Notes under the pieces: model-generated
What the model was told of the DNA's origin: nothing
Seen by the model: the letters and a program-made list of their open reading frames with translations, nothing else
The model's database searches: none
Position numbers and translations under genes: made by a program
From: a virus
Lineage: Duplodnaviria; Caudoviricetes
Virus record (IMG/VR): IMGVR_UViG_2513237100_000001
Span: 1 to 64,000 of that record
DNA length: 64,000 nucleotides
Reading direction: 5' to 3' (one strand)
Part shown: in pieces, positions 1 through 64,000 of the stretch
Layout of the letters: every line of letters starts with the position of its first letter
How positions within the stretch are numbered: the stretch's first letter is position 1

Positions 1-128
1 GATGCACGACTCCGAGGAACAGCGCGCCGCCATCGCCGCCGAACTGGACCGCCTGACCCCCGCCTGACCGTCTGCTGTGTGGCCGCCCCACCACAGGCGG
101 CCACCCCAACCGGAAGGACCACCCCGCC

Positions 129-380
129 ATGGCCAAGAACAAGGCCCGCGACGAACTGCTCGCCGCCATCAGCTTCAACGACGCCGCGAACACCGGCCGC
201 ACCCCGGAAGAACTGATCGCCGCCTACCGCGCCGAGGTGCTGCACCGGGCCGCCGCCCTCCAGGACTCCCAGGCCTCGTGTGACGCCATCAGGCGACGCC
301 GCAACATCGCCACCGGACGCCGCCTCGTGGCCGCCGACCTGCGCGCCATGGCCGACGACGCCACCGAGGAGGCCCGGTGA
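129..380 (+). CDS. Phage hypothetical protein
   Basis: AAGGA RBS upstream, GC3-biased codons, GTGA coupling to the next gene. Confidence 0.75.
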   Translation: MAKNKARDELLAAISFNDAANTGRTPEELIAAYRAEVLHRAAALQDSQASCDAIRRRRNIATGRRLVAADLRAMADDATEEAR

Positions 381-670
381 CCACCGACCTCGACGGGTGC
401 CGCCGCGCCTGCCGCGTCAAGGGCCAGCACACGCTGGTCTGGGGCGAATGCGAGCACGCCGCCCAGCCCGAACCCACCGTCAGCATGTCGAAGATCTACA
501 CCGACTCCGACGGACACCCCTCGATCGGCTTCGACAGATACACCGCCCAGCAGCTCGCCGACCTCATCGAACCCGCGCTGCGCAAGGCCAGCCTCGCCGG
601 GGGCTACGACCGCCTGGCCCTGGCCGCTGCCTACCAGATCATCCACCGCAACGGAGAGGGGGCCCGGTGA
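377..670 (+). CDS. Phage hypothetical protein (Cys/His N-terminus)
   Basis: GAGGAGG RBS and GTGA overlaps at both ends. Confidence 0.75.
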   Translation: MTTDLDGCRRACRVKGQHTLVWGECEHAAQPEPTVSMSKIYTDSDGHPSIGFDRYTAQQLADLIEPALRKASLAGGYDRLALAAAYQIIHRNGEGAR

Positions 671-846
671 CCACCCAGCCCCGTGAGCTGAACAGCTGCG
701 GATTCAGTAGCGAGACCATCGCCGCCGAGTACGAGACCGACGCCGCGCTGCACGAGGTCGGACTCGACATGAACGACCCGTACTTCACCACCGCATGGGC
801 CGCAGAGCAAGAGCAGCGAGCACTCGACCGGGAGACCGCCCGATGA
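667..846 (+). CDS. Small acidic hypothetical protein
   Basis: GTG at 667 overlaps the previous stop; ATGA overlap with the next gene. Confidence 0.7.
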   Translation: MTTQPRELNSCGFSSETIAAEYETDAALHEVGLDMNDPYFTTAWAAEQEQRALDRETAR

Positions 847-1310
847 GCGCTCTCGCTGTCCCGGCCGTACTCGCCGCCGGGTACGTGCTCGGACGGTGGA
901 GGCCCTGGTCCCGTCTCGGACGCTGGGCTGACCGGCGGACGCGCGACGACGGGCGGTGGTGGCTCAACGAGAACCGCCTTGCCGCCGCCCTGTTCGTCGC
1001 GACCTGCCCGCGCGGCTCCCTCTACGCCTGGCGCCACCGCAACGACCCACCGCCCCCGCGCAGCCCCGCCCTCCAGTTCCGCGTCCCCCGACGACGCCAC
1101 CGAGGAGCCGAAGTGACGCAGCAGCCCGCCTACGACGATTCCGACCTCTGCACCGCCGAATACCCGGGCGACGAACTCCACGTCGGTCAGCTCTGCGACC
1201 TCAAGGCGGGACACGACGGTGACCACGTCGCGGTCGTCGGACTCGCCACCGCGTTCCGGAGTCGCCTGACCTGGCCCAGTGCCCCGCCCACCACCGAGGG
1301 AGCCCGGTGA
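843..1310 (+). CDS. Hypothetical; probably two genes (843-1116 and 1113-1310) joined by a +1 frameshift near 1080
   Basis: Internal GAGGAG RBS plus GTG at 1113; the alternative frame ends ASPDDATEEPK-TGA, like the DDATEEAR end of the 129-380 gene. Confidence 0.55.
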   Translation: MSALAVPAVLAAGYVLGRWRPWSRLGRWADRRTRDDGRWWLNENRLAAALFVATCPRGSLYAWRHRNDPPPPRSPALQFRVPRRRHRGAEVTQQPAYDDSDLCTAEYPGDELHVGQLCDLKAGHDGDHVAVVGLATAFRSRLTWPSAPPTTEGAR

Positions 1311-1866
1311 CCACCCAGCCCGACCGATCCCGTACCGCCCGATTCCTGGACGCCGTCACCCACAGCGGCCCCGGATACGACACCACGCCCAACGCCACGG
1401 CGAGCAACACCACCAGCCGCCTCCACCACCTCCTCGACCGCATGCAACGCGGGGTGCTCCTCCCCGAGGAAGCCGAGCAGCTCGCCGGACTCGTCCGGCT
1501 GCTCCAGGCCCGCGTCACCGACCAGGACGGGGCCGCCAGCGTCACCGTGAGCGCCGTCCGGCTCATGAACGAAGCCGGAACCCAACGCACCACGCCGAGG
1601 CCCGTGTCCGCGAACTGGAGGCCAACACCGCCACGCTCCAGGACGCCCTCGCTGCCGTCACCGGGCAATGCCGCAGTCTCGAAGCAGAGCTCGTTACCGC
1701 ACGCTCCACCATCGACCGGGTACGGGACCTTGCCGGCCGGTACCAGATGTGGCACGAGGGTGGCTGGGCGCCCAGTTCGGCCGCCGATGTTGCCCGCGAG
1801 TACCGGGCCGTCGTTGACGGGCAGGCGGATGGGTCCGGCAACACCCTGCCCGCCGCGTGGAGTTGA
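1307..1866 (+). pseudogene. Coiled-coil hypothetical protein with an apparent 1-bp deletion near 1588
   Basis: Protein-like sequence switches frame from MNEAGTQR to HAEARVRELEANTATLQDAL...AAWS*; could be a sequencing error. Confidence 0.6.
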
Positions 1867-2279
1867 CGCAGTTGAGCCCCGCTCGTTCCGGGGATTCACC
1901 GGTCGGGCGGGGCTGGGGAATGCGAAATGGTGCCGGAATGGTGGCAGGAATACCAGTGGACTAGACCCGTGCTGCGAAACACGCCGCCCCTGAAAGACGG
2001 ATTCGAGTCGTCACCCTATTTCGGTATCCCCGCCACCTTTCCGAACCTTCACAGGATTTCCGCCACGGAACCACCGCATCACCAACGGTAAAGCCATGGC
2101 CAAGAATTCTGTGTGCAAGGCAACCCTGACCGGACTGAACTGCCAGCCAGGACCCCCTGCACCTCCCATCATGCCCCGTCAGCACCCGCGTATCTTCGGG
2201 GAGTTTCCATTAACAAACCGCCCGTCCTGGTTCACAATCTGTGTACCCAACACCGTTCCACCCACGGGGGATTACCCAC

Positions 2280-3122
2280 ATGCACAAGCAAGCCCTGCAC
2301 GACTTCCTCAAAGAACGACGAGCCCGCGTCACCCCAAAATCTGTTGGCCTCCCCGAACCCACCGGCCCAGGACGCCGCACCCCCGGCCTCTCCCAACAAA
2401 ACATCGACCACCTACTCCACTCCAGCGTCCACACCTACTACCGGCTCGAAACCGGCAAAACCCCCCGCGTAAAACCCGACTACCTCCGCGCCCTCGCCCA
2501 ACTCCTCGCACTCAACGAACACGAATGGGTCCTCCTCCACCGATACGCCCTCGAACAAGAACCCCCCGCACCCCTCCACCCCGACGCCGGCTACCTCATC
2601 CCCACCCCATGGCAACGGGCCGTAGACGGCATCACCCGCGACATGGCCTACGTCGGAGACGCAGCCTGGAACGTCGTCGCCTACAACGACCTATGGCGGA
2701 CCATGTTCCCGTCCGGGCAAGTCCCCGCGAACACCATGCGGTGGATGTGCCTGTCCGACGAAGCGCGCACCGTCCTCACCGACTGGGACACCCAATGGGC
2801 GCCCCGCGTCCTCCCCCAACTCCGCGGTGCGGTTGCCATGCGCCGCGACCCCACCCTCCTCCAGATCGAGCAGGACGTCCTCAACGACCCGATCGCCGGC
2901 CCCCTGTACGAAGCCCGCGGTGTCACCCTCCACCCCGACGGCGACGAACGACCCCTTCACCATGCGGCGCACGGGCCCGGTTGGGTCACCATGTGCTCCG
3001 CGACCCCGGAGTCCGCCCCCGGCGCCCGACTGATGATCCTGCTGTTCTCGAAGACGAAGCGCGGGACACCACCCGGCCCCCCTCTCCGGGCTGTTACCCC
3101 TGGTCACATAGGTAACGAATAA
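2280..3122 (+). CDS. MmyB/MltR-family transcription factor (XRE HTH plus PAS-like ligand-binding domain)
   Basis: LHDFLKERRARVTP..GLP..GRRTPGLSQ..YYRLETG N-terminus; AYVGDAAWNVVAYN, NTMRW, DWDTQWA C-terminal signature. Confidence 0.92.
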   Translation: MHKQALHDFLKERRARVTPKSVGLPEPTGPGRRTPGLSQQNIDHLLHSSVHTYYRLETGKTPRVKPDYLRALAQLLALNEHEWVLLHRYALEQEPPAPLHPDAGYLIPTPWQRAVDGITRDMAYVGDAAWNVVAYNDLWRTMFPSGQVPANTMRWMCLSDEARTVLTDWDTQWAPRVLPQLRGAVAMRRDPTLLQIEQDVLNDPIAGPLYEARGVTLHPDGDERPLHHAAHGPGWVTMCSATPESAPGARLMILLFSKTKRGTPPGPPLRAVTPGHIGNE

Positions 3123-3125
3123 CCC

Positions 3126-3165
3126 ACCAGGGGCAGCAATCAGGCCACCACGGGCTATTTTGAGC
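3126..3165 (+). promoter_or_regulatory. PKS promoter: ACCAGGGGCAGCA box followed 17 nt later by TATTTT (-10); inverted box copy at 3092-3104
   Basis: Same 13-mer and spacing as upstream of the portal and lysis genes. Confidence 0.65.
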
Positions 3166-3192
3166 AATCCGTGCCTAGCCCGTGGAGGTCCC

Positions 3193-4239
3193 GTGCCCGC
3201 CCCCGCCTACGTCACCACCCCGCAGGTCACCCTCCCCCCACACAAGATCACCACCAGCGAAATCCTCGACGACATCCGGCACCACCACCCCGACCACCCC
3301 CGGCTCCCCGTCATCCTCCGCGCCATCACCAACAGTGGCGTCACCACCCGCCACTACACCCGGCCCCTCCACTCCCCCACCGTCAACGGCACCGCGGACG
3401 TCCACGAACGCACCCAAGCCGCATTCGACGACGCCCTCGACATGGCCACCCAGGCCGCCGCCCAGGCCCTCACCCACGCCGGGCTCACCCCCGCCGACAT
3501 CGACGCGGTCGTCACATCCCACGCCACCGGCTGGTCCGTCCCCAACCTCGACGTGCACCTCATAGCCCGCCTCGGCCTGAATCCCACCACCCGCCGGCTC
3601 CCCATGACCACACTCGCTTGCGCCGGCGGTGTCCACTCCCTGATCCGCGCCCACGACCACGTCACCGCCCACCCCGACGCCAGGGTGCTGGTGGTGGCGA
3701 CGGAGGCACTGTCGACGTCGTACAACCATGCCGACACCAGCATCCCCAGCATGATCTACAAGGCGTTGTTCGCGGACTCGGCGGCCGCGACCATCGTCAC
3801 CGCGGAACCCCTCCAGCCTGGTCTCCGTATCACCGACACCCTGGAGTACTGGCTCCCTGACAGTCTCGACCGGTACGCGGGGCGCCTCGACACCACGGGC
3901 ATGCACTTCGACTCCACCCGCCAAGCCCCCGCCAGCGCAGCACAAACCATGCCCGCCCTCCGGGAGTGGCTCGGGCCCCGCATCGTCGACTGGGCGGTCA
4001 TCCACCCCGGCGGGCCCAGCATCATCCACGACGTCGCCACGGCTCTCGGCCTCGACGACGTAGACGCACACCACTCCTACGCGTCTCTCGCCGAGTGCGG
4101 CAACCTGGGTGGGGCGTCCGTTCTCGACGTCCTCGCCCGCACCCACACCACCCCGCCCCACGCTGACGCGGTGGGGGTCATGGCCGCGTTCGGGCCGGGC
4201 TTCACCCTGTCCGCGATCCGCGGCACCTGGCACGCCTGA
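3193..4239 (+). CDS. Type III polyketide synthase (PhlD/RppA/germicidin-synthase-like)
   Basis: Cys-His-Asn triad intact (LACAGG, IHPGG, CGNLGGAS); ALFAD; AFGPG; N-terminus PPHKITT...HPDHPRL resembles PhlD; GGAGG RBS. Confidence 0.95.
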   Translation: MPAPAYVTTPQVTLPPHKITTSEILDDIRHHHPDHPRLPVILRAITNSGVTTRHYTRPLHSPTVNGTADVHERTQAAFDDALDMATQAAAQALTHAGLTPADIDAVVTSHATGWSVPNLDVHLIARLGLNPTTRRLPMTTLACAGGVHSLIRAHDHVTAHPDARVLVVATEALSTSYNHADTSIPSMIYKALFADSAAATIVTAEPLQPGLRITDTLEYWLPDSLDRYAGRLDTTGMHFDSTRQAPASAAQTMPALREWLGPRIVDWAVIHPGGPSIIHDVATALGLDDVDAHHSYASLAECGNLGGASVLDVLARTHTTPPHADAVGVMAAFGPGFTLSAIRGTWHA

Positions 4240-4256
4240 GAAACGCGCACGACAAC

Positions 4257-4287
4257 GCCCCCGCCCGGCCGAAGCCGAACGGGGGTG
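4257..4287. terminator. Putative stem-loop between convergent genes
   Basis: CGCCCCCG...CGGGGGTG imperfect hairpin just after the PKS stop. Confidence 0.45.
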
Positions 4288-4396
4288 CAGGCTGCTATGG
4301 GGTGCTGTGCTGCCTTGTCGGGACTGCGGTATGCCGGGGCTCGGGGAGGGGGGACTGCCCTCGGCCGCGGGTCGTCCAGATGCCCGTGCGGGTCGG

Positions 4397-4972
4397 TTAC
4401 CGACTCGACAGGTCCTCACGGGGCGTGCGGTTGCCCTTGCCGGGGCGGGAGTCCAGGGCGTCGCGGACCTCTCCGGAACGGAAGTAGGCCTGCGGGCGCC
4501 CGGACTCCGGGTTCGGGCCGTAGTGGAACGGCTTCACGCCGAGCCGGGACATCGCCTTGGAGGCAGCCTTGGCCGGCTCCTTCGCCGTGGAACGCATCTC
4601 GTCGCGGCCGATGGCCTCCAGCGTCAGCGGGTCGTGGCGCTCGATGATCTCGTCCAGGGAGACGTCTTCCAGGCACCCCGCGATGTCCAGGCCGCCGTAC
4701 TCGTCGGTCGGGTAGTCGTCGAACTCGCCTTCCTCCGGGTGAGCGGGGCCGATGAACTCGTCCCCGCACAGCGACACGTCCGCCGGCAGGGCCCGCTCGA
4801 TCGCGGCCCGGTACGCGCGCTGGATCTCGCCCAGGGCCCCGGACTTCTCCAGCAGCTCCTGCCAGTCGGGGTCCCCGGTGCCGATGTGGTCGGTGACGTC
4901 GGCGTCCGGGCTGGTCGAGAAGGTGCTGACCTTGCTGCTCCAGGTGCCGTAGCTGGCGGTGGTGTAGCTCAT
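4397..4972 (-). CDS. Hypothetical protein with acidic N-domain and probable C-terminal DNA-binding (Xis/MerR-like) region
   Basis: AAGGAG RBS; C-terminal GRPQAYFRSGEVRDALDSRPGKGNRT. Confidence 0.7.
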   Translation of the reverse strand: MSYTTASYGTWSSKVSTFSTSPDADVTDHIGTGDPDWQELLEKSGALGEIQRAYRAAIERALPADVSLCGDEFIGPAHPEEGEFDDYPTDEYGGLDIAGCLEDVSLDEIIERHDPLTLEAIGRDEMRSTAKEPAKAASKAMSRLGVKPFHYGPNPESGRPQAYFRSGEVRDALDSRPGKGNRTPREDLSSR

Positions 4973-5007
4973 GGCGGGCTCCTTCGTGTGTCCTCTTGGC
5001 GATGACT

Positions 5008-5038
5008 CCATAATGCCGTACGTACGGCATTATGGCAA
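5008..5038 (-). promoter_or_regulatory. 28-bp perfect palindrome (5008-5035) overlapping a TTGCCA-N17-CATTAT promoter
   Basis: CCATAATGCCGTAC|GTACGGCATTATGG. Confidence 0.75.
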
Positions 5039-5070
5039 GAGGGGCCACCCGAGAAGTAGGAGCCAAGCAC

Positions 5071-5544
5071 TTACAGGTCCAGCACCGCCCACACCCGGCG
5101 CCCGTCCTCCGCCGTGTCCACCCCACACGACACCGCACCCAAAGCGGCCAGCCCCGACAGCACCTCACCCCCACCCGCGGTCAGCCCCGACCGGTGCGAC
5201 AACGCCACGATCAACGCCTGCCGGTCCTGGTCCGCCAGGTGTACGGACACCCGCCGGCCACCGTCCGCGACCGCGGTCCGCACCAGCAGCCCCGTCAGCC
5301 CCTCCGCCACCCGGTCCGCCTCCCGATACCCCCACTCGTGCAACCGGCCCAGGACAAACCCCGCAGCCTTCCCCGCGGCCCACGGGGCGGCCTCCAGGCA
5401 CCAGTTCGCCGCCCGCCGGTTCCGAACCTCCATACGCGCCCGCGCCGGGCCCGTGACGGCCGTCTCAGGGCGCGGCGGGGAGATTGGGCGCTTCGGTGGG
5501 GGTGGGGTCTTCGGCGGGTAGTCCGGGGTGTGCTCGACAGTCAT
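5071..5544 (-). CDS. Degenerate HATPase_c / RsbW-like anti-sigma-type protein
   Basis: LHEWG, LLVRTAV in place of the ELVTNAV N-box, C-terminal CGVD..DGRRVWAVL. Confidence 0.65.
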   Translation of the reverse strand: MTVEHTPDYPPKTPPPPKRPISPPRPETAVTGPARARMEVRNRRAANWCLEAAPWAAGKAAGFVLGRLHEWGYREADRVAEGLTGLLVRTAVADGGRRVSVHLADQDRQALIVALSHRSGLTAGGGEVLSGLAALGAVSCGVDTAEDGRRVWAVLDL

Positions 5545-5625
5545 GAGGGCTCCCAGGATCGGCGGAGGCCGCTCATCGTAGGGTCGCCGTCACCCCGAGG
5601 GGCCGGAAACGGTGAGGGCGGCCCG

Positions 5626-5994
5626 CTACGTCGAGGCCAGCTCGGTCTCGGGCCGGCAGATCTCGCACGGTTGGATATCCGGTTCCGCCAGGGCGACCAT
5701 GGCGTCCTCGCGGTTGATGAACCCGCCACCGCCCGAGTTGAACAGGGTGCAGTTCCCCCGATGCAGCAGGGCTGTCGCGTTGGAACGCTGCGGTTGGATC
5801 TTCCACAACATTTCAGCCCGCGCCTGCTCCCGGCGGCGCCGCGCTTGTTCCTCCTGCACCTCCAGATCCCGGATACGGCCACGAACCTGCCGCAACTGGT
5901 ACTCCAGCCACTCGGCCAACGCCCGGTTCTTCTCCAGCGGGGTCGGCTCCCGGTACGGCTGGTCGAGCTCGTCAGGCCCCGGCCAGTCAGACAC
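5626..5994 (-). CDS. DUF6233-like small zinc-binding protein
   Basis: LHRGNC...REDAMVAL...PCEICRPETEL; N-terminal coiled coil. Confidence 0.75.
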   Translation of the reverse strand: MSDWPGPDELDQPYREPTPLEKNRALAEWLEYQLRQVRGRIRDLEVQEEQARRRREQARAEMLWKIQPQRSNATALLHRGNCTLFNSGGGGFINREDAMVALAEPDIQPCEICRPETELAST

Positions 5995-6229
5995 CGGTGG
6001 TCTTCTTCGCGGGGAGCAACGCCCGGCAGGCCGGGCAGAGGGGGTTGCCGCCGTGCCCGTACCGGTGGGTGGGCTGTCGGCAGGTGGCACAGGGCCCGGT
6101 CTGGGTACTCATACGCCCAGCGTACGACCGGTACGGGCGGTGACCTGCGGCAACCCCCAGGGCGCACGAAAGCGGCCCGTCGCACCAAAGTTATGTTGCG
6201 CAACACACAACTTCGCTAGAGTGGGACTC

Positions 6230-6862
6230 GTGAAAACCGCACCCGGACCACTCCTCAAGGCCCTCACCGACCTCTGGTCCCACGCCCAGGCCAAACACCC
6301 CGAACTCCCCCCGGTCCGAATCGGCATCATCACAAGCGCACCCCCCGTCAGCCACGAAGCCATCCGCTGGGAAGACCACGAAGGCCGCGACCCGCTGCTC
6401 GCCATCAGCCGTGACACCCTCCGCGCAGGCCACACCGAAGCCCTTGAGTACGTGCTGCACGAGGCAGCCCACCTGCTCTGCTGGCGCAGAGGACTGGTCG
6501 ACACCGTCACGCGTGGCGTCTACCACAACGCCCGATACCTGAGCGTCGCCGTAGAGATCGGCCTGGAATGGCCGACAGGAGCCAAGCGCACGCCAGGACG
6601 CGGGTTCTTCAACCCCAGACTGACGACGGCCACCAAGGGCGAATACCAGAGCAACCTTCGCGCGCTCGCCGACGTCCTACCCCTCGTACTCCCACACCTC
6701 GACCTGCCTGACCCGCACCGCAACAAAACGCCCTCCCGGATCACGCTCGTCTGCCAGTGCCCAGAGCCACGCCGATTCCAAATCTCCCCCACCGTTGCCG
6801 AGCAGGGCCCCATCGTCTGCGGAGTATGCCGAGCAGACTTTGCCGACCCTGCCAGCCCCTGA
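6230..6862 (+). CDS. SprT-like zincin metalloprotease with C-terminal Zn ribbon, probably leaderless
   Basis: VLHEAAHL..YHNARY; CQC..CGVC; TAGAGT -10 at 6217-6222. Confidence 0.8.
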   Translation: MKTAPGPLLKALTDLWSHAQAKHPELPPVRIGIITSAPPVSHEAIRWEDHEGRDPLLAISRDTLRAGHTEALEYVLHEAAHLLCWRRGLVDTVTRGVYHNARYLSVAVEIGLEWPTGAKRTPGRGFFNPRLTTATKGEYQSNLRALADVLPLVLPHLDLPDPHRNKTPSRITLVCQCPEPRRFQISPTVAEQGPIVCGVCRADFADPASP

Positions 6863-6948
6863 ACGCGCGAAAGCGGGCTGCCACCCCGTGAAGGATGACG
6901 GCCCGCCCTGCTGCTCTCTGCGCCCCCAGGCTGCGCCCACCGTACGCC

Positions 6949-7464
6949 TCAGCCGGCGTCCTCGTTCAGGGTCTCGACAGCGCGTACTGCAGCCCGGTAT
7001 CGGCGGGCCTTCGCGACAGCCGCGTCATCCCAACCGTGCAACCGCTGCATCTCCTCCAGCGCCCCGTGCACGCACGTCTCGTCGTGTGTCTCCTGCTCGC
7101 AGTCCCAGCCGCACAGAACAGCCCACAGCCACGCGTCGACCCGGTACTCACCCCAGTCCCGGGAACTGGTGGACAGGAGGCGGACCAGCCCCTCGAACAT
7201 CGGGGCCAGCGTCTGGAGCGTCTCCTCTGCGGCCGCAAGGCGTTCTCGCAGCATGTCCGGATCATCGTCCTTCGGTAGCGCGGCGTCCTTCCCGGCCCTG
7301 CCCAACAGGTAGTCGATGCCTTCGACGGTCCGCCACACGTCCATGTGCTCCGGGTACAACTGGAACGCCTCGGCGCGCTCGCGCAGCACTTCCTCGGTCA
7401 GGCCGGTGGACGCGATGAGCTGGGCACGCTGCGCCTGCAACTCGGCAGGAGTCTTCTCCGTCAT
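6949..7464 (-). CDS. Phage hypothetical protein
   Basis: GGAGG RBS, ATGA coupling. Confidence 0.7.
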   Translation of the reverse strand: MTEKTPAELQAQRAQLIASTGLTEEVLRERAEAFQLYPEHMDVWRTVEGIDYLLGRAGKDAALPKDDDPDMLRERLAAAEETLQTLAPMFEGLVRLLSTSSRDWGEYRVDAWLWAVLCGWDCEQETHDETCVHGALEEMQRLHGWDDAAVAKARRYRAAVRAVETLNEDAG

Positions 7465-7883
7465 GCCGTGGCCTCCGTGCCGTTGAGAGCGTCGATGGTC
7501 GGGCAGGGGTGCGGGATGAACGCCACCCACTCCTCCGCCGCGGGGCCCGTGCTGCGGCGCACAGAGCACTCACCGCACCAGGCCTGCCCCATGTGCTGCA
7601 CAGGCGCGTGAAGGGCCGCGACGCGCGTCCTGACGCCCGTGTCGGGGAGCTCGGGCTCGCGCTCCGTGGGCTGGTCGTAGGCGCTGATCGTGACCCGCGG
7701 CGGCCGCCCCGCCAGACCCTCCTCCCGCCCCCACCGGAACAAGGCATCGGCCTGCTCGTACAAGTCCCGCCAATCCGGGGTCCGGCACAGCGCGCACAGT
7801 CGGACGGACAAGGGGTGCCCGCCGAGCATGCGGACTTCATAGGCGTGGTCGCACACAGACTGCGCGGACTGAGGCTCGGTCAT
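7461..7883 (-). CDS. Cys-rich hypothetical protein
   Basis: AAGGAG RBS; CxxC motifs; PCPTIDAL end. Confidence 0.7.
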   Translation of the reverse strand: MTEPQSAQSVCDHAYEVRMLGGHPLSVRLCALCRTPDWRDLYEQADALFRWGREEGLAGRPPRVTISAYDQPTEREPELPDTGVRTRVAALHAPVQHMGQAWCGECSVRRSTGPAAEEWVAFIPHPCPTIDALNGTEATA

Positions 7884-8161
7884 GCTGCTGTCTCCTTGCC
7901 AAGGTGCTCGTTGATGGCGTCCCGGAGTTCCCGGAGTGCCTCTGTGCTGATCCCGATGTCCGCCGACCACACCTGCGTGTCCAGGTAGTCGATCTCCGGG
8001 AAGTGGATGTGGACGCCGTCGTCGTCCTCGGGGTCGTTGGCGACGATCCGCACCCCTTGTGGGCCACAGTCCGGGGCCGGGCAGGCGTGCCGGTGGCCGC
8101 GGTGCGTCTCCAGGCCGCCGTACACGCCGGGGCCTTGGTGGGTGGTCTCCTGCCCGGTCAT
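7880..8161 (-). CDS. Hypothetical protein
   Basis: AAGGAG RBS, ATGA coupling. Confidence 0.7.
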   Translation of the reverse strand: MTGQETTHQGPGVYGGLETHRGHRHACPAPDCGPQGVRIVANDPEDDDGVHIHFPEIDYLDTQVWSADIGISTEALRELRDAINEHLGKETAA

Positions 8162-8370
8162 GCTGCGGTCTCCTTGGGGTTGTAGGTGTCGATGGCGGGC
8201 ACGGTGACGACACGGCGCCCGTTGTGCCGGTTCGGCCAGTACGCGGCCGGGTTGTACGAGGCGGGCTTCCCGGACTGGGGGCAGCGGGGTTGGCCGTGCG
8301 CCCAGTACCGGCCGTGGGGGGTTATCGCGGTGCGGCGGCCGCAGTGGGGGCACGACCGGCGGGCGGTCAC
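8158..8370 (-). CDS. Small zinc-finger hypothetical protein
   Basis: CPHCG..H..CPQSG. Confidence 0.7.
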   Translation of the reverse strand: MTARRSCPHCGRRTAITPHGRYWAHGQPRCPQSGKPASYNPAAYWPNRHNGRRVVTVPAIDTYNPKETAA

Positions 8371-9128
8371 TCGGCACCGCCCAGGTCGCCGCCGCCGAGG
8401 ACGAGACGCAGACGCGCCTTCTGCGGGACCGGGTCCCGGCCAGGCACAGGCCAGTCATCCGCGCGCAGGCCGTACGCCTTCGGCGGCTCCCACGCCTGAG
8501 TCGTTGCCCACCGGTACATCCACAGCCAGTCCGAGTCGAAGTACGACGGAAGCAGGCCACCGCTGTTCGGAACCGGTGGGGGCGCGGCCGCGTTCTGCTC
8601 GGCCACCTGGTCGGCGACACGGTGAAGGTGATCTCGATGCCGGGCACAGAAAAAGTGGTTGGTGTGCCACCCGGTAATCGGGTCCTTCTCCACCACCTTG
8701 TCGTGCGTCTTCTCGCCGCAGACCTTCATCTGGTTACGGAAGTCGTCCGGCCCGTCAGGGTGCATTCGAACGCGGGGACCTCGGCATCGCTGGTTCAGCC
8801 GGTCGCTGCCCCACCGATGGTCGGGCGGCAGGTAGCAGGGGAGGTCGTGGCGGATGCGGCTACGAAGCCCGTTCCAGTCGGCGACGGAGGGGCCGATGGC
8901 GTTGCAGATTGCCCGCCACACGTTGGTGTCCTCGTCCAAGGGGGCCATGGTGATGGCGTAGGCGGCCGCGAGGAGGAGCTGCCGCGACTGGGTGTCGGCG
9001 CGGTCGTCCTGGTAGATGCGGTGAGCGATTGCGGCGAACTCTCCGCCGTTGCCGCCTCCGGTGCGCTTGGGGCGACGCTTCTTGACGGGCATCTGGTGGG
9101 CGTGAGCGAGGTGGAGCGCTGCTCCCAT
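8367..9128 (-). CDS. Hypothetical protein with Cys/His cluster
   Basis: 253-aa ORF, AGGAG RBS. Confidence 0.75.
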   Translation of the reverse strand: MGAALHLAHAHQMPVKKRRPKRTGGGNGGEFAAIAHRIYQDDRADTQSRQLLLAAAYAITMAPLDEDTNVWRAICNAIGPSVADWNGLRSRIRHDLPCYLPPDHRWGSDRLNQRCRGPRVRMHPDGPDDFRNQMKVCGEKTHDKVVEKDPITGWHTNHFFCARHRDHLHRVADQVAEQNAAAPPPVPNSGGLLPSYFDSDWLWMYRWATTQAWEPPKAYGLRADDWPVPGRDPVPQKARLRLVLGGGDLGGAE

Positions 9129-9268
9129 GACGTTCTCCTACGTGATGTGACGGTGGGTGGCTACCGTCCGGCGGTGGGCGCACCCCGGCCGATGGCGGTG
9201 TCTAAGATGTCCGGTTCCGGCGGGTGAAATGGGAAGACCAACCGCCCGACGCTGTCACGCTGCGTGTA

Positions 9269-9619
9269 TCAACCCGCTTCACGCCAACCCTGATTCGCCC
9301 CCTCCGGCACAACCACGTCGTCCAGGTTCAGCAACCCCAACCGCAACGCGACCGCGACCGCCTGCGCCCGGTCCCCAACCCGCAGCTTCCGGAACGCGGA
9401 CTGCATCCGAGACGCCACCGCCTCCGCACCAACCCCCAGCGTGTGGGCGATGGCCCGGTTCGTGGCCCCGTTCGCGGCGAGGCGCAGCACGGCTATCTCG
9501 CGGGCGGTGATGTACGTGCGGGCGTCTTTTGGCCGGCGGGCCAGGGTGCGGGTGGGGTTGAGAGAGGCCGTGGGCCCGCCACCCGAAGGCGACGGGCCCA
9601 CGTGGGCAGGGGCGGTCAC
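9269..9619 (-). CDS. Stand-alone LuxR/GerE-family HTH regulator
   Basis: ITAREIAVLRLAANGATNRAIA...FRKLRVGDRAQAVAVALRLGLL. Confidence 0.9.
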   Translation of the reverse strand: MTAPAHVGPSPSGGGPTASLNPTRTLARRPKDARTYITAREIAVLRLAANGATNRAIAHTLGVGAEAVASRMQSAFRKLRVGDRAQAVAVALRLGLLNLDDVVVPEGANQGWREAG

Positions 9620-9924
9620 CGGAGTGGCTCCCCGGCTCGGGCCTTAGCGGTCTCGATGACCTCAATCTGCTTTTCGACCGGGAGTTCGTCGAGGAACTGG
9701 GCGTCGCCGTAGGCGGCGTGCTTGGAGGCGAGGGCCTCGGCTTCGCTGGTGGCGGTGAAGGCGACCCAGGCGGCGGTGCACCAGGGGGTGCCGTCCTTCG
9801 GGAAGCGGTGGAGGTTGCCGTGGTCGAAGCACCAGGCGTAGGTGGTGGGCGGGAGTTGGTGGGCGTCGCACGATTCGCCGGGGCCGAGGGGCAGCCTGAG
9901 GCAGGTGCAGGGCTTCGTGGTCAC
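9616..9924 (-). CDS. Hypothetical protein
   Basis: GGAGG RBS, GTGA coupling. Confidence 0.7.
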   Translation of the reverse strand: MTTKPCTCLRLPLGPGESCDAHQLPPTTYAWCFDHGNLHRFPKDGTPWCTAAWVAFTATSEAEALASKHAAYGDAQFLDELPVEKQIEVIETAKARAGEPLR

Positions 9925-10178
9925 GTGTCCTCCAGGACGTATCCGGTGCGGCGAGCCTTCCCGTCGCGGGTGGTGGCCGTGGCGTGGAGCCGGTCGGCTC
10001 GCATCCAGCGGGGGCGGATCTCACGCCCGTCACGGGTGAGGGTGACGACATAGACCTTCCGCATGCCGTCGATGTCGGTGGCACCGATCGGTGCGTTGGT
10101 GATCCGGATGCGGGTGGGTCCGTCGGCGGGGTGGTGGCGGTTGCTGAGGCTGCGGTAGGTCTGACCGGGCTGGATCAT
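9921..10178 (-). CDS. DUF6354-like protein
   Basis: PGQTYR...LHATATTRDGKARRTGYVL. Confidence 0.65.
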   Translation of the reverse strand: MIQPGQTYRSLSNRHHPADGPTRIRITNAPIGATDIDGMRKVYVVTLTRDGREIRPRWMRADRLHATATTRDGKARRTGYVLEDT

Positions 10179-10408
10179 CGCGGGGGTTCCTTCGGGGTGT
10201 GTTCGGTGCACCGGATCCCGACGCGGGGCAGCATGAACGCCAAGATCGGCCACCGGGTGAACCGGGTACCGCACCGGCAGCACGTGTACACCCGATACGA
10301 CTTCGGCTTCTCCATGTCGATGGCGACCGCGTGGCAGTCGGGGCACCGGTGGGGTTTGTCGGTGTTCCAGCGGACGGTGGGGTCAGGCTCGGGGGCCATG
10401 TCGGTCAT
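10175..10408 (-). CDS. Small zinc-ribbon protein
   Basis: CPDC..CCRCG. Confidence 0.65.
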   Translation of the reverse strand: MTDMAPEPDPTVRWNTDKPHRCPDCHAVAIDMEKPKSYRVYTCCRCGTRFTRWPILAFMLPRVGIRCTEHTPKEPPR

Positions 10409-10493
10409 GGTCAGGTCTCCTTGTCGGGGGTGAGGTGTGTGGCGTAGGCGATGAGGAGGGTGGTGATGGTGGTGGCGAGCACCGGAAGCCAGA

Positions 10494-11033
10494 TCACCGG
10501 GTCGACCTTTGGGGGCAGCCGATGCGGTGCCAGATCCGGGTTCCAGCGGCGGGTGCCGGCGCCCCGCAGTCCTGGCACTCGGCCGGGCAGGTGCAGTCCG
10601 GGGAGTCGGGGACCCGGCACGGGGCGGGATGGTCCGCACGCATCGCGTCCAGGCCAGCCAGGCCCTCGGCCAGCTCGTCCGCAACGCGGGCGTCGGACGG
10701 AGTGTCGGCGTTCAGCCCGAGTGCGTCGAGGAGCAGGTCGGTGTCGACGGTGGAGTTGCACTTGTCGTCGGCTTCCTCGGCCAAGCGCTCCACGGCGGTC
10801 AGACGGGACTCGGCGGTGTCGCGGTGGCGGCGGAGGGCATTCATGGCGCGCGTGTTCTCCGCCAGCTCGGCGGTCGCGTCGGACAACTCTCCGCGCAGCC
10901 GGGCGATCTCGGCCAGAAGGTCTCCCAGCGCCTCGCGCCGCATCACAGCCGCGCGATCGGTCAGACGAGCGAGCTCTTCGTGCCAGATACGGATCATGCG
11001 CTCGCGATCCGGGGTCATCGGGGTGTCGGTCAT
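10494..11033 (-). CDS. Coiled-coil hypothetical protein
   Basis: LLAEIARLRGEL coiled coil, PCRVPDSPDCTC. Confidence 0.7.
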   Translation of the reverse strand: MTDTPMTPDRERMIRIWHEELARLTDRAAVMRREALGDLLAEIARLRGELSDATAELAENTRAMNALRRHRDTAESRLTAVERLAEEADDKCNSTVDTDLLLDALGLNADTPSDARVADELAEGLAGLDAMRADHPAPCRVPDSPDCTCPAECQDCGAPAPAAGTRIWHRIGCPQRSTR

Positions 11034-11065
11034 GGTGTGCTCCAAACTGTGCGGCGGGTGTTGGG

Positions 11066-11314
11066 TCAGGAGGTGAAGAGCGGTGCGCTGCGGACACTGC
11101 GCCGCGTCCAGCACCACCGGGCGCCCTTCTCCGGGCGGCGGGCCATCAACCGCCACTCGCCGGGGCGCTCGGACCAGCGGAACAGGCGGTCGTCGTTGAT
11201 GTAGAGCCGCTTCTCACGTGCGAGAGCCATCTCCTGCGCGGCCGCCAAGTCGGTGGCCACGGCGGTGGGGGAAGCCCCGATCATCACGATGTAGGCGGTG
11301 GGCCGTCCGGGCAT
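11066..11314 (-). CDS. Hypothetical protein
   Basis: GAGGAG RBS. Confidence 0.65.
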   Translation of the reverse strand: MPGRPTAYIVMIGASPTAVATDLAAAQEMALAREKRLYINDDRLFRWSERPGEWRLMARRPEKGARWCWTRRSVRSAPLFTS

Positions 11315-11345
11315 GGTGTGCTCCTCAACGAATCGGCAGGCGGGG

Positions 11346-11582
11346 TCAGGCGGCGGTGTCGAGGTGTGCAGTGAGCGCTACCGGGGTGTTCACGGCAGTC
11401 ACCCGCACCCGGTAGTCACGGGCGTCGTACCCGGCCCCGAACCGGTTCCACTCGTCGGCGTTCTGCACCGCAACCTCGGCCAGCAACCACGCACGTACCG
11501 TGCTGGCCTGGTCGTCGGGCACGGTGTGGACGGTGCCGGGGACGGTGTACCCGTCCGGGTCGAGGAGGCGAAGTTCGAACAT
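11346..11582 (-). CDS. Hypothetical protein
   Basis: ORF with plausible codon usage, AAAGG RBS. Confidence 0.65.
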   Translation of the reverse strand: MFELRLLDPDGYTVPGTVHTVPDDQASTVRAWLLAEVAVQNADEWNRFGAGYDARDYRVRVTAVNTPVALTAHLDTAA

Positions 11583-11636
11583 GATGGGGGCCTTTTCGGG
11601 GAGTCGGGCTTTGCGGGGAAGCCCTCGTTGGCGTGG

Positions 11637-12134
11637 CTAGTACGCGGTGACAAGCGTCCGGTAGTTGCGAATCGTGTAGCCCCACACGTCGGCGTGCCCG
11701 CCCCGCTTTACCGCGGCGGTCAGAAGCTCGCGCTGCACCTCCAGGACGTCCTCGGCTGCAACGCGCCGGCGGACCAGGTTCGGAACGGTGTAGCCGTTGC
11801 CGCGCTCAATGACCCGCACCTCGTACAGGGGCTTCACGGGCAAGGCGGCGGGGCCGAACACGACGTAGGCGATGAACCCGAGGGTGGGGTCGCCGACGGT
11901 ACGGATCGCGGCGGTCAGGCGGTTCAGTTCGGCGTTCTCGGCGTCCAGCTCGTCGGCGATGAGGGCGGCGCGAGTCTGGGCGTGGGCGAGCTGACCGGCG
12001 GTGTTCCAGGCCGCCTCGGGGCTGTGGAAGAGGCCGATGGCGATCCGGCCGGTGAGGGCGGCGATCTCGCGGTTGAGGGTGGCGAGTTCGGTGGTGAGGT
12101 CGCGGTCGGTGTGGTGTCCGAGGTTGTCGATCAC
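11637..12134 (-). CDS. Hypothetical protein, first gene after a conserved promoter
   Basis: AGGGGG RBS, protein-like sequence. Confidence 0.7.
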   Translation of the reverse strand: MIDNLGHHTDRDLTTELATLNREIAALTGRIAIGLFHSPEAAWNTAGQLAHAQTRAALIADELDAENAELNRLTAAIRTVGDPTLGFIAYVVFGPAALPVKPLYEVRVIERGNGYTVPNLVRRRVAAEDVLEVQRELLTAAVKRGGHADVWGYTIRNYRTLVTAY

Positions 12135-12173
12135 GGGGTGCCCCCTGGAGTGGTCCGGTGCGCTGTAGACACC

Positions 12174-12229
12174 ACCATACCCGCAAACGTATTGCGTGAG
12201 CAAGACGTTAGATGGTGTTTGGGTATGCG
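12174..12229 (-). promoter_or_regulatory. Conserved promoter/operator (TTGCTC-N18-TATGGT)
   Basis: Closely related to 17524-17579 and 30832-30861. Confidence 0.7.
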
Positions 12230-12275
12230 GGAGGCCCGGCCCCACTCAGGACCGGGCCCCACACTTCACACCACC

Positions 12276-12794
12276 TCAGAACGGAGGCTCGTCCGAATAC
12301 CCCCCACCCTCCTGACCCCACCCGTCACCCGCCGGCCGCTGCACCCCCGGCGCGTTCGACGACCACGGATCCTCCGCACTCCGCTGACCCTGCTGCTGCC
12401 GAGCCTCCCGATACGCCTGCTGCCCCTGCCCCGACGAAACCCTCGTCACCTTCGCCGTCGCACTCTTCAGACTGGGCCCCACCTCGTGCACATCCACCTC
12501 GTACACCATGCGCTTCTGCCCATCCTTCTCATACGACCGCTGCTTCAGCTGCCCCTGCACAATGACCCGCATACCACGCTGAAGCGTCTCCGCAGCATGC
12601 TCCGCCTGCTGACGCCACACCGAGCACGACAGGAACAGGCCCTCCCCGTCCCTCCACTCATTCGCCTGCTTGTCGAACACCCGCGGCGTCGATGCCACCC
12701 GAAACTTCGCCACCGCAGCGCCGCCCGGGGTGAATGACAGGTGAGGATCGTCTACGAGATTGCCGCAAACCGTGATGACCGTTTCGCCGCTCAT
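12276..12794 (-). CDS. ssb: Single-stranded DNA-binding protein
   Basis: [28 protein letters not shown]-terminal DEPPF. Confidence 0.97.
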
Positions 12795-13609
12795 GCCGCT
12801 TCCTCCACACTCTTCTTCGAACCACTGAAACCAGCCTGCTTCCCCGCCCACAACACCCGCGTTGACTCCCCCGGCTTGTTCTCCCGCGGCCGCCGAATCG
12901 GACCCCCCACGTCCTTGTACGACTGACCCGACAACAGCCCCGTGACCGTCTTCCGGGCCACACCCACCTGCATCGCCAACTCCAAGTCCGTGACCCCGCC
13001 GGCCGCTGAACGCTCACGCAGCTTCACCACCTGCTCATCCGACAACACCCGCGACCCGCTACGTCGGGCACCCATGTCAGGAAACGTGAACCCCTTGTCG
13101 GCACACACCTTCCGGGCCCGGCTCACAAACACCGACGTGGCACCCTTCGCCAGGCCATGCATCCGGTCAAAGTCCAGGTACGACATCCCCGCTCGAACAC
13201 CACGGGCAACGGCTTCCAGCCGCTCCTGCGGGAGGACTTCACCGTCCGCACCACTCAGGTACCGGGCGACAGCCTCCTCGCCGATGTCAGCACCCCACAC
13301 ACTCGCCAGCGGTGCGGTCTGGGCAGAAGAAGGCCGCCCGTGGATGGCCCTCCGTTCCCGCTCGTCCAGGCCTCCCCACACACCCGTGTCCTGCCCGGTC
13401 TTCAAAGCCCAGTCCAGGCACTGCTGCCGCACCGGGCACCACCCGCACACCTCCTTGGCCTGCGTGGCCTTCTCGGCTTCGCTGCTGGTCGGGAAGAACA
13501 GTTCGGGGTCGACTTCGGCGCAGGCGCTGCGGGACCGCCAGTCGCTGCTCTCGCGGGTTGATACGGCAGATGTCGTACTACGGCGGTTGGGAACGGTCTG
13601 GGTGGTCAT
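12791..13609 (-). CDS. WhiB-family Fe-S transcription factor with C-terminal HTH extension
   Basis: [29 protein letters not shown]. Confidence 0.93.
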
Positions 13610-14115
13610 GTCGGGTCTCCGAGGGTGTAGAGGCGGATGATGGCGCCGGGCTGATCGAGGGCGTCGGGGTGCTCGCCGGGGTAGACCTTGCGGGTGTGGG
13701 ATTCGATGACTCGGCCGTCGTCCTCCCAGGCCCCTGACGTCGTGATGGCGTCGTACGTACTGCGCTCCAGCTTGTCGATGTCGGGGCTGACGGCGGGGTA
13801 GGTGCGGCGGCGCTTGGGGGCGCTGGTGGGTTTGGGCATGGTGAAGGTGATGTCGGCGCGTACGGGGCCGGTGAGGTGGTGGGCTTCCCCGGTGAGAAGT
13901 GCGGCCTGAATGGCGGTGGCGACCTTGTCGCGCCAGGGCTTGACCTTGGCGGACGACTCCCGCATGAGGGGGATGTTTTTGCCGGTCTTGCGGCTCCTCC
14001 CCCACCCGGCGGGGGACTTACTGCCTTGCGGTCCTGCGAGGCCGTGGACGGTGATGCAGAGGCGTGGGGTGGGGTTCCAGGCGTAGGTGCCGGTGAGGGC
14101 GGGGGCGGTGGTCAC
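13606..14115 (-). CDS. rusA: RusA-family Holliday junction resolvase
   Basis: PQGSK..PDIDKLERSTYDAIT..WEDDGRV. Confidence 0.93.
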   Translation of the reverse strand: MTTAPALTGTYAWNPTPRLCITVHGLAGPQGSKSPAGWGRSRKTGKNIPLMRESSAKVKPWRDKVATAIQAALLTGEAHHLTGPVRADITFTMPKPTSAPKRRRTYPAVSPDIDKLERSTYDAITTSGAWEDDGRVIESHTRKVYPGEHPDALDQPGAIIRLYTLGDPT

Positions 14116-14471
14116 TGGGCACCGCCAAGGATCCGTCGCGCCACGGCAAGGGCGGACGGGTCGAGCAGATTGGCGACGGGTGCGGTCGCGTCCCTCAGTC
14201 GCTCGGCTGCCGAGTCCAGCCAGTCGGCAACGACGAGGCCGGTCGCCGGGCCGACGAGAGCCAGGTAGGAGTTCACGCGCTCCAGACGGGCGGCGTAGGT
14301 CTCGATGAGAACGGACGGCTGTTTCTGGTCGTCGACGACGACGGGGCTGCGGCTGCCGAGGGTGTGGCCGGTGGTCCAGGTGGTTCGGCCTTCGTGGATT
14401 GCGGCGGTGGCCTTGTCGCGGAGGAGGGAGGCGGCGGCCTGAAGTTCTTCGGTCGGGTTGATGGTGGTCAC
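14112..14471 (-). CDS. Hypothetical protein
   Basis: GTGA coupling; YLALVGPATGLVVADWLD motif. Confidence 0.7.
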   Translation of the reverse strand: MTTINPTEELQAAASLLRDKATAAIHEGRTTWTTGHTLGSRSPVVVDDQKQPSVLIETYAARLERVNSYLALVGPATGLVVADWLDSAAERLRDATAPVANLLDPSALAVARRILGGAQ

Positions 14472-14827
14472 GGGGTGGTCTCCCGGGTTTGGGTGATGGC
14501 GATGGTGAGGGGGACGGCTCCGTCGGCGTTGGCGGCGCAGTACACCCACTGGGTGCCGGTGAGGTGGGCGTGTTCGTGGTGGGCGTGGTCGACGTACATG
14601 TGGGTGGGGAGCGCGTTGTTGGCCTGGGTGAGGAATGCGGTGGGGTTGTGGTGGCCGAGGCGGATGAGGTTGCCGTTCCAGATGCGGAGGCCGGGGTGGG
14701 CGGTCCAGGGGCGGCCGAGTTGGTTGTCGCCGTGTTCGGCGAGGACGCGGGCGTTGATGCTGGCCTGAGTGGCGGCGGCGCCGAGGATGACGAGGTACAT
14801 CTGGTCGGGGCGGGTGTCGGTGCTCAC
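14468..14827 (-). CDS. Hypothetical protein
   Basis: AAGGAG RBS, GTGA coupling. Confidence 0.65.
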   Translation of the reverse strand: MSTDTRPDQMYLVILGAAATQASINARVLAEHGDNQLGRPWTAHPGLRIWNGNLIRLGHHNPTAFLTQANNALPTHMYVDHAHHEHAHLTGTQWVYCAANADGAVPLTIAITQTRETTP

Positions 14828-15390
14828 GACTTCAGCTCCTTGGCAGCAGGGGTGGGCTGACAGCAGACGCAGGACGGCAGACACGGGCACTCGTCCTCGT
14901 AGCCGTCGGGGTGTACGCAGATGGCATGCTTCTTGTGCTCGGCAAGCTGGCTCTCCAGCTCGGCTACTCGGGCTTCGGCCTGCTGCCGGAACTGGTGAGG
15001 GGTCGGGCACTCGCGGCGCTGGACGGTGACGGTGTAGCCCTGACCGGTCTGACCGTCGGTCATCTCCATCTCGACGTAGTTCGAAGCGCCGTGGCCGTCG
15101 AGGACGCCGCGCATCCCGGCGGCGAAGATCTGGACCATCTCGGTGGCCTCGGCGAGTTCGAGGGTGGCGACTCCGTCGCGGATGGTGAGGGAGCGCATCA
15201 TCGTGCCGTCGACGAGGATTTCGGCGGCGAGGTCGCCGAGTGCGTCGAGAGCGATGTCGGCGGCGAGCGGCAGGTTCGGTTTGCGGCCGGGGCGACGCCA
15301 CGCGGGCCATGTCTCGGTGAGACGGTCCTGGATGAGGTTGCGGGCTCGGGTGCGGCGGGCCTCGCGCTGTTCTTCGGTCAGCTCGTTCAC
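14824..15390 (-). CDS. Hypothetical protein
   Basis: AAGGAG RBS, GTGA coupling. Confidence 0.7.
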   Translation of the reverse strand: MNELTEEQREARRTRARNLIQDRLTETWPAWRRPGRKPNLPLAADIALDALGDLAAEILVDGTMMRSLTIRDGVATLELAEATEMVQIFAAGMRGVLDGHGASNYVEMEMTDGQTGQGYTVTVQRRECPTPHQFRQQAEARVAELESQLAEHKKHAICVHPDGYEDECPCLPSCVCCQPTPAAKELKS

Positions 15391-15860
15391 GGCTGGGGGT
15401 GCTCCTTCGGCTGGTGGTCGTTGTCGGCGCGGAGGTCGGTGACGTCGAGGGCTTGGGTTTCGGCGGCGGTGGTGGCTGCCTGGTGAAGGGTGAGGATGCG
15501 GTGCCCGCCGTGAGGGTGGGTGCACTGGCCGGCGGCTTGGGTGGCGGCGTTGAGGTGTTGTGCGGTGGTGATGTTGACGGTGTGGTGGGCGCCTTGGGTG
15601 CAGGGGATGTGTGCGGTGAATACGGGGGTGCCGGGGGTGTGGGTGAGGTGGGTTCCGTTGGGGAGGGTTGCGGTGTGGGTTCCGTCGGGGTGGTGCGCCC
15701 AGGCGGTTATGGGGGTCACGGGGAGCCCGGCGAGGCGGGCGGTGTAGGCGGTGTGGATTTGCTGGTCGGTGATGAAGTCGGGGTGGAGAGGTCGGATGGG
15801 GAGGGCCGCGGGGGCGGGCTTCGCGGGGGTGCGGGTCTTGGTGCTGGACTTGCGGCTCAC
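15387..15860 (-). CDS. Hypothetical protein
   Basis: GTGA coupling. Confidence 0.65.
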   Translation of the reverse strand: MSRKSSTKTRTPAKPAPAALPIRPLHPDFITDQQIHTAYTARLAGLPVTPITAWAHHPDGTHTATLPNGTHLTHTPGTPVFTAHIPCTQGAHHTVNITTAQHLNAATQAAGQCTHPHGGHRILTLHQAATTAAETQALDVTDLRADNDHQPKEHPQP

Positions 15861-15997
15861 GGCTGGTCTCCGTCCGGCGGGTCGTGCGGGTCGGTGTTGG
15901 TGGTGCCGGTGCCGTGCTGGGAGGCGCAGATCATGGCGAGTGCGATGAGTCCCAGCACGGCGGCGATGGCGGCGGGTGCGGTGGGCGGCCAGGTCAC
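15857..15997 (-). CDS. Small single-TM protein
   Basis: AAIAAVLGLIALAMIC; coupled at both ends. Confidence 0.55.
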   Translation of the reverse strand: MTWPPTAPAAIAAVLGLIALAMICASQHGTGTTNTDPHDPPDGDQP

Positions 15998-16482
15998 GGG
16001 GTGGCGGCGCCCGTCCACTCGCCGTGGCGCACCGTGCGCTGGACGAGGTGGGCTGTGGGGTACATGTCGAGGTAGCGGGACACGCGGGCTTCGGCCTCTT
16101 CGCGGCTGCTGGTCGGCGTGTGGACTTCGATCTCGTCCTGGTCGGCGGACTTGAACGCGGTGCCGTACTCGATTGCGTCCGGCTTCAGCTGCCCGGCCGG
16201 GGGGCCGAGACGCTCGAAAAGTCCGACAAGTCCAGCGGTGATGTCCTTCTTGCTGCTGGCGGCCTCACCTGCCGGGTCGTAGTCCGCGTACGCGTCGAGC
16301 CAGTTGATGGCGTCGTCGTCGTAACCGGCGCTCTCCATCAGGCGGGCTGCCTCGTGCAGCCAGTTCCGCTGGAGCTCGTGCAGGAGACGCCGGGCGTCCG
16401 GCTCGCCGTTCTTCATGGACTGGACGGAGGTCATCAGCTCGATGGCCAACTGCTCCGGCGTCTTGATCTCGCGGGCGCTCAT
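15994..16482 (-). CDS. Hypothetical protein
   Basis: GGGAG RBS, ATGA coupling. Confidence 0.7.
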   Translation of the reverse strand: MSAREIKTPEQLAIELMTSVQSMKNGEPDARRLLHELQRNWLHEAARLMESAGYDDDAINWLDAYADYDPAGEAASSKKDITAGLVGLFERLGPPAGQLKPDAIEYGTAFKSADQDEIEVHTPTSSREEAEARVSRYLDMYPTAHLVQRTVRHGEWTGAATP

Positions 16483-16754
16483 CGGCCGGTCTCCCAGGCG
16501 TTGTGGGTGGTGGCGATGCGGTGCGCCCAGTCGTAGGCCTGCCAGTCGGTGAGCTGCGCCCGGTACCCGGCGAGGAACGCCGTGGTGTAGGTGGTGCCGG
16601 AGACGGTGGGGTCGGTCATCCACTCCAGGCGGGTTTCGAGGGTGTCGAGGGGGGTGCCGTCCGCGATGGCGTCGTAGGCGGTGGCACGCCCGTGGGCGTG
16701 GTCGGGGTTGTTCGGGTCGTCAAGGGTGTCGAGGGCGATGGTGAGGATGCTCAT
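16479..16754 (-). CDS. Hypothetical protein
   Basis: TGATG coupling. Confidence 0.7.
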   Translation of the reverse strand: MSILTIALDTLDDPNNPDHAHGRATAYDAIADGTPLDTLETRLEWMTDPTVSGTTYTTAFLAGYRAQLTDWQAYDWAHRIATTHNAWETGR

Positions 16755-16972
16755 CAGGCGGCGCTCCGTTCGGTGTTCGCAATGGGGGTGAGGTCGCCGA
16801 GTTCGGCGGTGAGGTAGGCCTCGGACGCCCAGACAAGCGGGCGGATCTTGGCCGGGTCGAGGTGGGCGGGGACGAAGTAGCGGTCGCCGGTGCTGTTGGT
16901 TCCGGCGAGGCGCCACTGCTTGCCCTCGGGGGTCTGGAAGTACTCGGTGGTGGTGGCGGGGGTGTACGGCAT
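16754..16972 (-). CDS. Hypothetical protein
   Basis: GGAG RBS. Confidence 0.7.
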   Translation of the reverse strand: MPYTPATTTEYFQTPEGKQWRLAGTNSTGDRYFVPAHLDPAKIRPLVWASEAYLTAELGDLTPIANTERSAA

Positions 16973-17115
16973 GGGTGTCTCCGGGTTCGGCGGTACGGGG
17001 GTTGGGCACCCGGCCCCGAGGGGCTACTGCGCACCCTGTGGGTGTGGTGCTCGACTCGGGGCCGGGGTGTTCCCGGTCCTGCCTGTCTGCAGCGGGCAGG
17101 ACCGGGAGTTGGGGG

Positions 17116-17463
17116 TCAGTCCTCGACGGGGCGGGGGTGTTCGTCGGCGCAGTCGGGGCACTGGAGGCGGCCGAGGTTGTAGCCGTTGGATTCCTCGGTG
17201 ACGAGGGCGTCGGGGGCGTCGGCGTCGAAGATGCGGTCGCAGTAGCAGGCCGGGCAGGCGCACTTGCGGATGTCGTTGTGTCGGGCGCCGGTGATGCCGG
17301 TGACCGCGATGAGGGCGGTCATGAGGGTGTTGTACTCGGTGGCGTTGGCGGTGTTGTCGGCCTGGGTGAGGAGGTGGTCGACGAGGTCCTGCGTACCGGT
17401 GGGGAGGGCGTCGTAGTTGACGGTGGCCTGGTTTTGGGTGTGCGTCATCACGGCGTGGGCCAT
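17116..17463 (-). CDS. Zinc-ribbon hypothetical protein
   Basis: CACPACYC..CPDC; AGGAG RBS. Confidence 0.7.
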   Translation of the reverse strand: MAHAVMTHTQNQATVNYDALPTGTQDLVDHLLTQADNTANATEYNTLMTALIAVTGITGARHNDIRKCACPACYCDRIFDADAPDALVTEESNGYNLGRLQCPDCADEHPRPVED

Positions 17464-17523
17464 GGTGTGCTCCTGGTGTGGGTACTCCGGGAGGGTGGTG
17501 GCCCTCTCGTTGTCGGCACAACC

Positions 17524-17579
17524 ACAGTACCCATAAACATCTGGCACAGGCAAGACGTTAGACGGTATTGGGGTATGCG
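17524..17579 (-). promoter_or_regulatory. Conserved promoter/operator (TTGCCT-N18-TACTGT)
   Basis: Shares GCAAGACGTTAGAyGGTrTTkGGGTATGCG with 12200-12229. Confidence 0.7.
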
Positions 17580-17639
17580 AAAGCCCCCCACCCGCGAACC
17601 AGAAGGCTCAAGGTGAGGGGCAGCCAGAAGGCGAAGGCG

Positions 17640-17870
17640 TCAGATCTCGCCGGCCAGCACAGCATCCCGGTGCGCCAGCAGAATGTCGCTGTACGAGACG
17701 TGCACACTCCCCCGATGACCCCGGACCGTGAGCAGGTCGTCCTTCCGGATCCACGTCTTGATGTGGCGGAGGGTTGCGGGGTGCCCGGTGGACTTCAGCA
17801 AGTCGTAGATCTCCCGCAGGGGCATGAGGTCACCGGCGGGGCTGTACGGGATGAGCGGGTCGATAGCCAC
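17640..17870 (-). CDS. Small Xis/MerR-like HTH protein
   Basis: LMPLREIYDLL...TLRHIKTWIRK..L. Confidence 0.65.
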   Translation of the reverse strand: MAIDPLIPYSPAGDLMPLREIYDLLKSTGHPATLRHIKTWIRKDDLLTVRGHRGSVHVSYSDILLAHRDAVLAGEI

Positions 17871-18005
17871 AGGCGTGCTCCCGGTGTCGACTGGCCATCG
17901 TTCGCAGCTCCGGCGGCCGAAACAGGGGTGTGGACCCATAGGGTCCGGTTGTGCTGGTGATGTGTGTGGGTGGTGCTGGTACTACGTAGACGAGCAGGTG
18001 GGCCG

Positions 18006-18545
18006 TCAGGTTGCACGGGATGTCACAGCACTTTTTGCCGCGATGTGCTCGCGGGCGAGCCGCTCCAGCGTCCAAGCGTGGGATAGGCCCTTGGTGTTGA
18101 CGCAGTAGTGGTTCACGCAGACCGCCTTCCTCCTCTCCTCCCGCCAGATCAGCCCCCAGCATCCGCATTCGGGGCAGGGATGCTTGCTGACGACAGTGGT
18201 GTCGCCGGCGGCGATGGCGTGCTCTAGGCCCTGCCGGTAGATCAAGGCCTCGCGTGCCCGCTGGCGGTGCTCGTCAAGGTGTGCGGTGTGCTCGCGCGCC
18301 CAGTCGTACAGGCCAAGGAGGGGCCCGGCGTACGGATCAATGCCGGGCACCGCAGCCTGGGTGTGCTTGATCATCCTGGCGACTGCGGTAGCCATGTAGT
18401 CGAGGGTGTCGAGATTGATGGGCGCGGCTGCCTCGGTGCGGGTGGCGGTGCGCCCGGTGGGATCGGGGCGGGTGCGCTGGTACTGAGTGAACTCCGCCTG
18501 GAGGAGGCGGAGCCGGTTTTCGGTGGTGGTGTCGTCTCCCAGCAT
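18006..18545 (-). CDS. Zinc-ribbon regulatory-type phage protein
   Basis: APINLDTLD; PCPECG..CVNHYC. Confidence 0.65.
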   Translation of the reverse strand: MLGDDTTTENRLRLLQAEFTQYQRTRPDPTGRTATRTEAAAPINLDTLDYMATAVARMIKHTQAAVPGIDPYAGPLLGLYDWAREHTAHLDEHRQRAREALIYRQGLEHAIAAGDTTVVSKHPCPECGCWGLIWREERRKAVCVNHYCVNTKGLSHAWTLERLAREHIAAKSAVTSRAT

Positions 18546-18764
18546 GGTGTCCCCGTCCCGTATTCCGGCCTGGGGCGCGGTGCGTGACGGTGTGTGAGCC
18601 GGGCGCGCGCCGGTGGCCGGAGGATGCTCTTCCGGGTGTTTCCGGACGCCCCATCATGGCACGAACTAGTCACTTGTTGAACGGAAAGTGTTAGATGATC
18701 AACGGTGCGTGTGTGCTGGTAGCAGTGTTACCGCAGGTCCGCATGCAATTACCCGCGCCACATC

Positions 18765-19130
18765 TCACAGATGGTCGGGGGCGTCACGAAGCCCGTTGAC
18801 CATTCCGGTGAGGTGCTGGTGCTCGGCTTCACCGACAAGGTCTTGGGCGCGGGACCCGTCGAGCATGAGCTGCACCAGGGTGAGGGTGGTGCGGTACGCG
18901 GCCGCGGTCGCCTCATCGGTGAGCGACGTTTCAGCGGCGAGGAAGAACGCTTCGGCGGTTTCAGCGAGACGCTGTTGCGGGGTGTCCACCGCAGATTCGG
19001 GTGGTGCGGGTTGGGGGGTGCGCCGTCCGCGCCCGGTGCGCGTGGTGAGGCGCCGGCCGAAGTGAATGACGTTGCCTGGGGGCCCCGTCACGGTGTGCTC
19101 GGGGTGTGCGGGCTCTGCGGATGAGGGCAT
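18765..19130 (-). CDS. Hypothetical protein
   Basis: GGGAG RBS; protein-like sequence. Confidence 0.65.
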   Translation of the reverse strand: MPSSAEPAHPEHTVTGPPGNVIHFGRRLTTRTGRGRRTPQPAPPESAVDTPQQRLAETAEAFFLAAETSLTDEATAAAYRTTLTLVQLMLDGSRAQDLVGEAEHQHLTGMVNGLRDAPDHL

Positions 19131-19674
19131 GAGGCGGTGTCCGCTCCCTGGCAGTGGGGAAGGGGGGTTCCTGACGGTCCGGTGGCTCCCTGTCCGTGGG
19201 TCGTCGGGCCCCGGGGCGGCTGCCAGTTCCGTTGCCGGGGGGATCTACTGTCGCACCGTTCGGGGTGTGCGGGTAAGGGCGGGCTCATTCTTTGGATGGT
19301 GTCGGCTGGTGGAGGGTGCGGTCTTGGACAGTTCGGTGTGCGGGCATGAGGAAGCCCCCGGGGTTCGGGGGCCGGAGTTTTGCCGACAACGACCCGTCGC
19401 CCCGCCGGGGGCTTGAGACCTCGCGGGCATACCCGCCAGATGACGGTGATTGTACGCAGTGAACCTGCCGATGGGGTAGTCCCTGCGGGTATGTGGTGGC
19501 ACCGGCCAGGGGTGGTGTGGGCGGGTTCTGACTCTCGTCGCCCGCGGGCCGGCGCGTGAGCGTCGCCGTGGGGCCTGGCGGGGGGCGTGTGGTTTCGACC
19601 GAAACCCGCCCCCACGACGAAAGCAGCCCCTCACCCGCCCGGCGTGGGCGGACAAGAGGCTGCTGTGTGCGGTG

Positions 19675-20814
19675 TTACGACGCGGTCGGCATCTTCTCCT
19701 GGAGATGCGCCACAAGACCTTCAAGGAAAGCTGGCGGCGCCGCAGCCATCAGGTCGGCGGCCACTTCTGCGGGGCTGCCGAGCCGGGCAAGGTAGCGGCG
19801 GATGGCACGTTGCCGCTGCTCGACGTCCAGGACGTCGAAGAGCTCGTCCATCGCCACCCGCCCGTCCGGGACGGCCGCAGGCGCAGGGGGTGACTGCGTT
19901 CCCCGCGGTTCCGGCAGAGCGGACGGCGGCCCCAGTGCAAGGGCATCGTTCGACCCGGTCTGGTTTACCGCGGTAAACCGGTCGGGCTCTGCGCTTGGAA
20001 CTGGAGCCGGCGCAGGTTCGGCAAGCACGGCACTGGGCTTGGGTACTACCGGAGGTGTGACGCCGGGCTGGGCGGCCGTCACCCGAGGCCCAGGGGGCAC
20101 GGCAGACTTTTGCGGTGCGCGGGCACGGGGCTGTGCTTTCACTTCCTGCCTACGCACCTCTTCCGCCGCCCATGCTGCGCCTTGCTCGTCGGCGGGTAGG
20201 CCGGCGATATCGCGGGCTACGCGAACCGGCATGTCTCCTGAGCTGACCAGGGCTTGAAGGTGCTCGGTGAGCTTCAGGAGCTTCCTCTGTTGACTGACCC
20301 ACCCCTTCGACTTCTCGTAGTGCGCTGCCACCTGGTCCGCGCCACCGAGTTCAGCGACCATCGTCTCGATTCCCAGGGCCCGCTCGATGGGGTCGAGGTC
20401 CTCGCGGTCGTTGTTCTCGGACAGGACGGCGTCGAGGAAGTCGGCCCGGCTGTTGGCGACGTCCTCGTTGTGCACCACATTCAGGGTGGGAAGCCCTGCG
20501 GCGAGGGAGGCGCGGTAGCGGCGCTCCCCGTTCGCGATGACGTACGTCCTTGAGCCGACATGTTCTGCTTCGTCAGGCCATAGCTTCAAGTACGCGGCCC
20601 GGGACACTACGACGGCGGGTTGCAACTGCCGCTTCTTCAGGATCAGGCCGAAAGCTGCAAGGTCTTCGTCGGTGCCGAAGTTGCGCCGCGGGTTGAAACG
20701 GGTGGGGACGAGCTTGTCGAGTGTGATGGTGAGGAGTAGTGGGTCGCTGCGTCCGGGGACGACGTCGACTTTCGCGCCGGCGAGGGAGGCAAGGCTGGTG
20801 CGGCGGCCGGTCAT
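19675..20814 (-). CDS. parB: ParB/Spo0J-family partition protein
   Basis: NPRRNF..QLQPAVV..IANGERRYRAS..ENNDREDLDPIE, HTH. Confidence 0.95.
   Translation of the reverse strand: MTGRRTSLASLAGAKVDVVPGRSDPLLLTITLDKLVPTRFNPRRNFGTDEDLAAFGLILKKRQLQPAVVVSRAAYLKLWPDEAEHVGSRTYVIANGERRYRASLAAGLPTLNVVHNEDVANSRADFLDAVLSENNDREDLDPIERALGIETMVAELGGADQVAAHYEKSKGWVSQQRKLLKLTEHLQALVSSGDMPVRVARDIAGLPADEQGAAWAAEEVRRQEVKAQPRARAPQKSAVPPGPRVTAAQPGVTPPVVPKPSAVLAEPAPAPVPSAEPDRFTAVNQTGSNDALALGPPSALPEPRGTQSPPAPAAVPDGRVAMDELFDVLDVEQRQRAIRRYLARLGSPAEVAADLMAAAPPAFLEGLVAHLQEKMPTAS
19962..19979. promoter_or_regulatory. parS-like palindrome GGTTTACCGCGGTAAACC inside parB
   Basis: Perfect 18-bp palindrome, repeated at 21585-21602. 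Confidence 0.75.
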
Positions 20815-21473
20815 CAGGCGCCACCGCCGTAGCCGAGTTCGATGGCGAGCCGGTAGAAGTCCTCCCGCGCCTTGAAGGAGGGTTTGTTCTCCTCGTACTG
20901 GGTGACGACACGCCCTTCGACGGAGGCCCTGGTGTGGACCTTGTAACGCCTTATGACGCTCTTGAGGCTCGTCCAGCCCTGTGCTTCGACGTACTCGCGG
21001 GTGTCCTCAAGGTCCGCTTTACCGTCCCGGGGGTCCCAGTTGTTGATGAGGACGTTGTACGGGAGGCCGGTGGGTTCGATGACTTTCTGGATGGTGCGGG
21101 CGGTCGGGTCGAACGCAAGACCTTCGGGAGGCAGGGGCACGATGACGTCGTGCGCGTACTTCAGGGCTTCGAGGAGGAGGTTCTCGTCCTGGAGGCTGCC
21201 GGGGGTGTCAATGAAGACGTGTTGGAGGGTGTCGGTTCCCTTGAGGACGTCGGCGACGACGGCGGCCAGGTTGAGGGTGACGGTGGTCTTGCCAACGCCA
21301 CCCTTCTGGTTCGCGATGACGTGGACTCTGGCCCCGGAGTCTTTCAGGATGGCCAGGTTCTCCGGGGTTTCGTGTTCCTGAGAGAAGTCGAAGGGCAGGT
21401 CGGTGATCCTGTTCGCCCACCAGACTGTTGAGGCTTGGGGGTCGATGGATACGACGTGTACTGCTGCTGGCAT
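20814..21473 (-). CDS. parA: ParA ATPase with rearranged motif order
   Basis: NQKGGVGKTT, FIDTPG; IDPQ motif precedes Walker A. Confidence 0.93.
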   Translation of the reverse strand: MPAAVHVVSIDPQASTVWWANRITDLPFDFSQEHETPENLAILKDSGARVHVIANQKGGVGKTTVTLNLAAVVADVLKGTDTLQHVFIDTPGSLQDENLLLEALKYAHDVIVPLPPEGLAFDPTARTIQKVIEPTGLPYNVLINNWDPRDGKADLEDTREYVEAQGWTSLKSVIRRYKVHTRASVEGRVVTQYEENKPSFKAREDFYRLAIELGYGGGA

Positions 21474-21582
21474 GGGTGCTCCCGTGTGCTTTCCCGCGGG
21501 TTCCGGTACTTCGGGCACCGAGCATCATTCCAGACAGCGGGGGTCGTCTGGGAAGGACCCTGGGGGCGGGCGCGCCGTGGTT

Positions 21583-21604
21583 CTGGTTTACCGCGGTAAA
21601 CCAG
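21583..21604. promoter_or_regulatory. parS-like palindrome upstream of parA
   Basis: CTGGTTTACCGCGGTAAACCAG, perfect 22 bp. Confidence 0.78.
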
Positions 21605-21611
21605 CGGGGCG

Positions 21612-22385
21612 TCATGCGGCCCCGAACGCGGTTCGTAGCGTTGCGTCGTCGATCGCGTACTTGCGGGCGATGGCGGCTTGCCGGACCTGCTCGGCGGTGT
21701 CGGTGGCCGCGGGGGCGAGGTCCTGCATGGCGGCGACTGTCTTGGCGAACGCGGTCTCGGGCTCCCGGGCGGCGTTCTGCTCCTGGGCTTGCATGGCCTC
21801 GAGGACTCGGGGGTCAACGGTGCGGGGTACCGGCTTGCGCACTGCGGCGAGGGCGGCTTGGTAGCCGGCGCAAGCAGCCTCACGGGTCTTGACCGGGCCC
21901 GGGGTGGCTGCGGAACCTGGTGCCACGGCTGCGGTTCGGCTCGGGGACTCCTCGCCCGGCAGGGCACCCACCGGCAGGACACGGATCGACCGGACGATGT
22001 CCTGGCCCAGCTTGTCGTTGATTTGCTTGCAGAGCTGGCCGCCGAGGAGTCGGAGTTGGGTGGCGTAGGCGGGGGATGAGGGGCGAAGGTCGAGGCGTCT
22101 GGCCTGCGGGTCGAAGTGGGCGGGCTCGACGCGGCCGACGTACTGGGGGCACAGCTCGGGCCACTGCTCAAGAAGGTCGCCGCCTTGGACGCCGACTTGC
22201 CAGCCGAGTTCCCCGGACACTGCGGCGAGGACACTGCCGAGGCCGGCGGGCTCGCGGCGCTCCCCGCGGGCAGGCCTGCGGGTGCGCACCTTGGGGGCGG
22301 CGCTGGGCTTGGTTTTGGATGCGGCGCGGGCGGCTTGGAAGGCGAGGCGGGCCAGGTCGGCACCGGACGCGGGCTGGTCGGTCAC
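21612..22385 (-). CDS. dciA: DciA (DUF721)-family helicase loader-like protein
   Basis: SGADLARLA..EPAGLGSVL..GW..QWPEL..SSPAYATQLRL..INDKLG. Confidence 0.82.
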   Translation of the reverse strand: MTDQPASGADLARLAFQAARAASKTKPSAAPKVRTRRPARGERREPAGLGSVLAAVSGELGWQVGVQGGDLLEQWPELCPQYVGRVEPAHFDPQARRLDLRPSSPAYATQLRLLGGQLCKQINDKLGQDIVRSIRVLPVGALPGEESPSRTAAVAPGSAATPGPVKTREAACAGYQAALAAVRKPVPRTVDPRVLEAMQAQEQNAAREPETAFAKTVAAMQDLAPAATDTAEQVRQAAIARKYAIDDATLRTAFGAA

Positions 22386-22765
22386 GGCTGCACCTCGGGC
22401 ATGGCGAAGTAGTCCTCGGAGGTGACCCACACGCCGTCCGTCCGCATGGCCATCTCGCCAGATGTCAGGTCGTTGGCAAGGAACCTGGCCAGCTCTCCGG
22501 GGCTCAGGGGTGGCTCGCCGTCCGCGGTGAAGGAGGCGTTGAGGTGGTCGCGCATCTGGTCGTAGGTGAGCTGCCGTACCTGCCCATCGGAGCACAGCAT
22601 GGGCAGGTGACCTACGGCGAGCGCCTGCTTGAGTGCCTCCAGGGTGGCCGGGAAGGCAGCGATCTCCGGGGAGGTGGGGCGGGTGCTTCGTGCGGCATGA
22701 GCCTTGGCCTGTCGCTGGACCTTGGCGGCCCTGCTGCTGGTGTTGCGCTTCTTCTTGCTGCTCAT
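22382..22765 (-). CDS. Hypothetical protein
   Basis: GGAG RBS, between rep and dciA. Confidence 0.75.
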   Translation of the reverse strand: MSSKKKRNTSSRAAKVQRQAKAHAARSTRPTSPEIAAFPATLEALKQALAVGHLPMLCSDGQVRQLTYDQMRDHLNASFTADGEPPLSPGELARFLANDLTSGEMAMRTDGVWVTSEDYFAMPEVQP

Positions 22766-22777
22766 GGTGGTCTCCGG

Positions 22778-24178
22778 TCAGAAGGCGTTGGCGAGAGTGG
22801 GTTCGGGGTTGAGGCGCAGCAGTACGAGGGCCTGGTTGACGAGGTGGTGGGTGAGAAGCTGGCGGGCGCCCTGCTCGCCAAGCTCGGCAATGAAGCTGCG
22901 GACGAACGTCGGGTCCTGGGAGGCCAGCTTTCGCTGCTCCAGGACTTCCTCCCGAGTGAGGGAGTGCAGGTCGATGACGCCTTCGGGGTGCACGGTTTCG
23001 GTCTGCTCGGCCGCCCAGTCGTTCTGCCCCGGGCAGAACGTGTCGGTGATGGCCTGGCGGGCGGCGAACGCAGTGTCGGTGTCGGCGGCGTCCTCGATGG
23101 CGGGCTGGTCGTATCCGGCGTGCCGGAACTTCTCCTGCGCCCGGGAGTCTTCCCATGCGGTGAACATCAGGTGCCGGGACCGGGGTGATGCGTACAGGCG
23201 GTGGACGCCCTTGAGGCGGTGGGCGAGGAGTCCGGAGGGGCGGCGGGTGTCGGCCGGGTTGATGGGGTTGTTCTCTTCGGCGGCGGCCTGAACTTCCTGC
23301 CATGTCCATCCGGTGTCGGCGCAGTGGCGGGCGATCCACGCGATGCGGGGTGTGGATGCTTTCGAGAGCCACGGCACGTTGGTGATGAGTTCGTGGGCGA
23401 GCTGGTAGCGGCGGCCGACGTGGTTGAGCTTCCGGGGCCTGCTGGTGGTGTTCTTCGGGGTGGGGTGAGTGTGGCTCCCGCTGGCGAGTTTTGCCTCAGA
23501 GGGGGGGATAGAACTACCGGTGGAGGAAGACTCAGTAGAACCACCCTCCATTAGGGTGCAACGGCTGTTCCCGGAAACGGGGGTCCTGCGGCGGGGGCGG
23601 CGGACCTTTCGGGCAGCCTTGCGGGCGAGCTTCCCGAGAGTCTTGCGGTGCTCGTCTGCGGCGCCGACAGGGCGCCGTTGCACCCCTTCGCCAGTGGTGC
23701 GGATGCCGAGGGCGTCGTCGAAGACGGTGGGGATGACCCGCTCGTACACGGAGGCTTCGTCGCGGCCCTGGGTGACGCGGCCGCCCTTGGACCGGTAGGC
23801 GAGGAGGCCGGCCTCCCGGAGCATGCTCAGGTGGTACTCGACGGTCCGCTCGGAGCACTTGGTTTTGCGGGCGAGGTAGGCGATGCCGGGCCGGCATGTC
23901 TTGAGGTTGGCGCATTCCTGGGCGATGAGGAGGGTGGTGTGGTTCATGCGGCGCGGCCCGTGGGTGCGGGTGGGGGTGTAGAGGCCGCTGCTGTGGACCC
24001 AGTGGACGGCGGTCATCCAGGTGTGTCCGTCGAGGGCGATGCGGCCTTCGGTGGTGGTGAGCCACTGGCACGCGGGGGCGACGTAGAGGCACTGGGTGCC
24101 CTGTTCGGCGGCAGACTTTTGCCGCGAATCCGGCGTCTGGGCGTGCTCAAGCTGACAAGCGGTGTTCGGGTACGGCAC
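22778..24178 (-). CDS. Winged-HTH replication initiator (Rep)-like protein
   Basis: RPGIAYLARKTKCSERTVEYHLSMLREAGLL wHTH; position upstream of dciA/parAB. Confidence 0.72.
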   Translation of the reverse strand: MPYPNTACQLEHAQTPDSRQKSAAEQGTQCLYVAPACQWLTTTEGRIALDGHTWMTAVHWVHSSGLYTPTRTHGPRRMNHTTLLIAQECANLKTCRPGIAYLARKTKCSERTVEYHLSMLREAGLLAYRSKGGRVTQGRDEASVYERVIPTVFDDALGIRTTGEGVQRRPVGAADEHRKTLGKLARKAARKVRRPRRRTPVSGNSRCTLMEGGSTESSSTGSSIPPSEAKLASGSHTHPTPKNTTSRPRKLNHVGRRYQLAHELITNVPWLSKASTPRIAWIARHCADTGWTWQEVQAAAEENNPINPADTRRPSGLLAHRLKGVHRLYASPRSRHLMFTAWEDSRAQEKFRHAGYDQPAIEDAADTDTAFAARQAITDTFCPGQNDWAAEQTETVHPEGVIDLHSLTREEVLEQRKLASQDPTFVRSFIAELGEQGARQLLTHHLVNQALVLLRLNPEPTLANAF

Positions 24179-24426
24179 TATGGACCTCGTTCCGGAGTAC
24201 GGCCCGGGACACCAAAAGGCCCCAGGTGGGTCTTGGTTCGTGGAGAACCTGAAAGTCGCTCGACCTGCTCGGCCCCGGTCGCCAAACCGGATCCGTAAGT
24301 CGGGCCTTAGCTCGGTCGCCAAACCGAGCCGTAGGAAGTGGCCGCGCACGATGCGCCAACATCAGCGGCCAGCGGTAGAGGAAGTGCCCCCGCCAAGGGG
24401 CCCAGGACCTCCCACTCAGAACGTCG

Positions 24427-24663
24427 CTACGTCACCTGATCTCCCTTGCTGGGTTCGGTCTGCCCCTGCGCCTGGTCGGCGCGGGAAGTCTGGGTGATCT
24501 GCCGGACCGTCTGGCACGGCCACCATTCGCCGTCCATGCCGCATGTTGGGTAGGTGTAGGGCACGCCTTCGATGTCCTCGTCGAACGGCTGGTGCGGCAT
24601 GCCCTCAGCGTCGATGTACGGGGGCTCGTTCTCGGCCTGGCCGGTCGCACGGGCAGCGCTCAT
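24427..24663 (-). CDS. Hypothetical protein
   Basis: GGAGG RBS; C..WWPCQTV. Confidence 0.65.
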   Translation of the reverse strand: MSAARATGQAENEPPYIDAEGMPHQPFDEDIEGVPYTYPTCGMDGEWWPCQTVRQITQTSRADQAQGQTEPSKGDQVT

Positions 24664-25025
24664 CGCTCGCCCTCCGTCCCGCTGGTGCCGGGGCACTGGA
24701 AGAGGACGTCCATGCGCATGAACGTGTGCGAGGAGTGCCGCTCCGCGTACCCGCAGAGGGGCGACTTGGCTTCGGTCCCGTTGATGACGCGGGCGACACG
24801 ACAAGCGGTCTCCCAGATGCCGTAGCCGGGCTCGTTGTCGCGGTACGGGGCCAGCCACGCTAGGGCGTTCGCCGTCTCGTCCAGCAAGTCCGCCACCGGA
24901 TCGGCCAAGCCCTTCAGCTTGCCGTCCAGGTGCGGGGCTGCGGCGCGCAGGGTGTCGGCAGCTTGCTGGAGTTCCGCTGCGGTGGGCCAGGTGGTGCGGC
25001 GGCGCGCTTCGAGGTTGTCGCTCAT
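24660..25025 (-). CDS. Hypothetical protein
   Basis: GGAGG RBS, ATGA coupling. Confidence 0.7.
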   Translation of the reverse strand: MSDNLEARRRTTWPTAAELQQAADTLRAAAPHLDGKLKGLADPVADLLDETANALAWLAPYRDNEPGYGIWETACRVARVINGTEAKSPLCGYAERHSSHTFMRMDVLFQCPGTSGTEGER

Positions 25026-25480
25026 CGCTCGCCCTCCGTCCAGCCGTAGCACTCCGCGAGCGCGACGACGGTCGGGCAGGGGTGCGGGGTAGCGGTCCGG
25101 AAGGACACCGAGTTTCCCTCGCTGTCCTCTTCCGACTCCTCGGGGCGGGCGCAGGTGATGCATCCGCCCATGCCGTCCGGCTGGTGCTCCGCGATGAGCT
25201 TGCGGTCGGCGGCGCAACGGCGCAGGACCGAGGCGGGGTCATGCAGGGCGATGTGTACCGACTGCGGCTTAGTCGGGTATCCCTCGTCGTAGACGACTGT
25301 CCTGTCGCGCTCGTCGCTGACGCCAGCTCCGCTGGTCTCGCCTTCTTCGATTTCGTCGTCCGGGCACCAACCACTGTGCCAGCGGCCGTCTCCGCCGTCG
25401 CAAGCTTCTTGGGCGACTCGCTCATGCTCGGCGATGGCAGTGTTCAGGAAGGCGAGGATGGCCTCGCCCTGGGTGGTCAT
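25022..25480 (-). CDS. DUF6221-like protein
   Basis: HIALHDPASVLRRCAADRKLI..PCPTVVALA. Confidence 0.8.
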   Translation of the reverse strand: MTTQGEAILAFLNTAIAEHERVAQEACDGGDGRWHSGWCPDDEIEEGETSGAGVSDERDRTVVYDEGYPTKPQSVHIALHDPASVLRRCAADRKLIAEHQPDGMGGCITCARPEESEEDSEGNSVSFRTATPHPCPTVVALAECYGWTEGER

Positions 25481-25869
25481 GCGCTTGTGCGGGTAGTGGT
25501 GACAGGGCCTGCGTGCGTCGGCGGTGTGATCATCTCGCCGGAAACGCTAGGCCTACTGTCTGCGGGGATGAGTCCCCGGGTACTCTTCTGCATGTCGACA
25601 CCTTGACCTTGTCTTTGGGGTGTTGGCCGGCCGCCGAAGTCTGTTGGGACTGTCTGCGGCACCGGCTCCGCGTCGATCCCGGTTACCAGCCGGGGGAGCG
25701 GAGCCGTTCTATTTGCTGTTGTGCCCCAGAAACCTGAGTGGTCGTCTGGCGCATAGCACAGCCTACTCGTTGCGGACACTACTTGTCCCCCTCCAGCCGA
25801 TCGTGTTGTTCATCCGACAAGTCATCACATCCAACGACACCGGCAACCTGTGCGCCGTGGACCCGTGCC

Positions 25870-25903
25870 GTCCTATAGTTTTGCGACTTTAATAACGTGA
25901 TCA
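25870..25903 (+). repeat. Left copy of a perfect 34-bp inverted repeat
   Basis: GTCCTATAGTTTTGCGACTTTAATAACGTGATCA; exact reverse complement at 37936-37969. Confidence 0.95.
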
Positions 25904-25925
25904 AGCAAGGCTGGCCCGGCACCCC

Positions 25926-26354
25926 TCAAGACGCCCTGGCCAGCAAAAAGGCGGGAAGAGACTCGCCAACCCCGGGCCCTTCCACCCGGATCGGGTGCAC
26001 GTCCGCCGGGCCCTGATTGCCCGGCGGGTCCTCGGCGGCGCGACGCCCCGCCCTGGCTGTGGTGGCCGCCCGTGTGCACTTCGGGCAGCGGCACTTCAGC
26101 ATGTTGTACCGGTACTCGTCGTGCGGGATGCCCTCCTGCCGCACCTTCGCCCCCACCTCCCGGGCCTCGACCAGGGCGGCCGCGAACTTCCGATCCGTAC
26201 GGGCATGCCGGGTAGGTACGGCCCGGTTGATCCCAGCGTGCTCGGCGGCCTCCCCCAGGCGCATGCCGTGCCGGACCGCGTCAAGGAACGCCTGACGTGT
26301 CGGCTCGTCGAACACGGTCGGCCGGCCCCGGCGGGGGGTGTGGGGTTGGGTCAC
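25926..26354 (-). CDS. HTH plus Zn-finger protein
   Basis: RGRPTVF..FLDAVRHGMRLGEAAEHAGI; H..Y..CRCPKC. Confidence 0.75.
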   Translation of the reverse strand: MTQPHTPRRGRPTVFDEPTRQAFLDAVRHGMRLGEAAEHAGINRAVPTRHARTDRKFAAALVEAREVGAKVRQEGIPHDEYRYNMLKCRCPKCTRAATTARAGRRAAEDPPGNQGPADVHPIRVEGPGVGESLPAFLLARAS

Positions 26355-26764
26355 GGGTGCCCTCCATCCCGCACCGGGCCTCGGGTGAGGGCTTCGGTGT
26401 CGGCAGGATGCTGGGGCGGGTGAACGCGTGCCGATCTACCGGCCATGCGTCCCATCGCCACGAACCCGGCCTCGTCCAGGGCGGCACGCAGCCGGTGCAG
26501 GGCGTCCGGGGTCCAGGTGGGGCGTGCCGCGGCTTTTCCCGCCTGGTAGCCGACGGCCAACGCCGCCTCCCACACCGCCCGCACCACAACCGGGTCCGCA
26601 TCAGGGAAGAGCAACTCCGGGAGCTTGCCGGGGCGGCTGGTGGCTTTGAGCATGCCGTGGGCGATCAGGCCGGCGAGGTAGTCCCCGGAGGACTGGCACC
26701 GGTCGGCGAGCACCTGGTCGGTGTCGGCGGCCGCAGACGGCTGCGGAATGGGGGTGGTGGTCAT
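26351..26764 (-). CDS. Hypothetical protein
   Basis: Coupled at both ends. Confidence 0.7.
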   Translation of the reverse strand: MTTTPIPQPSAAADTDQVLADRCQSSGDYLAGLIAHGMLKATSRPGKLPELLFPDADPVVVRAVWEAALAVGYQAGKAAARPTWTPDALHRLRAALDEAGFVAMGRMAGRSARVHPPQHPADTEALTRGPVRDGGHP

Positions 26765-27783
26765 GCGGCAGGCTCCAGAACAGTCGGGATACGGCGAGAG
26801 CGTGAAGTGCGGGAAGAGTGGGCCGGTCCCGCGACGATGGCGGGGGCGGCGGCCGTCGAGGACACGGCCAGTACAACCGAGGTGTCGCCGGTGACCGTGA
26901 CAGCCAGCAGCAGTTGCTCGTACGCGGCACGAAGCCGGGCCCGGAACCCTCGGCGCGGCGGAACCGTGGCAGGAAGCACAGGCACGGGGCGGCCGGCCAG
27001 GCGGCGGGGGCCGCGCGGCATGTCCTCCATACCCGGCAGCACCAACTGGGGGCCCACCGTGCGGGTCGGTGGGGCGATACGGCGCTGCCGCACCCCGTCC
27101 ACCGTCGGGGCCGCCGCGTACGGCATCGGCCCGTCCGGGCGGATCCGCATCGACCGGGGCAGCAGCCCGTGCTCGACCGCGGCGGCGAGCAGTTGGTCGC
27201 GGGTTGCTCGTTCCCGGTCCAAGCCGAGCATGCCGACGAGCGCGGACCGGTGCCAGTTCGCGGTCCGTAGGTCCATGCTCGCCCGGTAGGCGACCGCCTC
27301 CGGGTCGGTGTTGCGGGCCAGGGCGGCGAGGACGGCCCGCTTCTGCGGTGTGCGGGCATCGTCCAAGCTCCGCACCGTGGGCGTCGCTTCGGTGGCCGCC
27401 GTGCCCGTGCCGACCGTCGCAGCATGCCGGCGGGCGATCAGTGCCCGGTGCCTGGCGAGAGCCAACTCCCCACCCATCACGCCTTCCGGCTCGACAAGGT
27501 GCTCGACACCAGCCTCGTCCAGCGTCGTGGTGTTCGCGTACGTACGGCAGGCGGCCAGGACAGGGCACCGCTTGCAGATCGCCAGGGCGGCACGCTCCCG
27601 GGCCCGGCGAACCCGCTGCGGCTCCGCACCGTCATCCGTGTACGGGCCCCACGCGTCGATCGGCACACCCGGGTCCGCGGCCGACACCCGCGGGTCGTCC
27701 GGGTCGCCGGCGCAGCCCCGGTACTTGTAGTGCCGGTCATCGACCAGGTGTTGCCGGGCGGTGATCGCGTCCATGGTGGTCAT
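26761..27783 (-). CDS. Divergent WhiB-like protein with long C-terminal region
   Basis: RGC...ICKRCPVLAAC...GVMGG. Confidence 0.75.
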   Translation of the reverse strand: MTTMDAITARQHLVDDRHYKYRGCAGDPDDPRVSAADPGVPIDAWGPYTDDGAEPQRVRRARERAALAICKRCPVLAACRTYANTTTLDEAGVEHLVEPEGVMGGELALARHRALIARRHAATVGTGTAATEATPTVRSLDDARTPQKRAVLAALARNTDPEAVAYRASMDLRTANWHRSALVGMLGLDRERATRDQLLAAAVEHGLLPRSMRIRPDGPMPYAAAPTVDGVRQRRIAPPTRTVGPQLVLPGMEDMPRGPRRLAGRPVPVLPATVPPRRGFRARLRAAYEQLLLAVTVTGDTSVVLAVSSTAAAPAIVAGPAHSSRTSRSRRIPTVLEPAA

Positions 27784-28076
27784 GCGGGGTCCCCCTCGTG
27801 CGGGTGGTGCGGGTAGTGCGGTGTGCGGGCCAGTTCCGCGGTGACAATCCGGTCGGCCTCCGCGAGTACCTGGCCTTCGAGCTCGGCCGCCCGGTGCTCG
27901 GCAACCAGACCAGCAATCCGGGCTTGGAACGCGTCCATGTCCCGGTGGTCCGCGGCCCGCGTCAGGCGGACCGCGGCACGCTCCATACGGATCAGGTGCC
28001 GCAACTGGCGGACCCTCCACCAAGCGGCGGCCGCCAGGGTCAGGGCGCACGTGGCGCCCAGCAGAATCAGGTACAT
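27780..28076 (-). CDS. N-terminal TM plus coiled-coil protein
   Basis: GGAGGAGG RBS, MYLILLGATCALTLAAAAWW. Confidence 0.7.
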   Translation of the reverse strand: MYLILLGATCALTLAAAAWWRVRQLRHLIRMERAAVRLTRAADHRDMDAFQARIAGLVAEHRAAELEGQVLAEADRIVTAELARTPHYPHHPHEGDPA

Positions 28077-28120
28077 CGGTGTCGCCTCCTCCATGTCGGG
28101 GCGCCGAAACGGGCGTGTGG

Positions 28121-28267
28121 TCACCGGCGGGGGTGCCGGTCGGGCCGGTAGCGGGCGTACTCCTCGGGCAGCGGCGGCATACGGCCCGCCGCGTGCCGCC
28201 ACCACGCCACCGCGAACGGGGCGGCCAGCAGCAGGAACACGACGACCAGAACTACGGCGACGGCCAC
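28121..28267 (-). CDS. Small membrane protein
   Basis: AAGGAGG RBS, hydrophobic N-terminus. Confidence 0.6.
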   Translation of the reverse strand: MAVAVVLVVVFLLLAAPFAVAWWRHAAGRMPPLPEEYARYRPDRHPRR

Positions 28268-28346
28268 CAGGGCCTCCTTCGCGGTGCGGGGAACAGAACG
28301 GCCGGCCCCGGGACGGGACCGGCCGGTGGTGCAGCGGGTGTGCGAG

Positions 28347-28940
28347 TCAGGCGATGTGTGTCCAGCCGTGCCCGTTGACAATGCGAGAGACGGTTGGGCG
28401 ACTTATGCCGTACTCAGCGGCCAGCACTCGCTGGAGCTCGCCAGCCGCGGCGCGGGCCCGGATCTGCAACACCTGAGCGACCGTGAGGCGAGCCTGCCCG
28501 TTAACTTCCCCGGTGTTCCCTCGCCCCTTGGCGTCCCGGTCGGCGGCGTTGTCTGCCTTGGTCCCCAGAAACAGATGGGACGGGTTCACGCATGGCGGGT
28601 TGTCGCAGCGGTGCAGCACGCAAAGCCCCTCCGGGGCCCGGCCGTCGAGAAGGACAGAGACCCGGTGCGCTTTGATCGTTGGGCCGGTCCGCTGACCCTC
28701 GGGGCGCATCACGCCGTACCCGTGCTCGTTCAGGGCTGCGGTCCACTCCCAGCACTCGTCAGGGCTCCGCTTGTCGACCTTCGCCCAGAAGCGATCGGCC
28801 AGGGTCTGTTTGGCGGGGGCGTCCGTAGTGCCGGTGCGCTTGAGCCTGCCCAGGTGCATTTCGCATAGCCCGCGCCCCTTATGGGGGCGGGAGCAGCCGT
28901 CAAGGCTACACAGGCGGGGCGTGTTGTACTTCGCTGGCAT
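28347..28940 (-). CDS. HNH endonuclease (homing-type)
   Basis: RFWAKVDK..CWEW..AHR..LHRCDNPPCVNPSHLFLGT..DN; C-terminal HTH. Confidence 0.93.
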   Translation of the reverse strand: MPAKYNTPRLCSLDGCSRPHKGRGLCEMHLGRLKRTGTTDAPAKQTLADRFWAKVDKRSPDECWEWTAALNEHGYGVMRPEGQRTGPTIKAHRVSVLLDGRAPEGLCVLHRCDNPPCVNPSHLFLGTKADNAADRDAKGRGNTGEVNGQARLTVAQVLQIRARAAAGELQRVLAAEYGISRPTVSRIVNGHGWTHIA

Positions 28941-29824
28941 CAGGCAGCGCCCCTCTCGGTGTTGTGGCCGTTCGCGGTGGCCTGGTTCAGGAAGGTGATC
29001 TGCTCGTTCAGCAGGGTGCGCAGCGTCTGGCGGCCGTTCGGACCGTCGACTTCCTCGTCGGCGACCTTGTGCTTCTCGGCGTCCGCGAGGACCTGGGAGA
29101 GGGCGATGGCGTTGGCCCAGCAGGTCTTCGCCTGGCCGACGAGCCGGCCAACGTGGCTGCCAGGCCCAGTGTCGGGCTTCGAAGGCTTCTGCCGTGCTGG
29201 TGCGGTCGTGGGCGCATCCTCGGTGTCCAGAGACGCACCCCCGGACTCCACGATCTCCAGGTCCGACGACGTCCACAGGTCCAGAGCCATCCCGAAGCGC
29301 ATCCCCGCGTTCCGGATCGCGTCGCCGATGACCTCCTTCACCGCGTCGCCACCCGTCTTGTCGCCGGCGTGCCCGTACCCCAGCCGGGACATGCCGCACA
29401 CTGTCAGGCGGATCCACAGACCGCGGTACCCGTCGACCTGCGGCAGCCCCCGCTCGTCGACCGTCAGGGGCTCCCAGTCCCAGAACGGGTCCACGTTCAG
29501 GAGGCGGTTCGTCGCTTCGGCGTGGCCGACGAACTTGAGGTCGATGTGCCCGTTCCTCGGCATGCGCTGCTTGCACTTGTCGCACGGGCCGTAGGTGTGC
29601 TGGTTGCAGCCCTTACCGCGAGAGTCCTTGCATGCCCTGCACCACACGCGCGGCAGGTACCGGACTTCGGCGGGGAGGAACGGCTCACGGAGCTTGTGGA
29701 GAGCTTCGATCTGCTCGGCCCGGGTGTACCCGAAGGTGTTCGACGGGCGGGTGTCGGCCTGGTTTTGGGTGTGCGTGGTGGGGCCCTCCGCCATGGTGGC
29801 GGGGGCCTCAGTGGTGGTAGCCAC
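28940..29824 (-). CDS. Rad52/Sak-like single-strand annealing recombinase
   Basis: LREPF..FVGHAEATNRL..WIRLTVCG..GYG..KEVIGDAIRNAGMRFGMALDLW. Confidence 0.85.
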   Translation of the reverse strand: MATTTEAPATMAEGPTTHTQNQADTRPSNTFGYTRAEQIEALHKLREPFLPAEVRYLPRVWCRACKDSRGKGCNQHTYGPCDKCKQRMPRNGHIDLKFVGHAEATNRLLNVDPFWDWEPLTVDERGLPQVDGYRGLWIRLTVCGMSRLGYGHAGDKTGGDAVKEVIGDAIRNAGMRFGMALDLWTSSDLEIVESGGASLDTEDAPTTAPARQKPSKPDTGPGSHVGRLVGQAKTCWANAIALSQVLADAEKHKVADEEVDGPNGRQTLRTLLNEQITFLNQATANGHNTERGAA

Positions 29825-29911
29825 GAGGTCTCTTTCCTCTATGCGGTGGAAACGCTGTGCTGCGGGTGTGGGCCCTGTGTCGGCATTGCAGACCCCACAC
29901 CCGCCGGGTGC

Positions 29912-30754
29912 CTACTCGGCGGTGCTCGGGTCGATGCCGTACTCGGCCAGCAGGTACGCCAACCCGATCTGCATCGGCGTCAGCCCCTCCGCCTTGGCCT
30001 TGACCTCGTCGAACAGGTCATTGTTCGGGTTGACCTTCATCGGGACCATGTCCGCGTCCGCCGACCACACCGGGGCGGTCGCGGTGAACTCGCCGACGAG
30101 GAACCGGTCGAAGCCCGCCTCGATCTCCGTGGTCACGTTCTTCCCAGCGTCCGCGACCCGGGACCGGATCAGATCCCGGACGGGGCGCGGCACCTGTGGG
30201 GCGCGGGTCGCACCACTCGGCCGGACGGTGGTGTCCGCACCCGGGGCGTACGGGCCGGTCTCGTACGTGCGCATCAGCCAGTCCGCCGCCACGTGCATCG
30301 GCTTCACGCCGGTGTCCGCGACCCGCTGACGCAAGGCATCGTCGGGGCGGACGTTCAGATTTACCTTCTCCTCGCTGGTGCCGCGGCGGGCCCGCACCGG
30401 CGGGTTGGGGGTGAACGCCCCGGCGAGGTAGGCGGTGAACCCGTTGTTCACGTCGGCGGTCACCGTCCGGCCGGCCTGTTCGGCACCGGCGACGATGCGG
30501 TCCCGTGCGGTGACGGGGATGCGGATTGACAGGTTCTCGTCGACGTTCAGGGCGTCACGCAGCTCGTACGTGGACAGGGTGAGGACCGTGTCGACGTGCT
30601 CGGCGAGGTCGGGTGAGTTGACTTCGCGGAGTCGGGCGGAGGCGGCGGTGAGTCCGGCACGCAGGTTGCGGCGGGTGGGCACGGGGCGGGGTCCTCTCGG
30701 GGGACGCCCGCTTGTGCGGTTGTTGGGCGGGCGCTTGTTGGGGGCGTTGGCCAC
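29912..30754 (-). CDS. Putative repressor with four tandem ribbon-helix-helix-like units
   Basis: GGAGG RBS; repeated beta-alpha-alpha pattern (NLSIRIP, NLNVRP, RAPQVP, PMKVNP). Confidence 0.65.
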   Translation of the reverse strand: MANAPNKRPPNNRTSGRPPRGPRPVPTRRNLRAGLTAASARLREVNSPDLAEHVDTVLTLSTYELRDALNVDENLSIRIPVTARDRIVAGAEQAGRTVTADVNNGFTAYLAGAFTPNPPVRARRGTSEEKVNLNVRPDDALRQRVADTGVKPMHVAADWLMRTYETGPYAPGADTTVRPSGATRAPQVPRPVRDLIRSRVADAGKNVTTEIEAGFDRFLVGEFTATAPVWSADADMVPMKVNPNNDLFDEVKAKAEGLTPMQIGLAYLLAEYGIDPSTAE

Positions 30755-30831
30755 GCCAGGTTCCTCCAATCGTATTGCAGACGCCCGGACGGTTAGTGGG
30801 TATCTGCGCCGGGGCTGTCCCGACACCCAGA

Positions 30832-30861
30832 ACAATACCCGTTAACGTATTGCATAAGCAA
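30832..30861 (-). promoter_or_regulatory. Conserved promoter/operator (TTGCTT-N18-TATTGT)
   Basis: Spacer GCAATACGTTnnCGGG shared with 12174-12203. Confidence 0.7.
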
Positions 30862-30911
30862 GAGGGTTCATGGCATGGTGTTCCCAACGCCAAGACGACG
30901 CGGGGGACACG

Positions 30912-31310
30912 ATGCGACACACCAACCGGCAGACCGCCACCAAGACCCTCACCGACATCTACCGCAGCATCGACAAGGCCCAGGCGGTCACGATCACGTA
31001 CCTCGACGAGGACGGCACCGAGTCGGTGCGGACGATTGAGCCGTTTGATGTCCGCACCACCAAGTCCGGCCGCATTCAGGTCCGCGCAATGTGTCGACTC
31101 CGGGGCGAGGCCCGCTCCTTCTACCTCCACCGGATCGTGTCGTACACGCTGCACCGGATGGCGTTCGTCCTCGACCGGCCGGAGGCAACAACTGCGGCCG
31201 GGGCCGTCATCGTGGTGCGTAGCGCCGCACAGGTCATCGCCCGCGAACTCGGCCGGGACTACCTGCCCCGCACCGCCGTCACCCACTCAGACACCACGCT
31301 CGCCGCCTAG
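30912..31310 (+). CDS. Stand-alone WYL-domain protein
   Basis: VTITY..GTESVRTIEP..AMCRLRGEARSFYLHRI. Confidence 0.88.
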   Translation: MRHTNRQTATKTLTDIYRSIDKAQAVTITYLDEDGTESVRTIEPFDVRTTKSGRIQVRAMCRLRGEARSFYLHRIVSYTLHRMAFVLDRPEATTAAGAVIVVRSAAQVIARELGRDYLPRTAVTHSDTTLAA

Positions 31311-31319
31311 GAGGCACCT

Positions 31320-31604
31320 GTGAACCTGCCGGACATCACCGCCCCGGACATGACGGGTCCGGTTGTGTGGATCCTCTCCGAGGGTGAGATGCATGAGGGC
31401 GGCTCGATCCTCGGGGTCTACCTTGACCGCGACCTTGCCCGAGGCGCTCTCACCGCTGCCGCCCGGAAGCTGCACGACCGGTTCACGATCGATGATGCCC
31501 GTCAGGACGACGACGGTTCCATCCACGTCGAAGGTGGGTGCGACTGGATCGCTCTCGAACCGCACCCGGTTGTCACTGCGGCGCAGGTAGAGGCCGAGGC
31601 ATAG
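31320..31604 (+). CDS. Hypothetical protein
   Basis: AGGAGG RBS. Confidence 0.7.
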   Translation: MNLPDITAPDMTGPVVWILSEGEMHEGGSILGVYLDRDLARGALTAAARKLHDRFTIDDARQDDDGSIHVEGGCDWIALEPHPVVTAAQVEAEA

Positions 31605-31638
31605 CAAGGCCACCTCCTGTGCAGGGGGTGGCCTTGCT
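31603..31638. terminator. Long stem-loop terminator
   Basis: AGCAAGGCCACCTCCTG..CAGGGGGTGGCCTTGCT. Confidence 0.8.
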
Positions 31639-31714
31639 GCGGGCGTACCCGTCAGATAACGGTGATTGTACAAAAACAGGATCACATCCGCTACCCACAC
31701 CGGACACTGACCCC

Positions 31715-31909
31715 ATGACCAACCAACAACAACTCCACCTCGACACCCAAGCACCCGCCCACCGATACCGGTACTGCCGACGCTGCGGACGACCCCTCAC
31801 CGCCCCCGGGTCACGCTTCCGCGGCTTCGGGCCCGACTGCGACCCCACCCGGCACCCCACCGCTGCGGCCACCCGCGACATCGACCAAGACGCCCTGCCC
31901 GGCACCTAG
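31715..31909 (+). CDS. DUF6011-like Zn-finger protein
   Basis: CRRCGRPLT...S..RGFGPDC. Confidence 0.75.
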   Translation: MTNQQQLHLDTQAPAHRYRYCRRCGRPLTAPGSRFRGFGPDCDPTRHPTAAATRDIDQDALPGT

Positions 31910-31918
31910 GAGCCCATC

Positions 31919-32134
31919 GTGAGACCCCTGAACCCTCCAACCGAGACGGACGCCGTTGAAGGCGAGCAGGACCCCTTCGGGCCGTACGAGTTCGTCGAGA
32001 TCCATGATCGATGCCTCGGTGCGGAGGGGGACTGCGACTGGCAACGCTGCACCCAACGCCGGAGCACCTGCCGCTGCATGTGCCCCGCTTGCTGCGGCGA
32101 CACCCCCGACGTCTGGGGTGCACCCGTCTACTGA
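31919..32134 (+). CDS. Small Cys-rich protein
   Basis: AGGAG RBS. Confidence 0.55.
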   Translation: MRPLNPPTETDAVEGEQDPFGPYEFVEIHDRCLGAEGDCDWQRCTQRRSTCRCMCPACCGDTPDVWGAPVY

Positions 32135-33210
32135 CCCGGTGGTTCCAGCAGCGGGACCACGTCCACGGACCGGCGGATCTGCTCCATCGTCGTCGGCAAC
32201 GGCTCCCACCCATACTCGCCAGCCATCACCCAGTTCAACGCCGTGATCCCCCGCGCGTACGCCTGCCGCAACCCCTGCGCCCTGAGCGGAATCCCCGTCG
32301 GCCCCGCCTTCGACGGCGTCAGCGACACCCACAACGCCGACCGGCCGCCCATCAAGGGCACCTCATCAACCAGCCGCTCCCGAACCTCCAGCCAACGACG
32401 CACCGCCACCCGGGACCCTTCCCGCAACTCGAACCACTCCACCTCCGGCACCGGCGGCAACGCGGCCGCAACCTCCAGCACCCGGGCCTCCGCCGCCAAC
32501 GACCGGTCATGCCCCAGCCCCGACAAGACCTTCGCCACCGTCGACGGATGCAACCCCGTCACCGCGGCGACCTCACCGACCCGAGCCTCATCCCGCCGCT
32601 GCGACTGCCGGCGCACCCCAACCGCCACCAACCCCGGCGCCAGGTCGTCCAACGTCTGCCGGGCCAACTCCCCCGACCGCGGCGCCGCGTCCAGGAGAAC
32701 GGCGACCATCGCCAGCAGCCGAGCCCGGTCCTCCGGCGACAACGCCATCCCGTCCCGCTCCAGCGGGCCCCGACCGGCCAGGTCCACCATCCCCCGATAC
32801 AACGCCGCCAGCGACCGGCCGCCCACGGTCGGCTTGAGCTCGGGTACTTCCAGCTCCGGCAACCGCACCCGCCGACCCGCGGGCAACACCCGGGCGGCCA
32901 GAATCTCCAAGCAGTTACGAACCACCCGGAGCGTCGTTACCGGCAGCGGTTTCCCCACGTCCTTGTCCCAGTGCCGCAGCTCGCCGGCCGCAGCCAGGTC
33001 CCAGAACGGGCGCAGCGCCGCCCACGTGAACAACTGGGCGGCCGTACGCGAGGAGCGGGCCGGCATCTCGTCCCGGCCCACCGCCCGGTCGAACATGCCG
33101 ACAACCATCCGCAATTGCCGCAACCTGCCCTCGGACACCGTGCCCGCCATGCCGTCGACCACCGCGGCGAGCTGCCGCACCGATGCCGCGCTGTACTGCT
33201 TGGGGGTCAC
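32128..33210 (-). CDS. Tyrosine-recombinase-fold protein, apparently lacking the catalytic Tyr box
   Basis: RLLAMVAVLLDAAPRSGELA..LDDL; AVRRWL; LWVS; ends shortly after MEQIRRS. Confidence 0.7.
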   Translation of the reverse strand: MTPKQYSAASVRQLAAVVDGMAGTVSEGRLRQLRMVVGMFDRAVGRDEMPARSSRTAAQLFTWAALRPFWDLAAAGELRHWDKDVGKPLPVTTLRVVRNCLEILAARVLPAGRRVRLPELEVPELKPTVGGRSLAALYRGMVDLAGRGPLERDGMALSPEDRARLLAMVAVLLDAAPRSGELARQTLDDLAPGLVAVGVRRQSQRRDEARVGEVAAVTGLHPSTVAKVLSGLGHDRSLAAEARVLEVAAALPPVPEVEWFELREGSRVAVRRWLEVRERLVDEVPLMGGRSALWVSLTPSKAGPTGIPLRAQGLRQAYARGITALNWVMAGEYGWEPLPTTMEQIRRSVDVVPLLEPPGQ

Positions 33211-34355
33211 GTGGGCCCCTCGCTCTGGGCGGCGGCCTTCTTCGCGATCTGGGACAGCGGGTTGCGGTCCCCAGTGCTGTCCTCCTCGTCGATGTACCCG
33301 ATCAGGGCCTTCGACCGGTCGTCCCACCCGCCGTGCCGGCCGATGTCCACGATGTCAGCCCCCGCGGCACGGGCACTCTTCACCAGGCCGCGGCGCAGTG
33401 AGTGCGACGTCCACTTTCCTGGCAGGCCGGTGCGGTGGATGGACCGGCTGACGACGTCGGAGGCCCCGTTGATGCTCATCCGTCCGTCCGGGTCCCCGAT
33501 CGGCTCACCCTTGCGGGTCATCTCGGCACCCATGTATCCCCACTGGTCGATCCGCATGAACAGCGGCCCCTTGGTGTGCCCTTCGTGTGCGAGGGCTTCC
33601 ACGAGACTGCGTACAGCGGCGACGGTACACAGGTCGTGGTCCGGGTCAGGCTGGACTTCGACGTTCTGCCACTTCTTCCGCTTCTTCCGGTACACCCGCA
33701 CGGTGAACCCGCCTCCGGGCAGGTCGGTGAAGCTGCCCGGCCAGTTCAGCGGTGCGAGTTCGCTGCCTCGGGAGGCGATGGCGTGCCCGAGGAGCATGAG
33801 GGCGGCGTCCCGCTTCCCGACGAGGGTGTTCCGGTCGAGGTGGGCCAGGGCTTCGGAGAGGACGGTACGGTCGGCGGCCGTCGCCTTGTTCGGGGTCGCG
33901 GCCGGGTCCTGGGCTTCGGACAGTTCCCGCCGGTACCCGGCGACGACCTTGCGGGCCCCCATGGTGTCCGGCGGCTTGTACCCGGCGGCCCGGTGGGAGG
34001 AGCGGATCGACGCGATGATCCGGTCCATCGTCGCGGGCCCGTACGGCCGACCGGTTCGCTTGCGGGGCGTGCGCTTCAGGTAGGACAGGTATGCGGTGAC
34101 GGTCTGCGGCGCGGCGGGCAGGACCCGGCGGCCCACCTGCTCGCACCATTCGGCGAACTGCTTCATGTCGCCCTCGTACGCCCGGCTGGTGTCCTTCGGG
34201 ATGCCCGCCCTGACGTCCGCCTCGGCCTCGGGCGGCAGCCACGCGTCCGGGTCCTCCTTGGCCAGCGGAACAGCCGGGGCCCGGTCTTCAGGGATCGCGG
34301 GGAGCAGGTCACCCTCGATCAACTCCCCGTCCATCACGTTGTCGTGCTCGGTCAT
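33207..34355 (-). CDS. Cre-like tyrosine recombinase
   Basis: SAM-like N-domain; RDAALMLLG..SRGSEL; SHSLRRG; HGGW; GYI. Confidence 0.93.
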   Translation of the reverse strand: MTEHDNVMDGELIEGDLLPAIPEDRAPAVPLAKEDPDAWLPPEAEADVRAGIPKDTSRAYEGDMKQFAEWCEQVGRRVLPAAPQTVTAYLSYLKRTPRKRTGRPYGPATMDRIIASIRSSHRAAGYKPPDTMGARKVVAGYRRELSEAQDPAATPNKATAADRTVLSEALAHLDRNTLVGKRDAALMLLGHAIASRGSELAPLNWPGSFTDLPGGGFTVRVYRKKRKKWQNVEVQPDPDHDLCTVAAVRSLVEALAHEGHTKGPLFMRIDQWGYMGAEMTRKGEPIGDPDGRMSINGASDVVSRSIHRTGLPGKWTSHSLRRGLVKSARAAGADIVDIGRHGGWDDRSKALIGYIDEEDSTGDRNPLSQIAKKAAAQSEGPT

Positions 34356-34606
34356 CGGCGCAGCCGGATCGTTCGTGCCGCCCGGTGAAGATCCTGGGCC
34401 ATCGCCGCCTGCAACGCTGGCGTGTCCAAGACGAGCAAGCGCCCGGCAGGGCAGGCGGGACTCGTCATCACGGTGAGGACGGCATCCAGACCCTGCGATG
34501 CCACAGCATCGCGCACCTGTCCCTCGCGGTGAGGTTCGCAGACGAGGGTGCGCCGCGCGTCACCGATGGCCTGCGCGTAGAACTTGATCTCCTCCTCCAA
34601 GGTCAC
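34352..34606 (-). CDS. Hypothetical protein
   Basis: Coupled at both ends. Confidence 0.65.
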   Translation of the reverse strand: MTLEEEIKFYAQAIGDARRTLVCEPHREGQVRDAVASQGLDAVLTVMTSPACPAGRLLVLDTPALQAAMAQDLHRAARTIRLRR

Positions 34607-34995
34607 GGTCGCCAGCCTTCCTGGTAGTCCGGGTGGTCGGCGTACGGCAGAAGCTCGTACGGAAGTAGCGCGGACGCCAAGTCGTACGAGTCGTGCCCAG
34701 CCTCGATGGCGTCAGACAGTGCGGCAAGACGCTTGCGTGCAGCCTGCGTCTCCCTCAGCGTTCGAGCCGGATCCTGTTTCGCAATGTGCTCGGCCTGCTC
34801 CTCGCTTGGAGACCCCTCATCGAAAACAACCGCCTCCGTGAATACGTCGGCGTACTCCGGTGCGTTAGCGACGGACACGGGATAGCTTCCATCGGTTGTC
34901 CATTCGCCACTCAAGCCGTGGCGCGCACCCTCGGCGGTCCGCTCATCCTCGTCCAGACGTGACTGCCAGAACGCCAGCATTTCGGACTCGTTCAC
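34603..34995 (-). CDS. DUF6221-like protein (second copy)
   Basis: RLDEDE..HIAKQDPARTLRE..LPYADHPDYQEGWRP. Confidence 0.85.
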   Translation of the reverse strand: MNESEMLAFWQSRLDEDERTAEGARHGLSGEWTTDGSYPVSVANAPEYADVFTEAVVFDEGSPSEEQAEHIAKQDPARTLRETQAARKRLAALSDAIEAGHDSYDLASALLPYELLPYADHPDYQEGWRP

Positions 34996-35432
34996 GACCG
35001 TCTCCCCTGCTCTGATCTTTGACTCCATAGAAGGAACATTACCAACAGTGATAGGCATCACACTGCCCCGCGCGGACTGGCGCGCGGGGCAGTGTGGACG
35101 TCTGTGTGAATCTTCGCTGTGCGCGATCCTAAGGATCAGGCCCGGATGCACGGAGTGCGGATCACCTTGTTCTCGCCCTTGTCGCGCCCGCAGATCCGGC
35201 AGGCACTCTCTATTGGGTGCTCAGGGCAGAAGGGGCGACCTCGCGAGTCCTGCGACCATCCTGCGACCAGGCGGCGTACCGGAGTTCGCCGGACGCAGTC
35301 GTCGACCTGGCAGCACGCCTGGGGCTTCGAGAGGAAGGGGCTCATGCTTCCAGCGTGGCACGGATGCGTTGTCGCGCTGCCCCCGCTCAAGGCATGCGCG
35401 TGTCCACCATTGCGGGCGCTCGTTGCCACGGT

Positions 35433-35612
35433 ATGAACGAATTCACGCAGCAAGTGCAGGACGCGTACGACCGAGGCGGCAAGGGCGAGGCCCGAAAGGT
35501 CTTCCTGGACACGTGCCTTGAAAGGGACTGGACAAAGGACGAAATCGTCGAGGCCATCACGCTCTACAGGTCCTTCCCTATCAGGGAAGAGGCTGGCCAC
35601 GCGTCAGCCTAG
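35433..35612 (+). CDS. Small hypothetical protein
   Basis: Protein-like 59-aa ORF. Confidence 0.45.
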   Translation: MNEFTQQVQDAYDRGGKGEARKVFLDTCLERDWTKDEIVEAITLYRSFPIREEAGHASA

Positions 35613-35678
35613 CGGGCGCGCAGGGCCACCACGGCAGTACGGGGAACCACGGGCGGGACCACGTACCGAGCATCCGCG

Positions 35679-35837
35679 TCACGGGTACAGGAGCCGGGAC
35701 AGTGGCGTGGGGCGGGCCCCGGGTTCGTGCGGCCGGTCCGGCGGTTCGGGCTCGGCCGCTGGCGCCTCGGTGACGATCTGGTCGTGCGGGTCCAGGCTGG
35801 CGGGTTCCGTGGCCGGCTCGGCGTGGTTCGCGCTCAC
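35679..35837 (-). CDS. Small Pro-rich, possibly leaderless ORF behind a late-type box
   Basis: ACCAGGGGCAACA box at 35867-35879 and GACCGT -10 just before the GTG. Confidence 0.4.
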   Translation of the reverse strand: MSANHAEPATEPASLDPHDQIVTEAPAAEPEPPDRPHEPGARPTPLSRLLYP

Positions 35838-35995
35838 GACTCCACGGTCCCACTGTGCGGGCGGGATGTTGCCCCTGGTGGTCTGTCACGGCGCGGTAAA
35901 CGGGGAGGTGTTCCCCGGTTCTTCGCCAGGAGCGATCCTGCGGCGAGAGGGCGTGGAGTGCATTGGCGGGCGACACGCTGCATAACCCTTGGAAT

Positions 35996-36032
35996 CCTTG
36001 GGTTGCCAAACGTTACCTTGGGTTGCTAGCCT
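35996..36032 (+). promoter_or_regulatory. Promoter TTGCCA-N18-TAGCCT with direct repeats CCTTGGGTTGC
   Basis: Repeats at 35996-36006 and 36016-36026; leaderless ATG at 36039. Confidence 0.7.
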
Positions 36033-36038
36033 GATGGC

Positions 36039-36353
36039 ATGACAGGCACCGCAGAACCCACCGGCCGCTGCTACTGCGGCTGCGGCAAACTCGTCGGCTA
36101 CGGCCGGTACTTCGCCGCCGGCCACGACAAGACCGCCGAAGCCGCCTTCCTCGCCCTCCACCACAACGGCACCGTCGCCCAGATGCTCCACGACCACGGC
36201 TATCGGGCCGTCGCCGACCGGGACGACGCCAAGTCCGTCACGAAGGCGGCCGTCGACCAGAAGTTGTGGCAGGAGTGCCCGAAGGGGTGCGGCTACCGAG
36301 GCGCCCGCGAAAGCATCAACAACCACGTCAACCGACACCACAAGGAGAACTGA
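36039..36353 (+). CDS. Zn-finger hypothetical protein, first gene of the cassette array
   Basis: CYCGCG..FAAGHD; CPKGC..H...H. Confidence 0.8.
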   Translation: MTGTAEPTGRCYCGCGKLVGYGRYFAAGHDKTAEAAFLALHHNGTVAQMLHDHGYRAVADRDDAKSVTKAAVDQKLWQECPKGCGYRGARESINNHVNRHHKEN

Positions 36354-36355
36354 CC

Positions 36356-36616
36356 ATGGCGCAGGTAACCGCCCGCGACGCCCTGACCTACTCGCTCAAG
36401 CGAGAGCAGGCCCAGTTCGCGGAGGAGGCCGAGCGGCTGGCCAAGCAGGCCGCGTACATCGCCGCGAACCCGGCCGCCACTGGTCGGACGATCTCCGGCG
36501 ACATCGCCCGCCTGCTTCAGGAGGCCACCTTCCTCCTGAAGCGCGCCGCCACCATCGAAGCCGGACTCGAAGCTGTCGAGCTCATGGGTGCCGAAGCCAT
36601 CACCACCGAGCAGTGA
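36356..36616 (+). CDS. Hypothetical helical protein (cassette)
   Basis: AAGGAG RBS; ends TTEQ*. Confidence 0.75.
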   Translation: MAQVTARDALTYSLKREQAQFAEEAERLAKQAAYIAANPAATGRTISGDIARLLQEATFLLKRAATIEAGLEAVELMGAEAITTEQ

Positions 36617-36627
36617 GGACGACGACC

Positions 36628-36798
36628 ATGGCGCTGTGCCGCGACTGCTCCCGCGTCATCCCGTGCCACTGCCACGTCGCACCAGCCGTACAGATCCGGC
36701 CCGGTGTGTACGAGGCGGGGACTCGACCGAGTGCACCACTGACCATCGAAGAACGGCGGCGCCTCGTCGGGGGCCCGTCACCCACCACCAAGCAGTAA
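36628..36798 (+). CDS. Small Cys-containing protein (cassette)
   Basis: Starts and stops inside junction repeats. Confidence 0.65.
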   Translation: MALCRDCSRVIPCHCHVAPAVQIRPGVYEAGTRPSAPLTIEERRRLVGGPSPTTKQ

Positions 36799-36809
36799 GG
36801 ACTACGACT

Positions 36810-37007
36810 ATGAGTAACACCGTCACCCGGATCACGAATCGGCTGCACGAGGAAGCGCTGATCGAAAACGAGGAGCGCGACTGGTACCGAACGGGCCGAA
36901 TCCCGTGCAGCGACTGCGGCACGATGGTCCGCACCAAGACCCTGGAAACCCTGCCGCCGCACGGCTGCACCGACCGCCAGCGTGCCCGACACGCCACCGA
37001 GCAGTGA
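36810..37007 (+). CDS. Small Zn-finger protein (cassette)
   Basis: CSDC..HGC; bounded by repeats. Confidence 0.7.
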   Translation: MSNTVTRITNRLHEEALIENEERDWYRTGRIPCSDCGTMVRTKTLETLPPHGCTDRQRARHATEQ

Positions 37008-37018
37008 GGACCACGACC

Positions 37019-37408
37019 ATGGAGGAAACCTTCCAGCACCACTGGGGACAGGTCTACGAATCCTGCAACCCCGACGAGAAGAAGCACCTGATCATCGAAT
37101 CCATCGACCGGGCCGCAGGAACCGCCAAGGTCAGCTTCCCCGGCGGACGCGGAGGCCGCGACCGAAACAGGCGACGGCGCACCATCAAGCTGTCCTCGCT
37201 CCATTCCACCGGAACAACCCGAACCGGAGCTCAGCGACGCAGCGGATATCGCCTCATGGCCGGTCCCCCGAAGAGCGGTGAGGACATGTGCGAGATGTGC
37301 TACCACTACTTCAACCGGCCTGACCTGGAATCCGGTTGCTGCCAGCCGTGTACACAGTGGCTGACGGAAACCTTCCCGCGCCCCTCCGTAAGGACCACCC
37401 ATGCGTAA
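37019..37408 (+). CDS. DUF6354-like protein (cassette)
   Basis: GQVYE..LHSTGTTRTGAQRRSGYRL. Confidence 0.65.
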   Translation: MEETFQHHWGQVYESCNPDEKKHLIIESIDRAAGTAKVSFPGGRGGRDRNRRRRTIKLSSLHSTGTTRTGAQRRSGYRLMAGPPKSGEDMCEMCYHYFNRPDLESGCCQPCTQWLTETFPRPSVRTTHA

Positions 37409-37703
37409 CGTCGTTCCGCAAGACATCGACGACATCAGCGAAGACGACGTGAAGCGGATCGTCGGCTGGATCGGACGGCACGCACTGCCTGCGACGCTGC
37501 CGCACACCATGCCGGAGTACCGCACAGGGCTCGCCCTGGACGCGGCAGTCAACTGGACTGCGGATCACCTGAGGGCCCGGTACCCGTTGTTGTCAGCTCA
37601 AGAGCACCGGAACGTCGTACGCAACGACTGGAACATGCTCGTCAAGGTCGCAAGTGTGTGGAGTGACGAGGACGACTACCCCGGATGGCAGACCATCCGC
37701 TAG
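37401..37703 (+). CDS. Hypothetical protein (cassette)
   Basis: AAGGA RBS; W..DDYPGW C-terminus. Confidence 0.7.
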   Translation: MRNVVPQDIDDISEDDVKRIVGWIGRHALPATLPHTMPEYRTGLALDAAVNWTADHLRARYPLLSAQEHRNVVRNDWNMLVKVASVWSDEDDYPGWQTIR

Positions 37704-37935
37704 TAGCGGACCGCGACCATGACGACGTGCCGGGTATACGGCACGGTCAAAGCGCCGCCTGACCGAAGCCCAACAGGCCATCAACGACGCCAGCGAGCAG
37801 TGAGGACCGCGACCATGAATGTCCGCAGGATCACCAGCGTGCCCATGAGCGGGCCTGCCACCTACGGCCCCGACGCGGGCAGTATCACGCGTTGGACGAT
37901 TTAGGGGCGGGTTGGGCGTGGCAGCTCCGCGAGCA

Positions 37936-37969
37936 TGATCACGTTATTAAAGTCGCAAAACTATAGGAC
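37936..37969 (-). repeat. Right copy of the 34-bp inverted repeat
   Basis: TGATCACGTTATTAAAGTCGCAAAACTATAGGAC. Confidence 0.95.
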
Positions 37970-38009
37970 AACGAGGGGCGAGCCCGAGAAACCCCGGACC
38001 ACCCCACCC

Positions 38010-38390
38010 TCACACTCCAGTTCGGTTGTACTCATCCACCAACGGATGCGGATCCGGCGGCGGGCCAACCGGGCTCCGTGCCCACCGGTACAGGTCGTCC
38101 ATCGACCAGGAGAACGCCTGCAAAATCCGTTCCATGCGGGTCTGCTTCACCCGGATCTGCTCGTTCTCCGACCGCAGGAGACCGTTCTCCTTGTCCACCC
38201 GCTCAACCGTCGCCTGCAACACCGCCAGATCGGCCGTACGAAGAGCGGGAGCGGCCTGCGCGGCAGCCGCCGCCGTGTTCGCCGCCGCAGTCGCCTGAGC
38301 AGCCCGCGTCGTCGCACGGGCCGTGAACACCCCCGCTACAACCATGCCAACCGTCCCCAGGACAGCCACCAGCCCAGACCAAATGCTCAT
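38010..38390 (-). CDS. Lysis-cassette membrane protein (TM plus coiled coil)
   Basis: N-terminal TM; position after the holin. Confidence 0.75.
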   Translation of the reverse strand: MSIWSGLVAVLGTVGMVVAGVFTARATTRAAQATAAANTAAAAAQAAPALRTADLAVLQATVERVDKENGLLRSENEQIRVKQTRMERILQAFSWSMDDLYRWARSPVGPPPDPHPLVDEYNRTGV

Positions 38391-38854
38391 GCTGCGTTGC
38401 CTTTCCCAGGGCGGCAAGGCACTGGGGGAACCGAATACTCGGGAACCGTGGCCGCCCACATGATGACCCCGACATGCGAGGTGAGGTACCAGAGCGCAAC
38501 AAACGCGCCCCGCGAATACTCGCCGCTGACGGCAGCAGCAAGATAGGCGACAGCCCACACCGTGGGGGGCAGGAGTGCCGCCACGTAACCGGCCCAGTCA
38601 CGACCGATACGAAGAAACGCGGAACTGACCGTGACCAGCCCCACCACAATCCACAACCACGCCCAGTGCCGCAGCGAACACATAGACGTGAGAAGTCGCA
38701 GACCATGCGCGTCCGGAGGAGCAACGAGGAAGCTGATCCCCCAGCACGTTTTGCCGGCGCCGATGATGAGAAGGAAGACGCCGCGGCGGCCCACACGCTC
38801 ACCCAGACGCCGCAGAGTGTGGCGTAGCGCTCGCAGAGGGGCCGCCGAACCCAT
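38387..38854 (-). CDS. 4-TM lysis-cassette membrane protein
   Basis: GRRG.FLL then four hydrophobic helices. Confidence 0.75.
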   Translation of the reverse strand: MGSAAPLRALRHTLRRLGERVGRRGVFLLIIGAGKTCWGISFLVAPPDAHGLRLLTSMCSLRHWAWLWIVVGLVTVSSAFLRIGRDWAGYVAALLPPTVWAVAYLAAAVSGEYSRGAFVALWYLTSHVGVIMWAATVPEYSVPPVPCRPGKGNAA

Positions 38855-39111
38855 CAGACGCCCTTGGCGAGGCTGGCCGAGTTGGTGACGTCCCGCCACC
38901 GGGCGACAAGCCCCTTCAGCAGGGATGTGGCTGCGGCGACACCGGCAACACCGGCGGCCTGCCACATGCCAATGTCGAACGGCTGGGTGAGAACGAGACC
39001 ACCGACGAACGCCTGGAGGCCGGTGGAGACCACCCGCTCGGCCAGGTCGCGGGCGTAGGTCTTGGCTCCCTTGATGACGGTCTGCGTCTGGGGCAGCAGG
39101 GGGTCGGTCAT
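38854..39111 (-). CDS. Holin (r1t-like)
   Basis: DLAERVVST..QAF; two TMs; directly after the endolysin. Confidence 0.85.
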   Translation of the reverse strand: MTDPLLPQTQTVIKGAKTYARDLAERVVSTGLQAFVGGLVLTQPFDIGMWQAAGVAGVAAATSLLKGLVARWRDVTNSASLAKGV

Positions 39112-39112
39112 G

Positions 39113-40081
39113 TCAGTGCTCCGTTTCCAGGCGTACGGTGACGCCCTTGATGGCGGTCTCGATGCGGGTGATCAGGGCGTCCACGTCCACCGTGGCGTCG
39201 CGGGCGGCCAAGGCTTCGGCGAGGGTGCGGACCGTCGCGGTCACCGCGGCGATCTCGGTCTGGGCCTGCCGGACCCGCACGTGAATGTCGCGGATGTACG
39301 AGTCGGGCGTCCAATGGGTGTTGCCCGGCGCGGCCGTCAACGGCGACTTGAGGATGCCGTCGGTGGTCCAGATCTTCTTGACGTCGTCGGCGGTCAGGGC
39401 CACAGCGACCTCCTTGGTGGGCGTAGTGGGCGTAGTGGGTGCGGGTGCGCCGCCGGGATTCCAGCTGGCGGGGTGCTTGAGCCGCTCGGCGACATCAGCC
39501 CGCAAGCCGGCCATGGCGAACCCGCGGGGGTCGATCTTGTCGCTCGACCACTCCAGGTGACCGATCACGGACTTCGCGGTCCAGCCGTGGGCCCGGCACA
39601 GGGCGGCCTGGACGCGGACGATCGCGTCGTACTGGGCGGCGGGCCAGGGGTCCTTGCCGTCACCGAGGTTCTCGCACTCCCACCCGTAGAACCGGGCGTT
39701 CCCGTCGACCCCGTTGCTGTTGCCCTTGGTGGGCGGCGTGGGTCGGGTGCTGTACGACTCGGCGATCACCTGGTCCAGGACCTTCGGGTCGCCGCCGCCG
39801 GCGTGGTTGGTTCGGCCCCAGCCGACGAGGTGCACCTGACCGTCCTTCGCGATCATGCCGTGGCACAGGGGGCCCGGTAGTCCGGAGTACCCGTCACGGA
39901 CCATGGCGACGGTGGATGCGGTGCCCTTGGTGACGGTGTGGTGGACGATGCTGCCGTTCAGCGGGCCCCAAGCCCCGTGACCGGCCCGGTTGCGGGTGCG
40001 CCAGTTGCCGACCTCGACAACGGTCACGCCCTCGTCGAGCAGCGCCTTGAGGACCGCGGCGGCGGACAGTGGTGTGGCCAT
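39113..40081 (-). CDS. Endolysin, N-acetylmuramoyl-L-alanine amidase (Amidase_2)
   Basis: IVHHT..NHAG..GWECEN..IGHLEW..KIDP. Confidence 0.93.
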   Translation of the reverse strand: MATPLSAAAVLKALLDEGVTVVEVGNWRTRNRAGHGAWGPLNGSIVHHTVTKGTASTVAMVRDGYSGLPGPLCHGMIAKDGQVHLVGWGRTNHAGGGDPKVLDQVIAESYSTRPTPPTKGNSNGVDGNARFYGWECENLGDGKDPWPAAQYDAIVRVQAALCRAHGWTAKSVIGHLEWSSDKIDPRGFAMAGLRADVAERLKHPASWNPGGAPAPTTPTTPTKEVAVALTADDVKKIWTTDGILKSPLTAAPGNTHWTPDSYIRDIHVRVRQAQTEIAAVTATVRTLAEALAARDATVDVDALITRIETAIKGVTVRLETEH

Positions 40082-40083
40082 GG

Positions 40084-40482
40084 TCAGCTTCCCTCCTTCG
40101 GGTTGGGCGTCACCCGCGGCACGTGGAGCTGGTCCCACGCCACCTCGTCCGGGATGCCACTGGTGTCACCGCTGCCCTTGGGGCGCAGCGTGTGCTGGAA
40201 CGCGGCGAACGCCCGCTTGTGACCGTTCGTCCAGTCCGGTCCGGGGCTCTGAGCGGTGCCCCAGTGCCCCTCCTGGAACAGGCGGTAGGCCATGGCCTGG
40301 ACGATCGGGCTGTTGCGGCCGCCGTGGAAGAAGCTGGCGCCCGGGTAGGGCTCGTACAGGGAGTGGTCCGGGGCCGGCGGGGTTTCCGGTGTTGCGGGTG
40401 CCGATGGGGTTTCCCCGGTGTCGGGGGCGTTGTGCTTGGTCGGCGGGCCGTCGTCCGGGTCGGGTTTGGTGGTGCGGGTCAT
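40084..40482 (-). CDS. Stand-alone peptidoglycan-binding protein
   Basis: PYPGASFF..AFAAFQ..SGIPD..WDQL. Confidence 0.8.
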   Translation of the reverse strand: MTRTTKPDPDDGPPTKHNAPDTGETPSAPATPETPPAPDHSLYEPYPGASFFHGGRNSPIVQAMAYRLFQEGHWGTAQSPGPDWTNGHKRAFAAFQHTLRPKGSGDTSGIPDEVAWDQLHVPRVTPNPKEGS

Positions 40483-41309
40483 CGGGTGCTCCAGGAGTCG
40501 ATGCGGGGCTGTATGACGTCGATGTCGTCGCGGAGGGTCAGGTAGGTGCGGAGGGTGAGGCGGCCGTCGCCGTGGTCGCCCCAGGCGCTTCCCCAGGACT
40601 GGCGGAAGCGGAGGACGGTGTGGTCGGGGTCGAGGGTGCCGTCGACCAGGGCGACGTCCTCAAGGGCGGTCAGGCAGACTTCGTGGCCGCCCTCAAGGGG
40701 GCTGTCCGCCCAGGCGGGGTCGGCGTCCACGAAGCCGTGCTGGTCGGGGTCGGAGAACGCCGCGTGCCACGGAAGCCCCATGAGCGCGGGCCCGGTCTGG
40801 AGGAGGGTGCAGAGTTCCTCGGCGGTGGTGGCGTGCCCGTACTGGTCGATCAGGCCGCGGTTCCGCATGGCCTTGGCGACGCCGAGACCGGACGAGCCGA
40901 CGTCATGTGTGGGCCAGGCCAGTTCGGACCACCGGTCGCAGGAGGTGGCATCCGCGTACAGGCCGATAGCGAAGTGCTCGGCTGCGACCGCGTCCGTCAG
41001 GTTCAGGGATGCGGCGTGCGCCTGCTCGGGGCTGAGGATGACCGACAGGAGTGCGGTGGCTGCGTTGCCGGTACAGGACGCCAGGGCGTCGACATCGTCG
41101 TCGAGCCCGTATGCCTGTGCTGTGCGAATGCCCTGGGCGAGGAGGTTCCTCTGGTCGAGGACGGGGATGCGGGGTTCCCACGCTGACACCCGGAGCGGTT
41201 GCCCGTCGTACGGGCGCCGGTAGGCAAGGCTCCGCGGGTCGAGGACCATGTGTCGGCCGAGACTGGGGTGGACCTCGTAGGTGTGGATCGTGAGATCGGT
41301 GGTGGGCAC
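40479..41309 (-). CDS. Papain-like (C1) cysteine peptidase
   Basis: LDQ..SCTGNA..GGHEV..RQSWGSAWGDHG. Confidence 0.8.
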   Translation of the reverse strand: MPTTDLTIHTYEVHPSLGRHMVLDPRSLAYRRPYDGQPLRVSAWEPRIPVLDQRNLLAQGIRTAQAYGLDDDVDALASCTGNAATALLSVILSPEQAHAASLNLTDAVAAEHFAIGLYADATSCDRWSELAWPTHDVGSSGLGVAKAMRNRGLIDQYGHATTAEELCTLLQTGPALMGLPWHAAFSDPDQHGFVDADPAWADSPLEGGHEVCLTALEDVALVDGTLDPDHTVLRFRQSWGSAWGDHGDGRLTLRTYLTLRDDIDVIQPRIDSWSTR

Positions 41310-41423
41310 TGCGCCCGTGCTCCTGCACTCCCCGCGCCCAGAGCAGATTGGTTGGCGTGCTGCACCGGCCGGGGCCGGGTGGCAGTCCCTCGGGGGTGGT
41401 GCCGGGCGGAGGGTCGCCCTATG

Positions 41424-41463
41424 GATCAGCGTACGGGTGTGCGACCCGGATGCTGCCCCTGGT
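41424..41463 (-). promoter_or_regulatory. Late-type promoter of the lysis cassette
   Basis: ACCAGGGGCAGCA-N13-CCCGTACGCTGATC, identical boxes at 63292-63331. Confidence 0.75.
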
Positions 41464-41465
41464 GG

Positions 41466-41963
41466 TTAGGGGGTTGGGGTCAGGCGGCGGATGGTGAGGA
41501 GGCAGTACTCCTGGTCCACGCGGACGGTCTCTCCTGCTGCGGGGGTGGTGCGGAATGCGGCGGCTTGGAGGACGACCATCGCGCGGTGTCCTGTCGGCCA
41601 GTCGGTGGGGACTTCCCAAGCGGTGTGTGTGGCTATTGGCATGTGGTGGCGGGTGGGGTCGACGTTGTCAGCAGTCCAGGGCGCGATGCGTGTCCAGGGG
41701 CGTTGGGCTACTGGGACTGCGGGTTGCAGGTCGACGTCGTAGACCCACAGGTGCCAGCCGACGCCAATGTTTTTGCCGGTGTCGTTGGTGACTTGCATAC
41801 GTGCGGTGATGTCCAGGATGTCGCCGGGGTTGGCTGGTACGGGGGCCCGGAGGATGGTGCGCATGGTGGACGAGGTGGCCACGGTGAGGGCGGTGGTGGC
41901 GGGTTCGTCGGTTTGGACGATGCGTTCCGTGGCCAGGGGCCCGGACGTGGTGCTGATCATCAT
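41466..41963 (-). CDS. Hypothetical tail-associated protein
   Basis: AAAGG RBS; follows the tail fibre gene. Confidence 0.7.
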   Translation of the reverse strand: MMISTTSGPLATERIVQTDEPATTALTVATSSTMRTILRAPVPANPGDILDITARMQVTNDTGKNIGVGWHLWVYDVDLQPAVPVAQRPWTRIAPWTADNVDPTRHHMPIATHTAWEVPTDWPTGHRAMVVLQAAAFRTTPAAGETVRVDQEYCLLTIRRLTPTP

Positions 41964-41982
41964 GCGCCTTTCGTGGGTGGGT

Positions 41983-43821
41983 TCATGCTTCGCGGTACCA
42001 GCCTTGGATGGTGATCCGGGCGTCCGCGACGAGGGCGGTGCCGTTGACGATTCCGTCGCGGTTGTTCGCGTTGTCGTTGGACATGGTGATTTGGTCGATG
42101 ACCGCCCCGGTGCCTGTTTCGTAGGTGTAGGCGTGTCCGTTTGCTGCGAGCCCGAAGAGGTAGACGCCGCGCCCGTGGACGGGGAGGACTTGTCGGGTGC
42201 CTCGGTAGATGTTGCTGGGGGTGGTGATGGTGACGGTGGTGGTGCCGGATCCGGCAGCGCTGACGACGACATCGGCGCAGAAGTACACCATTTTGCCGAG
42301 TTTGTAGTACCAGCCGGTTCGGGTGCTGAAGGTGGCTGAGCCGCCACCGGCGACGACGGGGGTGTAGGTGGTGAAGGGGGTGGCGGACACGGTGAGGGTG
42401 CCGCCGATGGCGACACCGGTAGGCGTGATGGTGGTGGTTTGGTCGGCGGTGTTGTTACGGGCTCGCAAGCTGATCTGGCTGCCCGACATGCCGAGGATCG
42501 TTCCAGGTCCGAGGGACCCGTTGCCGCCAGGGGCGTTGGTGCCGTCAGAGCAGGAAAGTGTCAGGGATGACGTTCCGGCGGAGTCCTTGGCCACGTATCC
42601 GTAGGCTGCCGCCTGCCCGGAGGCACTGTTGTACGCGTTCGCATTGGCGTTCAGTTCGAAGCTGCCGCCGCGCACGCCTGGCTGGCTGGACAGGAGGCGC
42701 AGTTCAGAGTTGATGAACTGCCCGTTTGGTCCGATTGATGCGACGGACGGCGAGCAGAGAGAGGCGTAGGGGTACGCCGATGTGTCGTCGGTGACCTGCG
42801 CTGACAGTGAGCCGGGGCCTGTTTGCCCTGCTGCCCCGGAGTAGAGCTCGACGGCGGGAACGGTTGCGGTTGGGTCGGTCGGGTCGGTGGCTTGGGGGTT
42901 GAGAACGACTCGCTGTCCGGATGCTCCTGTTTGCACGATGCCGCCGGTGACAACGGCCCCGTTGACTGATCCGCCGGTGATGGTTTTCCCGGTGATGGCG
43001 TCGGCCTTGAGGGCGGTAGCGTCCACTGCCCCGGCGGCGATTTTCCCGACGGTGATGGCGTTCGCGGCGAGCTTGTCGGTGGTGACGGCGAGTGCGTCGA
43101 GTTTCGCGGTGGTGACGGCCCCGGCGGCGATCTTCGAAGCGTTCACGGCGAGCGCGTCAAGCTGGGCGGTCTGCACCGCACCAGCGATGATCTTCGGTGT
43201 GGTGACGGCGCCGTCCGTGATCTTCGTGGTTCCGATCGCCCCCGTTGCTACCTTCGCGGCGGTGACCGCGTTCTCGGCGAGCTTCACCGTGGTGACGATC
43301 CCGTCGAGGATGTCCGTAGCCACCACGGGTGTGGGCCCGAGCGGGCCAGTCTCGGTGGACGGCATGGACGGCGTCCCGGACGTGCTGCGGGCAACAAAAC
43401 GTACGTACACGGGGGTGTCGGTCGGGATAACAACCGTGGCGCCCTGCGCCGTCTCAATGGTCGAGCACAGGGTCGTAGCGTCCGGGGTGAACCCGCTGCC
43501 GGCGGCGGCGTGGACTTCGGTACGCGACCAGTCCAGCGGAAGCACCTGATCGTCAGTGAACAGGCCGTCCCACGATGCGATGACGCCGCCTAGGACCGAG
43601 CCGATGACTGGCGCGGACGGAGTTGGCGGCGGGGGCCCGTTCACGATGTTCACCGCGGTGGTGCCGTCGCCCTGCTGGCCCACGATGCCACGCAGTGAAC
43701 CAGTGCCGTCACGAACCTCCAGGGCTGCATCATCCAGCGACGCGTACGACAGACGGGACGCGCGCTGGAGATCCTTCACCGCCTTCTCCAACTGGGCGAG
43801 CTTCGCACCGATGTCCGTCAC
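41983..43821 (-). CDS. Tail fibre / minor tail protein
   Basis: Repeated AVTxxKI units, Gly/Thr-rich beta C-terminus. Confidence 0.82.
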   Translation of the reverse strand: MTDIGAKLAQLEKAVKDLQRASRLSYASLDDAALEVRDGTGSLRGIVGQQGDGTTAVNIVNGPPPPTPSAPVIGSVLGGVIASWDGLFTDDQVLPLDWSRTEVHAAAGSGFTPDATTLCSTIETAQGATVVIPTDTPVYVRFVARSTSGTPSMPSTETGPLGPTPVVATDILDGIVTTVKLAENAVTAAKVATGAIGTTKITDGAVTTPKIIAGAVQTAQLDALAVNASKIAAGAVTTAKLDALAVTTDKLAANAITVGKIAAGAVDATALKADAITGKTITGGSVNGAVVTGGIVQTGASGQRVVLNPQATDPTDPTATVPAVELYSGAAGQTGPGSLSAQVTDDTSAYPYASLCSPSVASIGPNGQFINSELRLLSSQPGVRGGSFELNANANAYNSASGQAAAYGYVAKDSAGTSSLTLSCSDGTNAPGGNGSLGPGTILGMSGSQISLRARNNTADQTTTITPTGVAIGGTLTVSATPFTTYTPVVAGGGSATFSTRTGWYYKLGKMVYFCADVVVSAAGSGTTTVTITTPSNIYRGTRQVLPVHGRGVYLFGLAANGHAYTYETGTGAVIDQITMSNDNANNRDGIVNGTALVADARITIQGWYREA

Positions 43822-44918
43822 GACACACCTCCGTACTGGTAGGACGACGACGGGCGGAGACTGATTACGGCCTGCGGGCCTCCGGTCGCCTGCGGCTTGA
43901 TGGTCCAGCCGATGACCCGGCACCACCCCGTGTACGACGTCCACGCGTTATGGACCCGCGTGTACACGTCGTCGCCGACCTGCCACGCCCCGAACGGTGC
44001 CGCCGGGGTGTTCCGGATGGTGATCTCAGCGACCGTCCCAAGGGTTTGCCGCCACGCCCTCTCGGCGGCCGCCCGGATGGCGAGAATGTCAGTGCCGGTG
44101 ATGTCGGGCAGGTCCAGGACGTGCTCCAGGCGGAGTCGGCCGTTGCGGATGGCGCTGATGCTGCGGCGCTTCGCGGACCCGTCACCGCCGCCATTCGCGA
44201 TGACGACCTGGGCGTACTCGTCGGCGGCCAGCTCAGCTTCCGGGGGGTCGATGATGTTCTCCCCCGACGCGAACGACAGGTCAGTGCGGCGGGCCCCCAG
44301 GCGAGGCCACCCGAGACGGATGCGGCGCACCGGGGCTGTCATCGCGGCGTTCCACGCGGTGGTACACGTGTAGTCGGGGGTGGCGTCCCCCGACACCAGG
44401 TCATCCACCACATCCCCAAGGACTGGGAACTCCCACCACAGGGACTTGTGCGGTTCGGCGATCGTGCCGACCGTCGACGTGGACGTCGTCGCGTCGACGA
44501 CCACCCCGAGGTCCCCGTCCGCAACGGACTGGGCGTACGCCCAGATGTCGCGGATGACCTTGCACCGGTCGGTGTTGGTGTACGGGCCGCGGCCCCCGTA
44601 GTTCCCGTCCAGGTCGTGGCGCTTCTGGAGGTACGAGGACCAGCCGGCGGCCTCGATTGTGAAGGTGTTGTCCTGGGAGCGGGCATCCCACACCAGTCCG
44701 CCCCATCGCAGTTGGCCGGCGGACTCCACGTAGATGCAGGTGGTGCCCGGGTTGAGGAGCGTCGGGTTCTGCGCGAGCAGGCGCGGTTCCAGCTTCCCCG
44801 TCAGACTTCCTGGCCCGTTGAGTTCGTCGCCGTACTCCACCTCGGTGAGCGGCAGTGCCGTTGACAGCCACTCACCTGTCAGGGCGTGCTGGGTGAGGAT
44901 CCGGTCCGGGCTGGTCAT
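43818..44918 (-). CDS. Minor tail (tail-tip hub) protein
   Basis: Position in tail module; LNGPGSL..RWGG..GD motifs. Confidence 0.8.
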   Translation of the reverse strand: MTSPDRILTQHALTGEWLSTALPLTEVEYGDELNGPGSLTGKLEPRLLAQNPTLLNPGTTCIYVESAGQLRWGGLVWDARSQDNTFTIEAAGWSSYLQKRHDLDGNYGGRGPYTNTDRCKVIRDIWAYAQSVADGDLGVVVDATTSTSTVGTIAEPHKSLWWEFPVLGDVVDDLVSGDATPDYTCTTAWNAAMTAPVRRIRLGWPRLGARRTDLSFASGENIIDPPEAELAADEYAQVVIANGGGDGSAKRRSISAIRNGRLRLEHVLDLPDITGTDILAIRAAAERAWRQTLGTVAEITIRNTPAAPFGAWQVGDDVYTRVHNAWTSYTGWCRVIGWTIKPQATGGPQAVISLRPSSSYQYGGVS

Positions 44919-45853
44919 ATCGGCGTCTCCACGAACTGGACGTCGGCGACCAGTGTTGTTGCGGTGTCAACGGCGATCCCGCCCGCGTTCCCCGCCCGTC
45001 CAGCGCCCTGTGCCCGGAGGGTTTGGGTGGTGCCTGGGTAGATGCTCGGCAGGGTTACGGTGTCGCCGGAGATGACGGAGACGCGGCGGGTGCCGGTGGA
45101 GCCGTCGTCATTCAGGGATACCGCCTCCGTGGTGAGGGAGACCCCGAACGTGGCGCGGAAAGAGCCCACGATGCTTCCGGTGGTGTAGCGGATCTGCCCC
45201 ACGTCGAACCGGAGTTTCACTTGGGTTGCCCATGTCGGGATGGGGACCTGCCATCCGGGGGCGCTGTTGAAGGAAGTGAAGACGCCGTTGGTGTTGCTGA
45301 TGACGTTGCTGAGGGCGGTCGGGGACTGGGTGTAGATGTCGCGTACGGTGCGGGGGTTCGCGATCTGCCGAATGTCCTTGATCATGGCGTTGGTGATCGT
45401 GGACGTGGACGCGGGTATGTCGATGCGGGCCAGGGGGATGCCGGTCCGCCCGTCCGGGATGGTGGTGGCGGACGAGCTGACACCGGAGATGACCTGAAAG
45501 TAGTTGATCTTGTCTACTTCTGGGTTCAGGTTCCCCTCGTACTGGGGGTCCTCGACACGCAGAATCAGCATGTCGGACCGTGCGGACCCGCCCGTCCCCG
45601 AGATGGGCACCGTCTCAGCCCCCTGATTGCGCACGGAATAGCTGCCCTGGAAGGCACTGACGCGACCGCGTACGATCCCGGACCCACTCCCCACCTGCAC
45701 GCTGGTGCCCGGAGTGCTGAGCTGGGTGACCTTCAGATCGCCACCCTGAGTAATGCCTTCTGCGCCACGGGCAAGGTCTTGGACCATGGCCCGGAACTGC
45801 TCGGCGGAGTGAGTGGCACCGTTCGTGAGGATCGGCACTTGGTACAGGGACAT
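44915..45853 (-). CDS. Minor tail protein
   Basis: RSDMLILRVEDPQY..PLARIDIPAST..IT..MIKDIR. Confidence 0.8.
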   Translation of the reverse strand: MSLYQVPILTNGATHSAEQFRAMVQDLARGAEGITQGGDLKVTQLSTPGTSVQVGSGSGIVRGRVSAFQGSYSVRNQGAETVPISGTGGSARSDMLILRVEDPQYEGNLNPEVDKINYFQVISGVSSSATTIPDGRTGIPLARIDIPASTSTITNAMIKDIRQIANPRTVRDIYTQSPTALSNVISNTNGVFTSFNSAPGWQVPIPTWATQVKLRFDVGQIRYTTGSIVGSFRATFGVSLTTEAVSLNDDGSTGTRRVSVISGDTVTLPSIYPGTTQTLRAQGAGRAGNAGGIAVDTATTLVADVQFVETPI

Positions 45854-45865
45854 GGTGTGCGCTCC

Positions 45866-46774
45866 TCAGAGGGCGGTGTAGGCGTCGCGCCAGGTCAGGC
45901 GCATGCGGGCGGTGTTGGTGGAGTCGAAGCCGGTCCACCGGAACTCCGACTGGCCGGGCGGCAGGGAGAACAGGTCGATACGGGATGAGGGGGCCAGCAG
46001 GGTGGAGGCGTTACCGCCGTTCTCCCGGGTGACGGTGCGGCGACCAGGCCGGGTGTCGATCTCCACCCACTGGCCGGCGGTCAGGTTGATGGTGGGCAGG
46101 TCGAGGCGGCGCCCGGACGTGGAGTGGATGACGGACACGTTGGCGACCGGGCCGGTGATCCGGATGATCGGCCACGCGTTTCCGGTCCCCTGGTTGCGCG
46201 CCCAGCCGGGCCGGTCCGCCGCTGTCGTTCCGGACTGCACGTAGATCGGGGCGACCACCGGCGCTTTGAACCCGCCGCCGGTCAGCCAGCCCAAGGGGAT
46301 CTCGGTGGTGGTCTCCTCGTCGGCGTAGAACGTGGGGTCCGTCGCCACGAACTCAAGATCCAGTGGAACGTAACCGTGGATGACCTGCGCATACTCGGGA
46401 TCCACCTTGCGGAGGCGCCCATCGAGACGTTTCACGGGTCGACCGGGGCGCTTCAACCGCAGCGGCATCGTCTCCCCGCCAACCAGGCGCACCGCCGGAT
46501 CGTCCGCCGCAGCCTGGAGGGCGGCAACAACATCGTGGGCGGCGGCCGGGTCTCCGGGGGTACGAACCGCGGCATCGAACTGGACCTGCCGGGACGCGTA
46601 GTAGTCGGGGCCGGCGAACGCCCCGTCCATGCTGGGCTGGTCGACGTCGTTGTCCCGGACCGGGGCCCGGCCGAGACCGGTCGTTTCGATGACCTGTACC
46701 AGGGTGCCAGCGCCCATGAGGACGCCCCCGAGTTCGTACTGCCAGTCCGTCAGCTCAAGCGGCGGCACGGGCAT
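45866..46774 (-). CDS. Distal tail (Dit) protein
   Basis: Follows the TMP; FVATDP, WPIIRITGP, LPPG. Confidence 0.82.
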   Translation of the reverse strand: MPVPPLELTDWQYELGGVLMGAGTLVQVIETTGLGRAPVRDNDVDQPSMDGAFAGPDYYASRQVQFDAAVRTPGDPAAAHDVVAALQAAADDPAVRLVGGETMPLRLKRPGRPVKRLDGRLRKVDPEYAQVIHGYVPLDLEFVATDPTFYADEETTTEIPLGWLTGGGFKAPVVAPIYVQSGTTAADRPGWARNQGTGNAWPIIRITGPVANVSVIHSTSGRRLDLPTINLTAGQWVEIDTRPGRRTVTRENGGNASTLLAPSSRIDLFSLPPGQSEFRWTGFDSTNTARMRLTWRDAYTAL

Positions 46775-49700
46775 TCACCCCTCCCCTGCGTGCGCGGCGG
46801 ACCGAACGCCCGACCTGGGCGCCGATGTCCGAGGCGGACGCCCCGGTGCGTACAGCGGTGACCGCGACGTGGGTGTCGCCGCCCTCGCGGACGATGACGA
46901 CCGGGCGGGTCGCGGACATGTCGGTGAGGCCGATCCCGAACCGGCCGGCAACGTCCTTGAGGACGTTGGTGGCGGCGCGGCGCTTGCTCGCCCCGAGTGG
47001 GATGTACGCCTCCCCGCCGGTCTCCGGTTCGGCGAAGGTGACGGCGCCGCCGCGGGTGGCGTAGATGCCTTCCCGGATTCCGCCGTTCGCGTAGCTGAGC
47101 CCCTTGTTCGCGCGGGCCAGGTCGGCGAGGAACTGGGTGGCCCGAGCCCCGAGACTGCTCTTGATCTGGGCGGTGGCCTTGTTGGCGATGGTGACGATGT
47201 CGTCCTCGCCGAGCCCGGTGGTGTCCGCGACCGCGTGCAGACCCGTTTTGCTGGTCTTGACGGCGGCGATGATCGCGATGAGCTGCTCCAGCTCCTCCCC
47301 CGACAGGGTCTTGCCCGCGGTCTTCGCCGCAGTGTTCGCCGACGCGGCCTTCGTTTTGTTGCCGGCGGCTTCCGCGGCGAGCTTCTGTGCGGCCTCGTCG
47401 CCTTGGCCTGCGAGCTGGGTGGCGAGGTCGCCGTAGCCCATGGACGCGAGCTTGGCGAGGTTCGCCTGGAAGGCGGTGGACGTCTTGTTGGAAGCGTTGA
47501 GCTGCTTGGTGTAGTCCGCCAGGGACGCCTTGGCCAACGGTCCGAGTTTCCGCAGGTTCGCGATGATGTCCTTGAACTGCTTGTTGCTGGCCTTCGCGAG
47601 GGCGGCGACCATTGCGGCGCCTTCTTCGCCGAGGTCGCGGAGCTGCTCGATGACATCGGACCCGCCGCGGGACGCGATCTTCGTCAGGTTCTTCTCGTAC
47701 GAGGCGTTGGCGGACACCGCCGACTTGAGGGTCTTCTGCCAGTCGGCCAGGCTGAACTTCTTCTTGTACTGGGCTTCCGCCTTCCGGGCCGCGTCCGTGG
47801 CCGTGGCCAGGGTGCGGCGGGCCTTCGCGACCCGGTTCTCGGCGGCCACCATCTGCGCCCCGGTGTGCTTTCGGCGGCGCAGCGCGGCCAGGGCGGCCTC
47901 CGCCGACCGGAGGCCGTCGACGGCGTTCTTCCTCGCGCGGATCTTCTTGTTGTACGTGTCCTTGTCGATCGGCTGGTGTGAGTCCGTGTACGCGGACTGG
48001 ACGTACGACGTGTCGCGGCGCATGCCGGTCGGGGTGTAACTGAAACCGCCGGAGTCGAATGCGACGACCGCACCGTCGGCGTGCCATTGCACGCTCTTGG
48101 GGTCGCCTCCGAGCCGGCGGATGGTCTCCTCGGTGATGGCCCTGCTGCGCCCGCGCTTCGACGCGGCGAGGGGAATGTACGCTTCCCCACCGGTTTCCTC
48201 CTCGGCCCACACCCGCCACGCCCCGGCGGGGGCGATCTGCGCGGTGTGGTCCTCGCGGATGCCGCGGCGGTTGGTGCCGCCGTCGGCGTAGAAGTCAAGG
48301 ACCGACCCGCGCGCCTGCGGGGCCTGGACCATGTCGGGGACGCCGTTGGCGTCCTTGTCGTAGCCGGTGCGCTTGTAGTTGACCAGGACGCTGACCGTTT
48401 TGCCGCGGATGTTGTTGATGGCGTTTTGGATGGTGGCGGCGTTGCGGGTGGCGTCGCCGGTGGGGACGGTGACGATGACCTTTTTGCCCTTGGTGTTTTT
48501 GATCTTGAAGCCGAGGAGTTCGAGGTGCTGCCGGGCCTCATCCGTGGGCGCCTTGATCGTGAGCGTTTTGCCCTTGGTGGCCTTGACCTTCTCCTGGATG
48601 GACTGGAGCTCCTGCTTGACCTTGCCGGTCGGGGCGCTCATGTGGAGTGTCCGGCCGTTGGTCTCCCCGAGCTTTTTGATCAGCTTGTCGAGCTCGTCAC
48701 GGGCACCCTTCGTCGGGGCGGTGATCTTGTACTCGCGGGTGCCGGGAATCAGGTCGATCTTGTAGCCGAGGTCCTCAAGCTCCTTCTTCGCCTCCTCCCC
48801 CAGCGCCTCGACCTTGACCGTCTTCTTCTTCGGGAACCGCTCAAACTCCGCCTGCACACCCAGCAGCCCAGCCAGGGCCGTATCAACCCCCTCGGTTTGA
48901 AGAAGGATCGCCACCCGGCCCGGGATGAGGCCCATGGCGTCCGCGACACCAGCAGCCTGCTTCTCGGTCAGCCCGTACTGGTCCCGGAGATCAAGTACAG
49001 CGTCTCGACCCTTCTGCATCTCCTTCGTCGCCGCAGCGATCGACTGCGGGACCGTCTTTCCCTGCGACCGGGCGAAGTCGTACGCGGCGACGGCCGCCGA
49101 CGCGGAACTGTCCGCGATCGTGTCGAGGGTGCTGTAGAGCTGCTGCCCGTTCTTCGTTGTGGTGTCCAAGGCGCCGGTCGAGCTGACCAGCGCCTTCCCC
49201 CACCCGTCCGCCTTGTCGATCCCAGAAGCCATCGCATCGTTGGCGTTGGTGATCGCCTCATTCACTCGGGCCTGGGCGGCCTGGAGGGACACGGACCCGC
49301 CGGACAGAAGGTCCAGCGCGTCCCGGAGGGCACGGGTACGGGAGTCGGCGTCCGCCGTCTTGTCCGCGAGAGCACCCACCGCACTCTTCAACCGGTCATA
49401 GGCGGTAGCACTCCGACCCGTGATCGCATTGTCAAGATCCTTGGCGTTCTTGGCCGCAGCCTTCGCGTCCCCGGACATGCCACGGAGCGACTTGGCAGCG
49501 AGCCCGTACTCGACCGCCCGCTTCGCAGCCCCGTCGCCGCCCTTGTCGAGTTCCTTCTTCGCGAGGGAGTCCATCTCCGCCGCCAGGCCCTTGATGCTGC
49601 CACGCTGCCCCAGGTAGGCGTCGGTGACGTCCTGAAGGGTGTGCCCCTTCTTCTCCAGCACCTTCATCAGGCTGGTGTTGACGCCGATGCTCTTCGACTG

Positions 49701-52151
49701 GAGCTTCGTGTCTGCCAGGGTCTGGGCGGCCTGGGTGCGCACGTTGTCGGTGATCGCCCCGTTGGACTCACGGAGCGCCGCCGTGAGGCCTTCCACGGAT
49801 GCCTTGTGCTGGGACGCGGCTGCGGCAGCGTCCTGCTGGGCGCTCAGGTACGTGCCGAGGAGCATTGTCGCCCCAGTCAAGGCCAGGCCCCACGGCCCGC
49901 CAAGCGCCCCGGTCAGGCCGCTCATCGCACTTCGCGCCCCGGTGCTGGCCGCTGCGGTTACCCCCCGGAGGGTGCTCGTGAACCGGTTGCCTTGCGCGGA
50001 CGCGGTACGGAACGCGCTACCCATGGCCCCGATCGCGGGTACCCGGGCTTGGAGAACAGCCATGGCCGCCCCGTACCGGGTGAGGGACTGGCCGGCGGAG
50101 GCGGCCAGCGTGCGCTGGACAGTCATCTGCTGGTTCAGGGACCGGTAGGCGCCGGTGAGGCGGCCGCCGACAGTGCCAGCGAGGCCTTGGGCCATGGGGC
50201 CGACGCGGCGCATGAGGAGCATTGCCAGGACCGCAGCCTGGACGGGGCCGGGGAGGGCGGCGAAGCCGGAGACGAGTCCGCCGACCGCGCTACCAATCGG
50301 GACGAGGACGCCGGACAGGGCGGACACGGCGCGCGCGGCGGAGTCGAGGACGAACACGAGGATGTCGAGACTGCTGGCGGCGCCGCTGCCTTCCCCGGCC
50401 ACCTCGCCGAGCGCGGACACGACCGGCTCCACGCCCTTTGCCAGGTTCTTCAGGACGTCTACGACCATCTGCCCGAGTGACAGCAGGACGTGGAGGGCGG
50501 ACGCGGCCGCGTCCGTACCCAGCTCCTTGAACGGGTCGAGCATGTCCTTTGCTGCGTCACCGATGTCGCCGAACTCGCGGCGGGCGGCTGCGGCAACGTC
50601 CGGCCCGAACAGAGTCGCGGCGTCGTTGAAGTGCTTGAAGAACTTCTCGATCTTGGGTGTGGCGTCAGAGATCCACCCGGTGACACCTCGGATCATGTAC
50701 TCCAGGCCGGGCGCTAGGCCCGTGTACAGGGCAAGACCGGCCTGCTCGGACTTCGCCTTGAGTTGGACCATGGCACCGGCAAGACCCTTACCCTTGGCTG
50801 CCGCAACATCGGTGGCCGCCCCTACACGATGGGTAGACACCATCAACGAATCGAAACTGTCCACCCCTTGGTGAGCAAGAGCTGCCATTCCCTGGACAGC
50901 AGGCTTACCGAAAGCCTTTGTTATGGCAGCGGTAAAGTCCTTGTTTGTTAGATTGTGCTGGGCATCCGACAAACGCTCAATCATGTATCGAAGGCCCTTG
51001 AACTTGCCTTCGGTGGTCCACGCCTCAATTCCCATAGCCTTGAGGCCCTGGACCATCATGGGAGTCGGCTTGGACAGGTTGGTAAACATGGCACGCAGGC
51101 TGGTACCTGCGGTCTGCCCCAAAATTCCGGCCTTGCCGAGCATCCCTACGGCGCTGGCCGCTTCCTGCATCGTTACGCCAAGGTGGTTAGCGAGCGGCCC
51201 GGCGTACTTCATGGCGTAGTAAATGTCCGTGATGGACCCGGACGCAGAGTTTGCCGTAGCAGCAAGGGTGTCGGCAGCAACGCTTGCCTTGTCAGCCCCC
51301 ATTCCGAACTGGTCCATCATGTCGCCCAAATACCTGGCAGACATAGAAGCAGACACTTGGGCGGCGGAAGCAAGAACCAGCGCTGACCGAGTAGACGAGA
51401 TTGCCTGGTCGGTTCTGAACCCGGCTTTTGCCAGCTCGACCATGGCTTCGGCAGCGTCAGCGGCAGTAGCGGTCGGAATGGTGAGGTCAGCGCCGAGCTG
51501 ATTAGCTGTGGCTCCGGCCCGCTGCATTTGTACCTGGGACGCCTGGGTGACCGCGCCGAAGGTACTCATCGCTAGCTGGTACTCGTTGCCGTGCTTGAGC
51601 ATCCCGGAGAAGCCCATGACGAGGGCCCCGCCGGACATCAGCGCGGCCAGCCCGGTCAGTTGGTGGCGGAGCCGACCGGACTCGGAGGTCATCTGCCGCA
51701 GGCTGCGGGTCCCACCGGACCCGACGCCGCGCATGCCGTGGGATGCCCGCTGGGCGGCTTGAGCGAGACGGGTCAGGTCTCGTACAGCGCTGGTGATCTG
51801 CCTGGACATGCTGGCCAGGTCCCGGCCGGCAGTGCGGGAGTTTCCGCCGAGGCTGGTGAGGTGCCGGTTCGCGGTGCGGGCTGCGTCCCCGTACCGGCCG
51901 AGGTGGCGTCCGGCGGTGCGGGCGTTGTTGCCGAGGGTGTTGAGGTGGCGTCCGGTGGTGCGGGCGACGGTACCGAGGGTGCGGATGTGGCGGGTGGCGG
52001 TCTGGGATGCCTGCCCGAGGCCCCGCACTTCGGTTTTCGCGGTGCGAGCCGCAGTACCGAGGGTGCGGGCGTGCTTCGCGGCGCTCTTGAGGGACTGGGC
52101 CAGGTCGTTACCGTGACCGCGCAGGTCAACCGAGAGGTTCCAGTTTGCCAC
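46755..52151 (-). CDS. Tape measure protein
   Basis: 1798 aa, Ala-rich helical, TP901-type core (ELAKAG..AGTSLR), two GGEAYIPL motifs. Confidence 0.95.
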   Translation of the reverse strand: MANWNLSVDLRGHGNDLAQSLKSAAKHARTLGTAARTAKTEVRGLGQASQTATRHIRTLGTVARTTGRHLNTLGNNARTAGRHLGRYGDAARTANRHLTSLGGNSRTAGRDLASMSRQITSAVRDLTRLAQAAQRASHGMRGVGSGGTRSLRQMTSESGRLRHQLTGLAALMSGGALVMGFSGMLKHGNEYQLAMSTFGAVTQASQVQMQRAGATANQLGADLTIPTATAADAAEAMVELAKAGFRTDQAISSTRSALVLASAAQVSASMSARYLGDMMDQFGMGADKASVAADTLAATANSASGSITDIYYAMKYAGPLANHLGVTMQEAASAVGMLGKAGILGQTAGTSLRAMFTNLSKPTPMMVQGLKAMGIEAWTTEGKFKGLRYMIERLSDAQHNLTNKDFTAAITKAFGKPAVQGMAALAHQGVDSFDSLMVSTHRVGAATDVAAAKGKGLAGAMVQLKAKSEQAGLALYTGLAPGLEYMIRGVTGWISDATPKIEKFFKHFNDAATLFGPDVAAAARREFGDIGDAAKDMLDPFKELGTDAAASALHVLLSLGQMVVDVLKNLAKGVEPVVSALGEVAGEGSGAASSLDILVFVLDSAARAVSALSGVLVPIGSAVGGLVSGFAALPGPVQAAVLAMLLMRRVGPMAQGLAGTVGGRLTGAYRSLNQQMTVQRTLAASAGQSLTRYGAAMAVLQARVPAIGAMGSAFRTASAQGNRFTSTLRGVTAAASTGARSAMSGLTGALGGPWGLALTGATMLLGTYLSAQQDAAAAASQHKASVEGLTAALRESNGAITDNVRTQAAQTLADTKLQSKSIGVNTSLMKVLEKKGHTLQDVTDAYLGQRGSIKGLAAEMDSLAKKELDKGGDGAAKRAVEYGLAAKSLRGMSGDAKAAAKNAKDLDNAITGRSATAYDRLKSAVGALADKTADADSRTRALRDALDLLSGGSVSLQAAQARVNEAITNANDAMASGIDKADGWGKALVSSTGALDTTTKNGQQLYSTLDTIADSSASAAVAAYDFARSQGKTVPQSIAAATKEMQKGRDAVLDLRDQYGLTEKQAAGVADAMGLIPGRVAILLQTEGVDTALAGLLGVQAEFERFPKKKTVKVEALGEEAKKELEDLGYKIDLIPGTREYKITAPTKGARDELDKLIKKLGETNGRTLHMSAPTGKVKQELQSIQEKVKATKGKTLTIKAPTDEARQHLELLGFKIKNTKGKKVIVTVPTGDATRNAATIQNAINNIRGKTVSVLVNYKRTGYDKDANGVPDMVQAPQARGSVLDFYADGGTNRRGIREDHTAQIAPAGAWRVWAEEETGGEAYIPLAASKRGRSRAITEETIRRLGGDPKSVQWHADGAVVAFDSGGFSYTPTGMRRDTSYVQSAYTDSHQPIDKDTYNKKIRARKNAVDGLRSAEAALAALRRRKHTGAQMVAAENRVAKARRTLATATDAARKAEAQYKKKFSLADWQKTLKSAVSANASYEKNLTKIASRGGSDVIEQLRDLGEEGAAMVAALAKASNKQFKDIIANLRKLGPLAKASLADYTKQLNASNKTSTAFQANLAKLASMGYGDLATQLAGQGDEAAQKLAAEAAGNKTKAASANTAAKTAGKTLSGEELEQLIAIIAAVKTSKTGLHAVADTTGLGEDDIVTIANKATAQIKSSLGARATQFLADLARANKGLSYANGGIREGIYATRGGAVTFAEPETGGEAYIPLGASKRRAATNVLKDVAGRFGIGLTDMSATRPVVIVREGGDTHVAVTAVRTGASASDIGAQVGRSVRRARRGGVNARAAA

Positions 52152-52179
52152 CGGTTCCGCCCCTCCCTCTCAGTGCTGT

Positions 52180-52587
52180 TCAGTCGTCGTCTGTGATGCG
52201 GTGCCGGTGTCCGGCGAGTTCTCGTTGCGCTTGGAGGGCGGCGGCCGCCGCTGCGGGGATCAGCCCGACCTTGACGCCGTTCGTGTCGACCCCGTCCCGG
52301 CCGAGCTGGTCTTGCCGGTCGGCGATGACCTGGCAGCCGACGCAGCGTTGGACGGTGACCGCGTAGGCGTCCTCCTGGCCTTCGCCGCCGTGGTCCCAGT
52401 CGTCGTACCGGGTGTTGCACTGGGGGCACACGGTCCGCTGGTACTCCAGGTAGGCGAGGGCTTTCTCCCGGTCGCGGGCTGTCCAGGTGCCGTCACCGAT
52501 GCCCCGGAACTGGCTGTGGGGAATGCCCCACCGGTCGCAGAGGACGAGCTCACCGCGTAGACGCTCATCCCGGATTAGCCTTTTCCC
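52180..52587 (-). CDS. Tail assembly chaperone GT portion, read via -1 frameshift
   Basis: Slippery GGGAAAA at 52581-52587 joins DLGK to RLIRDE. Confidence 0.85.
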   Translation of the reverse strand, partial: GKRLIRDERLRGELVLCDRWGIPHSQFRGIGDGTWTARDREKALAYLEYQRTVCPQCNTRYDDWDHGGEGQEDAYAVTVQRCVGCQVIADRQDQLGRDGVDTNGVKVGLIPAAAAAALQAQRELAGHRHRITDDD

Positions 52588-53129
52588 AGGTCCATGCGTG
52601 CGGCTTCTTGGACGTTCCACGCGGCGTTGAAGAGAGCGGACGCTTCCGCCTCGGACCAGGTGTCGAGGTACTCGCGGGCGTCATCCGCGGTCATGCCGTC
52701 CATGGACGCCTTGGCGATCAGCTCAGGGCCGAGCGACTCGACGTTGAGGTCGTGCCCGTCCTCCGCCTGGTCCTCCGTGGCTGGGTGGGCCTTCTTCAGT
52801 GCCTCGAATTCCAGCCGGGGCAGCGCTTGGAACCTCAGCACGATCGACGCGGCGTCGTACGCCTCCTGCGCGTCGGTCACGTCCTGCTCGGCCTGGGCGA
52901 CGGCGGTCGGCCCGGTGGAGTCGTCGAGGCGGTCTTCGGCTGCGGCCTTGATGCGGCGCAGGGTGTGCTTCGCGGACTCCAGGGTGACCCGGAGGTCGAG
53001 GTCGTCGCAGATCGTCAGGGCGACGGTGGGCCGGGTGCGGTTGCGGAGCTTCTCGCGGGTGGCGGCCCAGTGGGCGTCCTTCGCGACAGCTTCGGCGGGC
53101 GGGGCGGGGGTGGTGGTCTTGGTGGGCAT
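52575..53129 (-). CDS. Tail assembly chaperone G
   Basis: Between major tail and TMP; ends at the slippery site. Confidence 0.87.
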   Translation of the reverse strand: MPTKTTTPAPPAEAVAKDAHWAATREKLRNRTRPTVALTICDDLDLRVTLESAKHTLRRIKAAAEDRLDDSTGPTAVAQAEQDVTDAQEAYDAASIVLRFQALPRLEFEALKKAHPATEDQAEDGHDLNVESLGPELIAKASMDGMTADDAREYLDTWSEAEASALFNAAWNVQEAARMDLGKG

Positions 53130-53229
53130 GGTGGTCCTCCGTCAGAGGGGAAGGGGGCCCGGCCGGGCGCCGTGCGGCGCCCCTTCCCGAACGTCGTCGG
53201 GCCCGGCCGGGAGCAGTGGGGAGCGCGGC

Positions 53230-53712
53230 TCAGCCGCCGCCACCGGAAGCGGGCACGGTGGCGTTGAGGAGCGGGCGGTCGGTGATCGCGAACGCCACGT
53301 TGATCTTCGCGGCCTCGTTGTCGAGGGTGATCGCCGCACTGTTGGAGGACACCGTCACCGGGAAGACGTCCATGCCGGGCGACGCGGGGGTCATGCCCTT
53401 GCGGCAGACGATGACGAACCCGACGGTGCCCTTCGCGAGGTCCGACTCGACGTCGGCAAGCTTGTCGTCCTCGTAGAACGTGATGCTGGAGTCCGCCGCC
53501 GAGTCGTCGCCGGAGATCTTCGACACGAACGTCGACGCCATGTCCGGCGTCTCGATCATCTGGTTCTCCAGCGAGAACCCGTCGACCGCGGCGATCTGCC
53601 GGCTGTAGTCGGTGGCACCGGTCAGCTCGGCACTGGTCGGCATGTATCCCGGATCGGCGATCGTCTCCGCGAAGAGAATCTTCGAGACGCCCTTGCGCTG
53701 GAACCTGGCCAT
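53230..53712 (-). CDS. Major tail tube protein
   Basis: Position; PTSAEL..IETPD..VFPVTV. Confidence 0.85.
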   Translation of the reverse strand: MARFQRKGVSKILFAETIADPGYMPTSAELTGATDYSRQIAAVDGFSLENQMIETPDMASTFVSKISGDDSAADSSITFYEDDKLADVESDLAKGTVGFVIVCRKGMTPASPGMDVFPVTVSSNSAAITLDNEAAKINVAFAITDRPLLNATVPASGGGG

Positions 53713-53812
53713 TGGTGGACCCCTTGTCCTCACATGTGGTGTGGGTGCGGCCACCTGCGTGGTGGCGTCCGCGTGGGGTCCCGCCGCGGTGCGGTAATAC
53801 GGCCTGACAGGG

Positions 53813-54262
53813 TCAGGCTGGGGTCAGGTCAAACCTGAACCTCTGTACGTAACTGATGATCCCATCCGTGGGGTCATTCGTTGCCCCCGCTTCGATGTCG
53901 AGGGCTCGCCCAATGACGCTGACGCCGGGGATGACGAGGGGGTGCAGCCACAGTCCGGTGACGGGGTTGCGGCCGAGGAGGGCTTCGCGGGCCTTGTCGG
54001 CCATCCACTCGACCTGGTCCGGGTCGCCGACCGTGCCGGGCTTCGACGGGTCGGGGCCGGACACGGACGTCACCTGGTAGACGGGGGACATGTCGTCGTT
54101 GGTGTCGGCGAGCGGCGGCCCGTCAAGAGTGGTGTCGAGGGAGTACAGCAGGTAGTAGTGCTGGCCGCCGCCGGTGGGCTGTTTGCCTCGGCCGACGGGG
54201 CGCCCGCTGGCGGAGGCGAGGAGCGCGGCCAGGGCCATGCTGACGGGGCGCCGGAGGATCAC
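53813..54262 (-). CDS. Tail terminator-like protein
   Basis: Position; YQVTSV..WMADKAREAL. Confidence 0.75.
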   Translation of the reverse strand: MILRRPVSMALAALLASASGRPVGRGKQPTGGGQHYYLLYSLDTTLDGPPLADTNDDMSPVYQVTSVSGPDPSKPGTVGDPDQVEWMADKAREALLGRNPVTGLWLHPLVIPGVSVIGRALDIEAGATNDPTDGIISYVQRFRFDLTPA

Positions 54263-54645
54263 CGGAGGACCTCCGCGACGGCGTACCGCATCTCCATCAT
54301 CAGCGTCGACCCGATGTACGGGATTGCTGGCCCGACGTGGGCGAACGGTGGTTGGTTGTAGACGCGGCCGAGGCTGTCTGGGCCGGAGAAGCCGAATTCG
54401 AGGCGCCGCCCCTGGGGTGCGTTCGTGCCGATGGTGCACGCCGCCCCGTACGGCAGGCGTCGTGTCTGCGTCTGCCAGGAGTTGCGGTAGGCGCCGGTGA
54501 TGACGTTTGGTCCGGGTCTGCCGGATGCGTTGCCTCGGATGCGGGCACGCCCGAGTTCCCCGGTGTGCTGGACAGCCCGCTGGATAGCGGGGCCTATCTG
54601 GGCGGCGGCCTTGTCGAGGCGGGTGGCGAGCTGTTCGGGGGTCAC
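54259..54645 (-). CDS. HK97 gp10-like head-tail protein
   Basis: TGAYRNSW..IGTNAPQGRRLEFG. Confidence 0.85.
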   Translation of the reverse strand: MTPEQLATRLDKAAAQIGPAIQRAVQHTGELGRARIRGNASGRPGPNVITGAYRNSWQTQTRRLPYGAACTIGTNAPQGRRLEFGFSGPDSLGRVYNQPPFAHVGPAIPYIGSTLMMEMRYAVAEVLR

Positions 54646-55094
54646 GGTGCACCTCCTGCCGCGGCTGCTTGGTTCTGGTCGAGGGGGGTGATGCGTACAA
54701 CTTCGACGGTTCCGGCGCGGCCGGGGTCTTGGCTGGTCCAGGACCGGCCGAGGAGCCCGGTGCGGGCCGGGTCGTGGACGGCGACGACGGTGACGATGGC
54801 GTCCTTGGGTGGGATGTGGGCGTTGAGGGGGGTGAGGAGCCGGTAGCGGGAGGTGGTCTCCTGCACCCATGGGGTGAGCGCCCCGGGGGTGGCGGAGAGT
54901 TCCTGGGCGCTGCTGCCTTGTACCGCGCCGGGCCCCTCGTAGAGCACCTGGTCGTCGGGGTAGTCGAGTTCGCCGGTGTCGGGGTTGAAGACGGGGTCGC
55001 CGGTGGCGGGCAGGGTGACACGGACGGTGTCGATGCAGATGTTGTTTTCTACCCAGGCGACGACTCCGGCGAGCGCCCCGTCGAGCCCGGCCAT
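54642..55094 (-). CDS. Head-tail stopper (DUF6093-like)
   Basis: DTVRVT..FNPDTG..LYEGPGAVQ. Confidence 0.78.
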   Translation of the reverse strand: MAGLDGALAGVVAWVENNICIDTVRVTLPATGDPVFNPDTGELDYPDDQVLYEGPGAVQGSSAQELSATPGALTPWVQETTSRYRLLTPLNAHIPPKDAIVTVVAVHDPARTGLLGRSWTSQDPGRAGTVEVVRITPLDQNQAAAAGGAP

Positions 55095-55474
55095 CAGCCC
55101 CTCCCCTGCGCCCAGTCGGCGAGCTGCTGGAGCATCGCCACGGTCAGCTCGTTGGGGCTGCCGTCGAGGTCGTCCCGCTCCAGGGCGGCGCGCGCGAGGG
55201 CGGCGGGGTCGATGTTCGCCAGGAACGCGGCTACCAGCTCCCCTTCGTCCTGCTCGGGGGCGGCGACGGCGACCTGGGCGAGCCCTTCGAAGTCCAGGCC
55301 CCGGTGCGGGGCGGTGTGGAGCACGAGGAGTGGGGCGGCACCAACTTGGTGCTGAAGGTTGTAGCCCTGGAGGGACCGGCTGATGTCGGTTCCGTCGATC
55401 TCCACCTTCCCCGTGACACCGTCAGCGGTGATGCGAACGTGGCGCGGCTCGTCGGCCATGCTCGGGGCATCCAT
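55094..55474 (-). CDS. Hypothetical protein
   Basis: GGAGG RBS, TAATG coupling. Confidence 0.7.
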   Translation of the reverse strand: MDAPSMADEPRHVRITADGVTGKVEIDGTDISRSLQGYNLQHQVGAAPLLVLHTAPHRGLDFEGLAQVAVAAPEQDEGELVAAFLANIDPAALARAALERDDLDGSPNELTVAMLQQLADWAQGRG

Positions 55475-55962
55475 TACAGAGTTACCTCCGGGTCCTCGTC
55501 GAGAGGCACGGCCTGCCGAACGCGGCGTTCGACTGTCACGAGTCCTTCGGTAGGCGCATCTGTGAACCGCTGGCCGTTCTCGTCCCGGCAGTACTCCGTG
55601 TACCGAATCTGGCAGGCCCCTTCGTTGTGGTTCACAACCCGCGAGTGCACGGTGATCGGGGCTCCGGTGAAAACGAACTGCGGGTCGATACTGTTCGCTT
55701 CCAACCAGGATCGCACTCGCTGCTTCTGGGCCTTGCTAAGTACCTGGCCCGCTTCTATGACGGTGACAATGCGGCGTTGCACGGGGTAGGGCACGGGCTT
55801 GGGCCGTGGCGTGGGGGCATGCACAGGGCTGTGACGCATGAGCCCGCCGTCACCCCAGTGCGTCGTGACTGTGACGACTGCTTCGGCGACGCGCTCACCT
55901 TCCTCCATGTCGATCACGAGCCCGAGGGCGTCAAGCTGCGCGCCGATCTTCTGCTCAGTCAT
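55474..55962 (-). CDS. Hypothetical protein (inserted block)
   Basis: GGAG RBS; appears less GC3-biased than its neighbours. Confidence 0.65.
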   Translation of the reverse strand: MTEQKIGAQLDALGLVIDMEEGERVAEAVVTVTTHWGDGGLMRHSPVHAPTPRPKPVPYPVQRRIVTVIEAGQVLSKAQKQRVRSWLEANSIDPQFVFTGAPITVHSRVVNHNEGACQIRYTEYCRDENGQRFTDAPTEGLVTVERRVRQAVPLDEDPEVTL

Positions 55963-56072
55963 ACGGAGTCTCCGGATTCGATGTCGGTGCCGTCGATAAC
56001 GACCTTCCCCATGGCGCCGTCGGCGGTGATACGGACGTGGCGCGGCTCGTCGGCCATGCTGGGGGCGGTCAT
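55959..56072 (-). pseudogene. Chimeric remnant: 5' end of the 55094-55474 gene fused to the 3' end of the MuF-like gene
   Basis: APSMADEPRHVRITADG..GKV.IDGTDI followed by ESGD. Confidence 0.75.
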
Positions 56073-56389
56073 GCTGCGTCACCGCCCCGACGGGCGCGGC
56101 GCATATGCCTGTCAATCTCGCGGGCCAGCGGCACGTACGCCTCGCCTTCACCGTTGCTGCACATGAGTACCTGCCGCATACCGGCAGGCTCGTAAGTGGC
56201 GCCGCACCACTGGCAGCGGCGGCTGATTCCTTGCACCTTGGCTGCCGGGTGCCGCCCTCGGCGGTGCAGGTATCGCATGCGGATCGCATAGCACCGTGAG
56301 TAGATAGCGGTGAATGCGGTGTACAGCCCGCCGCTCTCCCGCTTGAAGCTCGGGAGGAAGCGGTACGCCAGCGTCAGAGCGGGGTTCAT
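56069..56389 (-). CDS. Hypothetical protein (inserted block)
   Basis: AAAGGA RBS, ATGA coupling. Confidence 0.55.
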   Translation of the reverse strand: MNPALTLAYRFLPSFKRESGGLYTAFTAIYSRCYAIRMRYLHRRGRHPAAKVQGISRRCQWCGATYEPAGMRQVLMCSNGEGEAYVPLAREIDRHMRRARRGGDAA

Positions 56390-56658
56390 GCCGGGGTCCT
56401 TTCCGTGCACAGGTCGCAGGTGCAGGCGGCGGCGTCGGCTTCCACGCCACCGAGCCAGCGGTCGCACTCCTGCATGGCGATGCGGTCTGCTTCACCGCCT
56501 CGCACCTGCCCGTTCAGTGCGATCCCGAGGGCGCCTCTCAGGCCGATGAGTTCGCCGAGAACCTGGGCGCTGGCAAGCGGCGTGTAGTCGGTGCGCGCCT
56601 CGATGTGGGTTCGGCGACGGTGGTACTCGCGCAACAGCGCGTCGCTGATGGCGGTCAT
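56386..56658 (-). CDS. Hypothetical protein (inserted block)
   Basis: ATGA coupling. Confidence 0.6.
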   Translation of the reverse strand: MTAISDALLREYHRRRTHIEARTDYTPLASAQVLGELIGLRGALGIALNGQVRGGEADRIAMQECDRWLGGVEADAAACTCDLCTERTPA

Positions 56659-57032
56659 GCGGCACTCTCCGTCAGCAGTGCCGCGTCGTCGGCTCGCAGC
56701 AGGTGGTGGGCCAGGTAGTACTCGGCGCGGTGGCCACGCATGTGCTCCGTGTCGTCGCCCGCCTGAGGTTCGGGCCCCATCTCGGCTGCAAACGCTGAGT
56801 CCGGCGGGGCGGTTCGCCAGGCGAGCGTGCACCAGGCGTAGTAGTCGGCGAAGGTCGGCGACTCGATGGCCTTCTGTGCCCGTCGTACGTAGTGCTGTCG
56901 AGCCCGCTCGTCCATCTCGTCCCACGCTGGATGGGCGGGCGCGGCCCCGGACTGGATCAGTTGGAAGGGGAGGAGCGTGCCCTCATAGAGGGCCTTGGCT
57001 GCTACTTCGAGGGCGCGGCTGGGAAGGGTCAT
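56655..57032 (-). CDS. Hypothetical protein (inserted block)
   Basis: AGGAG RBS, ATGA coupling. Confidence 0.65.
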   Translation of the reverse strand: MTLPSRALEVAAKALYEGTLLPFQLIQSGAAPAHPAWDEMDERARQHYVRRAQKAIESPTFADYYAWCTLAWRTAPPDSAFAAEMGPEPQAGDDTEHMRGHRAEYYLAHHLLRADDAALLTESAA

Positions 57033-57883
57033 GTGGGGTCTCCTGATTCGATGTCGGTGCGGCCGTTGAGGTCGGGGCGGGGAATCCAGGAACGGATACA
57101 GCCGTGGTGGGCGGCGGGGTACATGGACGCGTCGTCGATGCTGCGGATCGTGCCGTCCGCATGGTCCGTATCGGGGTGTGAGGCGAAGCCGCACTCGCTT
57201 CCGTCGACGCACTGCATCCACTGGGCACCCAACTCCCACCGGGCGGTGTTGATCGCACCCGTGTTCGCGGCCACAACGCCCTGCCACAACAGGGCGGATC
57301 GGGCCCACGCCTCTACGGGGTGCCGGGACTGGTCGGCGTAGATGACAGTGGTCAGAGGGTGTTCGGCGGCGAGGCGGGGACTGTCGATGCCCTCGTGCTG
57401 GCGTCCGGCCGTTACCTCGCGGGCGGCGTCCTGTGCGGCGCGGGAGAACGCTTGGGCACGCCGCACGGTCTCCTGTACCCGGCGGATCAGGTCGACGTAG
57501 AACGTGGCGGTGAGCGGGGTGAGGGCCGCCTGGTGGTCGGTCGTCCACCGGAACAGGGTCACGTCCCGGCGGGCGCGGCGGAGGGCTTGGAGGGCGCCGT
57601 CGCGGTACGCGGTCGGTAGGTCCGTGGCCGCCCACCGCTCGACAAGAGCCCTCACCTCACGGTCGAAGCGTGCCACCTGCTGGTTGTAGTCGCGGACCGC
57701 CGCCCGGATACGGGGTGTGGCACCCACACCGGGCCGGATCCGCTCCAGAGCGCGCAGCAGAGCATCCTGCGCGGTGGTGAGGAGCTTCCAGGTACGGACG
57801 AGGCGGGTCAGGAGCAGGGCGACCAGGGCAAGGAGTTCCTCATGCTGGCCGGTGCGGTCCTGGGTGGGTGTGGGGCTGGTCAT
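57029..57883 (-). CDS. MuF / minor capsid-like head protein
   Basis: DGSECG..H....ADG...HHGCIRSWIP. Confidence 0.78.
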   Translation of the reverse strand: MTSPTPTQDRTGQHEELLALVALLLTRLVRTWKLLTTAQDALLRALERIRPGVGATPRIRAAVRDYNQQVARFDREVRALVERWAATDLPTAYRDGALQALRRARRDVTLFRWTTDHQAALTPLTATFYVDLIRRVQETVRRAQAFSRAAQDAAREVTAGRQHEGIDSPRLAAEHPLTTVIYADQSRHPVEAWARSALLWQGVVAANTGAINTARWELGAQWMQCVDGSECGFASHPDTDHADGTIRSIDDASMYPAAHHGCIRSWIPRPDLNGRTDIESGDPT

Positions 57884-58209
57884 CGGCGTGGCCGCTCAAC
57901 GAGACGGATGATGCCGAACCCGTTGCCGGTCAGGTCGTCGTCCGGGTCGTCAGGGGCTGGGGGCTCCCCCGAGATGAGGGCGGCGAGCTGCCGTTCGTAC
58001 GCCTTAATGGACTCCGTGTACGACACGGACACCACCCCGGTCACATTCACCGTGGACGGCTGCCCCCGTAGTTCCGCGAGACGCCCGCGCACAACCTCGA
58101 TCGCCACTGCCCGGCCGGAGCCGAGACGCTGGTAGCGCTGCTCCAGGTCCGCGACGTCGGTGCCCTTGCCGAGCTCGGCGAGGAGCCAGGCTTGTACGGC
58201 TGTGTCCAC
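57880..58209 (-). CDS. Head-tail adaptor-like protein
   Basis: Position after the capsid gene; GGAGG RBS. Confidence 0.7.
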   Translation of the reverse strand: MDTAVQAWLLAELGKGTDVADLEQRYQRLGSGRAVAIEVVRGRLAELRGQPSTVNVTGVVSVSYTESIKAYERQLAALISGEPPAPDDPDDDLTGNGFGIIRLVERPRR

Positions 58210-58297
58210 CAGATCCTCCGGGAGCAGGGGTTAGGAAGGGGTGCAGGTGCGGGCCCGGCCCTTGGCGCCCCACCAGGGGGGCCGGGCCCGCCTCCGC

Positions 58298-58645
58298 TTA
58301 CTGGCCGCCGGTACCCTCTGCGGCGGCCGACCGGCCCCGGGCCGGCTTCTTGGCCGCCGTCTTACGGGCGGCCGGCTTGGTGTCCTCGGAGTCGTCGCTC
58401 TCGTCGGACTTGGTGTCAGCGTCGCCCGGGGCCGATGCGTCGCCAGAGGCGGCGTCCGGGCCGCTTCCGGCACGGCTGCTGTCGCCCCCGGTCTTCGGGA
58501 GGTTCGGGAGCTTCCCGTCGACCCAGGCGTCCGGGTTCGTCACCAGGGCGGCCAGACGCGGCTCCGGTTCCTCCCCCGCCCGCAGGACGACCGTCGCGTG
58601 CCGGTCCGGGTCCCGGACGAACACCGTGTTGCGTAGCGTCGCCAT
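58298..58645 (-). CDS. Hypothetical capsid-adjacent protein
   Basis: LVTNPDAW, low-complexity tail. Confidence 0.75.
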   Translation of the reverse strand: MATLRNTVFVRDPDRHATVVLRAGEEPEPRLAALVTNPDAWVDGKLPNLPKTGGDSSRAGSGPDAASGDASAPGDADTKSDESDDSEDTKPAARKTAAKKPARGRSAAAEGTGGQ

Positions 58646-58648
58646 GGC

Positions 58649-59701
58649 TCACGCCCCGAGGACGGTCGCGGAGATGTGGATGTCCGGGACGTACAGGACG
58701 GGCATGCCGATCGCGGCGCCGCGGGAGTAGATCTGCACCGGGTCGTCTTCGACCTTGGTGACGACGACGATGCCCGGGGCCTCTTCGCGGGTCAGGGCGG
58801 GGTTGGTGCCGGAGGTGAACTTCATGGACTCGCGGGTGACGCCGTACTGGGTCTGTCCCCACTCGGAGGCCGGAACTGCCGGGATCATGATCCACTTATT
58901 GTCGGGGAGGACCCGCTTGTACACGTCGTCGTCCCAGACCTGAACGTCGTACGTGACGATCGGCGGGAGCCCGTACCTCGACCTGACCGTGTCGACCTCG
59001 TTCGGGGCGAGCGTCGCCGTGGGCGTACCCCCGATCGTCGAGGACCCGTAGAACGCGGCCCGATACTCGGCGTTCGACGCCAGCAGGGCGCGGGCCCGAC
59101 GGGACGTGATGATCTCGCGCGGGGCGGGGGCCCCGTTGTCGACGAGGTAGTCCATCCACGCCCGCTCGTCGGACAGGGGGGTGGCGGCCGGGTCGTCCCA
59201 CAGGACGCCTGCGGTCGGCATGTTCTCCGCCGGAACGTTCCAGTCGACGTCCAGACCGAGACCAGGCAGGTTGACCGAACCGGTAGCCAGGAGCTGACCG
59301 GCAGCGAGTTCCTGGGACGTCTTGATGGACTCGACGTGCCGCTCCGTGTCGGAGTACAGCAGGTCGATGTACTCCTGCGTGTTCTTGCCGTGGCCGACGT
59401 CGAGGAGGATCTGGTCCATCTCGGAGACGGCGAGGGTCTGGCCCAGGGCGGGCAGCATGCCCTCGTTCACGACACGCTCGGCCTGGCGCTTCGCCATGGC
59501 CGTCGGCGCGTCGTATGCCCGGAACTTCGCGGCGTTGACGCGGCGCTTCGCGGATGTGGTGCGGAACCGGATGCCCTGGATCTGCTTCTCGGGCAGAACC
59601 TCGCGGGTCAGGCGGTAGTTCGCGGGGGTATCGATGGCGCGGGCGAACACCGTGAGGTCGGTGTCGTTCGTGTCGCGCAGGAGGAGCTCAAGAGCCTCCA
59701 T
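58649..59701 (-). CDS. Major capsid protein (lambda gpE-like family)
   Basis: 350 aa; AKFRAYDA..; G.TQYG; C-terminal GMPVL. Confidence 0.9.
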   Translation of the reverse strand: MEALELLLRDTNDTDLTVFARAIDTPANYRLTREVLPEKQIQGIRFRTTSAKRRVNAAKFRAYDAPTAMAKRQAERVVNEGMLPALGQTLAVSEMDQILLDVGHGKNTQEYIDLLYSDTERHVESIKTSQELAAGQLLATGSVNLPGLGLDVDWNVPAENMPTAGVLWDDPAATPLSDERAWMDYLVDNGAPAPREIITSRRARALLASNAEYRAAFYGSSTIGGTPTATLAPNEVDTVRSRYGLPPIVTYDVQVWDDDVYKRVLPDNKWIMIPAVPASEWGQTQYGVTRESMKFTSGTNPALTREEAPGIVVVTKVEDDPVQIYSRGAAIGMPVLYVPDIHISATVLGA

Positions 59702-59716
59702 GGTGATCTCCTCCTT

Positions 59717-60469
59717 CTACCGGTAGTGGATGTTGACGCCGGGGGCCACCGCAGTGACGTTCGCCGGGTCGAGGGGGACGGGAAGCTCTCCGGCGAAGAT
59801 CTCGCCGCGCCACAGCAGGGCACCGGCGGCCTTCGTGGAGGTGGGGTTGAAGCTGATCTGCGAGACGAGGAACCCGGCGAGGACCTCCGTGCCGTCCGAT
59901 GCGGCTGCGGCGCCACCGGCGGTGGTCGTGGTGACGGTGACGGCCGGGTCGGTGCCGCCGGACAGGTTGGTGCCGGAGGCGGTCATCTGGGCGACGTTGT
60001 CGCCGGTGAACTGCCCGCCGAACGTGACGGTGACCGGGGTGCCGGGGAGGGCGCCACCGCCGGTGACGACGTCACCCGGGTTGATGTTCGACAGCGCCTC
60101 GAGAGCCGTCCGCACCTGCGCGGCGGTTGCGTTGTACGGGATGCCGGAGGTGGTCTGCCCGGAGAACGTCAGCGTGTACGTGCCGCCGGTCGGGCCGCCG
60201 GTGATGGTGACGGTCTGGACCTCGGATGTGACACCTGCGAACGGGGCGTACAGACCCGACGCGGTGACCTTCCCGAGGGGGATCCCGGACTTCATGACCG
60301 TACGGCCCTGGAGCAGCGGGTTCGACGCGACCACGTAGTGGGTGCCGGCCTCGAACTTCGTCAGGTCGAGGGTGATGGTGTTGGTGTCCTGGACTCCTAC
60401 CAGGGACGCGAGCCACGGCCGGTCGGCTGTGACGCTGTCCGTGTAGGAGTAGGGCTGGAAGTCGTTCAC
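59717..60469 (-). CDS. Head decoration protein with inserted beta-sandwich domain
   Basis: SGIPLGKVTASGLYAP ... DGTEVLAGFL split by EVQTVTITGGPTGGTYTLTF. Confidence 0.82.
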   Translation of the reverse strand: MNDFQPYSYTDSVTADRPWLASLVGVQDTNTITLDLTKFEAGTHYVVASNPLLQGRTVMKSGIPLGKVTASGLYAPFAGVTSEVQTVTITGGPTGGTYTLTFSGQTTSGIPYNATAAQVRTALEALSNINPGDVVTGGGALPGTPVTVTFGGQFTGDNVAQMTASGTNLSGGTDPAVTVTTTTAGGAAAASDGTEVLAGFLVSQISFNPTSTKAAGALLWRGEIFAGELPVPLDPANVTAVAPGVNIHYR

Positions 60470-60579
60470 AGCTCTCTCCTCGTGCTGCGGTGTGCGGTGA
60501 CAGCTGCACCCCTGGGGGTGTGCGTCCACGAGGAGGAGGGCGTGGTCCCAACCCCAGCCGGTGGCCGGGAAGTCTGCGG

Positions 60580-61329
60580 TCAGGCGGCGGGCTTGTGGCC
60601 GCGAAGTCGGGCCATTTCCCGGCCGCGGTCTCCGGGCTTGCCGGTGGGGGTCTGTCGTGCGGGAGGTCCGCCTGCGGGTGCACCGCTGGGGGCCGGGGGG
60701 AGCTGCGGGGTCTGGGCCGACGGGTCGGCGGCTGTGCGGGCGGCACCGAAGAGTTCACCGCGGCGGCCCTTCAGCGCTTCGGCAGCTTCGGTGATCGTGG
60801 TGTCGTCGGCGTCGTCGGGGACACGCAGGAGAGCGACAGCGTCCTCAAGGTCGACGCCAGTCGCCCCGAGTCCGACGAGGATGGCCCGCCGGTTCGCGAT
60901 CCGCTCACGCTCGGCTGCCGCCTTCTCACGGGCGTCGGCACGGGCCTCACGGTCGGCGAGGTCGCGTTCCTTCTTCTCCTGCTCGGACAGCCGCGCTTCC
61001 TTGGCCTTGCGGCCTTCCTCGATGAACGCCTTCGCGTCGTCGAGGTTCGAGAATCCGAGGTCGGCGGCGACCTTCTCGAGAGCAGCCCTCGCGCCGGCAC
61101 GTTCGCCCTGGGCTTTCTCCTTCGCGGCGAGCGCGGTGAGGTCGTCCTGAGTGAAGGTGCGCTGGGCGGGCGGGCCCGGCTTCGGGGGGTCCTGCGGGCT
61201 CGGTGCGCCACCGGCGGGCGGGTCGCCGCCGTCGTTGTAGAACACCCCGAGGGCGGGGACACCGGCGTACGGGTGCACCCACGCCGACTGGATGGTGGGG
61301 GTGTTGTGGTGCTGCGTGGGGCGACGCAT
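60580..61329 (-). CDS. Capsid scaffolding protein
   Basis: FTQDDL, charged coiled coil, LSEQEK. Confidence 0.85.
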   Translation of the reverse strand: MRRPTQHHNTPTIQSAWVHPYAGVPALGVFYNDGGDPPAGGAPSPQDPPKPGPPAQRTFTQDDLTALAAKEKAQGERAGARAALEKVAADLGFSNLDDAKAFIEEGRKAKEARLSEQEKKERDLADREARADAREKAAAERERIANRRAILVGLGATGVDLEDAVALLRVPDDADDTTITEAAEALKGRRGELFGAARTAADPSAQTPQLPPAPSGAPAGGPPARQTPTGKPGDRGREMARLRGHKPAA

Positions 61330-61394
61330 GAGCGCAAGTCCTCCCAGACTTGTTCCAGGCCCCGCGCCTTGATCCAAGGAAAGCACAGCCCTGG

Positions 61395-63257
61395 TCATTC
61401 GTTGCCCCTGGTCGGCTGCTGCCCTTGGTCGGCGGGTACATCCGGCAGGTTCACCGCGGGTGCTTTGTCAACGCTCGGCGCCTTCAGGCCGAGGAAGTCA
61501 GCGACCTCCTGTGTGCTGTTGAGTGCGTCGGCGAGGAAGCGGGCCTGCTCGAACTGGCGGGACTGGATCTGTGCGATCTCCGTCTCGACGTCGTCAATGG
61601 GGAACCCGGCGTCGGTGAGCATTCGCACCCCGGTCTCCAGGGACAGGACTCCCTTCTCCACACCGCTTGCTACCTGCTCCAGGACGGCCGCCTTGTCGGT
61701 CGGGGTGTACGGGCCGCGGACAAGGAGAGCGTCTTGGGGCGTGATGCCCGCCCAGTCAGGGTGCTGGCCGGCCATGAAGAGGCGCTGCGCAAACTTGAGG
61801 ATGAGGCTTTCTTTGTGTTCGCGGGCCAGGCGCATGCTGCCGATGAGGGAGTCGAGGGGGCCGAGGCTGATCTGCATGGCGAAGCCGGAGGGGACCTCGG
61901 ACGGGCTGAGGGTGCCCAGGGATACGGCGGGAAGCCGGACGATGGTGGAGGCCCGGTCCTTGAGGTCGGCAACGTGGTTGCGGAGCTCGGCCAGGGCCCG
62001 GGACGTGTCGACGGCGCTGAGCTTCCCGTTCTCCCCCAGCTTGAAGACCATGCCGGGGCCAGCTGCGAGTTCCTGCCGCGGGTCGGTAACGCCGGATACG
62101 GCCAGCATCGGCAGGCCAGTCGTGGCGGATGCTCGGGCGGAGTCGGTGTCGGAGCCGGCGAGCTCATCGAACACCTGCAAGGCCTTCGCGAGGGACGACT
62201 GGCCCCAGTGCTCTTCGGCGGGCGGGACCGTGTTGGGGACGTGGATGACCGGGATGAAGTCGATGAGGAGGTCGAGGTGGTCGAGGACTTCACCGTCGGA
62301 CCGGGTGGCGTAGGTGGCGCTGGTGGCGGGAAGGGAGTCGACGTCGATGTTGCCCTTGAGGTCGCCGATGACCCAGGTGGCGTCGGTGAGGTAGCAGGTG
62401 AAGTAGGAGGGTTCGTCGTTCCACGCGTACTGGCGGGCGATGGCCCCGGAGGCGGGGTCGACCATGTCGCCAGGGCTCAAGGTGGGGCCCGCGGGGTCTG
62501 TGGCGTCCGGGTCGGACTCGGGGGTAGGGGGAAGGGCACGGACGGCCCGTGTGCCAGTCTCGTCGACCCCAGCAACGGTCAGGGGACGGATCCAGTCCAG
62601 CTCGTAGGTGATGCGACGCAGGCGGGCTTTCAGGCCGCGCTTCGGGTCCTCGGGGAGCTCCCACGCGAAGTGGACGCGCCGCGGGTACTCGCCGCCGTCG
62701 TCGTCCTCGCCGATGACGGGGAAGTAGAAGCCGGGGTCGGTGACGCGTAGGGTGGGGCGCTTCTTCGCCGGGTCCCACGCCATGCGGTACACGCCGTCTC
62801 CGAGGGCGACGGTCTTACGTTCGCACTGCTGAAGTCGCATGGGGAGCAGCTCGGCCTTCGCCCAGTCCCGCAGGAGGGCCTGGACGCGTTCCGCCGCAGC
62901 GATTGACGCCTCGGCCGCTTCTCCCGCGGTGGACTGCTCTGCCCCGGGGACCACGATCTTCTGGTCTCGGCCGAGGACGTTGGAGACGAGCGTGTCGATG
63001 AACATGCTCGGGTCGCCGAACTCGCGGCGGTCCCGGGCGCCCGCACCATCGACGACCTCTGCGATTTCTGAGGCCTGGTTGTGGTCGTAGGCGGACAGCA
63101 GCTTGTATGCGGCGAGACGCCGTTCGTCTTCGGCGGGCACCCACATGGCCTGCGCTTCGGGGAACGCCCGCCGGTTGGGCATGCCCTGGCTGTCGGAGTA
63201 GACCGGCTTGTAGTTCAGCCAGCTCCATGCGTGGATGGCGATCTGCCTGAGACCCAC
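61395..63257 (-). CDS. Portal protein
   Basis: 620 aa after the terminase; LGDGVY..WD; IPVIHVPN; SGFAM. Confidence 0.88.
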   Translation of the reverse strand: MGLRQIAIHAWSWLNYKPVYSDSQGMPNRRAFPEAQAMWVPAEDERRLAAYKLLSAYDHNQASEIAEVVDGAGARDRREFGDPSMFIDTLVSNVLGRDQKIVVPGAEQSTAGEAAEASIAAAERVQALLRDWAKAELLPMRLQQCERKTVALGDGVYRMAWDPAKKRPTLRVTDPGFYFPVIGEDDDGGEYPRRVHFAWELPEDPKRGLKARLRRITYELDWIRPLTVAGVDETGTRAVRALPPTPESDPDATDPAGPTLSPGDMVDPASGAIARQYAWNDEPSYFTCYLTDATWVIGDLKGNIDVDSLPATSATYATRSDGEVLDHLDLLIDFIPVIHVPNTVPPAEEHWGQSSLAKALQVFDELAGSDTDSARASATTGLPMLAVSGVTDPRQELAAGPGMVFKLGENGKLSAVDTSRALAELRNHVADLKDRASTIVRLPAVSLGTLSPSEVPSGFAMQISLGPLDSLIGSMRLAREHKESLILKFAQRLFMAGQHPDWAGITPQDALLVRGPYTPTDKAAVLEQVASGVEKGVLSLETGVRMLTDAGFPIDDVETEIAQIQSRQFEQARFLADALNSTQEVADFLGLKAPSVDKAPAVNLPDVPADQGQQPTRGNE

Positions 63258-63291
63258 CAGATACCCCTCTGCACCAGGCCCCGCGCCATGT

Positions 63292-63331
63292 GATCAGCGT
63301 ACGGGCGATGCGGTGAGGTGCTGCCCCTGGT
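63292..63331 (-). promoter_or_regulatory. Late-type promoter of the portal operon
   Basis: ACCAGGGGCAGCA-N13-CCCGTACGCTGATC. Confidence 0.75.
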
Positions 63332-63566
63332 CTGGGCAGAGCAGGCTTCCTAGCCCTTCCGGGTGATTACCCGCAGGTAGGGGTGAACGAATGCCCGGAT
63401 ATTGCGGGTTGCCCGCCGATACACGCCCCGGATGGTTCGGAGGGTCACCACGAGGACGTAAAGTGGTGCGCCACGGATCGTTCACCGCAGCTTCCTGAAC
63501 GGCCCCCTGGGACGCACGTGTGCTTGGGGTACCGCACCTCGGGCCTGACCCTGCAGGGGGAAGCTG

Positions 63567-63647
63567 ATGGAGAACGAAGAGCCGGACTGGAACTTCTGGT
63601 GCTTCGTGATCGCTGTCATTGAGTTGGCCGCTCAGGCGATGACGTAG
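63567..63647 (+). CDS. 26-aa hydrophobic peptide
   Basis: AGGGGG RBS; MENEEPDWNFWCFVIAVIELAAQAMT; terminator follows. Confidence 0.5.
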   Translation: MENEEPDWNFWCFVIAVIELAAQAMT

Positions 63648-63684
63648 CTGTAGGTAGAAGCCCCAATCCGGGTCCGTGGCGGAC

Positions 63685-63720
63685 GGCCGCCTCCCAACCA
63701 GGGAGGCGGCCTTCTGCGTT
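63685..63720 (+). terminator. Intrinsic terminator
   Basis: GGCCGCCTCCC-AACCA-GGGAGGCGGCC then TTCT. Confidence 0.7.
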
Positions 63721-63854
63721 GCAATGCATCAGCTAGTGCGTTGGGCCAGCGTACTCGCCTTTCCATCGATTTTTAAAATCTGCACGGATTGACACCTGCT
63801 CAAAACGCCGATCTGCACGTATGCCGGGATCTGCGAATCCACGCACATCGTCGA

Positions 63855-64000
63855 TCAGCGGCGCCCAAACAGCCTGGTGTCCGAGTACGTCTCGCTTCTG
63901 ATCGATGCTGTTGCTGGATCTGCTAGTTCGGTCAGTGCATGCACAGCAGCATCCATGCGGTCGGGGCTGTCGAGGCCTGGCACCCAGGTGACCATCTGCG
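63855..64000 (-). CDS. Terminase large subunit, C-terminal end (partial)
   Basis: QMVTWVPGLDSPDRMDAAVHALTEL nuclease-domain motif. Confidence 0.88.
   Translation of the reverse strand, partial: QMVTWVPGLDSPDRMDAAVHALTELADPATASIRSETYSDTRLFGRR

Follow-up and report, generated by a model that had tools for sequence, protein, structure and literature searches.

Why does a phage carry a gene for a polyketide synthase (PKS) of type III directly downstream of a gene for a ligand-binding regulator? The window analyzed here, the first 64,000 nucleotides of a virus record of 86,042 b with a rated completeness of 95%, holds such a pair near one end. An initial annotation had proposed that the two genes make and sense a diffusible polyketide, either to control lysis/lysogeny or the timing of lysis, in the manner of the phage communication system arbitrium (AimP-AimR) but with a non-peptide signal, or to manipulate the germination and development of the host. 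Our analysis points elsewhere. Judged from its sequence, the pair is a diverged homologue of the published vioB/vioA cluster, and we put at roughly 75% the reading in which this cassette encodes an alkyl-pyrone synthase under a ligand-relieved regulator and is most likely accessory cargo.

The first gene (2280..3122, + strand; ATG at 2280, TAA at 3120-3122) encodes a vioB-type regulator of 280 aa, with an XRE helix-turn-helix and an MmyB-like (PAS-like) ligand-binding domain. Pfam detected HTH_31 at residues 9-83 (2e-8, 34.8 bits, cutoff 27) and MLTR_LBD (PF17765) at residues 111-256 (2.5e-12, 47.6 bits, cutoff 26.3). When its AlphaFold model (mean pLDDT 82.4) was searched with Foldseek, the first match was 3pxp (MltR), with an E value of 6.5e-8 and a probability of 1.00 over 281 columns; the TM score was only 0.39, which probably reflects a differing domain orientation in the model. 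The following matches were PAS domains. The alignment profile of the regulator also matched 3pxp (E 0.0088), and a PDB search with the single sequence gave chance matches only. Both domains and the MltR fold thus place the protein in the MmyB-like (MLTR) family, as had been claimed. MltR 3pxp was crystallized with a fatty acid, and members of the family are reported to bind amphiphilic ligands (PMC3406030).

The second gene (3193..4239, + strand) encodes a type III PKS of 348 aa, probably of the vioA type and a probable alkyl-alpha-pyrone synthase. Its start is most likely the GTG at 3193, preceded by GGAGG at 3184-3188, and its stop is the TGA at 4237-4239; third-position GC backs the reading frames of the regulator and the PKS (0.77 and 0.88, respectively). 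Membership in the chalcone-synthase-like family follows from both domains, Chal_sti_synt_N (PF00195, 2.8e-20, 73.1 bits) and Chal_sti_synt_C (PF02797, 2.3e-10, 41.1 bits; cutoff 27 for each), and from the Cys-His-Asn triad. The latter had been described as intact, and indeed Cys143, His271, and Asn304 are invariant in 13/13 aligned relatives and match the catalytic residues of 1u0m, the closest solved structure (199 bits, followed by 3v7i with 165 bits). NCBIfam holds no curated equivalog for this protein, the best model being DpgA with 100 bits against a cutoff of 425.

A two-gene cluster of this kind has been described. Huang 2016 (PMC4924298) reported that the vio cluster, on a circular Streptomyces plasmid of ~85 kb, consists of vioA and vioB only and makes violapyrones, the PKS gene identified as responsible for their biosynthesis encoding VioA. 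Deletion of flanking ORFs was without obvious effect, and deletion of vioB, a single deletion in one strain, raised violapyrone B about eightfold (PMC4924298). The regulator had been taken for an activator; this result in the homologue indicates a negative role instead. Violapyrones are antibacterial alkyl-pyrones. Further vioAB loci were found in 21 genomes (Hou 2018, PMC5898002). The protein WP_012840496.1, given as 95% identical to VioA (PMC4924298), is encoded at 84153-85205 of plasmid pCQ3, directly downstream of an HTH gene across the plasmid origin, and we used the two pCQ3 proteins as proxies for the studied VioA and VioB. The window PKS is 59.1% (tblastn) or 59% (blastp) identical to WP_012840496.1, and the regulator is 52% identical to its pCQ3 counterpart and 53% to pZL12.99. 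That the identity to proxies of the characterized pair reaches only 59% and 52% is a point against the cargo reading.

The chemistry of the homologues suggests what the window enzyme may make. VioA is reported to use beta-keto acid starters with methyl- or ethylmalonyl-CoA, similar to the germicidin synthase Gcs, and the product of the characterized homologue is a 3-methyl-4-hydroxy-6-alkyl-alpha-pyrone (PMC5898002). Since this pyrone is made much as Gcs makes its own, the comparison with germicidins drawn initially is chemically apt. Gly230 of the window PKS aligns with Gly231 in VioA numbering and occupies the place of RppA Tyr224, which selects the malonyl starter (PMC5898002); THN is therefore an unlikely product.

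The carrier is by its gene content an 86-kb Streptomyces phage-plasmid of the pZL12 family. The record and the ZL12 genome share 57/100 crude ORFs in collinear order, including ParA (96% identical), ParB (84%), an FtsK/SpoIIIE-like protein (85%), and, upstream of the portal gene, the ORF that matches pZL12.67c (86%). A siphovirus virion module completes the family assignment: PHROGs identified portal, scaffold, decoration, major head, tape-measure, Dit, two minor tail, and tail fiber proteins in the window, and Pfam identified a lysis operon with an Amidase_2 endolysin (39113-40138) and a holin (38854-39111). No terminal repeats were found in a search of the record. Among ten scanned ORFs neighboring the pair, nine had no Pfam family and one was DUF6233, which agrees with the earlier description of a pair set amid phage genes with no tailoring, export, or resistance genes adjoining it. 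The cassette lies in the same relative place as pZL12.99/100, despite protein identities below 60%.

The two genes are consistently found together. Beyond the window there are 88 further loci (89 in total), of which 27 lie on phage-plasmids and 61 on chromosomes. The regulator gene is immediately upstream of the PKS, on the same strand, in 86 of these 88, and both misses are cut by contig ends; in the window 70 nt separate the two genes. The search for conserved synteny of an MmyB-like regulator and a type III PKS that had been suggested thus yields a clear pairing. The regulator tree also recovers 3/5 major PKS clades, and PKS output is altered when the homologous regulator is deleted (PMC4924298), all of which bears out the view of the pair as a functional unit. 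However, the data do not support a phage-specific decision system as had been proposed: 61/89 loci are on chromosomes, in at least five ordinary contexts and without any phage-plasmid gene in the surrounding 10 kb, so the cassette lacks the phage restriction of an arbitrium-like system. Among PLSDB plasmids bearing the capsid of the family, 26/34 carry the PKS and 8/34 do not, and none of these eight appears among the listed regulator-positive plasmids (60 of 61 listed). With its conserved place in pZL12-family phage-plasmids and several chromosomal sites, the cassette is self-contained and mobile.

It is also maintained. In 28/28 phage-plasmid loci the PKS match is a full-length single alignment, and median dN/dS values lie between 0.13 and 0.44 in five groups, all below 0.45; the cassette is under purifying selection. 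All 89 PKS rows split from nine more distant proteins (SH-aLRT 99) in a tree that has neither VioA nor the pCQ3 protein as rows. The window PKS falls in a deep subclade of its own, made up of seven rows that all come from phage-plasmids (SH-aLRT 100), and the pCQ3 PKS is 75% identical to main-clade members against 59% to the window. As this subclade is separate and has the highest dN/dS (0.34-0.44), the window product may differ in chain length or extender, another point against the cargo reading.

The DNA upstream of the pair has its own pattern of conservation. Patchy conservation extends over ~330 nt before the regulator start codon (11 loci, 8 contexts), and the non-coding stretch at 1950..2209 (+ strand) travels with the cassette in both phage-plasmid and chromosomal contexts. 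Its tblastx matches fall in all frames, which indicates conservation at the DNA level. A small divergent gene was considered here and rejected, given these matches and a 53-aa ORF at 2011-2172 (- strand) with no conserved counterpart in this region; so was an RNA element, for which Rfam gave one chance-level match (E 0.98) and RNAalifold 0 pairs on 11 loci. A scan of 1700-4500 predicted a single sigma-70-like promoter for the regulator (1 found, 0.2 expected), with TTAACA and CACAAT separated by 17 nt (2210..2238, + strand); it aligns with an AT-rich TTTACT/TATTTA-type element kept in other loci. Control by bldA, as in mmyB, was rejected, with TTA codons in the regulator at 2/89 loci and in the PKS at 1/89.

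The cargo reading would then run as follows. The XRE/MmyB-like regulator would be made from its own sigma-70-like promoter and would hold back expression of the PKS gene as long as no amphiphilic ligand relieves it. From beta-ketoacyl starters that derive from fatty acids and are bound to CoA or ACP, the PKS would form 3-alkyl-4-hydroxy-6-alkyl-alpha-pyrones, that is, germicidin-like violapyrones, by condensation with methyl- or ethylmalonyl-CoA. On the phage-plasmid, the cassette would most likely be accessory cargo, a source of a small antibacterial or signaling pyrone for the strain that carries it. By analogy this extends the product, the sufficiency of two genes, and the negative role of the regulator, established for homologues elsewhere, to a locus where homology, linkage, distribution, purifying selection, and promoter anatomy are our own observations; the exact product of the window copy, its ligand, and any benefit to host or phage we infer.

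The PKS promoter leaves room for another explanation. The 70-nt spacer contains a promoter-like element (3126..3161, + strand) with the G-box 13-mer ACCAGGGGCAGCA (3126-3138) followed after 17 nt by TATTTT (3156-3161). The same 13-mer, followed after 17 nt by TACGCT, stands upstream of the lysis module (41451..41463, - strand), where ZL12 and pCQ3 have homologous sites, and 62 nt upstream of the portal gene (gene 61395-63257; box 63319..63331, - strand), where ZL12 has one. These are the three exact copies in the window, each 17 nt from a TAnnnT hexamer, and with up to two mismatches we counted 13 matches against 2.78 expected, a number reached in 0/100 shuffles. This likeness would suit a late-timed phage function, in which the PKS would be wired into the late promoter class, the pyrone would be made with the virions and lysis proteins and released at lysis, and the regulator would be an extra brake. 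Such a pyrone could act on neighboring hyphae, spores, competitors, or other phages. In a fuller form of this idea, a vioA synthase rewired to the late promoters would deliver a germicidin-like pyrone in step with virion assembly and lysis as a phage-timed message or weapon, for example by blocking germination or growth of uninfected neighbors or tuning their prophages, with VioB as a ligand-gated brake. The common G-box and spacing of the PKS, portal, and lysis promoters do fit a phage-timed function better than cargo.

Comparative data add to this picture. The pattern CAGGGG[CG]A-N19-23-TAnn[TC]T occurs exactly three times in the 86-kb record and three times in the 90-kb ZL12 genome, at the same three places. 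Four of five IMG/VR relatives have two sites each, one being the PKS promoter and the other lying on the opposite strand with a late-promoter-like -10 in three of the four, and the reversed pattern gave 0 matches in these relatives. Three whole host genomes (~28.6 Mb) contain nine matches, four of them on phage-plasmid contigs. In pCQ3, the pattern precedes the lysis module and a one-mismatch variant precedes the PKS; the variant CAGGGGGGAAT precedes the portal gene of pSAM1. The G-box 8-mer is found no farther than 120 nt from the start of the PKS at 21/26 phage-plasmid loci vs 0/61 chromosomal ones, although these counts rest on only four independent phage-plasmid/chromosome contrasts, in which the box agrees in about two and is never opposite (sign test p 0.25-1). 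The phage-plasmid PKS promoter looks like the portal and lysis promoters, and the chromosomal ones do not. However, 5/26 phage-plasmid loci are without the 8-mer, and a -10-like TAnnTTG with a G-rich box upstream is conserved across cassettes, those in chromosomes keeping a looser box and the same -10 type with no phage genes nearby. A host factor may therefore read the box in chromosomes and phage-plasmids alike. A Pfam search for a box reader among ten early-region ORFs found no sigma factor, only RusA, SSB, and a small GerE/LuxR protein (9269-9619). We regard late timing as rather unlikely, and the message-or-weapon form as a similarly long shot.

The synthase-receptor pair first proposed, in which a sensed polyketide would decide lysis or lysogeny, is unlikely, and distinctly so. 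The invariable pairing of a synthase with a ligand-type regulator and the G-box common to PKS and late promoters would suit it, as would the role of alpha-pyrones as bacterial signals elsewhere (photopyrones, cited in PMC12113368) and reports that silent clusters in other strains were activated when a VioA variant was expressed there at a low level (PMC12113368; PMC6024985). However, the homologous regulator lowers synthase output, which is not autoinduction (PMC4924298), and neither the mostly chromosomal distribution nor the PKS-less capsid plasmids would be expected of a decision system. One of the latter, pSAM1, keeps the G-box before its portal gene, which implies that the late promoters need no such regulator. 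The same plasmid, with a small doubt left by the one regulator-positive record outside the 60 listed, disfavors the G-box as an operator through which the regulator drives late genes. A shared operator in both cassette promoters was also sought, but no word recurred consistently when k-mers were compared between loci, and this too counts against signaling. Finally, a captured chromosomal locus decaying as a passive hitch-hiker would agree with the frequency of the cassette in chromosomes and with the variable flanking genes on the elements, but it is disfavored, and very improbable, in view of the intact PKS genes, the purifying selection, the conserved place in the record and ZL12, and the retention of the cassette by most family plasmids.

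The main claim to novelty falls: as a natural-product cluster of two genes the pair has already been published, and earlier papers mention type III PKS genes for pZL12, pSLE1, and plasmid prophages (including PMC4487206), so it can no longer be said that no phage system of this type has been described. Our literature search found no report joining "MmyB" with "type III polyketide synthase". What has no precedent in the vio literature examined is that the carriers are phage-plasmids, the G-box link, and the separate deep subclade of the window. The plasmids that carry vioAB are members of a family of Streptomyces phage-plasmids (~85-100 kb) that is widespread and in which roughly three in four PLSDB members keep the cassette. 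If promoter likeness means co-expression, this would be a temperate phage family whose small-molecule burst coincides with lysis; otherwise the locus is no more than an ordinary accessory cassette.

Among known systems, the closest is the vioB-vioA cluster of S. somaliensis SCSIO ZH66, which likewise has two genes only, with an XRE-type regulator directly upstream of a type III PKS of ~350 aa, lies on a plasmid of ~85 kb, and shares with the window PKS the conserved Gly at VioA position 231. The pCQ3 proxy has the same promoter layout as the window, from which it differs by the modest identities given above and by the separate subclade of the window copy. The vio papers call the carrier a plasmid, and the word "phage" occurs 0 times in their available text (PMC4924298, PMC5898002). 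pZL12, which earlier work characterized both as a plasmid and as a lytic phage (from a title that PMC4487206 cites), belongs to the same element family by its collinear genome, partition genes, and virion genes, and the ZL12 annotation has a "type III polyketide synthase" adjoining a "transcriptional regulator", as in the window; at the nucleotide level, similarity is close to zero (142 nt of 8 kb). pSLE1 is of this family too, and its PKS was noted in print (PMC4487206), the available parts of the pZL12 and pSLE1 reports assigning the PKS no function and no link to vioAB. The S. coelicolor enzymes RppA (THN synthase, 1u0m) and Gcs (3v7i) share the stand-alone bacterial type III PKS fold and the triad, and Gcs makes related alkyl-pyrones (PMC5898002), but both are much more distant from the window PKS than VioA is. 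The MmyB/MltR family (PF17765; 3pxp) has the domain architecture of the window regulator. However, MmyB activates its pathway, whereas the effect of the vioB homologue is negative (PMC4924298), and S. coelicolor paralogues are divergent from their target in 15/16 cases (PMC3406030), whereas the window genes are in tandem. In arbitrium and in the photopyrone system PpyS-PluR, a synthase or signal gene adjoins a ligand-binding regulator, as in the window pair. The photopyrone system illustrates that pyrones can act as signals; unlike arbitrium, the cassette described here is shared by phage-plasmids and chromosomes.

Third-position GC marks two tandem plus-strand frames, at 2214-3122 and 3112-4239, in DNA whose GC content is 0.65-0.73. 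The first holds the regulator gene, which runs from an ATG at 2280 to 3122 (+) and encodes 280 aa with an XRE-type HTH (HTH_31) and an MmyB-like ligand-binding domain (PF17765), both above the Pfam cutoffs. The second holds the gene for the type III polyketide synthase (PKS), most likely read from a GTG at 3193 to 4239 (+) behind GGAGG at 3184-3188, and its 348-aa product carries both chalcone/stilbene-synthase domains (Pfam). Cys143, His271 and Asn304 of the PKS are invariant in 13 of 13 aligned relatives and fall at the catalytic positions of THN synthase 1u0m. No curated NCBIfam equivalog was found for it, the best, DpgA, reaching 100 bits where the cutoff is 425. The initial annotation had described a two-gene unit of an MmyB-type regulator and a PKS with an intact triad, free of tailoring, export or resistance genes, and this observation was borne out by the domains, the triad and a Pfam scan of ten flanking ORFs, nine without a family and one DUF6233. 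The window (5626-6108, -) and plasmid pCQ3 (L095 1242-1574) each have a DUF6233 gene no more than ~2 kb from the PKS.

The virus record from which the window comes is 86,042 b long and has a completeness rating of 95%; the window covers its first 64 kb, and a search of the record for terminal repeats found none. PHROGs named a full siphovirus virion module, and Pfam an Amidase_2 endolysin and a holin. Out of 100 crude ORFs, 57 are collinear with the Streptomyces plasmid-phage ZL12 (pZL12; 90,435 b), with identities of 96% for ParA, 84% for ParB, 85% for an FtsK/SpoIIIE-like protein and 86% for an ORF that matches pZL12.67c and lies upstream of the portal gene; nucleotide likeness to ZL12 is almost nil (142 nt of 8 kb). 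The virion and lysis genes and the collinear matches, ParA and ParB included, therefore identify the record as a pZL12-family phage-plasmid.

On this element we read the pair as a diverged vioB/vioA cassette, most likely for regulated production of alkyl-alpha-pyrones as a predicted accessory trait (probability roughly 0.75). According to the available text of Huang et al. 2016 (PMC4924298), S. somaliensis SCSIO ZH66 carries its vio cluster on a ~85-kb circular plasmid; the cluster has no genes besides vioA, for a type III PKS of 350 aa, and vioB, for an XRE-family regulator of 272 aa, the flanking ORFs being dispensable. Its products are violapyrones, 3-methyl-4-hydroxy-6-alkyl-alpha-pyrones with weak anti-MRSA activity; deletion of vioB raised violapyrone B about eightfold, and deletion of wblA lowered vioB and raised vioA. 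VioA was given there as 95% identical to pCQ3.110c (WP_012840496.1), which is the pCQ3 gene at 84153-85205 and the tblastn match to the window PKS at 59.1%. An HTH gene stands immediately upstream of this PKS, across the plasmid origin, and pCQ3 also carries the family capsid. The pCQ3 PKS matches the ZL12 and context-C clades at 75% identity and the window PKS at 59% (blastp), and the regulators of pCQ3 and the window share 52% identity.

The accessible parts of Hou et al. 2018 (PMC5898002) place VioA closest to Cpz6, DpyA and Gcs, propose beta-keto acid starters and methyl- or ethylmalonyl-CoA as its substrates, and count 21 more genomes with vioAB loci, "most of them" on "a linear plasmid". 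The type III PKS of pSLE1 was reported to be 59% identical to pZL12-100, with neighbours that "did not indicate" a cluster (excerpts of PMC4487206). The cluster, its location on plasmids and how widely it occurs were therefore already in print in these three reports. The word "phage" is absent from the available portions of PMC4924298 and PMC5898002, and a literature search for MmyB together with type III polyketide synthase gave no match. In the literature accessible to us, partly as excerpts, we found neither the identification of vioAB carriers as a single phage-plasmid family nor that of the vioB-type regulator as MmyB-like.

The PKS is present on seven further IMG/VR contigs at 58-82% identity, six of them 83-92 kb long. 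The GTDB species set contained 121 relatives, and the best 80 of 121, which were kept, are all Streptomyces; matches in a large protein collection included many on ~85-99-kb contigs and others on 8-10-Mb chromosomes. By tblastn, 86 of the 88 other loci have the regulator immediately upstream of the PKS and on its strand, and in the remaining two, L006 and L012, the contig ends at the PKS. Phage-plasmid loci were those with at least one further gene common with the window's record within 10-kb flanks, one more (L047) being counted via gene-order clusters; 28 loci, including the window and ZL12, fell in this class and 61 were chromosomal, three of the latter on contigs that are ~90 kb by coincidence. 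Chromosomal copies occupy at least five unrelated neighbourhoods, for example beside a GFO/IDH/MocA oxidoreductase with GNAT, a DUF4032 kinase with TetR, SDR and acyltransferase_3, a cold-shock protein with NUDIX, a sigma-factor/DUF6596 protein, or an alpha/beta hydrolase, and the two genes with their ~330 nt of upstream DNA are all that stays constant across loci. Among PLSDB plasmids, 36 carry the PKS, 34 the family capsid and 26 both; eight capsid-positive plasmids lack the PKS, and five of the ten PKS-positive plasmids below the capsid threshold are 238-939 kb. The cassette adjoins head genes in three phage-plasmid relatives (L020, L021 and L066) and not at its ZL12 position, so it has moved within the element family.

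A quick maximum-likelihood tree separates 89 PKS rows from nine more distant proteins (SH-aLRT 99) and puts the window PKS in a deep clade of seven phage-plasmid rows (SH-aLRT 100). The phage-plasmid label requires at least four changes on this tree; chromosomal contexts C, D and E are nested in phage-plasmid-rich clades, and contexts A and B together make up a clade of 40 rows, all chromosomal. Three of the five major PKS clades are recovered as splits in the regulator tree, and the pair therefore travels together. Median dN/dS is 0.13-0.44 over five groups, with its highest value in the window's clade. On other linear plasmids, close homologues of the regulator stand beside parAB without a PKS, so the PKS always has this regulator and the converse is false. 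At 5001-5837 of L093 and L094 (PLSDB linear plasmids), PKS-less homologues of 53-55% identity are each followed by a 76-aa ORF, with parAB and a primase near.

A more specific and testable idea, although we think it improbable, is that the PKS is wired to late promoters on phage-plasmids. An exact 13-mer, the G-box, occurs three times in the window, each time with a TAnnnT hexamer 17 nt downstream: in the PKS spacer (3126-3138, +), before the lysis module (41451-41463, -) and before the portal gene (63319-63331, -). With up to two mismatches the window has 13 matches against 2.78 expected, a number reached in 0 of 100 shuffles. The pattern CAGGGG[CG]A-N19-23-TAnn[TC]T has exactly three sites each in the window's record and ZL12 (PKS, lysis, portal), and two each in four of five further IMG/VR relatives, one being the putative PKS promoter and the other lying on the opposite strand, with a late-promoter-like -10 in three of the four. 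A reversed-pattern control on these relatives gave no matches, and three host genomes (~28.6 Mb) held nine, four of them on phage-plasmid contigs. In pCQ3 the pattern precedes the lysis module, and the PKS is preceded by a variant with one mismatch; all cassettes have in common a -10-like TAnnTTG with a G-rich box ~24-26 nt upstream. Of 26 phage-plasmid loci, 21 have the strict G-box 8-mer no more than 120 nt from the PKS start, as against 0 of 61 chromosomal ones, a contrast that is not phylogenetically independent and reduces to only four independent contrasts, in which the box agrees in about two and is never reversed (p 0.25-1). pSAM1, which has no PKS and is absent among the regulator-positive plasmids listed, keeps a G-box before its portal gene, and the late promoters are therefore independent of the regulator.

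Other features touch on these promoters. A small GerE/LuxR-type HTH protein (9269-9619, -; 116 aa), 76.5% identical to pZL12.110c and unusually conserved for the early region, is a candidate regulator or reader of the G-box promoters. Two tandem variants with one and two mismatches (61400-61429, -) lie just before the scaffold gene and a single one-mismatch copy lies at 35867-35879 (-); the strict pattern may miss members of this promoter class. A two-mismatch copy at 3092-3104 (-) forms, 21 nt from 3126-3138 (+), an imperfect inverted repeat that spans the regulator stop codon and might serve as a terminator stem or paired binding site. Upstream of the PKS in several loci, short inverted repeats of differing sequence surround the -10-like hexamer (CACGG...CCGTG in the window, a 12-bp palindrome in ZL12) and could be operators co-varying with the regulator, or 5' hairpins.

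The signalling role that the initial annotation proposed for the pair, a PKS and its receptor acting on lysis/lysogeny or host development, finds little support and is very unlikely. Both window proteins were also compared with known ones. The top fold match of the regulator's AlphaFold model (mean pLDDT 82.4) is MltR 3pxp (E 6.5e-8, 281 columns, TM 0.39), with PAS domains next; a fatty acid is present in the MltR crystal, and amphiphilic ligands are thought to bind this family (available text of PMC3406030). The same source describes a divergent layout in 15 of 16 S. coelicolor paralogues, whereas the window genes stand in tandem. The top-scoring protein of a representative library, P0123 (4,818 aa), resembles type III PKSs over 12 separate stretches at 28% identity; it is a giant tandem array or else an artefact of assembly or gene calling. 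In the window PKS, Gly230 aligns with Gly231 in VioA numbering, the residue altered in the published low-output G231L variant (excerpts of PMC12113368). It stands at the position of RppA Tyr224, which is said to select the malonyl starter (PMC5898002, in part), so that a THN-type product is disfavoured.

What the first reader, a model, noticed from the sequence alone, without database searches (positions are those of the whole stretch)
3092..3165. The PKS promoter carries the same box as the virion and lysis promoters
Seen: ACCAGGGGCAGCA at 3126-3138 (+), followed 17 nt later by TATTTT. The identical 13-mer, followed 17 nt later by TACGCT, lies upstream of the portal (63319-63331, -) and of the lysis cassette (41451-41463, -). 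Variants lie upstream of the scaffold gene (61400-61412) and of a small ORF (35867-35879). An inverted near-copy at 3092-3104 faces back into the regulator gene. Inference: the box is an activator site replacing the -35, so the PKS is a true member of the late regulon. The adjacent MmyB protein is a candidate late activator, which would give a polyketide feedback loop on virion production.
Basis: partly seen in the sequence, partly recalled or inferred. Interest (0 to 1): 0.88.

Follow-up and report, generated by a model that had tools for sequence, protein, structure and literature searches.

The report
Shared late-type promoter box drives phage PKS
A Streptomyces plasmid-phage uses one unusual G-rich promoter box in place of the normal -35 signal for its head, tail and lysis genes, and the same box sits before its polyketide synthase gene, so that enzyme is probably switched on together with virus production.

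Summary
ACCAGGGGCAGCA occurs exactly three times, before the PKS, the lysis cassette and the portal gene. Each copy lies 17 nt upstream of a TAnnnT hexamer.

The window is part of an 86-kb relative of Streptomyces plasmid-phage ZL12. In nine full genomes the terS, portal, scaffold and lysis genes (36 of 36 sites) carry gCnGGGG[GC]A[AG][CTG] followed by N17-18 and a -10-like hexamer. A fifth site lies before the major tail gene.

A matrix trained only on other genomes ranks the PKS site 8th in the 86-kb record (score 16.1). Nine sites reach 16 or more, against 0.22 expected. A box in the same position precedes the PKS in 12 of 17 elements examined, including ZL12 and pSLE1.

In nine cases the start codon lies exactly 6 nt after the hexamer, as expected for leaderless transcripts from real promoters.

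The MmyB idea fails. That gene is co-directional with the PKS, and it is missing from relatives that keep every box promoter. No sigma factor gene was found, and host chromosomes lack the motif.

My best candidate reader is a conserved WhiB-like/LuxR-HTH fusion (26761-27783), but this is inferred only. No expression data exist.

The parts
2280..3122 (+). MmyB-like regulator gene (alternative start 2241), co-directional with the PKS
   Evidence: Pfam MLTR_LBD 2.8e-12 and HTH_31 2.1e-08, both above their cut-offs. TAA stop at 3120-3122.
3092..3104 (-). Inverted near-copy of the box (ACCAGGGGTAACA, 2 mismatches), inside the 3' end of the MmyB gene
   Evidence: No -10-like hexamer follows it. The hairpin it could form with the box is no more stable than shuffles (z -0.87).
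3126..3138 (+). Box ACCAGGGGCAGCA of the PKS promoter
   Evidence: Matrix score 16.1, 8th in the 86-kb record, with a matrix trained without this genome.
3156..3161 (+). -10 hexamer TATTTT, 17 nt after the box. Predicted transcript start near 3168.
3193..4239 (+). Type III polyketide synthase gene (GTG start, GGAGG at 3184-3188)
   Evidence: Pfam Chal_sti_synt_N 3.1e-20 and Chal_sti_synt_C 2.5e-10. Start and ribosome-binding site.
35867..35879 (-). Box ACCAGGGGCAACA, N17, GACCGT (35844-35849), 6 nt, then the GTG of a 52-aa ORF (35679-35837). Predicted leaderless.
   Evidence: The ORF and a box promoter recur in G002.
35375..35388 (-). Box GAGCGGGGGCAGCG, N17, CACGCT, 6 nt, then the ATG of an unannotated 69-aa Cys-rich ORF (35136-35345)
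   Evidence: Score 14.9. Context, ORF.
41451..41463 (-). Box of the lysis promoter. -10 TACGCT at 41428-41433. Drives peptidase, endolysin and holin (38854-41309).
   Evidence: Score 21.6. Conserved in G001-G005 and G007 and in G006 and G008. Gene identities.
53879..53891 (-). Box AGCGGGGGCAACG before the major tail protein gene (53230-53712). -10 GATCAT at 53856-53861. New site.
   Evidence: Score 23.5. An equivalent site precedes the g77 homologue in 7 of 8 relatives. Major tail protein phrog_2491, 2e-30.
61400..61429 (-). Two tandem boxes 17 nt apart (61417-61429 and 61400-61412) before the scaffold gene (60580-61329). -10-like TTTCCT at 61377-61382.
   Evidence: Score 24.1. Scaffold phrog_2303, 2.3e-19.
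63319..63331 (-). Box of the portal promoter. -10 TACGCT at 63296-63301. Portal gene 61395-63257.
   Evidence: Score 22.5. 62 of 75 portal upstream regions from relatives score 14 or more. Portal phrog_64, 8.6e-13.
63277..63287 (-). GGCGCGGGGCC, 8 nt after the portal -10. A second copy lies at 61358-61368 after the scaffold -10.
   Evidence: Exact in 74 of 75 portal upstream regions. At least three same-strand copies in each of 10 relatives, with extra copies in 5 of them.
26761..27783 (-). Candidate box reader: WhiB-like domain fused to a LuxR/GerE-type helix-turn-helix
   Evidence: PHROG 472 WhiB, 2.5e-08. Pfam Whib 6e-4, below its cut-off. Four invariant Cys and a near-invariant helix in 9 genomes. 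HTH modelled at pLDDT above 90. Top fold matches are GerE, VraR and LiaR, at E 0.07-0.3 only.
9269..9619 (-). Small LuxR/GerE-type protein, an alternative candidate reader
   Evidence: Pfam GerE 3.3e-11. tblastn relatives in 5 of 8 genomes. GerE-domain ORFs above the cut-off in 5 of 5 genomes checked.

Best explanation
The box is the upstream recognition element of a promoter class specific to ZL12-like Streptomyces plasmid-phages. The class has the form gCnGGGG[GC]A[AG][CTG], then N17-18, then nAnnnT, with the transcript starting about 7 nt later. The box occupies the -35 position and bears no likeness to TTGACA.

Shown by sequence comparison:
- This class drives terS, portal, scaffold, major tail and lysis genes in every family member examined.
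- It also drives a few accessory genes, among them the type III PKS.

Inferred:
- The -10 hexamer is read by host RNA polymerase with its primary sigma factor.
- The box is read by a factor encoded on the element, so all box promoters, the PKS included, fire together in the lytic programme.
- The most likely reader is the conserved WhiB-like/LuxR-HTH fusion at 26761-27783. Its WhiB part would dock on sigma region 4 and its HTH would read the box. My odds for this specific protein are about 0.3.
- MmyB is the cassette's own regulator, not the late activator.
For: - Exact 13-mer three times, with identical 17-nt spacing to a TAnnnT hexamer.
- 36 of 36 terS, portal, scaffold and lysis sites in 9 genomes carry the box, with N17 in 31 and N18 in 5.
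- In the leave-one-genome-out matrix scan, 9 hits reach 16 or more in G000, against a mean of 0.22 (maximum 2) in 200 shuffles.
- 8 of the top 10 G000 hits precede a co-oriented gene or ORF.
- Eight box sites in the family, plus one in the window, have the start codon exactly 6 nt after the hexamer, as expected for leaderless transcripts.
- Of 17 distinct PKS-bearing elements: 12 have a box promoter scoring at least 14.6, including ZL12 and pSLE1; 2 have a weaker but recognisable box; 2 have none evident; 1 is cut off.
- No sigma region 2 was found on 5 genomes, and a second search of 5 genomes found only region-4-like pieces (7 distinct genomes in all).
- The strict motif GGGGSAAC-N18-TAnnnT gives 8 hits (control 0) in 0.80 Mb of plasmid-phage DNA. 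It gives 10 hits (control 32) in 21 Streptomyces genomes.
- The WhiB/HTH fusion is present in 8 of 8 relatives, with a near-invariant putative recognition helix.
- A preprint (10.1101/2025.06.05.653497, passages read) shows that Wbl proteins, including three phage ones, bind sigma-A region 4.
- The element also has canonical TTGCnn-N18-TAnnGT promoters with a palindrome, so the box class is a distinct one.
Against: - No transcript data exist: no RNA run holds the sequence.
- Timing is inferred from gene function only.
- Box promoters also precede a Tad3 anti-defence homologue and a dCTP deaminase in relatives. Such genes are often early.
- Scaffold hexamers (TTTCCT, TGTCCT, TCCACT) lack the A at position 2 that a primary sigma needs.
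- Portal and lysis sites read GGAAC-N16-CGTA, which looks like an ECF-sigma promoter.
- PKS sites score lower than virion sites (15-19 against 18-26). In G004 and G005 no box is evident.
- The WhiB fusion is below Pfam's own cut-off (20.7 against 23.6 bits). Its fold matches have no significant E-value.
- GerE-type proteins are also found in all 5 genomes checked.
- No binding was tested.
Confidence: 0.6

Rival explanations
1. A host ECF-type sigma factor reads the promoters directly, with -35 GGAAC/GCAAC and -10 CGTA. The box would then be an alternative-sigma -35 element, not an activator site.
For: Many sites read GGGGGAAC or GGGGCAAC. Portal and lysis sites have CGTA exactly 16 nt after AAC. 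This matches the ECF pattern AAC-N16-CGT, which I recall rather than tested.
Against: - terS, tail, scaffold and PKS sites lack CGT at that place.
- What all sites share is nAnnnT with T at position 6, including the nine leaderless cases.
- No sigma gene was found on the elements.
- The composite motif is not enriched in 21 Streptomyces genomes: 10 hits against 32 for the control.
- In 5 host genomes, 3 of 4 strict hits lie on the plasmid-phage contigs. That pattern finds only about a tenth of the known sites, so a small host regulon could be missed.
Confidence: 0.15
2. One reading: the adjacent MmyB-like protein binds the box and activates all late promoters, giving polyketide feedback on virion production.
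For: - The gene lies next to the PKS box.
- An inverted near-copy lies 21 nt upstream.
- In the ZL12 clade the box is part of a palindrome, CCCCTGATCAGGGG.
- CCCCTG lies within 70 nt upstream in 5 of 13 PKS promoters, against 5 of 49 other box promoters.
Against: - MmyB is absent from G006 and G007 and only sub-threshold in G008, yet these keep box promoters at terS, portal, scaffold, tail and lysis.
- The virion boxes have no inverted partner.
- The position of the inverted copy varies (-19, -42, -52).
- The gene is co-directional, not divergent.
Confidence: 0.04
3. The box is not a promoter element. It is a site for another DNA transaction, such as a repressor operator, a partition or packaging site, or a repeat spread by recombination.
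For: - The invariant GGCGCGGGGCC next to three of the boxes shows that other conserved sites lie in these regions.
- In several relatives the spacer is the inverted complement of that element, which looks like an operator.
Against: - Strict spacing to a -10-like hexamer.
- Consistent orientation toward the next gene.
- Nine start codons lie exactly 6 nt after the hexamer.
- No other -35 or extended -10 is present to make a promoter without the box.
Confidence: 0.06

Closest known systems
Phage T4 middle promoters (MotA box with AsiA remodelling of sigma-70 region 4; 'sigma appropriation'). Recalled from general knowledge; a review on sigma-remodelling factors, PMC7403470, was seen only in a search listing.
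   Same: A non-canonical box at a fixed distance replaces the -35. A primary-sigma-type -10 is kept. A phage factor is needed to read the box.
   Different: - No MotA or AsiA relatives were looked for or seen.
- The box here is G-rich and the host is an actinobacterium.
- The proposed reader is a single WhiB/HTH fusion.
- Nothing is shown experimentally.
WhiB7-type activation: a Wbl protein docked on sigma-A region 4, with its own DNA-binding tail next to the -35
   Same: The candidate reader has the four-Cys Wbl core plus an added DNA-binding module. Wbl proteins of phages bind sigma-A region 4 (10.1101/2025.06.05.653497, passages read).
   Different: - The module is a LuxR/GerE-type HTH, not an AT-hook.
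- The target is G-rich and overlaps the -35 position.
- The Trp of the GVWGG turn is kept in only 2 of 9 orthologues.
- Binding is untested.
ECF-sigma promoters (GGAAC-N16/17-CGT)
   Same: AAC at the -35 position. CGTA 16 nt later at portal and lysis sites.
   Different: CGT is missing at the other members. No sigma gene is on the element. No matching host regulon was found.
Type III PKS of plasmid-phages pZL12 (pZL12-100) and pSLE1
   Same: The same gene with its upstream HTH regulator. Already noted in print: PMC4487206 and PMC10023795 (passages read), the latter finding T3PKS only in prophages on plasmids.
   Different: The passages I read do not mention how the PKS gene is transcribed. The shared box promoter is the new part.

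Membership tests
Actinobacterial primary-sigma-type promoter (-10 only) | -10 hexamer with A at position 2 and T at position 6 | tested here: inconclusive
   T at position 6 in all 36 aligned sites once N18 is allowed. A at position 2 in most, but the scaffold sites read TTTCCT, TGTCCT or TCCACT. The window's PKS, lysis, portal, tail and small-ORF sites all fit.
Actinobacterial primary-sigma-type promoter (-10 only) | Transcript start 6-8 nt after the hexamer | not testable with these tools
   Indirect only: nine start codons lie exactly 6 nt after the hexamer. No RNA run is available.
Canonical -35/-10 promoter | TTGACA-like hexamer 17 nt upstream of the -10 | tested here: not met
   That position holds GCAGCA, GCAACA or GGAACN.
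ECF-sigma-dependent promoter | GGAAC-like -35 and CGT-containing -10 at 16-17 nt in all members | tested here: not met
   Met at portal and lysis sites. Not met at terS, tail, scaffold, PKS or the leaderless sites.
ECF-sigma-dependent promoter | A cognate sigma gene (regions 2 and 4) | tested here: not met
   PF04542: nothing above the cut-off in 5 genomes. TIGR02937: only region-4 pieces in 5 genomes. Host sigma factors were not examined.
MmyB-controlled promoter set | The regulator is present wherever the site is used | tested here: not met
   No MmyB in G006 or G007, sub-threshold only in G008. Box promoters are present there.
WhiB-like (Wbl) proteins (for 26761-27783) | Four Cys in the pattern C-Xn-C-X2-C-X5-C | tested here: met
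   C24, C70, C73 and C79 are invariant in 9 orthologues.
WhiB-like (Wbl) proteins (for 26761-27783) | Family profile score above the curated threshold | tested here: inconclusive
   Pfam Whib 20.7 bits, below the 23.6 cut-off. PHROG 472 WhiB 2.5e-08.
WhiB-like (Wbl) proteins (for 26761-27783) | [quoted passage not shown] | not testable with these tools
Type III polyketide synthase (for 3193-4239) | Chalcone/stilbene synthase N and C domains | tested here: met
   Pfam 73.1 and 41 bits, both above the cut-off of 27. The translation shows LACAGG, HPGG and GNLGG, which I take from memory to be the Cys-His-Asn motifs.

The most novel reading that the evidence does not exclude
A WhiB-like protein fused to a LuxR-type HTH docks on region 4 of the host's primary sigma factor and redirects RNA polymerase to a G-rich box. 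This would be a WhiB-based form of sigma appropriation. It would run the whole late programme of a widespread family of Streptomyces plasmid-phages. It would also wire a type III PKS, with its MmyB-like lipid-sensing regulator, into that programme, so that a polyketide is made by the virus during lytic growth.
Probability: 0.2. Interest if true: 0.8.

Novelty: new variant of a known kind. Interest (0 to 1): 0.6.

Why it matters
WhiB-like proteins are reported as the most abundant regulators in actinobacteriophages (PMC10023795, passages read). Most lack a known DNA target. This family offers a defined, conserved target motif and a WhiB protein that carries its own DNA-binding domain, so the question becomes testable at the bench.

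A biosynthetic enzyme under the same promoter class as head, tail and lysis genes would mean the polyketide serves the virus during lytic growth rather than the lysogen. That is unusual for phage-borne biosynthetic genes.

The PKS gene is common. tblastn found it on 73 plasmid records at E of 1e-40 or better, 70 from Streptomyces and 3 from Kitasatospora. Of the 25 records listed, 24 are 85-102 kb.

The motif also gives a practical way to annotate late promoters and leaderless small genes in these elements.

Tried and rejected
- **RNA families and tRNAs.** None found in the window.
- **Hairpin between the inverted near-copy and the box.** -21.9 kcal/mol, z -0.87, and 37 of 200 shuffles fold as well. 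Not a notable structure.
- **Inverted partner as a general feature.** Its position is inconsistent and it occurs in only 5 of 13 PKS promoters. Left open.
- **Expression data.** No RNA holder is listed for 2200-4300.
- **Sigma factor on the element.** Not found.
- **Searching for the WhiB fusion outside the family, to test co-occurrence with the box.** All 39 IMG/VR hits lie on contigs of 4.8-96 kb, about two thirds of them 83-96 kb. I take them to be the same family or pieces of it, but I did not check their gene content. Two distant elements with a different upstream box still have a weak relative. The test therefore does not discriminate.
- **Small LuxR protein excluded by absence.** This failed. 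GerE-domain ORFs exist in 5 of 5 genomes checked.
- **The strict host-genome pattern.** It is insensitive: 3 hits on 5 resident plasmid-phages, and 8 hits in 9 plasmid-phage genomes that hold at least 45 sites.
- **Literature.** Searches found no description of this motif. The pZL12 paper (PMC2897331) is not held and may bear on this. Supplementary files were not consulted.
- **Dropped rows.** Of 81 portal loci, 6 were left out of the upstream count because the match did not reach the N-terminus or too little upstream DNA was held. L125 has only 65 nt upstream. In one search the pattern picked the ribosome-binding region in L133.

Full report
**What the window is.** The window is bases 1-64000 of an 86,042-bp viral record rated 95% complete. 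Its structural genes are about 75% identical in DNA to Streptomyces plasmid-phage ZL12. My own gene calls give 120 genes.
- portal 61395-63257;
- head scaffolding protein 60580-61329;
- major head protein 58649-59701;
- major tail protein 53230-53712;
- a lysis block of peptidase, endolysin and holin at 38854-41309;
- a type III PKS at 3193-4239, preceded by an MmyB-like regulator at 2241/2280-3122.

**The observation.** ACCAGGGGCAGCA occurs exactly at 3126-3138 (+), 41451-41463 (-) and 63319-63331 (-). With up to two mismatches there are 13 matches against 2.78 expected, and none of 100 shuffles reached 13. Each exact copy is followed by 17 nt and then TATTTT, TACGCT or TACGCT. The variants at 61400-61412 and 35867-35879 are real, as is the inverted near-copy at 3092-3104.

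Two details were misread. The MmyB gene is on the same strand as the PKS, and the box starts 4 nt after its stop codon. The inverted copy lies inside the end of that gene, and no -10-like hexamer follows it.

**The box is a family-wide promoter element.** Searching IMG/VR with the portal protein gave 80 related loci.
- Of 75 with enough upstream DNA, 74 carry an exact GGCGCGGGGCC just after a CCCGTAcCCT-like -10. Sixty-two score 14 or more with the box matrix.
- I fetched eight full relatives of 85-92 kb.
- In all nine genomes the terS, portal, scaffold and lysis genes are preceded by gCnGGGG[GC]A[AG][CTG]. Three G and one A are invariant. The spacing to a -10-like hexamer is N17 in 31 of 36 sites and N18 in 5.

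The window's 13-mer is the local form of this element.

**Matrix scan without circularity.** For each genome I trained box and -10 matrices on the other eight and scanned both strands. The top hits in the window's record were:

| Rank | Site | Score |
|---|---|---|
| 1 | scaffold | 24.1 |
| 2 | new site at 53879-53892, before the major tail gene | 23.5 |
| 3 | portal | 22.5 |
| 4 | lysis | 21.6 |
| 5 | 83836, outside the window | 20.2 |
| 6 | terS 66036, outside the window | 18.2 |
| 7 | the 52-aa ORF at 35867 | 17.9 |
| 8 | PKS | 16.1 |
| 9 | antisense site in the tape-measure gene, probably chance | 16.0 |
| 10 | 35375 | 14.9 |

The next hit scores 9.0. Nine hits reach 16 or more, against a mean of 0.22 and a maximum of 2 in 200 dinucleotide-preserving shuffles. 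The tail site recurs before the tail gene in 7 of 8 relatives.

**Independent sign that these are promoters.** Eight of the 64 box sites that scored 13 or more and had a co-oriented gene within 400 nt have the start codon exactly 6 nt after the hexamer. One is the window's 52-aa ORF. A ninth is an unannotated 69-aa ORF at 35136-35345. That is the geometry of leaderless actinobacterial mRNAs, a rule I take from general knowledge. These hexamers (GACCGT, CAGCAT, CACGCT, TAGCCT) share only A at position 2 and T at position 6.

**The PKS promoter in relatives.** MmyB and the PKS travel together: both are in G001-G005 and neither is in G006-G008. I examined 17 distinct PKS-bearing elements.
- Twelve have a box, N17-18 and a TAnnTT-type hexamer about 30-45 nt before the start, scoring 14.6-19.3. 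Among them are ZL12 (GATCAGGGGCAATA-N17-TATGTT) and pSLE1.
- Two have a weaker but recognisable box (L130 at 9.7, L123 at 4.4).
- Two show none (G004, G005).
- One is cut off (L125).

The PKS is therefore wired to this promoter class across most of the family. PKS hexamers end in TT, where the late ones end in CT.

**Who reads the box.**

MmyB cannot be the general reader. Its ligand-binding domain is absent from G006 and G007, both rated 100% complete, and sub-threshold in G008. Those genomes keep all the box promoters.

No sigma factor is recognisable on the elements. Sigma70_r2 finds nothing above the cut-off in 5 genomes. The ECF/sigma-70 model matches only region-4-like helices.

The motif is not a host regulon.
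- GGGGSAAC-N18-TAnnnT gives 10 hits against 32 for the reversed control in 21 Streptomyces genomes.
- It gives 8 hits against 0 in 0.80 Mb of plasmid-phage DNA.
- In five host genomes of relatives, 3 of 4 strict hits lie on the plasmid-phage contig.
- The strict pattern is insensitive, so a small host regulon could be missed.

Among proteins conserved in all eight relatives, one stands out: 26761-27783.
- It has four invariant Cys in the WhiB pattern and a GV(M/W/L)GG turn.
- Its second domain is modelled with pLDDT above 90. The best fold matches for that domain are GerE, VraR and LiaR DNA-binding domains (TM about 0.75 to the target), but E is only 0.07-0.3.
- Its putative recognition helix, GMDLRTANWHRS, is nearly invariant. 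That fits a conserved box core.

I therefore propose that this fusion docks on sigma region 4 and reads the box. This is inference only. Small GerE-type proteins are also present in all five genomes checked and remain candidates.

**What argues against my reading.**
- There are no transcript data.
- The scaffold hexamers lack the A at position 2.
- Portal and lysis sites look ECF-like (GGAAC-N16-CGTA).
- Box promoters in relatives precede a Tad3 anti-Thoeris homologue (3e-32) and a dCTP deaminase. These need not be late genes.

'Lytic-programme regulon' is safer than 'late regulon'.

**Comparison with what is known.** The logic resembles T4 middle promoters (a MotA box replacing the -35) and WhiB7-type activation, both recalled from general knowledge. 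Membership in either system is not claimed.

The PKS on pZL12 and pSLE1 is already in print (PMC4487206, passages read). So is the remark that T3PKS are found only in plasmid-borne prophages (PMC10023795, passages read). Four full-text searches found no description of the box. The pZL12 paper itself is not held.

**Verdict.** The cis-element finding is confirmed and much broadened. The MmyB mechanism is rejected as a general one.

Noticed in passing
window 63277-63287 (-), 61358-61368 (-); also 65994-66004 (-) of the full record: An invariant GGCGCGGGGCC lies 7-8 nt after the -10 of the terS, portal and scaffold promoters. It is absent from the tail, lysis and PKS promoters. Each of 10 relatives has at least three same-strand copies, and it is exact in 74 of 75 portal upstream regions. 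In several relatives the promoter spacer is its inverted complement. It may be an operator or the conserved 5' end of the head transcripts.
   Followed up: partly
window 12171-12237 and 17521-17587 (minus strand): Two 67-nt repeats hold canonical promoters (TTGCTC/TTGCCT, N18, TATGGT/TACTGT). One has a perfect palindrome, CGCAATACGTTTGCG, in the spacer. These are probably repressor-controlled early promoters, a class distinct from the box promoters.
   Followed up: no
window about 41310-41425 (-): The lysis promoter is followed by a leader of about 110-130 nt that is conserved across the family: GGCGACCCTCCGCC, then CCCCGAGGGACTGCC, then GGCGCGGGGAGTGCAGGAGC. It may be a structured regulatory leader.
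   Followed up: no
window 35136-35345 (-): An unannotated 69-aa Cys-rich ORF whose ATG lies exactly 6 nt after the hexamer of a box promoter at 35375-35388.
   Followed up: partly
L092:17100-17597 (relative G003); L109:16003-16584 (relative G006): In G003 the gene just after the PKS is a Tad3 (type I Thoeris inhibitor) homologue, Pfam 3.1e-32. It has its own box promoter and a leaderless start. In G006 a dCTP deaminase-like gene has one too.
   Followed up: partly
L069, L081, L213, L214, L217 (portal upstream regions): A more distant clade, with portal about 56% identical, keeps the -10 and GGCGCGGGGCC. It has ACGCCCGC at the place of the G-rich box, so the upstream module appears to have been swapped.
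   Followed up: partly
L129 (ZL12 record 79644-80987): The annotated start of pZL12.100 (79644) lies upstream of its own box promoter (79863-79876) and overlaps pZL12.99. The homology starts at 79941, so the true start is probably near 79932.
   Followed up: partly
window 26761-26775 (-), end of the WhiB/HTH gene: All nine orthologues end in LE(P/A)AA. The stop overlaps the start of the next gene and the codons hold a GGAG. The conservation may therefore reflect translational coupling rather than a degradation tag.
   Followed up: no
window 36600-37817 (+): Four copies of a 31-nt gene junction (TCACCACCGAGCAGTGAGGACGACGACCATG and variants) mark a run of small paralogous genes.
   Followed up: no
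full record 83836-83849 (+), outside the window: A strong box site (score 20.2, hexamer GACCCT) lies 20 nt inside my call of the DNA methylase gene. Similar sites with the same hexamer and leader occur in G001, G003 and ZL12. The methylase start may be miscalled.
   Followed up: partly

Follow-up and report, generated by a model that had tools for sequence, protein, structure and literature searches.

Paired 34-bp inverted repeats in a Streptomyces phage-plasmid as a candidate target of a Cre-like recombinase and its degenerate partner

Introduction

What is the function of a short sequence that occurs twice, in inverted orientation and without a single difference, on either side of 12 kb of phage DNA? 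We met this question in a stretch of 64,000 nt (hereafter the window), which belongs to a pZL12-like Streptomyces phage-plasmid of 86 kb. The initial annotation proposed that two tyrosine recombinase genes between the copies act on them, as an invertible segment or as an Flp-like amplification switch. Here we examine the repeats, the proteins encoded between them and the related plasmids.

Results

The repeat pair and its surroundings

The 34-mer has exactly two copies in the window, one on each strand, with 0 mismatches between them (Table 1). None of 100 dinucleotide-preserving shuffles gave a match to it at three or fewer mismatches and none is expected by chance, so the perfect AT-rich repeats at 12-kb spacing described initially are borne out. 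Extended by a repeat finder, the pair spans 37 nt with one mismatch (97% complementarity) and is the longest inverted repeat of the window; the full 86,042-bp record contained only these two site copies and no half-sites. Counted by eye, 22 of the 34 bases are A or T, in a surrounding window of ~63–74% G+C. The sequences just outside either copy are unrelated, as had been noted.

The site itself is asymmetric. An invariant outer block, T-GTCCTATA, is followed by ~13 variable central bases and then by a conserved inner block, ARTAAC-nn-GATC-n-TGC. The best complementarity between the 13-nt arms averages 5.4/13, against 6.2 ± 1.0 in shuffles, indicating no dyad symmetry; the earlier description of the arms as only weakly symmetric was correct and even understated. 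The suggested likeness to lox and FRT therefore holds for the 34-bp length but not for the inverted arms that define those sites, and the element is not a canonical lox/FRT site.

Table 1 Features around the two copies of the repeat.
Feature	Position	Strand	Basis or remark
Rep operon continuation: DciA-like gene, ParA (20814–21518), ParB (19675–20814)	downstream of Rep-like gene	−	Pfam
Rep-like helix-turn-helix initiator, outside the segment	22778–24349	−	Pfam; PHROG replication-initiator matches
Conserved non-coding leader, ~390 nt	25481–25869	−	between IR-L and first rep/par operon gene; begins directly at the site
IR-L, rep-side copy	25870–25906	+	34-mer 25870–25903; conserved element 25869–25906; GTCC end outward, facing rep/par operon
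142-aa gene	25926–26354	−	phrog_4044, E=1.5e-6; N-terminal helix-turn-helix weakly like small terminase subunits
P0003, 360 aa, tyrosine-recombinase fold with LacI-like helix-turn-helix insertion	32128–33210	−	AlphaFold, Foldseek, alignments
P0001, Cre-like tyrosine recombinase, 382 aa	33207–34355	−	PDB sequence matches, weak Pfam, invariant columns
Small-gene array reading outward to IR-R	36039–37903	+	repeated stop/RBS/start junctions (direct-repeat family D3; ORF list)
IR-R, lysis-side copy	37933–37969	−	34-mer 37936–37969; inverted relative to IR-L; GTCC end outward, facing lysis-block 3′ end
Lysis genes right of IR-R, outside the segment: holin (38854–39111), amidase (39113–40138)	38854–40138	−	

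The Rep-like ORF starts 1.5 kb from IR-L, slightly closer than the ~1.7 kb first given. The leader that begins at this copy had a mean column identity of 70% with long invariant blocks in an alignment of 10 relatives, whose annotation tables place no gene in the interval; its predicted pairs showed double changes at 14/75, with a weak covariation term. On the inner side, the stop codon of the 142-aa gene is 22 nt from IR-L, and 22–23 nt away in seven relatives according to their annotation tables. The gene map also agrees with the initial placement of the right copy, as IR-R is flanked on one side by the plus-strand array of small genes and on the other by the minus-strand lysis block, at its 3′ end (Pfam Phage_r1t_holin and Amidase_2, the latter an N-acetylmuramoyl-L-alanine amidase).

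An intact recombinase and a degenerate partner

All 17 PDB sequence matches of P0001 were Cre or Tre (E about 1e-6, over residues 64–360), and Pfam gave weak Phage_integrase and SAM-like matches. R196, K225, H318, R321, W344 and Y354 were invariant in 34 aligned homologues, and the catalytic residue set of P0001 is intact. P0003 matched no Pfam or NCBIfam family. Its AlphaFold model (pLDDT 84.6) had XerA, XerH, Tn1549 Int, Cre and lambda Int as best Foldseek matches, and PF00356 is present in some of its homologues. In alignments of P0003, the conserved catalytic Tyr and the His of HxxR are absent and the box-I Arg is retained. The GTG start of its gene overlaps the P0001 stop codon (GTGA), so that the genes are coupled. 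By these sequence criteria, P0003 is a catalytically degenerate paralogue of P0001, translationally coupled to it. Thus the two genes are both of tyrosine-recombinase type at the level of fold and P0001 is an intact Cre-like enzyme, as annotated, but P0003 lacks the catalytic tyrosine.

Distribution of the element among relatives

Two inverted copies, 10–14 kb apart and at the same two boundaries (the rep/par operon side and the lysis operon side), were found in the window and in L001, L004–L007, L020, L022, L023 and L024, and the same architecture was seen in four further contigs, pCQ4 and an S. albidoflavus plasmid. L022 is the phage/plasmid ZL12. Of the inspected plasmids, all 11 in which a P0003 homologue is clear have the inverted pair, and the four without one (pSLE1, pSAM1, L071 and L073) lack it; the sample is small and phylogenetically clustered, with three of the four P0003-negative members falling into a single clade. 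L073 retains a P0001-family recombinase yet has neither P0003 nor the pair.

At least three diverged site types were distinguished (TTTTGCGAC, AAAATTCACAC and GACGAAAAACGGAAC), and the type was always common to both copies of a genome. It was independent of both the locus-recombinase and the P0003 lineage: the recombinases of the window and L004 are only ~27% identical and the site type is shared, whereas window and L023 are 72% identical and the site types differ. This independence argues against a recombinase target. So does the position of mosaic breakpoints between relatives, which showed no focus on the site; conserved blocks (e.g., −394..+88) span it.

A different family of phage-plasmids, L021-like with four members, carries one copy of the element without flanking homology to the big plasmids. 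Such portability, a single copy among unrelated flanks, favors a recombinase target. However, these plasmids have the site without P0001 or P0003, and use in trans must therefore be assumed; their Xer-like recombinase has its own, separate dyad-symmetric element adjoining its gene. The GTCC end of the L021-like site faces parA in 4/4 members. L021 and L005, a pZL12-like plasmid from the same strain, have one and the same site centre, GCGACACT, and a second such centre match, GAGTCTTT, was found in metagenome contigs.

The two copies evolve in concert

Across 14 genomes, IR-L and IR-R of the same genome differed on average by 0.86 bases in 38, while orthologous copies from different genomes differed by 6.4–7.0. 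The own-genome partner was the nearest or co-nearest copy in 14/14, and none of 100,000 permutations reached the observed sum. Immediately beyond the element, the within/between mismatch ratio was 0.84 and 0.97; within it the ratio fell to 0.00–0.25, with central positions among the lowest. Diversity was nevertheless high at positions 19–21 (pi = 0.64 vs 0.34–0.51 in flanks), and the central 8 bp were identical between both copies in 12/14 genomes and differed by one base in the other two. Near-saturated between genomes and matched within them, the site centre looks as expected for a strand-exchange spacer. Together with the tracking of P0003 by the pair, this spacer-like centre strengthens the original suggestion that the repeats are targets of the recombinase genes between them. 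On the other hand, the homogenisation extends in part to variable positions in the arms (ratios 0.14 and 0.25), beyond what a simple exchange of strands within a spacer explains.

The same data bear on whether the repeats terminate a transposon-like insertion of 12 kb or are chance or neutral remnants. The outer ends start with TG, as many transposon ends do, and the segment carries recombinase genes. We consider this origin highly improbable, however, as no target-site duplication was read by eye in the bases just outside both copies, another plasmid family carries the element in one copy, and the same two boundaries are occupied in all relatives. Neutral remnants are ruled out because the element is under strong purifying and concerted evolution across diverged relatives.

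A single orientation of the 12-kb segment

Free inversion would leave about half of the loci flipped, and none was. Where both flanks of a locus could be classified, the arrangement was parental in every case (38 loci, 33 of them distinct), as it was in 16/16 plasmids aligned across the rep-side junction, and P0003 and Rep were on the same strand in 17/17 plasmids of 85–102 kb with both markers. The lone suspect junction, in L009, was resolved as parental. Recombinant junctions therefore numbered 0 among the classifiable junctions of complete plasmids, viral contigs and metagenome contigs, a sample that is nearly all plasmid-state or assembled majority sequence. The orientation in relatives had been set in advance as a test, and everywhere it could be classified it was the same. 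Since all classified junctions are parental, neither a freely invertible switch nor a 2-micron-like amplification system with two isomers is supported; the absent inverted arms and the missing nucleophile of P0003 speak against both as well.

A weaker form of the proposal is that the recombinase does flip the segment, either switching what lies upstream of the rep operon or, in an Flp-like manner, converting theta replication into amplification and producing concatemers to be packaged, with a single isomer stable as a plasmid. Identical inverted sites do enclose an intact Cre-like enzyme, and their centres are matched as recombining partners need. The Rep gene and leader adjoin one site, resembling the 2-micron plasmid, whose origin adjoins one repeat (here the likeness is in gene position, not in a mapped origin). 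Both segment ends read outward, so outward transcription would be kept at both junctions either way, and an isomer of the lytic phase could escape a sample of this kind. Nevertheless, with no recombinant junction, a P0003 that cannot cleave and a site without dyad symmetry, such inversion seems improbable.

The absence of inversion would be accounted for if the copies instead acted as RNA. Both copies are on the path of minus-strand transcription. A leftward late transcript through IR-R would be exactly complementary to the start of the rep/par leader RNA, and the perfect duplex of 34–43 nt could couple lytic transcription to the fate of the rep/par mRNA. Selection for complementarity would explain why the whole element is identical and its edges are sharp. 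The element is contiguous with a conserved, probably structured leader, and a change in the GATC block of L020 is mirrored ~95 nt downstream in the leader, where three of four predicted pairs are kept. Complementarity alone, however, explains neither the invariance of the two outer blocks across families nor the tracking of P0003 by the pair, and no Rfam family was matched. We therefore regard RNA pairing as quite improbable.

Discussion

The reading we prefer, with about even confidence, is that the pair is a cis target of the P0001/P0003 module and that exchange between the copies is abortive, rare or counter-selected. P0001 aligns to Cre nearly over its full length with invariant catalytic residues, in line with this reading. 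P0003 would bind one arm of the site and P0001 the other; after synapsis of the two copies, strands would be exchanged within the central bases, so that the centres of both copies would have to match. Half of the subunits in this synapse would have no nucleophile, which should make two-strand exchange and stable inversion inefficient. Most reactions would stop at a Holliday-junction intermediate or revert from it, homogenising both centres and leaving the segment unflipped. Candidate roles are multimer processing, marking off the early region from the rep/par and lysis operons, and joining to co-resident small phage-plasmids that have a single matching site.

The lack of dyad symmetry is difficult for a recombinase target: to our knowledge, every solved core site of the Cre/Flp/Xer type has at least partial inverted arms, and the heteromer that would excuse this is a conjecture. 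Neither were recombination products seen at classified junctions. In addition, the conserved rep/par leader begins precisely at the rep-side copy, and the single copy of the L021-like plasmids faces parA, which would equally fit a regulatory role.

In such a role, which we think rather unlikely, a plasmid protein would bind the sites as operators, insulators or promoter elements of an unusual kind, without any DNA exchange. They would mark the edges of the early region, at the leader start and the lysis operon end. The binder is possibly P0003, which would loop or block DNA as a recombinase that has been domesticated and no longer catalyses; it has no nucleophile and carries an extra LacI-like helix-turn-helix, and the pair tracks P0003 and not the recombinase, as L073 illustrates. 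An asymmetric site abutting the conserved 390-nt leader, with its GTCC end toward the rep/par operon in pZL12-like plasmids and toward parA in the L021-like family, suits this role, as does the lack of inversions among classified loci. Read outward, the invariant end, TATAGGACA, resembles the initiation region of T7-type promoters, which we also count in favor of regulation. But positions saturated between genomes still match between both copies, and known phage operator sets tolerate differences at uncontacted positions. Variants of the P0003 recognition helix do not correspond one-to-one to centre variants, no sigma-70-type promoter or intrinsic terminator was predicted to overlap either copy, and a promoter firing outward from the lysis-side copy would transcribe the lysis genes in antisense. 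A weaker point against it is that no single-subunit RNA polymerase was found in the 86,042-bp record by Pfam scans or by a search whose control was silent.

The two inverted copies, one per divergent early operon, recall nutL/nutR and putL/putR of lambdoid phages, whose copies agree within each phage but vary from one related phage to another. However, nut and put act as RNA with hairpins, and our element is predicted to form none by itself; an antiterminator protein was not identified either. In the Hin/hix, Gin/gix and Cin/cix systems, shufflons and the fim switch, short inverted repeats likewise surround a segment with or beside a recombinase gene, but both orientations occur in populations and alter a promoter or a coding end, whereas our segment has a single orientation and its ends would read outward whichever way it lay. 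Flp/FRT of the yeast 2-micron plasmid shares the circular plasmid, the inverted targets enclosing the recombinase gene and the replication functions near one copy. That plasmid exists as two equimolar isomers, unlike the one orientation found here, and FRT lies within 599-bp repeats and has inverted arms.

Cre/loxP of P1 (also Dre/rox, Nigri/nox and Panto/pox) is similar in that the host element is a phage living as a plasmid, the enzyme is Cre-like by sequence with the Cre-style Trp replacing the second His, and the site is 34 bp with central bases that are variable yet matched between partners. LoxP-type sites have two 13-bp inverted arms, which the phage-plasmid site does not. P1 moreover has one loxP and not two inverted copies 12 kb apart, and in the inspected plasmids the inactive, recombinase-fold P0003 always accompanies the pair. 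XerC and XerD acting on dif (cer/psi, CTX phage integration) both keep the catalytic tyrosine that P0003 lacks; dif arms are partly dyad-symmetric, and Xer sites are single or direct copies resolving dimers, not an inverted pair. Nonetheless, Xer systems resemble our locus in having two recombinase-fold paralogues encoded side by side, a site with two unlike arms around a short centre, and conservation of that site while the enzymes diverge (to ~27–36% identity at our locus). In one-strand variants of Xer recombination, a single partner cleaves and the reaction stops at the Holliday junction.

A repeat pair with an asymmetric site

The 34-mer GTCCTATAGTTTTGCGACTTTAATAACGTGATCA near the rep operon recurs as its exact reverse complement on the lysis side, and P0001, a Cre-like tyrosine recombinase of 382 aa, is encoded between the two copies, confirming the initial annotation's report of inverted 34-bp repeats flanking a segment with a recombinase inside. 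When extended by a repeat finder, the pair reaches 37 nt, one position being mismatched, and it exceeds every other inverted repeat of the window in length; 100 shuffles of the window gave 0 matches to the 34-mer with up to 3 mismatches allowed. The whole 86,042-bp virus record contains two copies only, and a search of this record for half-sites found none. All inspected relatives with the module of P0001 and P0003 (a 360-aa partner with a recombinase fold) have two inverted copies, separated by 10–14 kb and placed at the same pair of boundaries. The repeat is genuine, functional and unusual.

The lox and FRT sites are laid out as 13 + 8 + 13, with the two 13-bp arms inverted. The perfect 34-mer has their length (~34 bp) and belongs to a conserved unit of 38 bp, but two inverted 13-bp arms are not found in it, and the site has no dyad symmetry: the best arm complementarity averaged 5.4/13 over 36 distinct sites vs 6.2 ± 1.0 for shuffled ones. 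Positions 0–8 (T-GTCCTATA) and 22–27 (ARTAAC) are invariant over 35 distinct sites, which is largely preset by the patterns used in the search; T0 and TGC (35–37) are conserved over the same sites although they lie outside these patterns, and positions 9–21 are variable. Two dissimilar conserved blocks (0–8 and 22–37) around a variable stretch are a layout like that of Xer/dif. Three diverged site types were seen, and both copies within any genome were always of one type.

The segment is found in one orientation

With free inversion, about half of the genomes are expected in the other state. We carried out the orientation check in relatives that the initial annotation had proposed, using 10 reference plasmids to assign both the outer and the inner flank wherever a site occurred. 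Both flanks could be classified at 38 loci, or 33 once contigs retrieved more than once are counted a single time; all 38 were parental and 0 recombinant, and 20 were metagenome contigs. A further 14 loci had at least one flank unclassified; seven of these were L021-like, that is, from small phage-plasmids of another family, and L009, also among the 14, later proved parental. The contrast between L006 and L009 (inner flank 99%, outer 0%) is explained by a leader that has diverged, beyond which rep homology is found.

Two other comparisons gave the same picture. The rep-side junction query aligned straight across in 16/16 plasmids with long matches, and P0003 (inside) and Rep (outside) lie on the same strand, 7–11 kb apart, in all 17 plasmids of 85–102 kb listing both. 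In five larger plasmids (101–177 kb), P0003 and Rep are encoded on opposite strands; these five were excluded from the census, the one inspected having another architecture, arsenic-resistance genes and no site; no recombinase is annotated beside its P0003 homologue. Because only one orientation was seen in the 38 loci, the 16 junctions and the 17 strand pairs, the invertible segment suggested in the initial annotation is not borne out; its alternative, an amplification system of the 2-micron type with two isomers, fares no better, as the second isomer occurs in none of the 38 loci and in none of the 16 or 17 plasmids. Among about thirty related genomes, none thus supports an inversion or amplification switch. 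Such a switch may perhaps act as a transient event of the lytic phase, which we regard as improbable.

Logan contigs of the probable source run break inside both copies (24500–25899, 25874–30404, 33327–37965 and 37940–39379) as expected for a repeat longer than the assembler's word, and these breaks are uninformative on orientation. The Rep gene starts 1.5 kb from the rep-side copy, and positions 24350–25910 yielded no iterons or origin. Mosaic breakpoints at the site were considered and rejected, as seven plasmid-pair identity profiles have blocks running through the site and breaks 50–170 nt off it.

One intact recombinase and a degenerate partner

P0001 carries the intact R-K-H-R-(H/W)-Y set of the Cre family, and its residues R196, K225, H318, R321, W344 and Y354 show no variation in 34 homologues. 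For P0003, no family match was found in Pfam or NCBIfam; its predicted structure (pLDDT 84.6) gave full-length matches to XerA, XerH, the Tn1549 integrase, Cre, IntI and lambda Int. In alignments P0003 retains the box-I arginine, lacks the HxxR histidine and has no conserved tyrosine near the nucleophile position, and its second arginine is not conserved. A profile alignment with P0001 covered the box-I region alone (probability 0.45%), and some P0003 homologues match a LacI-type helix-turn-helix family. The locus therefore encodes one intact enzyme and one degenerate paralogue. Of the two tyrosine recombinase genes counted in the earlier reading, P0001 stands, and P0003 has the fold only. The locus also lacks the two catalytically competent paralogues of Xer/dif, since P0003 has neither a conserved Tyr nor the HxxR His.

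The recombinases at this locus form four lineages, 23–36% identical, and the site type does not track the lineage. Recombinase and P0003-like partner reassort independently among L001, L004–L007, L020 (pSP90), L022 (ZL12), L023 and L024: the recombinases of L006 and L007 are 97% identical and their partners 37%, and those of L023 and L024 are 57% identical with partners at 91%.

The pair is present in 11/11 inspected pZL12-like plasmids with a clear P0003 homologue (the window, L001, L004–L007, ZL12, L023, L024, pCQ4 and L072) and missing in 4/4 without one (pSLE1, pSAM1, L071 and L073), in a small sample of 15 plasmids, out of more than 100 Rep-positive pZL12-like records, that is in part one clade. 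L073 retains a P0001-family recombinase and has neither P0003 nor the pair. pSP90, which has the pair and a weak P0003 match, was excluded from the count.

The phage-plasmid also encodes a single-strand annealing protein and a Holliday-junction resolvase of the RusA type, and an endonuclease VII gene adjoins the recombinase pair in relatives. These three would be relevant if the sites form Holliday junctions.

The two copies evolve in concert

In 14 genomes with both copies, the two copies of one genome differ on average at 0.86 of the 38 positions, vs 6.4–7.0 between genomes. In all 14, no copy from another genome is closer to a given copy than its own partner, and the observed within-genome sum was reached in 0 of 100,000 permutations. 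For the 12 bases that adjoin the element, the within/between ratio of mismatches comes to 0.84 on one side and 0.97 on the other, compared with 0.14, 0.00, 0.08 and 0.25 for its variable parts. The copies undergo concerted evolution bounded sharply by the edges of the element.

The exchange region of recombinase partner sites must stay identical, whereas the uncontacted positions of a plain protein-binding site are expected to drift apart. At positions 19–21, diversity between genomes is near saturation (pi = 0.64; flanks 0.34–0.51), the central 8 bp are identical between both copies in 12/14 genomes, and the within/between ratio at the centre is 0.00–0.08. The centre, free in sequence and identical between partners, thus has the pattern expected of a recombination spacer, a pattern that is no proof of exchange. 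Four-gamete pairs were found across the site, with so few bases that recurrent mutation could give them.

A single copy in a second plasmid family

L021, a complete phage-plasmid of 36.7 kb found in the strain that also harbors L005, has a single copy of the element, located between parA and an Xer-like recombinase gene, and three metagenomic relatives show the same single-copy placement. L021-like and large plasmids have about 42 bp in common and no more, and neither P0001 nor P0003 was found when L021-like plasmids were searched for them. The 38-bp element is probably not the target of the Xer-like recombinase in these plasmids, because the same enzyme type occurs without the element in pSLE1, pSAM1 and L071 and has a dyad sequence of its own. 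This AT-rich element with dyad symmetry (e.g. AGTACCAGATAATGACTGTTATTGGGTACT) is found immediately upstream of each operon that encodes an L021-type Xer-like recombinase, across two families of plasmids, and is a likely cognate site of that enzyme.

The centre of the L021 site equals that of the co-resident L005 (GCGACACT), and a second centre match (GAGTCTTT) joins contigs of large plasmids with L021-like ones in the metagenome set. These two cases suggest that L021-like plasmids use the large plasmid's proteins in trans. P0125, the one well-conserved protein common to both families (149 aa, 52% identity, no known family), was considered as a shared site-binding protein and rejected, since no more than 6 plasmid records have it, of which 2 are pZL12-like. 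The 142-aa gene by the rep-side copy and the 62-aa gene by the L021 site showed no similarity.

Regulatory and packaging alternatives

No sigma-70 promoter (−35/−10) overlapping either copy was found in either region, and no intrinsic terminator lies over the site, the single terminator-like match (25695–25710) being away from it. Rfam covariance models detected no family in 24300–39000, apart from a chance miRNA match elsewhere within this range (E=0.23). For a T7-type promoter, the record gave no PF00940 match in a search whose controls were likewise silent, and Pfam scans of the larger ORFs revealed no phage-type RNA polymerase. A regulatory role of the site is nevertheless kept alive by the ~390-nt leader that the rep-side copy adjoins. 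This leader, which separates the copy from the rep/par operon's first gene, exceeds neighbouring coding DNA in conservation (10 relatives) and has two alternative middle modules; double changes preserve 14 of 75 predicted pairs, with a covariation term of only −0.16. It may be a structured leader, a regulatory RNA or a primer RNA. A terminase or pac-site reading was rejected, as the large terminase (~63.9–65.4 kb) and the 184-aa ORF upstream of it are far from both sites.

A candidate function for the pair

The best explanation of the repeat pair, in which we place about as much trust as doubt, is that it is the target of the P0001/P0003 module. How the module might act on the pair can be put as a chain of proposals, which taken jointly we consider unlikely. 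The dead paralogue P0003, with an inserted LacI-type helix-turn-helix, and its intact Cre-like partner would have been recruited to recognise an asymmetric site of lox length, and the plasmid would retain two inverted copies of this site on either side of its early region. The copies would synapse, and abortive strand exchange would keep them identical, the segment never flipping; the pair would thereby serve as a looping or boundary device derived from a recombinase. Small, unrelated phage-plasmids with a centre-matched copy could then dock to, or fuse with, the resident large plasmid.

If true, this would be a tyrosine-recombinase system with one live and one dead subunit and a site without dyad symmetry, in which two distant copies are kept identical while the DNA between them is not rearranged; it would widen the view of recombinase targets and of what such enzymes are retained for. 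The hyper-variable, copy-matched centre, which can be likened to engineered heterospecific lox sites, would be a natural set of mutually exclusive specificities, of practical interest for Streptomyces genome engineering. A site common to an unrelated small phage-plasmid of the same strain also points to cross-talk between co-resident phage-plasmids.

Genomic surroundings

The DNA, with about 69% G+C, belongs to a ~85–100-kb Streptomyces phage-plasmid family related to phage/plasmid ZL12. Background on pZL12 biology, beyond its GenBank record, comes in part from PMC4487206 and PMC7157519. From the gene order in the segment, both of its ends therefore read outward.

Features of the repeat-flanked segment, its surroundings and related elements (window positions unless a record is named)
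Feature	Position	Strand	Description
Left of rep-side copy		−	DUF6221, Rep-like helix-turn-helix initiator (22778–24349), DciA-like, ParA, ParB
Leader	25481–25869	minus-strand sense	
Rep-side copy (IR-L)	25870–25903	+	
Inside segment, first part			142-aa gene (end 22 nt from IR-L), WhiB, HNH endonuclease, single-strand annealing protein (28940–29824)
Inside segment, rest			WYL, DUF6011, P0003/P0001, second DUF6221, plus-strand small-gene array
P0003	32128–33210		recombinase fold; GTG start overlaps P0001 stop codon
P0001	33207–34355		Cre-like; 17/17 solved-structure matches are Cre or engineered derivative Tre (E about 1e-6, nearly full length)
Small genes with ~31-nt junctions	36600–37817	+	
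Lysis-side copy (IR-R)	37936–37969	−	
Right of lysis-side copy			minus-strand ORFs, then holin and amidase genes
Possible remnant	38005–38965		
RusA-type resolvase	13606–14115		
MmyB-like regulator and type III polyketide synthase	2241–4239		
P0125	G000 81351–81800 (L064:17552–18001, +); L066:32723–33166		
Dyad-symmetric AT-rich element	L021 ~6590–6630; L068 10702–10745; L069 ~13700–13750; L071 ~14242		

Four copies of a ~31-nt junction (…GAGCAGTGAGGAC…ATG) join the small plus-strand genes, which look like tandem paralogues with conserved stop/RBS/start joints and not like integron cassettes. In relatives, a glycerophosphodiester phosphodiesterase or collagen-like gene abuts the lysis-side copy; in the window, the region beyond this copy has homology to the 3' part only (about 80%, ~860 nt) and three overlapping minus-strand ORFs, and may be a truncated or frameshifted remnant. 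Far to the left, the phage-plasmid has genes for an MmyB-like regulator and for a type III polyketide synthase with chalcone/stilbene synthase domains, which PMC4487206 likewise notes for pZL12 and pSLE1.
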